The position numbers and the translations under genes are program-made. The notes under the pieces were generated by a model. That model had not been told where the DNA came from. It worked only from the letters and a program-made list of their open reading frames with translations, and did not search any database. Shown one piece after another: positions 1 through 23,665 of a stretch of 23,665 nucleotides of DNA. This DNA is from Synechococcus sp. (lineage in GTDB: Bacteria > Cyanobacteriota > Cyanobacteriia > Thermostichales > PCC-7336), in contig JBFRWN010000118.1 of assembly GCA_051439605.1 (NCBI GenBank), positions 1 through 23,665 on the forward strand. The letters are read 5' to 3'. Every line of letters begins with the position of its first letter. The first letter of the stretch is position 1.

Positions 1-75
1 CTCGTCAATCGTCCCGGCAATGATGCCTAGGTGGTCTAGGTTTTTGACTTCAATTTCAGTCTGAGCAGCATTCAT
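1..75 (-). CDS. IS1634-family transposase, N-terminal 25 codons (runs off the left edge)
   Basis: Hand translation from ATG at 75 gives MNAAQTEIEVKNLDHLGIIAGTIDE, matching the LDHLG(I/L)(I/V)AG.IDE N-terminus of cyanobacterial IS1634 (DUF4277-containing) transposases. A GAGG SD-like motif lies upstream. Not in the ORF track. Confidence 0.85.
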   Translation of the reverse strand, partial: MNAAQTEIEVKNLDHLGIIAGTIDE

Positions 76-120
76 CTTTCAAAATTACCTCACACCCAAA
101 CTCAACCTGCGGAATGTGGG
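1..120 (-). mobile_element. Left end of an IS1634-family insertion sequence; probable terminal inverted repeat at ~107-120
   Basis: The minus strand reads CCCACATTCCGCAG at 120-107, which I recognise as the typical end of cyanobacterial IS1634 elements. It is 45 nt upstream of the transposase ATG, and IS5 similarity stops at this point. Confidence 0.7.
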
Positions 121-236
121 ATCCAATCTAGGATTTGGCGCTTGCTCCCGATTGGAAGTCTGGGCGTTCGCTTTCTTGGTAGGAGCGGTTCGACGTTACT
201 CCACTCTTTATTCGCCAAGCCGCTGGAGTATGGCAT
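121..236 (-). pseudogene. Degenerate IS5-family transposase N-terminal fragment, interrupted at 120/121
   Basis: ATG at 236 gives MPYSSGLANKEWSNVEPLLPRKRTPRLPIGSKRQILDW, a decayed version of the MPYSS.L.D.EW..IEPLLP.K...RP....KR.ILD N-terminus of cyanobacterial IS5 transposases. Confidence 0.75.
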
Positions 237-369
237 TGTTTTCCAGCCTTAGACCATCATGCAGAGAGCTCAATTAGGCTCTGTATACAGCTAGAGAGTC
301 TAAAGTCTTATACAGACTCATGCTGTATCTGCTTTCCGTCGTGTAATGTCCCCTCACCAGGACCTTTTG

Positions 370-1434
370 TTAATTTTTCGGAGATGATTCCTGAAGATGG
401 CCTGGGAAATGGCAAGCAACGGCACTCAGCGATCGCTCCGTTCGGAGCTGTGGCATTTGCGTTGCACAAATCTCTTGGCCGATGGGACAACGACCGTACA
501 GGCGGCATGTATTCGGATCGGGGTTGATCGGGCTGCGAGGATCGCCCGGTAGTAAGGTCTGCGGCGATCGCTCCCCCTTATTTGCACTCGGAATAGCCGA
601 CACCAATGCCTGAGTATACGGATGAGCTGGCCGAGAAAAAATCGCATCCACCGGCCCGGACTCCACAATCTTGCCCAGATACATCACCAACACGCGATCG
701 CACAGCAACCGCACCACATTCAAATCGTGGGACACAAACAAGTAGCTTATCCCCAACCGACGGCGTAAGTCCGCCAAAAGCTGCAGAATGAGCACCTGTA
801 CCGACACATCCAGCGCCGATGTGGGCTCGTCCAAAATGAGGAGAGATGGTTCCAAGGCGATCGCCCGCGCAATCCCCACCCGCGCTTTCTGTCCTCCCGA
901 AAGCTGATGGGGAAAACGGCTCAACAGCTCTGCGGGCAATCCTACCCACTCGGCCAACTGACGTACGCGATTGCCCAGTTCTGCTTGCCGATGGATATGT
1001 CCCAATCGCTTCAAAGGTTCCGCGATCGCTTGGAAAGCTGTATGAGAGGGATTGAGACTGTCGGTTGGATCTTGAAAAACCATTTGCACTTTGGCACGCT
1101 CCGGCGAACGGGCAAAGCGCCGACTGGGGATACGGGAGAGGTCGCGTTCTTCAAACCAAATTTCCCCCGCAGTAGGGTTTATTAACCGAGCGATCAAGCG
1201 GACCAACGTCGACTTACCGCAACCGGACTCCCCTACCAATCCGACACTTTCTCCCGCTCGAATCGCCAAAGATACATTGTCTACAGCGTGAAGCAAATGA
1301 GGGGAGGGCGATCGCTTTTGCCGCAAGACCTTCGCTCTCAACCGCTGCCAAAAAGGTTCCGACTGTCCGGTAGGAAACTTCTTGGTCAACCCGCGTACCA
1401 GCAATAAGTCTTTTGCAAGCGATTTCTCTGTCAT
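370..1434 (-). CDS. Oligopeptide/dipeptide-type ABC transporter ATP-binding subunit (OppF/DppF-like)
   Basis: Walker A GESGCGKS, signature LSGGQ, Walker B ILDEP, H-loop SHD, C-terminal HPYT plus Cys-rich extension. The ORF track start is 1446; ATG at 1434 overlaps the upstream stop (ATGA) and is preferred. Confidence 0.95.
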   Translation of the reverse strand: MTEKSLAKDLLLVRGLTKKFPTGQSEPFWQRLRAKVLRQKRSPSPHLLHAVDNVSLAIRAGESVGLVGESGCGKSTLVRLIARLINPTAGEIWFEERDLSRIPSRRFARSPERAKVQMVFQDPTDSLNPSHTAFQAIAEPLKRLGHIHRQAELGNRVRQLAEWVGLPAELLSRFPHQLSGGQKARVGIARAIALEPSLLILDEPTSALDVSVQVLILQLLADLRRRLGISYLFVSHDLNVVRLLCDRVLVMYLGKIVESGPVDAIFSRPAHPYTQALVSAIPSANKGERSPQTLLPGDPRSPINPDPNTCRLYGRCPIGQEICATQMPQLRTERSLSAVACHFPGHLQESSPKN

Positions 1435-2393
1435 AACGGTCTCCAACAGGCGACTTGGCGATTGGGAGCGATCGCTTTGAGGGACAGGGGTTGCTCGCAG
1501 TCCCGATGGTAGCGATCGCAGCGCTTGCTAAACCGACAGGAAGGTAGCGTCCCCCTCAAATCCGGCAAATTCCCGGCAATCGGGACTAAGTGACGCATGT
1601 CGGACACCAGATCGGGGGTCGCAGCAATCAACTTGGCGGTGTAGGGATGGCAGGGGCGATCGAATAACTCCCCAGTGGGCGCGACTTCAACGATATGTCC
1701 GGCATGCATGACGGCAATGCGATCGCAATAGTCTGCTGCCAACCCGAGATCGTGGGTAATAATGGCGGTTGCCATGTCAGTTTTGCGAGCTAAGTCACGA
1801 ATCAGCTGCATAATGGCGGCTTGGGTGGTGACGTCTAGACCAGTAGTCGGTTCGTCTGCGATCAGGAGTTTGGGGGAACAGGCGAGGGCGAGGGCGATGC
1901 CGATGCGCTGGCATTGACCGCCGGAGAGTTCGTAGGGATAGGCGAAATACCGTCTTTGGGGATCGGGGATGCGCACTTGGGCGAGGAGCGAGATCGCCTG
2001 CTGTTTCAACTGCGATCGCGGGATGTCTGCGTGGGCTTTGAGGACGTCCTCTAGCTGCTTGCCCACTTGCCGGATCGGATTGAGGGCGCTGCGCGGGCTT
2101 TGGAAAATCATCGAGAGGTGTTTGCCGCGAAGCTTGCGGAGGGAAGATTCCTTCAGGGAGAGAAGGTTCTGGCGATCGAAGTGAATTGCTCCGGATCGAA
2201 TGCGCGCCGCACTGTCCGAAATTCCCATCACCGCCATGGCCAGTACGGATTTTCCCGAGCCACTTTCCCCGACAATCCCCACCGTCTCTCCCCGCCGCAC
2301 CGATAGATTAACCCCTTCGATCGCGCGAACAACACCTAAACGGGTTTTGAACTCCAGCGTCAGATTCTCAATCGCGATCAGCGGCGTATCCAT
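1431..2393 (-). CDS. Oligopeptide/dipeptide-type ABC transporter ATP-binding subunit (OppD/DppD-like)
   Basis: GESGSGKS, LSGGQ, IADEPTTGLD, THD, HPYT and a C-terminal Cys motif (CRFSKRC...C...VAC). Confidence 0.95.
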   Translation of the reverse strand: MDTPLIAIENLTLEFKTRLGVVRAIEGVNLSVRRGETVGIVGESGSGKSVLAMAVMGISDSAARIRSGAIHFDRQNLLSLKESSLRKLRGKHLSMIFQSPRSALNPIRQVGKQLEDVLKAHADIPRSQLKQQAISLLAQVRIPDPQRRYFAYPYELSGGQCQRIGIALALACSPKLLIADEPTTGLDVTTQAAIMQLIRDLARKTDMATAIITHDLGLAADYCDRIAVMHAGHIVEVAPTGELFDRPCHPYTAKLIAATPDLVSDMRHLVPIAGNLPDLRGTLPSCRFSKRCDRYHRDCEQPLSLKAIAPNRQVACWRPL

Positions 2394-2405
2394 CCCGAAA
2401 CCTCC

Positions 2406-3251
2406 CTACGTTCTTCGTCTGGGATCGACCAGATCCCGCAGTCCATCCCCCAGCAAGTTGAAGCAAAATACCGCTAGCATCAGCATCATGCCGGGAAACA
2501 ACGCCATCCACCATTCTCCGGAAATGATGTACGTCGCTCCTTCCGCCACCATAATTCCCCACTCCGCAGTCGGCGGGCGAACTCCCAAGCCAATGAACGA
2601 TAGACCGGCTGCATTCAAAATCGACCAGCCCATATTTAACGACGCCGGCACCATCGTCGCAGGCAACACGTTCGGGAAAATATGGGCTGCCATAATGCGA
2701 CAGTCTCCATTCCCCGCCAACCGAGCGGCCTCTACATAGCCCGCCTTCCGTGCTACCACCACCTCCGATCGCACCACCCGAGCGTACAGCGGCAAGTTGA
2801 CAAGAGCCGTTGCGTAAATAATGTTCTCTACCGAATTGCCTAGTGCCGCCACGATCCCCATAGCCAAGACAAACAGGGGAAACGCCATGATCGTATCGAT
2901 GCAACGACCGGCGACACGATCGAACCACCCTCCAAAATATCCGGCGCAGGTGCCCAAGATGCTACCAGCCACGAAGGACATGGCGACAGCCGAAACAGCT
3001 ATACCTAGATCCAGACGCGCTGCAACGATCGCCCGACTCAACACATCCCGACCAAACTCGTCCGTACCGAACCAATGTTGCCAAGTCGGCGATTGAAGTT
3101 GCAGATCGGCATTTGTCTCTAGCGGATCGTAGGGAACGATCCATGGACCGAACAGCCCCATCCCGACAAACGCCACGAACAGCAAAAAGGCCGTCAAAGT
3201 CATGCGGTTTTCGGCGATCGTGTACCGAGCTTGGCGGAGAAAAACCTTCAT
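2406..3251 (-). CDS. ABC transporter permease (OppC/DppC-like)
   Basis: HWFGTDEFGRD motif, multiple TM helices, EAA loop YVEAARLAG, C-terminal FNLLGDGLRD. Confidence 0.95.
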   Translation of the reverse strand: MKVFLRQARYTIAENRMTLTAFLLFVAFVGMGLFGPWIVPYDPLETNADLQLQSPTWQHWFGTDEFGRDVLSRAIVAARLDLGIAVSAVAMSFVAGSILGTCAGYFGGWFDRVAGRCIDTIMAFPLFVLAMGIVAALGNSVENIIYATALVNLPLYARVVRSEVVVARKAGYVEAARLAGNGDCRIMAAHIFPNVLPATMVPASLNMGWSILNAAGLSFIGLGVRPPTAEWGIMVAEGATYIISGEWWMALFPGMMLMLAVFCFNLLGDGLRDLVDPRRRT

Positions 3252-4276
3252 GCTTCTACCTCAGCACGGGGATCGATGATGCCGTAAAGGATATCGATCG
3301 CGAGATTGAGAAACACGTACAGCGCCGCCATCGTCAGGACAAATCCCTGGATCGGGGCATAGTCAGAAGTCTCGAGCGCATTCACCGCATAGGATCCAAT
3401 CCCTTCCCAGGCAAACACTTTTTCCACCAAGACATTTGCACCGAGCAAAAAGGAGAACACCACCCCCATCGTGGTGACGATCGGCAGCAAAGCATTGCGA
3501 AAGGCATAGCTAAAAATAATAGTGTGGCGGGGCAAGCCGTTAGCGCGGGCAGTGCGGATGAAGTCGCTGGAGAGAACGCCCAGCATGGAGGCACGGGTGA
3601 CGCGAGCCAATGGGGCGAGGGCGAAGATTCCGAGGGTAAATGCCGGTAATAACAGATGGGCTAAGGCATCGGCGAAGGTACTAAAATTTAGCTCCAGCAA
3701 GCTGTCGATCAAATAAAAGCCGGTAACGAGATCGGGAGGTGGGGTGAATAAATCCAATCGCCCTACTGGCGCGGGCGCCCAGCCAAGCTTGTAATAGAGA
3801 ACGTATTGAAGCAAGAGTCCGGTGAAGAATGTCGGTAGGGAAACTCCAGCAGTGGTCACCGATCGAGCGAAGCGATCGACCCAAGAATTGGCATGCGTTG
3901 CAGCCAAGATTCCTAGCGGGAGGGCAATGGCGATCGCAAACAGCAACCCCAATCCGGTCAGCTCTAAGGAAGCAGGCAGCTTCTCTATTAAGTCTGTCAA
4001 CACCGGCTGTCCGGTCGTTAACGATCGACCGAAATCTCCGCGTAACAGATCTCTCGCGTAAATCCAAAATTGAACCAAGAGACTTTCGTTCAGTCCCAAC
4101 TGCTCGCGGATCTGGTCGATCGCCTCTTGAGTGGCTGCCGGTCCGGCAAAATAGGCCGCCGGATCTCCAGGTAACGCTCGGGTAAGCACAAACGCCACGA
4201 CAATGACGCCCCCCAAGCTGGGAATCGCAGCTAGAAGGCGAGTGGCGATCGTTGTGAGTGGGGATCGTCTGGGCAT
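3248..4276 (-). CDS. ABC transporter permease (OppB/DppB-like)
   Basis: LPGDPA, GDFGRSL, FIRTARANGL, VEKVFAWEGIG and C-terminal DPR. ATGA overlap with the downstream permease. Confidence 0.95.
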   Translation of the reverse strand: MPRRSPLTTIATRLLAAIPSLGGVIVVAFVLTRALPGDPAAYFAGPAATQEAIDQIREQLGLNESLLVQFWIYARDLLRGDFGRSLTTGQPVLTDLIEKLPASLELTGLGLLFAIAIALPLGILAATHANSWVDRFARSVTTAGVSLPTFFTGLLLQYVLYYKLGWAPAPVGRLDLFTPPPDLVTGFYLIDSLLELNFSTFADALAHLLLPAFTLGIFALAPLARVTRASMLGVLSSDFIRTARANGLPRHTIIFSYAFRNALLPIVTTMGVVFSFLLGANVLVEKVFAWEGIGSYAVNALETSDYAPIQGFVLTMAALYVFLNLAIDILYGIIDPRAEVEA

Positions 4277-4300
4277 TGGTAAATAGGAGATGGGGCTGGT

Positions 4301-4349
4301 GGCGATCGCCTACTCTGCTAGCGTCCCAGCAGATTGGACGGCGATCTCC
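4301..4349 (-). terminator. Intercistronic stem-loop just 3' of the substrate-binding protein gene (mRNA stabiliser or partial terminator)
   Basis: GATCGCC 4304-4310 pairs with GGCGATC 4340-4346, and TCTGCT 4314-4319 pairs with AGCAGA 4328-4333. This is a common position for such hairpins in ABC operons. Confidence 0.5.
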
Positions 4350-4355
4350 CCCGTA

Positions 4356-6011
4356 CTAGGACTTAACAATTTGGCGGTAATCCAGCTGGCGGTGGAACCA
4401 AAATTGGTACCCCGAGATGTTGGGCTGCATCGCGACCGAAAGCAAAGGTTGCACCATCGGCACGCGAGGCATCTGTTCGAAGGCAATTTGGATAAAGCCC
4501 TTAACGTACTCCTCGTAAGCAGGATCGCCAGGACCGGTTCTTAAGGCAGCGTCGACCAATTCATCCAGTTCGGGGTTTTGGTAGGAGCTGCCGTTAAACG
4601 TAGCATTTTGCCCGTGATAGGAATAGAAGAAAAAGTAGTCGGGATAGTTCAGCCAGCCACCGAAATTGTTGATAATCATCGGTCGGTTCTTCTCCACCAG
4701 AACGGCCCGGAAATTCGCTCCCGGCACCTTTTCTAGGGTCACTTGAATACCTAAATCGGCTAGGGCTTCTTGAATCAGTACGCACATTGGCTCGGCCCAT
4801 TCCTGAGTTCCCAAATTAAACGCCAGTGTGGTTTCAAACCCGTCCGGATAACTGGATTCAGCCAGCAATTGTTTGGCTTTTTCCATATCCGTTACGTAGG
4901 GGAAAGGCTGAGGCCAGTCGATGGTTTGGGGTTCGAAGGATGGCCCTCCAAACATGGGTACCCCCTGACCGTACATGGCAGTCGTCATTATTGCTTCGTA
5001 AGGGATAGCGTAGGCGACCGCCTGTCTCACTTTGACATCGAAGAAGGGATTGGGTTCGCCGTTCAGTTCTGAGGTGGAATTGAGATCGATGGTGTGCATC
5101 GCATTCTCAATCGGGGTGGAGATCACCGTGAAGTCGCCGATGTCTCGCAGCTCTTTCGTGTCTTTCTCAGCCACATCGAAGTTGATATCCACATCACCGC
5201 GCTCTAACAGGGCTCGTCGCGTACCGGCTTCCGGAACATCGAGTAATATCACCTGTTCGATCTGAGGCAGCGGACCGGATTTCCAGTCATCGAAACGACG
5301 CAACACCAGGCGCTCGCCAGGTTTGAAGGTTTCCAGTTGGTAAGCACCACCGCCAGCATCGTTGGCATTTAGCCATTCCGTCCCCCAAGGGTCGTCCTCC
5401 GTGACGTGTTGCTTGACCAATGCCGAGTTAATAATCACCGGAATCGGCACGGCCATGTCGATCGTGGTCAGTTTGTCTTGACGCAAAAAATCTACGCGGA
5501 AGGTGTAGTCGTCCACAACAGTAAATTGGTCGGGACTTTCCAAGGCACCCGCTTTCATTTGAAATGTAGGGAAGCCGCCGACCGATACGGCGCGATCGAA
5601 GGACCACTTTACGTCATTCGCGGTGACTGGCGTACCGTCGTGGAAGGTGGCGTCGCGACGTAGGTTGAAGGTGACTGAGAGGCCGTCTTCAGCGATCTCC
5701 CAGCTTTCTGCCAGCTCGGGTTCGAGGACCGTGTAGTCGTAGGATTTGCTGCCATCGGCAAGGGTTTTGGTGCCGAAGGTCATCAGGCGATCGTAAAGGT
5801 TCCAGGCTGCTCCGTAGGCAGGACGGTTGGTACCGACTTTGTGGAGGTCGAGACCATTAGGGAACCCACCGCCGCGAACCACTCGAAGGGTGGTGTCGCT
5901 GTTGGCTTGGGCGAGAAGTACGGGAGCCGATCGCGTCGATTGTGACGTTCCAGCCAGTGCTGCACCAGCAACCACTGCCGCTCCACCCTTAAGCAAATCC
6001 CGTCGCTTCAT
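4356..6011 (-). CDS. ABC transporter substrate-binding protein, family 5 (OppA/DppA fold), with twin-arginine signal
   Basis: MKRRDLLKGGAAVVAGAALAG Tat signal; PELAESWE, TFNLRRDATFHDGTPVTANDVKWSFDR, and KVRQAVAYAI family-5 motifs. ATG at 6011 with upstream GGAGAA is preferred over the TTG at 6026. Confidence 0.93.
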   Translation of the reverse strand: MKRRDLLKGGAAVVAGAALAGTSQSTRSAPVLLAQANSDTTLRVVRGGGFPNGLDLHKVGTNRPAYGAAWNLYDRLMTFGTKTLADGSKSYDYTVLEPELAESWEIAEDGLSVTFNLRRDATFHDGTPVTANDVKWSFDRAVSVGGFPTFQMKAGALESPDQFTVVDDYTFRVDFLRQDKLTTIDMAVPIPVIINSALVKQHVTEDDPWGTEWLNANDAGGGAYQLETFKPGERLVLRRFDDWKSGPLPQIEQVILLDVPEAGTRRALLERGDVDINFDVAEKDTKELRDIGDFTVISTPIENAMHTIDLNSTSELNGEPNPFFDVKVRQAVAYAIPYEAIMTTAMYGQGVPMFGGPSFEPQTIDWPQPFPYVTDMEKAKQLLAESSYPDGFETTLAFNLGTQEWAEPMCVLIQEALADLGIQVTLEKVPGANFRAVLVEKNRPMIINNFGGWLNYPDYFFFYSYHGQNATFNGSSYQNPELDELVDAALRTGPGDPAYEEYVKGFIQIAFEQMPRVPMVQPLLSVAMQPNISGYQFWFHRQLDYRQIVKS

Positions 6012-6047
6012 TAAACAGTTCTCCAAACAGAATTGATGAGATGATTT

Positions 6048-6090
6048 ACACTACGCACAATTACGGTCCACTCACAGTAACGAGAATTGC
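6048..6090 (-). promoter_or_regulatory. Putative NtcA-activated promoter of the ABC operon
   Basis: The minus strand has GCA-N8-TAC (6090-6077; one mismatch to GTA-N8-TAC), a 23-nt spacer, then TAGTGT (TAN3T -10 box, 6053-6048), about 37 nt before the ATG. Confidence 0.4.
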
Positions 6091-6189
6091 ACTTCACCCC
6101 TCCGAGTACGCACTTGCCGCCAGTTGCGATCGTCATTTCAGGATTTGCTGTTTAAGTCTCAAGCTACTGTTATTACTAGCTTTCAAGGT

Positions 6190-6261
6190 CATGAGGCAGT
6201 GGCCAAGTGCAAGGGAAATTGAAATAATCGCCCAAAAGCCTTGCACGGGCCATCTGCCATG
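6190..6261. repeat. Long imperfect inverted repeat (hairpin)
   Basis: Left arm CATGAGGCAGTGGCCAAGTGCAAGG (6190-6214); right arm CCTTGCACGGGCCATCTGCCATG (6239-6261). The GTGCAAGG/CCTTGCAC core is perfect. Confidence 0.7.
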
Positions 6262-6292
6262 TACCGATGCGTAGTCCCCGGCCAGCTATCCT

Positions 6293-6461
6293 CTGAAGGC
6301 AAAATCTCTGGCCTCGAACACCGAGCAAGCTTACCGTTGAGAATTACGACGCTTTTTGAGGTGGTGCGAAAAGCCTTGGTCGGAGGTGACCATCCAAGAT
6401 TTGACAAAGTACAAGTCATATTTGCTCGAGCAAGGATTGCAAGCCTCCTCGTGCAATCGAG
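6293..6461 (+). pseudogene. Tyrosine recombinase/integrase N-terminal (SAM-like) domain remnant with an in-frame stop
   Basis: The frame reads LKAKSLASNTEQAYR*ELRRFLRWCEKPWSEVTIQDLTKYKSYLLEQGLQASSCNRA, with TGA at 6338-6340. This fits the integrase core-binding pattern (S.NT..AY...L..F ... DL..Y...L...GL..SS.NR). No catalytic domain follows; similarity ends at the rtcA stop. Confidence 0.75.
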
Positions 6462-7520
6462 CTAAGTCGAATGCTCGCTACCCTCAGGAACGACAGTTAC
6501 CAAATGATTCTCTTCGTCGATCGCGATCTGAGCCAAACCAAATTGAGCGATCGCCCATGCATTAGTTCTCAAATGAGGGGTCACGCGAGCCACCCGATAC
6601 TGACTGGTCTGGGAACCCAGCGCGGCGGGAAGCAGGAGTTGATCGGCCAAATACGCATCCACGGGCATTCCGCAATTGTGAAACTCTAGCATCTCCTCAA
6701 CGGCCATCTCTGCCACCCGTTCCGCAGGCAGACCTCGACGCCCTAACGCAGAGAACCCGGCCCGGCTGCGTTCGTACTCGGCAGTCAAGAAAATCCCCGT
6801 ACCGGGAGCCCGCCCCCGTTCCCGCTTTGCGTTAACCTGTCCGGGCAGATGGGCCTGTCGCAGCAGGTTCTCAGCCCGACTCGCCATCCGCTGCGGAATG
6901 TGGGCGGGCAGTTCGGTCGAAACCGCGAGCCCTCTAACCTGCTGCAGCGCTCCTCGATCCAGTAAATCCAGATAGCCTACGCTGCTGTTGCCAGCAACCC
7001 GCAATGTCACCTCCCCTCCCCCTTGGGGATACCATCCCCAAGCTCGCAATTCTAGCTCCGCTCGAATGCCTAACTGCGCGATCGCGGGCAGATAGACCTC
7101 TTGGATGTAAGTGACTGGGGGGCTCCAGGACACGTGGGTGCCGCCGCGCAGAGTGACTTGAGATCGCCCCGATGCCAGAGCTAGCGGCATCAGGATCGCC
7201 TGCATAATGAGCGTCACCGAACCAGCCGATCCCCCCTGCCGGGCTTGCGAGACATCAACGGTGTAGTGTCCCGCTTGAGGGGAACCTGCGGGAATGAATT
7301 CCAATGTCATCGAGCCCAGCTCGTCCCCTGCCAGCTGTGCCTGGCAAATATCAGCCGTGGCCCTAACTGACGTTAGATGTTGAGCGGCCAATCCGGGATG
7401 CTTGCGCCCCGCTCGGATGCGAACCACCTTCAGGGGTTGGCCGGTGATGGCAGACAAACTGAGGCAGGTGCGCAAGATTTGGCCGCCACCTTCGCCGTAA
7501 GAACCGTCGATCTGAATCAT
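6462..7520 (-). CDS. rtcA: RNA 3'-terminal phosphate cyclase
   Basis: IDGSYGEGGGQILRT, RAGRKHPGLAAQHL, GGTHV, GWYPQGGG, YLADQLLL and the catalytic-His motif HLRTN. Confidence 0.96.
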   Translation of the reverse strand: MIQIDGSYGEGGGQILRTCLSLSAITGQPLKVVRIRAGRKHPGLAAQHLTSVRATADICQAQLAGDELGSMTLEFIPAGSPQAGHYTVDVSQARQGGSAGSVTLIMQAILMPLALASGRSQVTLRGGTHVSWSPPVTYIQEVYLPAIAQLGIRAELELRAWGWYPQGGGEVTLRVAGNSSVGYLDLLDRGALQQVRGLAVSTELPAHIPQRMASRAENLLRQAHLPGQVNAKRERGRAPGTGIFLTAEYERSRAGFSALGRRGLPAERVAEMAVEEMLEFHNCGMPVDAYLADQLLLPAALGSQTSQYRVARVTPHLRTNAWAIAQFGLAQIAIDEENHLVTVVPEGSEHST

Positions 7521-7617
7521 TTGGATAGGTGCCTGTCGCGATCGAGAGGAACATCCGTTTCTGGGTCGGTCCGCCCAAGTGGGCCACGGCCGTTCAAATT
7601 GAATAGCGCGATACCGT

Positions 7618-8835
7618 TCAATTCTCGCTACCTCGCAAAGTATCGATTAGCGATCTCCAAAATCCTTTGCGCTTTTCGCTGCTATTGTGGCTGGCAGTGG
7701 GTTCTGGCCGAATGACATCACCGGCATGGCCGTTTCCAGATACTGCGGCTGGATGGCGCAGCTGCTGGTAGAGGTCGCGTTGGTAGGGGGTGATCCTTTC
7801 CGGTACGTGTACCCGCAGCTTGAGCAGCAGATCGCCACGGTACTCGCCGCCAAAGTCCGGCAATCCCTTCCCCCTCAGACGCAAGACAGCCTCGGGCTGC
7901 ACTCCTGGTGGAATCGAAACGGAGACGGATTTTTCCAAGGTCGGAACCTCTAGCTGGGTGCCGAGGACGGCATCGGGAACTTCAAGGATTTCCTCTCGCC
8001 AGAGATTGATGCCGCGCCGCTCGAACCGCGGATCGGGGCGCGTGCGAACGACAACATACAGATCCCCCGGCATTCCCATTGGCGCGGGGCTGGGGTATCC
8101 GCGACCTGCTAGACGTAAAACCATCCCCTCTTCCATTCCAACGGGAATGTTGATGCTCAACTCTTCTCCTGTCTCCACCCTTCCCCGACCGTTACAAATG
8201 GGACAGTACTCGGCGATCGTCGTTCCTTGCCCGCGACAGGAGGGACATACCGAAATTTGCTGAACGGTCAGGTTTCCTTCGCGGCGGCTCCTGACTTGCT
8301 GGCCGGTGCCGTTGCAGAGGGGGCAGAGACGAGGTTGAGTGCCCAGTTTCGCGCCCGAACCTCCACACGTCTGACAAGTGGTGGGACGCTTGATGATGAA
8401 CTCCCTTGCTCCTCCCGTCAGCACCATTTCCAGCGGCACTTCCAGATCTACTTCAAGGTTCTCGCCGCGAGGAGGGCCGGCAGGGCGTCGTCGTCTACCG
8501 AAAAAGCGCTCGGCAAACCCCAAGCCGCCCAAGCCAAAGTCAAACCCCTGTCCTCGAAATAGGTCGCCAAAATCAATGTCTCTGAAGAAATCCTCTGGCG
8601 AGGTACCCGCCACGCCAACCCGTCCGCCAGCATCGTATTGAGCCCGCTTTTGCGAGTCCGACAGAACGGCATAGGCTTCTGCTATCTCCTTAAAGCGTTC
8701 CTCTGCTTCAGGAGACGGATTGCGATCGGGATGGTATTGCAGCGCCAGCTTGCGGAAGGCATCCTTAATCGTTTTTGCATCCGCATTGCGAGGTACGCCC
8801 AGACATTCGTAATAGTCACTTTGTGCGTTCGGCAT
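7618..8835 (-). CDS. dnaJ: Type I DnaJ (Hsp40) co-chaperone
   Basis: J domain with HPD, G/F-rich linker, four CxxCxGxG repeats ([32 protein letters not shown]) and C-terminal substrate domains. Probably an accessory paralog because no dnaK or grpE is adjacent. Confidence 0.95.
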
Positions 8836-8912
8836 CGAGGCTGAATCCCTCGAAACGGTAATCGGGCCTGGAATTCAACATACTGTACTCCCCCTAAGGC
8901 TCTCAATCCTCT

Positions 8913-8939
8913 TTAGCGTTCTTCATAGGTGAGTGCCTT
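8913..8939. promoter_or_regulatory. CIRCE-like operator (HrcA site) upstream of dnaJ
   Basis: TTAGCGTTC-N9-GAGTGCCTT against the consensus TTAGCACTC-N9-GAGTGCTAA: 13/18 matches with an exact 9-nt spacer, about 78 nt upstream of the dnaJ ATG. Confidence 0.55.
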
Positions 8940-9120
8940 GAGGGCATCTCGTACATAGCAGTTATAGCTGTCGACATTTCGGTGACAACCCGACAAGGTT
9001 ATGCTGAGTCAGGGTTCACGATAACTAATACGTCCTAAGCAACTTGACGGTCGCTAATACCACCCAGAACCGAACGCTCCTCGATAACATAGCCATAGGG
9101 TATCAATAGCAAAACTCCTT

Positions 9121-11559
9121 ATGAAAACGGGCCAACCGCTCCATCCAGACACTCTGTATTGGTCTTGCAACCCCGATCAGTTTTCATTCGACACAACAGC
9201 TGAGCTACCCGATTTTGAGGGCATGTTGGGGCAAGATCGGGCGGTCGAAGCCGTTCAGTTTGGAACGAACCCCTCTTTAACGGGCTACAACTTATTCGTT
9301 CTGGGGCCCTCCGGCACGGGGCGACACTCCTTTGTCCGACAGTTCATCGAACAAACCGCTGCCGATCGCCCAACTCCGTCTGATTGGTGCTATGTCAATA
9401 ACTTCGAAAACCCCCAACAGCCGATCGCGATCGAGCTGCCGGCAGGGTATGCTGACCAGTTAAGTAAAGATATCCACCAAGTGATGGAGGAAGTCAAAGA
9501 CGTCATCCCCAAAGCGTTCGAGAGCGAGGACTATCAAAATCGGCGAGAGGAGATTGAATTAGAAGCTCAGGAAAAACAGACTCAGGCCTTTGAAGAGGTC
9601 CGGCAACATGCTCTAGAACGAGGCATCGATATTCAAAAAACGGACACGGGATTTATCTTCCAACCTCTCCATAAAGGCAAAATCGCATCCCCAAAAGAAT
9701 ACCAACGCCTACCCGAGGCAGAGCGGGAGCGCTTGAGTCGAGAGAGCGACGAACTGGAACTGGAACTCAAGCGGATGTTGCGGGCTATCCCCAGCATCGT
9801 GCGACAGGTGCGGGACAAGATTCGGCAGCTCGATCGCGATGTCGCCCTCTTTGCCGTGGGCAGTTTGATGGACGAGATCGAGGAAAAATATGCAGCCTTT
9901 CCCAAGGTGAGTCAGTATTTGAACAGCTTGCAGAGAGATGTCATCGACAATATCGAGATCTTTCTCAAACCCCACGAAGAAGATCTGCAATCGGTGATTC
10001 ATTTGCTGAACGGTGAGCCTCTTGCCGAATCAGCAAAATCTAAGCCCACTAAACAGCGGTACGCCGTCAATGTCCTTGTGGATCGCCGTCATTTAAAGGG
10101 GATGCCAGTTGTTTTTGAGGACAGCCCTACATATCCGGCACTGGTGGGTCGAATCGAACATATCTCCCGCATCGGCACTCTGATGACAGACTTCACGTTG
10201 ATTCGGTCGGGGGCCCTTCATCGCGCCAATGGCGGCTATCTGGTTTTAGATGCTCTGAAAGTTCTGACCCATCCATTTGCCTGGGAAGCCCTCAAGCAGG
10301 CTCTGGAGTCTGGAGAAATTCACATCAAATCCCTAGAAGATGCTTACGGTCTTGTCAGCACTGTCTCTTTGGAGCCAGAACCTATCCCGCTTGATGTCAA
10401 AGTGATTTTGATTGGCGATCGCCGCTTGTATTACCTGCTGCAAGCGTACGATCCCGAGTTTGACGAGCTATTCGACATTGCGGCTGATTTTGGCGATCGC
10501 ATGGAGCGCAGTCCGGATAATATTCGCGATCTGGCTCAACTTCTGGGCACTTTAGCCAGAAAGAAGCAATTACTGCCCTTGGACCGCACGGGGGTGGCCC
10601 GGACGATCGAGGAGGGGGCCCGCCATGCGGGAGATGCAGAACGACTCTCCACCCAATTTCGCTATTTGCTAGATATCCTGCGAGAAGCCCATTTTTGGGC
10701 GACAGAAGAGGACAAGGCAGCCATCGATGCCCGAGCGGTGCAGCAGGCGATCGACGCTCGGATTCGCCGCTCCAGTCGAATTCGCGATCGCTATCAAGAG
10801 GAAATCCTGCGGGAGACGATCGCGATCGATACGGAAGGGGAGAAAGTCGGACAGGTTAACGGGTTGTCGGTGATGCCGTTGGGTCAATTTTGGTTTGGGC
10901 ATCCAAATCGCATTACGGCTCGCGTGGCGCTGGGCACCGGTAAAGTCATCGACATCGAACGGGAAGTGGAATTGGGGGGACCGATTCATTCGAAGGGGGT
11001 GCTGATTCTATCGAGCTTTTTAGCGGCCCATTACGTGCGCGATCGCCCGCTCTCTCTATCTGCCAGTCTGGTGTTCGAGCAATCTTATGGCGGGGTGGAA
11101 GGGGACAGTGCGTCTGCGGCTGAATTGTGTGCTCTTCTGTCAGCTCTGTCGGAGCTACCGCTGAAGCAGTCTCTAGCGATTACAGGGTCGGTGAACCAGC
11201 ACGGCATGGTTCAGGCAATTGGGGGGGTGAACGAGAAAGTTGAAGGGTTCTTTGATATCTGTAAGGCGCGGCAATTGAGTGGGAACCAAGGGGTTCTCAT
11301 TCCGGCGGCGAATGTCAAGCATTTAATGTTGCGGCGCGAGGTTGTCGATGCGGTATCGGCAGGTCAGTTCCATATTTATGCGGTTCAAACCATTGATGAA
11401 TGTATGGAGTTACTAACAGGTAAACAGGCAGGCGAACGGGATGCTGAGGGGAATTATCCTGCTGAAACTGTCAACGGGCAGATTTACAAGCATCTGATTG
11501 AGTTTGCAAAACAGCGTCGTTCTTTTGCCCGTCAAACTCAGCGATCGGATGAGTTCTAG
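9121..11559 (+). CDS. Lon-like serine protease, LonC/YcbZ-type (AAA-like domain, coiled-coil insertion, S16 protease domain)
   Basis: GQDRAVEA, degenerate Walker A GPSGTGRHS, DWCYVNNF, GALHRANGGYL, Ser-Lys dyad motifs GDSASAAE and IGGVNEKVEGF. Confidence 0.93.
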   Translation: MKTGQPLHPDTLYWSCNPDQFSFDTTAELPDFEGMLGQDRAVEAVQFGTNPSLTGYNLFVLGPSGTGRHSFVRQFIEQTAADRPTPSDWCYVNNFENPQQPIAIELPAGYADQLSKDIHQVMEEVKDVIPKAFESEDYQNRREEIELEAQEKQTQAFEEVRQHALERGIDIQKTDTGFIFQPLHKGKIASPKEYQRLPEAERERLSRESDELELELKRMLRAIPSIVRQVRDKIRQLDRDVALFAVGSLMDEIEEKYAAFPKVSQYLNSLQRDVIDNIEIFLKPHEEDLQSVIHLLNGEPLAESAKSKPTKQRYAVNVLVDRRHLKGMPVVFEDSPTYPALVGRIEHISRIGTLMTDFTLIRSGALHRANGGYLVLDALKVLTHPFAWEALKQALESGEIHIKSLEDAYGLVSTVSLEPEPIPLDVKVILIGDRRLYYLLQAYDPEFDELFDIAADFGDRMERSPDNIRDLAQLLGTLARKKQLLPLDRTGVARTIEEGARHAGDAERLSTQFRYLLDILREAHFWATEEDKAAIDARAVQQAIDARIRRSSRIRDRYQEEILRETIAIDTEGEKVGQVNGLSVMPLGQFWFGHPNRITARVALGTGKVIDIEREVELGGPIHSKGVLILSSFLAAHYVRDRPLSLSASLVFEQSYGGVEGDSASAAELCALLSALSELPLKQSLAITGSVNQHGMVQAIGGVNEKVEGFFDICKARQLSGNQGVLIPAANVKHLMLRREVVDAVSAGQFHIYAVQTIDECMELLTGKQAGERDAEGNYPAETVNGQIYKHLIEFAKQRRSFARQTQRSDEF

Positions 11560-11645
11560 CGATCGCTCCAGCTACTGCAATGACTCTCGCAAAACACACA
11601 ATTCAGGCGTTTAAAACATCTGGGGTAAAGTTCTCTAAACCATTG

Positions 11646-11730
11646 TTCTCGGGCTTTGGGATATAGCCCGAGAAAGCAGCAATCCTGATTCTCAACCTGC
11701 AATTTTGTGCTCCGGCATTCGGAGAATCAG
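11646..11730. terminator. Two hairpins between the convergent protease and hydrolase genes (probable bidirectional terminator region)
   Basis: A perfect 10-bp stem TTCTCGGGCT/AGCCCGAGAA (11646-11674) and a 9-bp stem CTGATTCTC/GAGAATCAG (11685-11730). Confidence 0.65.
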
Positions 11731-11743
11731 CTCCTCGATCGCC

Positions 11744-12655
11744 TTACCCTTCAATGTCTACGATTGCCTCTTCCAGAAGCAGATTAAATTCAGTGGGTTG
11801 CTCCAAATGGAGGAAATGCCCCACCCCATACATAATCGCTGCATCAAAATCCGCATACTGCTGATTGATCTCCACCGCAGTCTCCGGAATCATCGGCGGT
11901 AACGCATTCGCATTCACGCAGCGAATCGGCACCTCCACCTGAGACATTGCCGCCGCCGTATCAACACTGGGGAAGTCTCTGGCTAAGGCGATCGCTGCCG
12001 GAGCATAGACCGACTCCCCTTGCTCGGCCACCCAATTCGCTAGTTCACCGTCGCTATCGGGCAAAAACATTTGCTCCATCATCTTGGCACGCTCGCCCAC
12101 AAAGTCAGCCTCAAGCTGAGTGGCCCACTGCTCCCCAACCTCGGGATCCCATTTCATCTCTACATTGTGAAGCGTATCCACACAGGCCACCCCGATCACC
12201 CGATTGGGTAGTAACCGCGCCGCCTCAAGCGACACCGGTCCCCCCATCGAATGACCGATTAAGATAACGCGCTGCAGGTCCAGCTCTTCCACCACCGCCA
12301 ACACGTCCCCGGCGTACCCCACAATTGTCCACGTCTCGCGATCGCGCCCCGATACCCCGTGCCCTGCCAAATCTAGCGAAACCACTCGATATTCGTCCGC
12401 AAACGCATCCAACTGTTCCCGCCAATAGGAGCGATCGCAGGACCAACAATGAATAAACAGTAGCGTGGTGTCCCCCGTCCCCCTGACATCAAAGGCAATC
12501 TCTACCCCATCCGGAGCCAGCACTGTCCCACTCGTCACCCGCGCAGTCTCTTCCCCTCCCGCCAGCGCCACCGAATCCCAACCAGAAACCCAATGGCTAG
12601 CCGGAATCACCCCCAACGCCAGAGCCGTCAGTAAGGGAAACGCAATATTATTCAC
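11744..12655 (-). CDS. Secreted alpha/beta-fold hydrolase
   Basis: Hydrophobic signal-like N-terminus, LLFIHCWS oxyanion region, DLAGHGVS, nucleophile elbow GHSMGG, C-terminal GHFLHLE. GTG start preceded by GGGAGGGAG. Confidence 0.9.
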   Translation of the reverse strand: MNNIAFPLLTALALGVIPASHWVSGWDSVALAGGEETARVTSGTVLAPDGVEIAFDVRGTGDTTLLFIHCWSCDRSYWREQLDAFADEYRVVSLDLAGHGVSGRDRETWTIVGYAGDVLAVVEELDLQRVILIGHSMGGPVSLEAARLLPNRVIGVACVDTLHNVEMKWDPEVGEQWATQLEADFVGERAKMMEQMFLPDSDGELANWVAEQGESVYAPAAIALARDFPSVDTAAAMSQVEVPIRCVNANALPPMIPETAVEINQQYADFDAAIMYGVGHFLHLEQPTEFNLLLEEAIVDIEG

Positions 12656-12776
12656 TTAGTTCTCCCTCCCCGCCAATGAGCCAAAGCGTTCAGCCCACCG
12701 CGAAATCTTCTTGTTCATAGCATCCTATGGCCACCACCCCAAAACCACCATCGATCTCGTTCATACATGCGATGAA

Positions 12777-15700
12777 TTAACCCATCAACAACTCAGAAGC
12801 CGTCAAACCAATCAACGATTCCGCGTGCGTCCCCGGCAAATCTGCTGAAGCCTCCCAGAAGAACATCCCCCCCAGTCCCCGATCCTGCACGTAGTCCAGC
12901 TTCGCCCCCAACGACTGCACATCTTCGTAGGTACTGAATACCCCCAACGACTTGTTGTAGACGTAAGGCACTTGAGCCTCATCGTCCCAATAGCGCACGT
13001 AGCCGCTATTGGGGTCGTTCAGCTTGGTATACAAATCGTCGTAGTCAAAGATGCCATTTTCGTAGGTGCCCGGCCCCGCCCCCGTAGCCGCTTGGAACAA
13101 GCCATCGTTGACATCATCCACCCCAGTCCAAGACCGACCGTACAGGGGCGCCCCCAAGACAATATCCTCAGCCTCCACCCCAGCATCCAAATACTGCTGG
13201 ACCGTGGCAGCCACGTTATAGGAATCTGCATACTCGGAGGGGTCGTCGGAACTGGCATACAGCGCCGCCTGGTGGTTGGTGGTGTCCTCCCACGCACCGT
13301 GGTAGTCGTAAGCCATCACGTTAAAGAAGTCGAGATACTGGGACATCCCCGCCAAGTCATAATTGACAATTTTGTCGACTCCGGCCGGGGATGCAATGGT
13401 GAGCTGATAGTCGTTACCGTCTAGGCTCTCCTGCCGATCCAGCTGTTCCCGCAATTCCGCCAACAGTAACGTATAGTTCTGCTTGTCTGCGGGACGATAG
13501 ACATTGCTGGCCAAGCCACCGCTAACCGGATATTCCCAATCGATATCCAGTCCATCGAAGCCGTGTTCCACCATGAAATCGACCGCCGAAATGGCAAATT
13601 TCTCGCGGGAGACATCCGTCAGGGCGATGTCCGAGAAAGCCCCCGACAGAGCCCATCCACCAATGGATAGCATGTTGGTTAAATGGGGATTCTCTGCCTT
13701 CAGGACCCGCAGTTCCGCAAAGTTGCCCGCTTCCCCCGCTTGAGATTGGTCCCAGCTATATTTGCCCCCGAAGGTGGTTTGGGTGGCAGCCCAAGGGTCA
13801 AACTGAGCCACTTCACCGTTTTCGTCCACCTTGGCAAAGGCGTAGAAAATATGGGTCAGGTTATCGGCAGGAATATCCTCCACTTGAAAGTCGCGATCAT
13901 AAATCGCCCACTCGGGATAGTAGGCTCCAACGACGTAATTGGAATTTCCTCCGCTGGGATTGGCATCGTCATTCAGGATGGTCGCCATTCCGCCAGCATC
14001 TCCCAGCGTCGCTTGACTGGCGTTACTGAGGTTGAAGCTGAAGCTTTCGGAACTCTCGTAGAGGGTATCTCCTGCGATCGTCACCGCCACAGTTTGTGAA
14101 GTTTGACCGGGAGCGAAAGTGAGGCTACCGCTTGCGGCACTGTAGTCCTCTCCGGAGATTGCGTTACTATCCTGCGTGTCGTACTCAACCGTAACGGTGT
14201 CCTCGCTAGCGGCGCTGAGGCTGACGGTAAACAGGACGGTGGAGCTGCCGACGTCCCCTTCGGCAAGGCTGACGTCATTCACCGACAGGCTGGGCAACGA
14301 CCCCAGTAATTCGCCGTTAAACCGATAATTGCTAGGCTCGGGTACGGAGCCGCCATTCCAACTGCCGTTGAACCCAAACGAGACAGAGGTGTTGGGGGCA
14401 ATTTGCTCGTTCCAGCCCAAGTCGGAGACAACGTAGCGGCTGCCATCGACACTGACCTGTTCGGCATTCCACATTGAAGTAATCGAGAACGGGCTATCAA
14501 ATCCAAGGGTCCACCCCTTGATCGCCGTATCCCCTTGGTTCGTAATGGTGATGCTGCCCCCAAAGCCCCCCTGCCACTGGCTATCCACCTGAAAGCTGAT
14601 GGACACAGTGCCGTTGTTTGTTATCGGAGATTCAACGGGGGGAGTCACCGGATCTGGCGCATCGTCGTTGAGTAGGGTACCGAGGCCCAGGTTATCGGCA
14701 ATCGCGGCTCCACTGGCCCCGCTCAGGGAGAGACTCAAGGTTTCCTCCCCTTCAATCTCTTTGTCGCCAATAACGCTGACGTCGATCGTTTTGCGGGTTT
14801 CCCCTGGTGCGAAGGTGAGGGTCCCAACCTGGCCGAGGAAGTCCTCCCCGGCGATTGCCGAACCATCCGAAGTGGAAAAGTTGACCTGGACCATCTCGTC
14901 GCTGGCTGCGGATAGCGAAACTTCGAAGGCCAGATTGCCCGTACCGTCATCCCCCTCCCAACTGCTGGCATCACTGACAGAAATCGCGGGAAGTGTTGCG
15001 GCAGGAGGAGCCTCGTCCAAAGACTGGTAGTAGTCCTGCACTTGGCTGATCCACCAGTATCCATCGGTGGGTGGGTCCCCCACGCCATCTGTACTGACTC
15101 CCACCCCTGCACCAAACAGCACGTTGGTAACGCCTGCCGCCTGCACGTCATCCATGTTGGGCGCCCAGGTAATGCGGTTGCCCTCCACGATGACCCCAGG
15201 GTCCTGCCACTGGTTTTGGCTGAAGTAAGCCAGGCGTTCGGGATCTGCTTCGATAAAGGTATCCCCCAGGAAGAAGGTACCCGCCGAGTCTTCGTACTGG
15301 GTGGGTGTGTTGTCGAGATCGTCGAAGCGATTGGAGGGATCGTAGGGGTTCTCCGCTTGGCTGCCGTTGATGTGTCCTACCGGGATTTGCCACAGGGTGA
15401 CCGGCTTGTCAGTGCTGTTGTGCAGCGTCTCCACAAACAGCAGGTAGTTTTTCCACAAATCGTGGTTCCAGAACCAACTGGAATCCTGAGGATTTTCAGC
15501 CGCTGAAGCGCTAACCCCCGCTCCATCGAGACCGTATTTATCGATGCTGATGAAATCCGCACCGTAACTCAGCACGCCCGCTGCTTTGTAGTAGTCGGCG
15601 ATCGCCGTCGCTTCCTCCACGATCGCCTGCTTGCCCGCTTCAAACCCCAGCGTTTCTGTGAGGTGAACGATCCCTTTACCGGGAATCCCCACATTGGTAA

Positions 15701-17624
15701 AGCCTCCAGCGGGACTGGCCCAGAGGTTAAACTGCCAGCCAAATTCCACATTGGGGGCGTATTTGGAGATGGTGTAGTTGATGGCCTGCACCAACCCCTG
15801 CACAGAGTCGTCGAAGATCGGATCTTCCGTTCGGCTCAACACTCCTGCATCGTAAATGGCGGAGGTTTGGGCAGAGATTTCCTGGGGTCGCGTGCCAGAA
15901 TTCTGAGCCATGTACCCCAAGAAATCGGGCTCCAGAATCATGCTGACCTTCTCATCTCCAGCAATACTGCTAATTTCATCCAGGGCATATTTCAAATCTT
16001 CGAAATAGCTCTGCATATAGGATTGGCTTTGGACATGTTGCAAGTCGGTGGTATAGCTTTCGCCCCCATCCGGGATGTTGTACCAAACAAACGTCGGGGT
16101 CATGCCCAGCTTCAGACTTTCCCGCAGGTAAGACTGCAGGCGATCGCCGTCCCCCCAAGTGCGCCAGTTATTGGGATAAGCGGGATCGGGTTTAAAGGGG
16201 TTATTGAGGGGGCCTCCGTTCAAGTAGATGTACCGCGAGTCCACCCGCTTGTTGGCCAGCCCGTCGCCAAACTCTTGCCAAAACCCCAAATCGGCGGCGG
16301 AATCTTCGCTGACCGAACCGATGGTGACGTCGTCGGGATTGTCCGGTAGAGACCCATCTGGATTGCGAACCCGTATCCCCACAAAGCGCTGTTCTCCAGT
16401 AGCGATGTTCTCGATTCGCAAAGAGGCCCGTCCGCCCTCCTGGCTGGCGATCGCAATCTCGCTGGTGCCGTCTGAGAGGGGGATGATGCTGGCTTGGATC
16501 AGGTCTGGATTGTTGGTGGCGACTCGCAGGTTGCTGGCCTCCCCCTCAAAGTTGAGGACTAGCGTGGATTCCCCCGGATCGAGGGTGATTTGCAGCGCCT
16601 CTCCACCCTCGTCGAATCCAACCAGTTGAAAGGAATTCGTCGTTGGGGGGATGACTCCGCTTCCGCCACTGGAGGATCGATATAGAACGGTCTTACCAAG
16701 GGTGAGTTGGTCAGCGGTCACCCCTTCAATTGCAATCGTTTGGTTGTTGCTGGGAATTGAAATGATAACGTCACCGCTGCCCGTATCCTGCACGACGAAT
16801 TCAGCACTGCTAGAAAACCAGAAGGCAGTCAGGTCGATGACATCTTCAGAGACATCAAAATTGCGGATGACAGAATGTCTGCCCCACTTCCAGTCGAAGC
16901 GAAAGGTGTCTGGTTGACTCGTTGCCCCAATCAGCACATCCTCGATGCCAGTCGGAGGGAGTGGGGCAGTGGCATCATCATCGACGATCTTGCCAACCCC
17001 CTGTCCGTCGGCAATAGCTGCTCCATCAGGGTTGCTGAGGTTGAGTAAGACTCTTTCATCCGCTTCCACTTGACGATCCCCCACAATCGGCACGTGCACC
17101 GTCATGCTGGTTTCTCCGGGCGCAAAGATGAGGGTGCCAGATTGAGGATGATAGTCTTCCCCCGCGAATGCGGTGTCGTTGGCGGTCGCGAGATCCACCG
17201 TGACGGTTTCGCTAGCTGCTTGGCTGAGGGTGACGGTGTAGGTCAGGTAAGTGACCCCGTCGCTGCCCTCGGCGATCGCCGCATCTGCCACCGATATCGT
17301 AGGAGTGCCGCTGGGGTCTAAAGAACTGCCATTGAGAAGATACCCGCTGGGTTCGGAAATCCCGTTGCTGGAGGGGACAGCGTTGAATCCGATGGAGATG
17401 GTTTCTCCGGAGGACAAATCGGGGTTGTAATCGGCAAATCGAATCCTGTAGCGATCGCCTTTACGACTGACGATTTCTGCATTCCAAATACTGGTAATTT
17501 CAAAATCTGCTGTGAACTCTAGCGTCCAGTTTTTCAGCAGTGAATCCCCTTCGTTAGTAAGGATAATTTCCCCCTCAAAGCCAGTTCCCCAATCTTGAAT
17601 CACGGTAAAGTTGACAGCGCTCAT
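12777..17624 (-). CDS. Large multi-module chitinase: CBM2 - Calx-beta - small beta domain - unassigned glycosidase-like domain - Calx-beta - CBM2 - Calx-beta - GH18
   Basis: The GH18 has SIGGW, intact FDGLDIDWEYP (13527-13559), MAYDYHG and MFFWE. CBM2 motifs are DWGTGF...WTLEF...IWNA...IGFN and QWQGGF...WTLGF...MWNA...FGFN. Three Calx-beta repeats carry TA.AGEDY/F...GTL.FAPGET...GD...E..E. ATG at 17624 (AGGA upstream) is preferred over the GTG at 17651. Confidence 0.92.
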   Translation of the reverse strand: MSAVNFTVIQDWGTGFEGEIILTNEGDSLLKNWTLEFTADFEITSIWNAEIVSRKGDRYRIRFADYNPDLSSGETISIGFNAVPSSNGISEPSGYLLNGSSLDPSGTPTISVADAAIAEGSDGVTYLTYTVTLSQAASETVTVDLATANDTAFAGEDYHPQSGTLIFAPGETSMTVHVPIVGDRQVEADERVLLNLSNPDGAAIADGQGVGKIVDDDATAPLPPTGIEDVLIGATSQPDTFRFDWKWGRHSVIRNFDVSEDVIDLTAFWFSSSAEFVVQDTGSGDVIISIPSNNQTIAIEGVTADQLTLGKTVLYRSSSGGSGVIPPTTNSFQLVGFDEGGEALQITLDPGESTLVLNFEGEASNLRVATNNPDLIQASIIPLSDGTSEIAIASQEGGRASLRIENIATGEQRFVGIRVRNPDGSLPDNPDDVTIGSVSEDSAADLGFWQEFGDGLANKRVDSRYIYLNGGPLNNPFKPDPAYPNNWRTWGDGDRLQSYLRESLKLGMTPTFVWYNIPDGGESYTTDLQHVQSQSYMQSYFEDLKYALDEISSIAGDEKVSMILEPDFLGYMAQNSGTRPQEISAQTSAIYDAGVLSRTEDPIFDDSVQGLVQAINYTISKYAPNVEFGWQFNLWASPAGGFTNVGIPGKGIVHLTETLGFEAGKQAIVEEATAIADYYKAAGVLSYGADFISIDKYGLDGAGVSASAAENPQDSSWFWNHDLWKNYLLFVETLHNSTDKPVTLWQIPVGHINGSQAENPYDPSNRFDDLDNTPTQYEDSAGTFFLGDTFIEADPERLAYFSQNQWQDPGVIVEGNRITWAPNMDDVQAAGVTNVLFGAGVGVSTDGVGDPPTDGYWWISQVQDYYQSLDEAPPAATLPAISVSDASSWEGDDGTGNLAFEVSLSAASDEMVQVNFSTSDGSAIAGEDFLGQVGTLTFAPGETRKTIDVSVIGDKEIEGEETLSLSLSGASGAAIADNLGLGTLLNDDAPDPVTPPVESPITNNGTVSISFQVDSQWQGGFGGSITITNQGDTAIKGWTLGFDSPFSITSMWNAEQVSVDGSRYVVSDLGWNEQIAPNTSVSFGFNGSWNGGSVPEPSNYRFNGELLGSLPSLSVNDVSLAEGDVGSSTVLFTVSLSAASEDTVTVEYDTQDSNAISGEDYSAASGSLTFAPGQTSQTVAVTIAGDTLYESSESFSFNLSNASQATLGDAGGMATILNDDANPSGGNSNYVVGAYYPEWAIYDRDFQVEDIPADNLTHIFYAFAKVDENGEVAQFDPWAATQTTFGGKYSWDQSQAGEAGNFAELRVLKAENPHLTNMLSIGGWALSGAFSDIALTDVSREKFAISAVDFMVEHGFDGLDIDWEYPVSGGLASNVYRPADKQNYTLLLAELREQLDRQESLDGNDYQLTIASPAGVDKIVNYDLAGMSQYLDFFNVMAYDYHGAWEDTTNHQAALYASSDDPSEYADSYNVAATVQQYLDAGVEAEDIVLGAPLYGRSWTGVDDVNDGLFQAATGAGPGTYENGIFDYDDLYTKLNDPNSGYVRYWDDEAQVPYVYNKSLGVFSTYEDVQSLGAKLDYVQDRGLGGMFFWEASADLPGTHAESLIGLTASELLMG

Positions 17625-17738
17625 CCCAAAATTCCTTAACCTGAAAACCACTGTTCCTGGGTAAAAATGAAGGGTGTCATTTCCCCTAGGAACTCCACTT
17701 AACTGGAATCGGGATAGCGTTGTCGGCCGGTTTGAATC

Positions 17739-17772
17739 GGTTAGATTAGGTTAGCGTAGGTGGCATAGGTTA
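17739..17772. promoter_or_regulatory. Four phased direct repeats in the divergent chitinase/regulator intergenic region (candidate operator)
   Basis: GGTTAGATTA GGTTAGCGTA GGTGGCATA GGTTA, with periods 10, 10 and 9 nt, ending 9 nt before the ATG at 17782. Confidence 0.55.
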
Positions 17773-17781
17773 CTTTGCTCC

Positions 17782-19641
17782 ATGGCCCAGCAACCGTTCG
17801 GAAACTCAGAGGCAATTCAGTTAATTGCTGAACTCGTCCACGGGGTGCGCAGTCAGGACAGTAGAAGGCGAAATAAACACTTAACAGACCGAGAAATCAC
17901 CGTTCTCAATTGGGTTTTAGAGGGGCGGTCGTATTCGCAAATTGCGGAAAAACTGTCGATCGCATTTGACAAAGTCTACGACAACAATTCGATCAAAAGC
18001 TTGATGTACAAAGTCATTACCGAGCTGAAGGCAGCCTTCCGTTCCGCTGGCTTATCGGACGAGATTAACAAGCGAAATCTCAAATCATCCTTAGAACGCT
18101 ACCGCAGAAAACAGCAAGCACAGCAAGTGTTCCAGCACCGCTCCTCTGCACAGTCATGCATCTCCCTAGACAATGCCAGTCGGGCCACGATAGACAGGCA
18201 CCTCAACTCCTGGAGTGCTTCCGGCTGCGTCTACAGCGCCCCCAGCGCCATCTTTTTTTGTGGAGAACATGCGGTTGTCTACGGCCATCCCGCGATCTAT
18301 TTCCCTCTCCCCATGCGGCTGTACGTCCAGGTTCAAGCCGATCGCTCCCGCCAGGCTGCGATTATCGATGAATTTATTACTCGAAATCCCAGCACCGGCC
18401 AAATTCAAAACGTCCAGCATATCGACGACTACGGCCGTCGACTGGCAAAAAATCACGAAGACCATCTCAACGATTTATACCGCTCTACACTCAGTCCATT
18501 TCTCAAACCCATAGAGGGGACGACTCGCTACGGATTGACGTTAAAGGTGATGAGCGAATTTCCCATTGCCTGCGGCTTAGATTCTTCGGGAGCCCTAGCG
18601 GCTGCTTTGGCAACTGCACTGGCGGATCGATATTTAGACATCGATCGCTTCGCGGCCCATTTTCAGATATCGAGCGATCGGGATGCTGTCAGTGACTCGA
18701 CAGTGGCAACCCAGGTAATCGCTTGGGCGATTGAAAACTGCTTTCACAACAATCGGTCCAGCGGTATTGGGGCGCTCGCCGCCCTGAATGGCAGAACAGG
18801 TCGACATCCTTTGGTGTATCTCTCCTCTAAGCGATCGCAGTTACCGTATCGTTTAGCTGCCGGGTGGCAGCCAGTGGATGCAGGATCTGGGGACAGTGCC
18901 ATTCGCAATCTCTCCAACATCAAAACCATCGTGTTCGATCCAGCCGATCGCAAAGACGATCAACTCTCGTTTCCCCCTCCCCCTTCCTTTAATCTTTCTG
19001 CGATCTATTGCGGCAACATCAGCAAAACCGAACAAATGCTGGCAGATAGTTCCCTCCGTCGCCACGGACTGTTGGATGGAGAGACCAAATCCTATTTGAA
19101 CCGGCAATTAACCACCCAACTACCATCAGATGAAATTCAGCGATCAATTTACGTCCACAGTCACGAAATTGTCCGGGAAATCCAATTCAACGACCAACTT
19201 TCTCTCCACGCAAAAAGCCAGCAAATGGATATCGCCAACCGGGAATTCATGGCCGATTCCCTCGGGATTATTTCAACAGCGGCCATCGATGCCATCCTCA
19301 CCGATTGGCAAGCCCTCCCCAGCTTGATGAGCACCTATCAGTCGTTGTTGTTCAGCTACGGAGCATCGGACATGAGGAGCGATTCTCTGATGATGAAGCT
19401 CTCGCTAGCCGCCCTCGAACATCAGATTCATCAAGGAAGTGGCAAGCCAGCCATGGGCATCAAGGTAACGGGTTCGGGAGGAGGAGGAGACTTTATTGCC
19501 TTCAGCCTATTACCTCCTGCAATCCACCAAGAGATCGTTCAGAGCCACCTCGATCGCGCATCTAGCCTGCATTTTGATTCCACGCAGCTACCGGCGGAAC
19601 AATGGGAACGCCCCGTAGAGGGGGCAAGGCGCGAGTGCTAG
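17782..19641 (+). CDS. HTH-GHMP (mevalonate-kinase-like) fusion protein; probable ligand-sensing regulator or pseudokinase
   Basis: The N-terminus has an HTH (HLTDREITVLNWVLEGRSYSQIAEKL...INKRNLKSSLER). All three GHMP motifs follow in order: SAPSAIFFCGEHAVVYG (aa 152-168), PIACGLDSSGA (aa 261-271) and KVTGSGGGG (aa 561-569). Confidence 0.85.
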   Translation: MAQQPFGNSEAIQLIAELVHGVRSQDSRRRNKHLTDREITVLNWVLEGRSYSQIAEKLSIAFDKVYDNNSIKSLMYKVITELKAAFRSAGLSDEINKRNLKSSLERYRRKQQAQQVFQHRSSAQSCISLDNASRATIDRHLNSWSASGCVYSAPSAIFFCGEHAVVYGHPAIYFPLPMRLYVQVQADRSRQAAIIDEFITRNPSTGQIQNVQHIDDYGRRLAKNHEDHLNDLYRSTLSPFLKPIEGTTRYGLTLKVMSEFPIACGLDSSGALAAALATALADRYLDIDRFAAHFQISSDRDAVSDSTVATQVIAWAIENCFHNNRSSGIGALAALNGRTGRHPLVYLSSKRSQLPYRLAAGWQPVDAGSGDSAIRNLSNIKTIVFDPADRKDDQLSFPPPPSFNLSAIYCGNISKTEQMLADSSLRRHGLLDGETKSYLNRQLTTQLPSDEIQRSIYVHSHEIVREIQFNDQLSLHAKSQQMDIANREFMADSLGIISTAAIDAILTDWQALPSLMSTYQSLLFSYGASDMRSDSLMMKLSLAALEHQIHQGSGKPAMGIKVTGSGGGGDFIAFSLLPPAIHQEIVQSHLDRASSLHFDSTQLPAEQWERPVEGARREC

Positions 19642-19657
19642 ATTAGGCCCTCGCAAA

Positions 19658-19694
19658 TCTGAAAACCTGAACTCACTCCTGAACAAACCTGAAC
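19658..19694 (+). promoter_or_regulatory. Tandem CCTGAAC repeats upstream of the DUF4278-like gene (candidate operator)
   Basis: TCTGAAA at 19658 and CCTGAAC at 19666, 19678 and 19688 (spacings 8, 12, 10). Confidence 0.5.
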
Positions 19695-19787
19695 TTTTCG
19701 GGATTTTTTCTGCTACGAGTTTTCGCGACACTGAGGTCATCGAAGCGCCGGGCACAGCCCTTTCAGAAGCACACGAGGACCCAAACC

Positions 19788-20024
19788 ATGACGTCTCAAC
19801 TGACCTACCGCGGCCAATCCTTCGAATTCACTGCCCACAAGACTGTCGATACAACCGAGCTGGCAACCTTCCGCGGACGCGAGACTTCAGTTTCGCGGCT
19901 TGCTTCACAGCCGGTGAAGCTGCCTGCGGACCTGCAGTTCTTCGGTCGGCATACCGCTGGAGAAAAAGCAGCTGTTAGAAACCAACAAGCGATCGCTGTA
20001 TTTGGCCCCCTTGTATCTGCGTAG
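19788..20024 (+). CDS. Small cyanobacterial protein, DUF4278-like
   Basis: 78 aa, starts MTSQLTYRGQSF with related repeats ATFRG and LQFFGR. The L.YRG start is the DUF4278 hallmark. GAGGA SD upstream. Confidence 0.75.
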   Translation: MTSQLTYRGQSFEFTAHKTVDTTELATFRGRETSVSRLASQPVKLPADLQFFGRHTAGEKAAVRNQQAIAVFGPLVSA

Positions 20025-20125
20025 GCTCCATTGCTGATGTTCTCGACAAGAGAGTTTGCCAGTGACAAGCCGTTGTTCGCAAAACCGTCGCAATCGAATG
20101 TATTAAACCCATTGGAAAGCCGGAT

Positions 20126-20275
20126 ATGAAAACCATCGTAGCGACCTATATTGCCCTTTCGCTCGGCCTGTTTGGGTTAGCTTCCTTAGCCAGCTGCAGT
20201 TCTGCTCAACTGATAGACGAATTGTTTACCATCAATGTGAGAGCTGAGGGGATCGCCCTCAATCGACTGTTTTAG
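20126..20275 (+). CDS. Putative 49-aa small lipoprotein (below the ORF-track cutoff)
   Basis: MKTIVATYIALSLGLFGLASLASCSSAQLIDELFTINVRAEGIALNRLF*: basic N-terminus, hydrophobic core, lipobox L-A-S-C (Cys24). Confidence 0.55.
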   Translation: MKTIVATYIALSLGLFGLASLASCSSAQLIDELFTINVRAEGIALNRLF

Positions 20276-20354
20276 CGCTCCCTTGTTCCCTCTCAATTAG
20301 AGACTCGTATCGGTTATGTCGCTCGATCGGGAAAAACATGCGGACAAACGGACC

Positions 20355-21719
20355 TTACGCGCCCACCACGCAATCACCCCCCTCGCTTTTAGCCTGCTGC
20401 AGGTTACGATCGCATCCCTCTAAAAATTCCTCTAACCCAACATCGGGGGTCGGCCGCGCGGTTGTCATTCCGATGCTGAAGGTTAACCCAGGCAACTCGC
20501 CAGGCATCGGTAAATTTTTCACCTGTTTCAAAAGCGTTTGGGCAGTCTGTTCCGTTTCGGAGGCAACCTTTTGGGGGAGAACGATGGCCAAGGTGAGGGT
20601 GCCGTAGCGACCCACTAAATCATCCACTCCTTGCACCGTCTGTTTGACCAGTTCGGCAATTTGAGACAGGCAGCGATCGCCCATTTCGTGATGGCCGTCC
20701 GGACCGTAGAAATTGAAATGGTCCACCTGACACAGCATCAGGGTCAGCGGTGTTTGGGTTTGCATCGCCTGCTGCCAGCATTCCAGCAAATAGGCATCAA
20801 ATCGGCGGCGGGTGGCCACCTGCGTCAACTCATCGAGGGCCGCCAAACGTTGGAGCTCGTGAATGGCTTGCTGAAGCCTTGCATTTTGCTCTTTGAGCTG
20901 CCGCTGCAGCTGTTGAATCTTGAGCTGATTTTCCACCCGAGCCAGAACCTCAACCACCTTGAAGGGCTTGGAGATGTAATCGCTTCCCCCTGCCGAAAAG
21001 GCTTTGACTTTATCCCAGGCTTCATCCAAAGCACTAACAAAAATGACGGGAATATCCCGAGTCCTTGGCTCGGCCTTGAGCTGCTGACAGACGGTATAGC
21101 CGTCCATGTCAGGCATATTGATATCCAACAAAATCAAATCTGGATGCACTAACGTAACCGCTTGTAAGGCCACTGTGCCATTAATGGCTTGTTGGACTTC
21201 GTACCCCTGTTCTTCAAGCAAATCTGTCAGCAACCGGAGGTTTTTCGGGCGATCGTCCACGAGTAAGATGTTGGCTTTTGCGATCGAAGTGGGTGCGGGT
21301 AGATGGGTCGTAAGGGGTGGGGGCAATGCTGTTACGATCGGCACTTCAGGCATGCCGTTGGTCGGTTGAACGGGATTGGCGCTAGTGTTTGCTCGGGACA
21401 GCGATCCGTTGCGCATCTGTTGCTCGAGCATGGAGCGAACATTTAATTTGGTGACTTTTCGATCCAGTGCCTGAGAAATAATTTGCCAAAGTTTGGGAGC
21501 CACATCTTGCTTGACGTACTTGGCGGAGTAGCCGCACTCTTCTGCCAGTTGGTCGTAGGTTTTACGCTCCCCCTGTAAAGCGGAAATCAAGATACGGCGC
21601 TGCAGTTCGCTACAGTAGGTGTCTGTTTTTTCGACGATTAGCGTTTCTGCGAACTCTAAAATACCGTCAGTTTCACCCATAAAGATCGCACCTATATCAT
21701 TGGATCCAGCCATGTCCAT
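20355..21719 (-). CDS. Response regulator: N-terminal HTH, receiver domain, degenerate GGDEF domain
   Basis: HTH (ELQRRILISALQGERKTYDQLAEECGYS..YVKQDVAPKLWQIIS..L..KVTK.N), intact REC (ILLVDD, LLDINMPDMDG, FVSA, ISKP), coiled coil, then a GGDEF fold with RYGTLTL in place of RYGGEEF. The start could be any of the first three Met codons. Confidence 0.9.
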   Translation of the reverse strand: MDMAGSNDIGAIFMGETDGILEFAETLIVEKTDTYCSELQRRILISALQGERKTYDQLAEECGYSAKYVKQDVAPKLWQIISQALDRKVTKLNVRSMLEQQMRNGSLSRANTSANPVQPTNGMPEVPIVTALPPPLTTHLPAPTSIAKANILLVDDRPKNLRLLTDLLEEQGYEVQQAINGTVALQAVTLVHPDLILLDINMPDMDGYTVCQQLKAEPRTRDIPVIFVSALDEAWDKVKAFSAGGSDYISKPFKVVEVLARVENQLKIQQLQRQLKEQNARLQQAIHELQRLAALDELTQVATRRRFDAYLLECWQQAMQTQTPLTLMLCQVDHFNFYGPDGHHEMGDRCLSQIAELVKQTVQGVDDLVGRYGTLTLAIVLPQKVASETEQTAQTLLKQVKNLPMPGELPGLTFSIGMTTARPTPDVGLEEFLEGCDRNLQQAKSEGGDCVVGA

Positions 21720-21891
21720 GAGCCTATCAAAACTTTGGTGGCTAACTTGGACAGGTAAACAATCCTAATGTCTACCAATAACGTTTACTGCTACTGAAGA
21801 TACGATGCTGACCAATAGGGTTTACATCGCCCTCTTGCGTCCTGTCAGCAGCTGGATCCGATATCAATGCAAGATTTCTTCTGAAAAGCTT

Positions 21892-23665
21892 ATGTTCACA
21901 AGCGATCGCAACCATGCCATGCCCAAGTTTAGGCTCCGAACGACCTTAGTCGTCCCTTTTGTGCTGCAAATCATTTCTGCCGTGGGCTTAGTTGGGTATT
22001 TCTCCTATCAAAACGGCCAAAATGCCGTGCAAGAACTCGAACAACAGCTGCGAAATGAGCTGACATTGCGCATTCAACAAGAAATTAAAAGTTACGTCGA
22101 AACTCCGTTCTTGATTAACGGGGTAAACGAGATTGCCCTATTGCAGGGAGATGTAAAAGTTGCAGATGTTGAAGGAGAATACTTATTTTGGTCGCAGCTG
22201 AAAATTTTTCCCACCACAAACCTGATTTACTGCGGCACAGAAGACGGCGAATTTATGGGAGTGGGGCACTCAAACACCGATCGCAGCGTGCAGCTGCAAG
22301 TCTCAAATGCCTCCACCAATTACTACTTTCACTACTACAACTTCGATACCATCGGAAATCGAGCTGAATTGAAGTCTCGGGGCGACCGCCCCTTTGACCC
22401 CAGGAGGCGCCCCTGGTATAGGACAGCTCTAAAGCGCCAGGCCCCGACATGGAGCGAGATTTATATTGATTTTGATGCCGGTCTTCCGGTGATCACTGCC
22501 AGCGCTCCGGTGTACCAACCCGGGACAGAGACACCGATCGGCGTGTGTGCCACCGATTTTTTGCTGACAGAGGAACTGACTTCGTTTTTGAACCAGCTGT
22601 CGGTCGGTAAGACAGGAGAAACCTTCATCATCGATCGGGCGGGACACCTGGTGGCCAGTTCCACCTCCGATGCGGATGCCCTCATGCAAGGGCAGGGGGA
22701 TGAGGCTCAGTTAATGCATGGGGTTGAGAGCAACCATCCGTTGGTACAGGAAACGGCACGTCATCTACAGGCACAGTTTGGCAGCTTTCGCGAGATTCGC
22801 GAGAGCCAAACATTATCCTTTTCTATTGCAGATCTGGGGCGACAGTTCGTTCAGGTGGCACCGTTTCAAGACGATCGCGGGATTGATTGGCTCATTGTTG
22901 TGGCCATTCCAGAATCGGATTTCATGGCGCAGATTAATGCCAATACCCGCAATACGGCGATGCTATGTTTGGGGGCATTGGGAGTGGCGATCGCCCTCGG
23001 TGCTCTCACCTCCCGTTTGGTAACGCGTCCGATTTTAAGGGTTTCACGGGCCTCTGACCAACTTCCCCAGGACGATCTAAACCAGCCGGTTGGGTCTAGC
23101 CCAATTCTTGAAATTGATACCCTGGCAAACTCGTTTAACAGGATGGCACAGCAACTAAAGGAATCTTTTAATGCCCTGCATCAGAGTGAAGCGACCAATC
23201 GGGCGATTATTGAAACCATTCCCGATTTGATTATTCGGGCCAAAGGGGATGGCACCTATTTAGATATTTTCGGCAACGATCGCTCTCCGGTCGATGCTGG
23301 ATTAAAACAATTAAGTTCTGGGAACACCGTTCGGGAATCGTTACCTTCTGCTCTGGCCGAAACCCGCATGAACTACATCGAGCAAGCGCTGAAAACAGGT
23401 CAGCTGCAAATCTACGAGCATCAAATCGTCCTGAATGGCCAACCCCGAGATGAAGAGGTTCGCATTGTTGTGTTGGGGGACGATGAAGTGTTGATCATCG
23501 TGCGCAATATTAGCGTGCGCAAGCAGGCCGAAAAAGCAATCGAACAGGCCAACCAAGTATTGGAGAACAAAGTAGCGGAACGAACGGCGTCTCTTGCGAA
23601 AAGCCAAAGAACGCTGGAAGAAAGCAACCAGGAATTGCGGAAAACGCTGCAAACTTTAGAAGTGA
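21892..23665 (+). CDS. Membrane sensor protein (TM - Cache - TM - HAMP - PAS - coiled coil), probably a histidine kinase; truncated by the window end
   Basis: Absent from the ORF track because there is no stop in the window. Hand translation gives LRTTLVVPFVLQIISAVGLVGYFSYQNGQNAV, FDPRRRPWY, IDWLIVVAIPESDFM, EIDTLANSFNRMAQQL, IIETIPDLI and LENKVAERT. In-frame ATGs at 21805, 21892 and 21919. The output domain is not visible. Confidence 0.9.
   Translation, partial: MFTSDRNHAMPKFRLRTTLVVPFVLQIISAVGLVGYFSYQNGQNAVQELEQQLRNELTLRIQQEIKSYVETPFLINGVNEIALLQGDVKVADVEGEYLFWSQLKIFPTTNLIYCGTEDGEFMGVGHSNTDRSVQLQVSNASTNYYFHYYNFDTIGNRAELKSRGDRPFDPRRRPWYRTALKRQAPTWSEIYIDFDAGLPVITASAPVYQPGTETPIGVCATDFLLTEELTSFLNQLSVGKTGETFIIDRAGHLVASSTSDADALMQGQGDEAQLMHGVESNHPLVQETARHLQAQFGSFREIRESQTLSFSIADLGRQFVQVAPFQDDRGIDWLIVVAIPESDFMAQINANTRNTAMLCLGALGVAIALGALTSRLVTRPILRVSRASDQLPQDDLNQPVGSSPILEIDTLANSFNRMAQQLKESFNALHQSEATNRAIIETIPDLIIRAKGDGTYLDIFGNDRSPVDAGLKQLSSGNTVRESLPSALAETRMNYIEQALKTGQLQIYEHQIVLNGQPRDEEVRIVVLGDDEVLIIVRNISVRKQAEKAIEQANQVLENKVAERTASLAKSQRTLEESNQELRKTLQTLEV

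Follow-up and report, generated by a model that had tools for sequence, protein, structure and literature searches.

The locus analysed here raises the question of what function a helix-turn-helix (HTH) domain may have when it is fused to a GHMP kinase-like domain in a cyanobacterium. The stretch of DNA under study (the window) comprises 23,665 nucleotides of a Synechococcus sp. contig, and the coordinates of the relevant features are given in Table 1. The reading frame opens with ATG, its first Met is shared as start by the homologues P0001 and P0002, and the gene is present as a single copy in the genome. The terminator-like hairpin behind the stop codon hints at a monocistronic gene, with matches to the terminator consensus occurring as often as expected (3 observed vs 3.0 expected).

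Table 1. Features of the HTH + GHMP-like gene and its surroundings (window positions; residue numbers refer to the encoded protein)
Feature	Position	Strand	Basis or remark
Intergenic region shared with the chitinase gene, 130 nt	17652..17781	.	No significant repeats
HTH + GHMP-like protein gene	17782..19641	+	619 aa, stop codon included
LuxR/sigma-70-region-4-like HTH, about residues 27-112	17860..18117	+	GerE match, model helices
Flexible linker, residues 118-126	18133..18159	+	Sole segment with pLDDT <50
Complete GHMP-fold domain, residues 146-619	18217..19638	+	VIA, Foldseek, hhalign
GHMP motif I YSAPSAIFFCGEHAV, residues 151-165	18232..18276	+	Ala156 in place of mevalonate-kinase Lys
GHMP motif II, phosphate-binding loop PIACGLDSSGA, residues 261-271	18562..18594	+	Asp267 where kinases have Gly
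ENCFHNNRSSGIG, residues 318-330	18733..18771	+	Gly330 for catalytic Asp; Glu318 and His322 kept
Helical region with family-specific insertion, residues 428-556	19063..19449	+	Main predicted homodimer interface
GHMP motif III KVTGSGGGGD, residues 561-570	19462..19491	+	KxTGxGxGG pattern found at 561-569
Terminator-like hairpin	19688..19702	+	47 nt 3' of stop codon; consensus match only

The combination of HTH and GHMP domains, which had been proposed in the preliminary description, turned out to be real, and domain searches found it conserved in relatives. Pfam GHMP_kinases_N matched residues 250-328 with 25.6 bits (cut-off 22.3), and the AlphaFold2 model of the whole protein reached a pLDDT of 90.7 and a pTM of 0.81. 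All structural matches of this model in Foldseek and VIA were GHMP structures (Foldseek E 8.7e-15 with the GHMP domain). For residues 146-619, VIA returned 8tfo_B as best match (Z 29.3, rmsd 3.3, 316 residues aligned); human galactokinase (1wuu_B, Z 28.4), the mevalonate kinase of M. mazei (6mdf_A, Z 27.0) and GalNAc kinase (2a2c, Z 25.3) were also retrieved. The model matched both mevalonate kinase and galactokinase folds (Z 27.0-29.3), and by fold the domain is as close to galactokinase and GalNAc kinase as to mevalonate kinase. By sequence, it is closest to mevalonate kinases and not to sugar kinases. Alignment of the family (A4) with 19 true mevalonate kinases (A3) by hhalign gave a probability of 100 (E 1.6e-40), and the NCBIfam mevalonate kinase model TIGR00549 matched with E 4e-21, yet its 75.7 bits stayed below the equivalog cut-off of 163.05. 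In the FastTree phylogeny, the clade was split from the mevalonate kinases (99 vs 19 sequences, support 0.77) and the close family of 23 was monophyletic (support 0.97). Taken together, these data indicate that residues 146-619 constitute a GHMP domain derived from mevalonate kinase. A search of the ESM Atlas yielded ordinary mevalonate-kinase clusters only. PDB entry 9ulx ('AbGHMP', 498 aa) was considered as a relative and rejected, since its match was marginal (E 0.19-0.54); no paper on this structure was found.

Inspection of the motifs indicated a domain that has been remodelled at defined positions. All motifs quoted in the preliminary description were recovered, with APSAIFFCGEH at residues 153-163, the motif I pattern PxxxxxxGEH at 154-163 and the motif II pattern GLxSSxA at 265-271. 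We compared 22 close and 76 wider relatives (98 clade members) with the 19 true mevalonate kinases. The claim that motif I lacks the Lys of APGK was confirmed, as hhalign placed Ala156 opposite this Lys, which is present in 16/19 mevalonate kinases and in none of the close (0/22) or wider (0/76) relatives. Similarly, Gly330 aligned with the catalytic Asp of SGxD, as had been suspected; Asp occupies this position in 18/19 mevalonate kinases vs 0/22 close and 0/76 wider relatives, and Gly was found in 22/22 and 55/76 of the relatives, respectively. Motif II also departs from the consensus in the way described before. Asn or Asp replaces Gly, which is found in all 19 mevalonate kinases, at position 267 in 21/22 close and 53/76 wider relatives. 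As judged from this alignment, the absence of the Lys and the Asp is a clade-wide trait and not a local decay.

Other residues have been retained, and these lie at positions that we take to bind MgATP in the kinase. Among the close and the wider relatives, respectively, Glu162 is kept in 21/22 and 66/76, Ser269 in 22/22 and 70/76, Thr416 in 20/22 and 68/76, and Lys561 in 22/22 and 73/76, and position 318 is Glu or Asp in 20/22 and 74/76. The clade has in addition its own set of invariant polar residues (Arg338, His342, Arg351, Asp386, Asp570), of which Asp570 is present in 20/22 close and 58/76 wider relatives vs Cys in 12/19 mevalonate kinases.

The long insertion before motif III, which had also been noticed before, resolved in the hhalign alignment with mevalonate kinases into two insertions N-terminal to this motif. 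Part of residues 428-556 has no counterpart in mevalonate kinases, and the AlphaFold2 model places helices at residues 433-446, 454-468, 475-506 and 509-526. This region (289-417 in the numbering of the isolated domain) forms the main predicted interface of a homodimer. The dimer prediction for the GHMP-like domain scored 0.83 vs 0.00 for the best control. Of proteins with known structure, 20 of 30 that were solved as pairs attained this mark vs 1 of 23 that were solved as single chains. The runs agreed in at least 88% of the contacts and the partner pLDDT was at least 84. The GHMP-like domain is thus predicted to homodimerise. Solved dimers exist for mevalonate kinase and galactokinase and therefore, the positive outcome may in part be due to resemblance to these known dimers.

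At the N-terminus, Pfam GerE (LuxR HTH, PF00196) matched residues 33-61 with 26.3 bits (cut-off 23.5), and this match spans positions 2-30 of the 57 profile positions only. The model shows helices at residues 36-46, 51-62 and 68-88, with an insertion between the second and the third helix and a divergent recognition-helix region. We found this HTH to be related to those at the N-termini of a STAND NTPase from Coleofasciculus (E 7e-6) and of the REC-GGDEF protein encoded nearby (E 0.003). Five sequences, including the window protein, were used to construct a local HMM, which matched three further reading frames in the genome. Since the same HTH type stands at the head of STAND NTPases, an ATPase and a REC-GGDEF protein, it could, on these sequence comparisons, serve there as an adaptor rather than as a DNA binder.

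The clade accounts for at least 98 of the best 150 clusters at 50% identity. Its distribution is rare and patchy: a search of 401 cyanobacterial genomes gave matches in 3, and another search of 144 genomes gave matches in 5. The G312 match is a truncated form, and the G076 match consists of adjacent short reading frames. The sequences L004-L015 and L023-L035 were rejected as clade members; the frames recovered in full encode GHMP proteins from archaea or bacteria with a length of about 300-340 aa, the remaining frames were short or cut, and none of them belonged to the clade. When P0050, P0054 and the domain of the window protein were compared with plasmids by tblastn, no match was obtained, and no relative was found on the viral contigs scanned with A5.

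DNA-binding domains are the commonest partners of the GHMP-like domain in this clade. The LuxR-like N-terminus occurs in the window protein, and P0001, P0002 and P0004 are listed with PF26355. XRE-type HTH_3/HTH_26 domains are present in P0005, P0008, L002, L003, L018 and L021, and a CI-repressor-like HTH was weakly matched in L017 (E 8e-4). An extra C-terminal domain, which is absent from the window protein, was found in relatives of 600-625 aa (26 of the best 150 representative clusters). Its model (pLDDT 81.6) retrieved in VIA the DNA-binding domains of OmpR/PhoB/CadC/ToxR type in all 50 matches listed, with middling Z-values of 5.2-7.3; among these matches 85-115 residues were aligned (91-97 in the best ten), and many of the targets consist of a DNA-binding domain alone (about 100 residues). 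By sequence, the evidence was faint (Pfam Trans_reg_C in 1/10, E 0.08; hhalign probability 1%, E 0.054) and thus, the domain is a candidate OmpR/PhoB-like winged helix, as suggested by the model. Other partners are EAD4 (P0009, P0010, L022, L043), CHAT (P0011), HD-CE (P0032), SEFIR (P0071), PNP (P0052, P0065, P0066, P0073) and nitrilase-like tails (P0026, P0031, P0054), which match the PADLOC DRT and CARF-nitrilase models.

No neighbouring gene was common to all loci of the relatives. An α/β hydrolase gene resembling 3-oxoadipate enol-lactonase lies directly downstream in L002, L018, L020 and L021, and a gene for a PapA/condensation-type acyltransferase adjoins L022 and L047. The window itself carries an α/β hydrolase gene (11744-12655), which was rejected as conserved synteny, because its 28% identity with the hydrolase of the XRE-type relatives, which extends over 76 residues, indicates generic kinship only.

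The reading we favour, with a confidence that is about evenly balanced, is that the protein is a dimeric one-component regulator, in which a remodelled GHMP domain senses ATP and a further ligand. Such a role, which had been proposed before, fits the finding that several unrelated DNA-binding domains are joined to the same GHMP-like domain. The N-terminal LuxR-like HTH would constitute the output, and the C-terminal mevalonate-kinase-derived domain would be an enzyme remodelled into a sensor or switch. From the conservation of the residues at the presumed MgATP contacts we infer that it still binds MgATP, and it would do so without the Lys and the Asp that activate the acceptor hydroxyl. A clade-specific pocket formed by Arg338, His342, Arg351 and Asp570 might take up the ligand, and occupancy by ligand and ATP would then alter the dimer and, in turn, the activity of the HTH. 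Across the clade, the same sensor module may have been reused with exchangeable outputs, which are DNA-binding domains in some members and effectors or adaptors of conflict systems in others. Several observations weigh against a regulator: the GerE match extends over half of the profile only, the HTH is interrupted by an insertion, the same HTH type is found on proteins of other kinds (STAND NTPases, an ATPase, a REC-GGDEF protein), the winged-helix call in relatives combines middling Z-values with weak sequence scores, neighbouring genes are not kept across all loci, and some relatives carry domains of conflict systems.

These last partners show that the GHMP-like domain also occurs outside transcription factors, and it might be an effector in its own right. 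The protein might accordingly belong to a conflict or defence system that depends on NTP, with the GHMP-like domain as effector or co-effector, a reading that we regard as rather unlikely. For instance, the effector might phosphorylate or sequester a nucleotide-derived metabolite, and the HTH might, like EAD4, tether it to a STAND NTPase with the same HTH. In addition to the fusions with EAD4, CHAT, PNP, HD-CE, SEFIR and nitrilase-like domains, the neighbourhoods of the relatives are consistent with this idea. In L002, L003 and L016, a STAND/NACHT NTPase gene is found upstream in divergent orientation, the STAND protein of L002 shares its HTH type with the window protein, and the L018 locus contains a Shedu SduA_C gene. 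Elsewhere in the Synechococcus genome, we detected one HTH-NB-ARC-like-TPR reading frame and two EAD4 reading frames, and the patchy distribution of the clade also points in this direction. On the other hand, neither a STAND, vWA, MoxR or EAD gene nor a known defence gene was found within the 23.7-kb window, and the window protein matched 0 families of PADLOC-DB v2, which has no model for the GHMP-like domain. The predominance of DNA-binding partners and the absence of relatives from the plasmids and viral contigs searched argue in the same direction. Moreover, a STAND protein with a LuxR-type HTH can be a plain transcription factor, as is the case for MalT. The main text of Kaur et al. (2020, PMC7159879), in which the term 'GHMP' is absent, describes EAD4 as mainly recruiting effectors and lists HTH domains in effector modules, which is compatible with a tethered effector.

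An active enzyme also has to be considered. The protein might be a bifunctional enzyme-regulator, with a base-independent kinase acting on a new substrate and an HTH coupling catalysis to transcription. Homoserine kinase does not depend on a catalytic base and thus, loss of the Lys and the Asp alone is no proof of lost phosphotransfer. Since the residues at the presumed MgATP positions are kept, nucleotide binding and even base-independent phosphotransfer may still occur. The strong conservation of these residues and of the three GHMP motifs, together with the invariant Arg338, His342, Arg351, Asp386 and Asp570, which suggest a defined pocket, would be expected for such an enzyme, and the recurrence of ester-handling neighbours (α/β hydrolase, acyltransferase) might be added. 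However, both acceptor-acting residues of mevalonate kinase are gone in 98/98 clade members, the motif II Gly has become Asn or Asp, the window provides no metabolic operon context, and the many unrelated outputs are typical of sensors and not of pathway enzymes. We therefore consider an active kinase to be unlikely.

According to the preliminary description, a pseudokinase similar to Gal3 would detect a sugar derived from chitin and regulate the divergent chitinase gene through adjacent repeats. The divergent neighbour indeed encodes a 1624-aa GH18/CBM2/Calx-beta chitinase, the fold resembles galactokinase and GalNAc kinase, and an Opp/Dpp-type ABC importer is encoded 7-17 kb away. However, when the chitinase was compared by tblastn with 14 related loci (113.7 kb), no match was obtained. 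In L016, the nearest relative among those with flanking DNA (55% identity, same LuxR-like N-terminus), a NACHT NTPase gene occupies the divergent position instead of the chitinase gene. The repeats did not withstand a comparison with chance: AGGTTAG occurs in 2 copies in the window vs 1.6 expected (45 of 100 shuffles reach 2), a repeat search gave short two-copy families only, and the promoter scan returned nothing that exceeded its shuffles. With a domain that is by sequence closest to mevalonate kinases, chitin-sugar sensing and control of the chitinase are unsupported, and we consider them very improbable.

As to metabolism, the expectation that this organism uses the MEP rather than the mevalonate pathway was borne out, since DXR is present and no HMG-CoA reductase (PF00368) was found in the 99.98% complete genome, under conditions in which control genomes gave matches; these data indicate that the GHMP protein does not serve in a mevalonate pathway. 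A normal mevalonate kinase to which an HTH was added, for which the top sequence and profile matches might speak, is already contradicted by the missing pathway enzyme, the low TIGR00549 score and the loss of the Lys and the Asp, and is hardly credible.

When compared with mevalonate kinases (8tfo, 6mde, 1kkh), the window protein has the same two-domain GHMP fold in its entirety (Z 27-29), and it retains motifs I-III as well as the GEH, Ser-Ser, Glu/His, Thr and Lys-x-Thr-Gly residues. It differs by the loss of the Lys of APGK and the Asp of SGxD, the exchange of the motif II Gly for Asp or Asn, two insertions, about 140 extra N-terminal residues with the HTH, a score under the TIGR00549 cut-off and a genome without detected HMG-CoA reductase. 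One-component regulators built on disabled enzymes are represented by the ROK repressors and, outside bacteria, by Gal3p. Yeast Gal3p (3v2u, 3v5r) is likewise a signalling protein with GHMP fold that lost the catalytic machinery and kept nucleotide binding, as the window protein presumably did, and Gal3 chains gave weak sequence matches to the wider clade (E 0.006-0.007). However, Gal3p originated from a galactokinase, lacks a DNA-binding domain and exerts its effect through interaction with Gal80, whereas the window protein combines mevalonate-kinase ancestry with a fused output domain. Thus, the relation is analogy and not orthology. The ROK repressors NagC and Mlc are one-component regulators, in which an N-terminal HTH is joined to a kinase-derived, non-catalytic sensor. 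This architecture is similar to that of the window protein, but the ROK sensor has an ASKHA (actin-like) fold and the window protein a GHMP fold, and no ROK model was among its listed Pfam/NCBIfam matches. Those relatives that carry EAD4 or adjoin STAND NTPases resemble EAD-coupled conflict systems; the window protein itself has no EAD match and its locus no core NTPase.

Database labels for these proteins read 'helix-turn-helix domain-containing', 'hypothetical' or 'mevalonate kinase' only. In line with the earlier impression that no HTH-GHMP family had been described, our literature search found no paper on such a family or on any GHMP-based bacterial regulator family. The window protein thus looks like a member of a rare, apparently undescribed protein group and of a new kind of small-molecule sensor. 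What sets the clade apart is its consistent loss of catalytic residues together with swapped outputs that overlap with prokaryotic immunity. The ligand of the GHMP-like domain, once found, could reveal a new small-molecule signal, and its identification would end the annotation of such genes as mevalonate kinases in organisms without this pathway.

The CARF/SAVED proteins, which are sensor modules of prokaryotic immunity, provide a parallel to this swapping of outputs. There, too, one sensor-like domain is combined either with a DNA-binding output, as in Csa3 (CARF + wHTH), or with nitrilase, protease, PNP, HD or TIR-like effectors. Fold and ancestry are unrelated, so that the likeness is one of architecture only, and neither a cyclic-nucleotide synthase nor a CRISPR context was seen for the GHMP-like clade. 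We tentatively suggest, as a possibility we would not rank as probable, that the GHMP-like domain, marked by the missing Lys and Asp and by the motifs GL[N/D]SSGA and SSGxG, is an unrecognised ligand and ATP sensor module with a CARF/SAVED-like role, which bacteria and archaea wire to DNA-binding or immune-type outputs (nitrilase, PNP, CHAT protease, SEFIR, HD-CE, EAD4 adaptor). If so, its ligand would be a new signalling or infection-derived metabolite.

The open reading frame 17782-19641 (+) starts with ATG and encodes a protein of 619 amino acids (window protein), and its gene is present as a single copy in the 4.9-Mb genome (99.98% complete). When we compared the protein with Pfam, residues 33-61 matched the LuxR-type GerE helix-turn-helix (HTH) motif with 26.3 bits (cut-off 23.5), a match spanning positions 2-30 of the 57 in the profile, and residues 250-328 matched GHMP_kinases_N. 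All GHMP motifs cited in the preliminary description were found at the expected residues. The mevalonate kinase equivalog of NCBIfam yielded an E-value of 4e-21, yet its 75.7 bits were below the cut-off of 163.05; the top PDB sequence matches were archaeal mevalonate kinases (8teb, 1kkh). The AlphaFold2 model calculated from 118 input sequences (pLDDT 90.7, pTM 0.81) has one disordered stretch, the linker 118-126, and its structure comparison indicated a complete GHMP fold at residues 146-619. The model matches mevalonate kinase and galactokinase (Z 27.0-29.3), the matches being 8tfo_B (Z 29.3, rmsd 3.3, 316 residues aligned), human galactokinase 1wuu_B (Z 28.4) and the mevalonate kinase of M. 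mazei, 6mdf_A (Z 27.0). The best Foldseek E-value was 8.7e-15. A protein deposited in the PDB as AbGHMP (9ulx, 9uly; 498 amino acids, unusually long for a GHMP protein) gave no more than a marginal sequence match (E 0.19-0.54), and no mention of it was found in the papers searched.

For the catalytic residues, an alignment of 21 family members was compared by hhalign with one of 19 true mevalonate kinases (probability 100, E 1.6e-40). Ala156 of the window protein falls opposite the Lys of the APGK motif and Gly330 opposite the Asp of SGxD, and two family-specific insertions precede motif III. Thus, the earlier alignment by eye, which had postulated a missing Lys, a Gly in place of the catalytic Asp and an insertion before motif III, proved correct. 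Residues were then counted in 22 close-family proteins with a residue at these columns, 76 wider relatives (367-960 amino acids) and the 19 mevalonate kinases; the underlying alignment combines the window protein with 117 others and omits fragments below 300 amino acids, the cadherin-like P0122 and some lower-ranked matches. The APGK Lys occurs in none of the close or wider relatives (0/22, 0/76) but in 16/19 kinases. Similarly, the SGxD Asp (kinases 18/19) is absent from both groups (0/22, 0/76), and Gly takes its place in 22/22 and 55/76 proteins. At Asp267, where all 19 kinases carry the motif II Gly, Asn or Asp was found in 21/22 close and 53/76 wider relatives. Five positions, which we take to be MgATP-binding in mevalonate kinase, are retained in the clade (close, wider, kinases): Glu162 (21/22, 66/76, 19/19), Ser269 (22/22, 70/76, 17/19), Glu318 as Glu or Asp (20/22, 74/76, 17/19), Thr416 (20/22, 68/76, 19/19) and Lys561 (22/22, 73/76, 19/19). 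Arg351 and Asp570 are conserved and clade-specific. Loss of the catalytic residues is a property of a clade and not the decay of a single gene.

A word-indexed search retrieved only six close homologues of the window protein. When 1.84 billion representatives were searched in full with a HMMER profile, we obtained 22 clusters at E <1e-30, 192 at E <1e-10, true mevalonate kinases among them, and 1977 at E <1e-3. In a FastTree phylogeny (403 columns), the 99 non-kinase sequences were split from the 19 kinases (support 0.77) and the 23 close-family sequences were monophyletic (support 0.97). Across the phylum, the family profile A1 matched 3 of the 401 genomes sampled (E <= 1e-8), the window's own included, and no relatives were found in the plasmid and viral collections searched. 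Within one family, the homologue P0009 as query gave matches in 5 of 144 genomes. Three of these, all of one genus, carry a conserved truncated form of 346-353 amino acids (table), in which EAD4 is joined to no more than the N-terminal half of this domain (up to query residue 326 or so). It adjoins an SRP54 gene in two of the three genomes and may represent either a pseudogene or a shortened version that is functional.

In the close family, differing domains fill the N-terminal slot. We found a LuxR-like HTH in the window protein and in P0001, P0002 and P0004 (precomputed PF26355 for these three), an XRE-type HTH_3/HTH_26 in P0005, P0008, L002, L003, L018 and L021, a weakly matching CI-repressor-like HTH in L017, EAD4 in P0009, P0010, L022 and L043, and CHAT in P0011. 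Partners in the wider clade are PNP_UDP_1 (P0052, P0065, P0066, P0073), HD-CE (P0032), SEFIR (P0071), a methyltransferase (P0056), a weakly matching CN_hydrolase (P0058) and a nitrilase-like tail (P0026, P0031, P0054) matching the PADLOC DRT and CARF-nitrilase models. In the architecture seen most often in the wider clade, a C-terminal domain of about 110 amino acids comes after the GHMP-like one; most members of 595-633 amino acids have a tail without annotation, and an HMM of the tail detected it in 26 of the best 150 clusters (e.g., P0096, P0038, P0047). Its AlphaFold2 model (pLDDT 81.6) matched OmpR/PhoB/CadC/ToxR DNA-binding domains in all 50 structures listed (Z 5.2-7.3), with 85-115 residues aligned (91-97 in the ten best), many of these targets consisting of a DNA-binding domain alone (about 100 residues). 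Foldseek gave 0.01 as best E-value, against BaeR and SaeR. At the sequence level, Pfam Trans_reg_C matched 1 of 10 tails at E 0.08, and hhalign gave a probability of 1% (E 0.054). By eye alone, a number of other tails resemble OmpR. The partners found most often with this domain are thus DNA-binding domains, and they comprise three or more unrelated types, probably four (LuxR-like, XRE, CI-like and the OmpR/PhoB-like tail).

Relatives of the window protein's HTH head the STAND NTPase of the related locus L002 (E 7e-6) and the REC-GGDEF protein of the window (E 0.003), and the relationship between these latter two HTHs is clear (E 1e-13). The REC-GGDEF protein is PleD-like with an additional N-terminal HTH of about 100 amino acids, a type found on cyanobacterial STAND NTPases. 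An HMM of the HTH detected two further open reading frames in the window genome (table).

Coordinates of genes in the window, its genome (G000) and related loci (L)
Feature	Location	Strand	Remarks
Opp/Dpp-type ABC importer, five genes	window 370-6026	-	two ATPases, two permeases, family-5 binding protein with TAT signal
RNA 3'-phosphate cyclase RtcA, DnaJ, LonC/LonB-like AAA protease (812 aa)	window 6462-11559		between transporter and chitinase
GH18/CBM2/Calx-beta chitinase, 1624 aa	window 12777-17651	-	secreted-type; divergent from window protein gene
DUF4278 ORF, 78 aa	window 19788-20024	+	E 2.4e-4, under cut-off; just downstream of window protein gene, past terminator-like hairpin
HTH-REC-GGDEF protein	window 20355-21719	-	window neighbour
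HTH-NB-ARC-like-TPR ORF, 823 aa	G000 C10:3531-5999	+	HTH by HMM; downstream domains by eye
HTH-ATPase (P-loop) ORF, 489 aa	G000 C81:73651-75117	+	HTH by HMM; downstream domain by eye
Truncated EAD4-GHMP-like form	L043 1450-2508	+
Truncated EAD4-GHMP-like form	L044 1474-2532	-
Truncated EAD4-GHMP-like form	L038 9724-10761	-
PapA_C/condensation-type acyltransferase	L022 2746-4014	-	GHMP-like protein with EAD4
PapA_C/condensation-type acyltransferase	L047 11039-12304	-	GHMP-like protein N-terminus without Pfam match
Shedu SduA_C gene	L018 4929-6137	-	0.4 kb past XRE-GHMP-like and α/β hydrolase gene pair

When two copies of the GHMP-like domain were modeled with the alignment of 21 family members, the predicted homodimer scored 0.83 versus 0.00 for the best control, and part of this score may mirror likeness to known structures because GHMP dimers have already been solved. 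Of 30 proteins solved as pairs, 20 attained this value, compared with 1 of 23 whose structures are single chains. The contacts agreed by at least 88% between runs, with a partner pLDDT of at least 84. The predicted interface mostly involves residues 428-556, which include a helical part without counterpart in mevalonate kinases (hhalign).

Read most economically, the GHMP-like domain would be a former enzyme that now acts as sensor or switch, binding ATP and a ligand, with its output dictated by the fused partner. In the window protein this output would be exerted via the LuxR-like HTH, making it a dimeric one-component regulator, and we hold this reading for about evenly balanced between right and wrong. 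A serious rival, if on the whole an unlikely one, is a component of a conflict system, suggested by the fusions to EAD4, CHAT, PNP, nitrilase-like and SEFIR domains and by STAND genes nearby. Neighbouring genes differ between subfamilies: upstream at L002, L003 and L016 there is a divergent gene for a STAND or NACHT NTPase; an α/β hydrolase gene (3-oxoadipate enol-lactonase-like, scoring under the cut-off of that family) is directly downstream at L002, L018, L020 and L021, with an open reading frame of equal size in its position at L019; and an acyltransferase of 421-422 amino acids is convergent at a distance of 10-61 nt at L022 and L047. Both readings overlap if the module serves regulation as well as immunity. 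Judged from sequence alone, the domain might also be an active, base-independent kinase, which we regard as quite unlikely.

The preliminary description had assumed a sensor of a chitin-derived sugar controlling the divergent chitinase, for which adjacency in one genome is the only basis. This enzyme carries two CBM2 and three Calx-beta domains, with GH18 at the C-terminus (residues 1243-1604); Pfam leaves about 600 residues in its centre (roughly 330-1000) unmatched, and with it as query it was itself the sole GH18 region found in the window genome. Another neighbour of the window protein gene encodes a Cache-HAMP sensor protein. When the chitinase was used as tblastn query against 14 related loci (113.7 kb), no match was obtained and the positive control worked. 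Chitin sensing is improbable; the sensor/regulator architecture holds and the chitin link fails. A true mevalonate kinase is contradicted and has next to no probability. DXR was found in the window genome and HMG-CoA reductase was not detectable there.

In the literature outside subscription journals, we found no paper naming GHMP jointly with effector-associated domain or anti-phage, and nothing relevant among the matches listed for GHMP combined with helix-turn-helix, transcriptional regulator and pseudokinase. The main text of Kaur et al. (2020; PMC7159879) does not contain the term GHMP, and PMC12419801 names GHMP kinase solely as pathway enzyme. We assign the family to a general design that is already known, in which a disabled enzyme fold serves as the basis of a one-component regulator.
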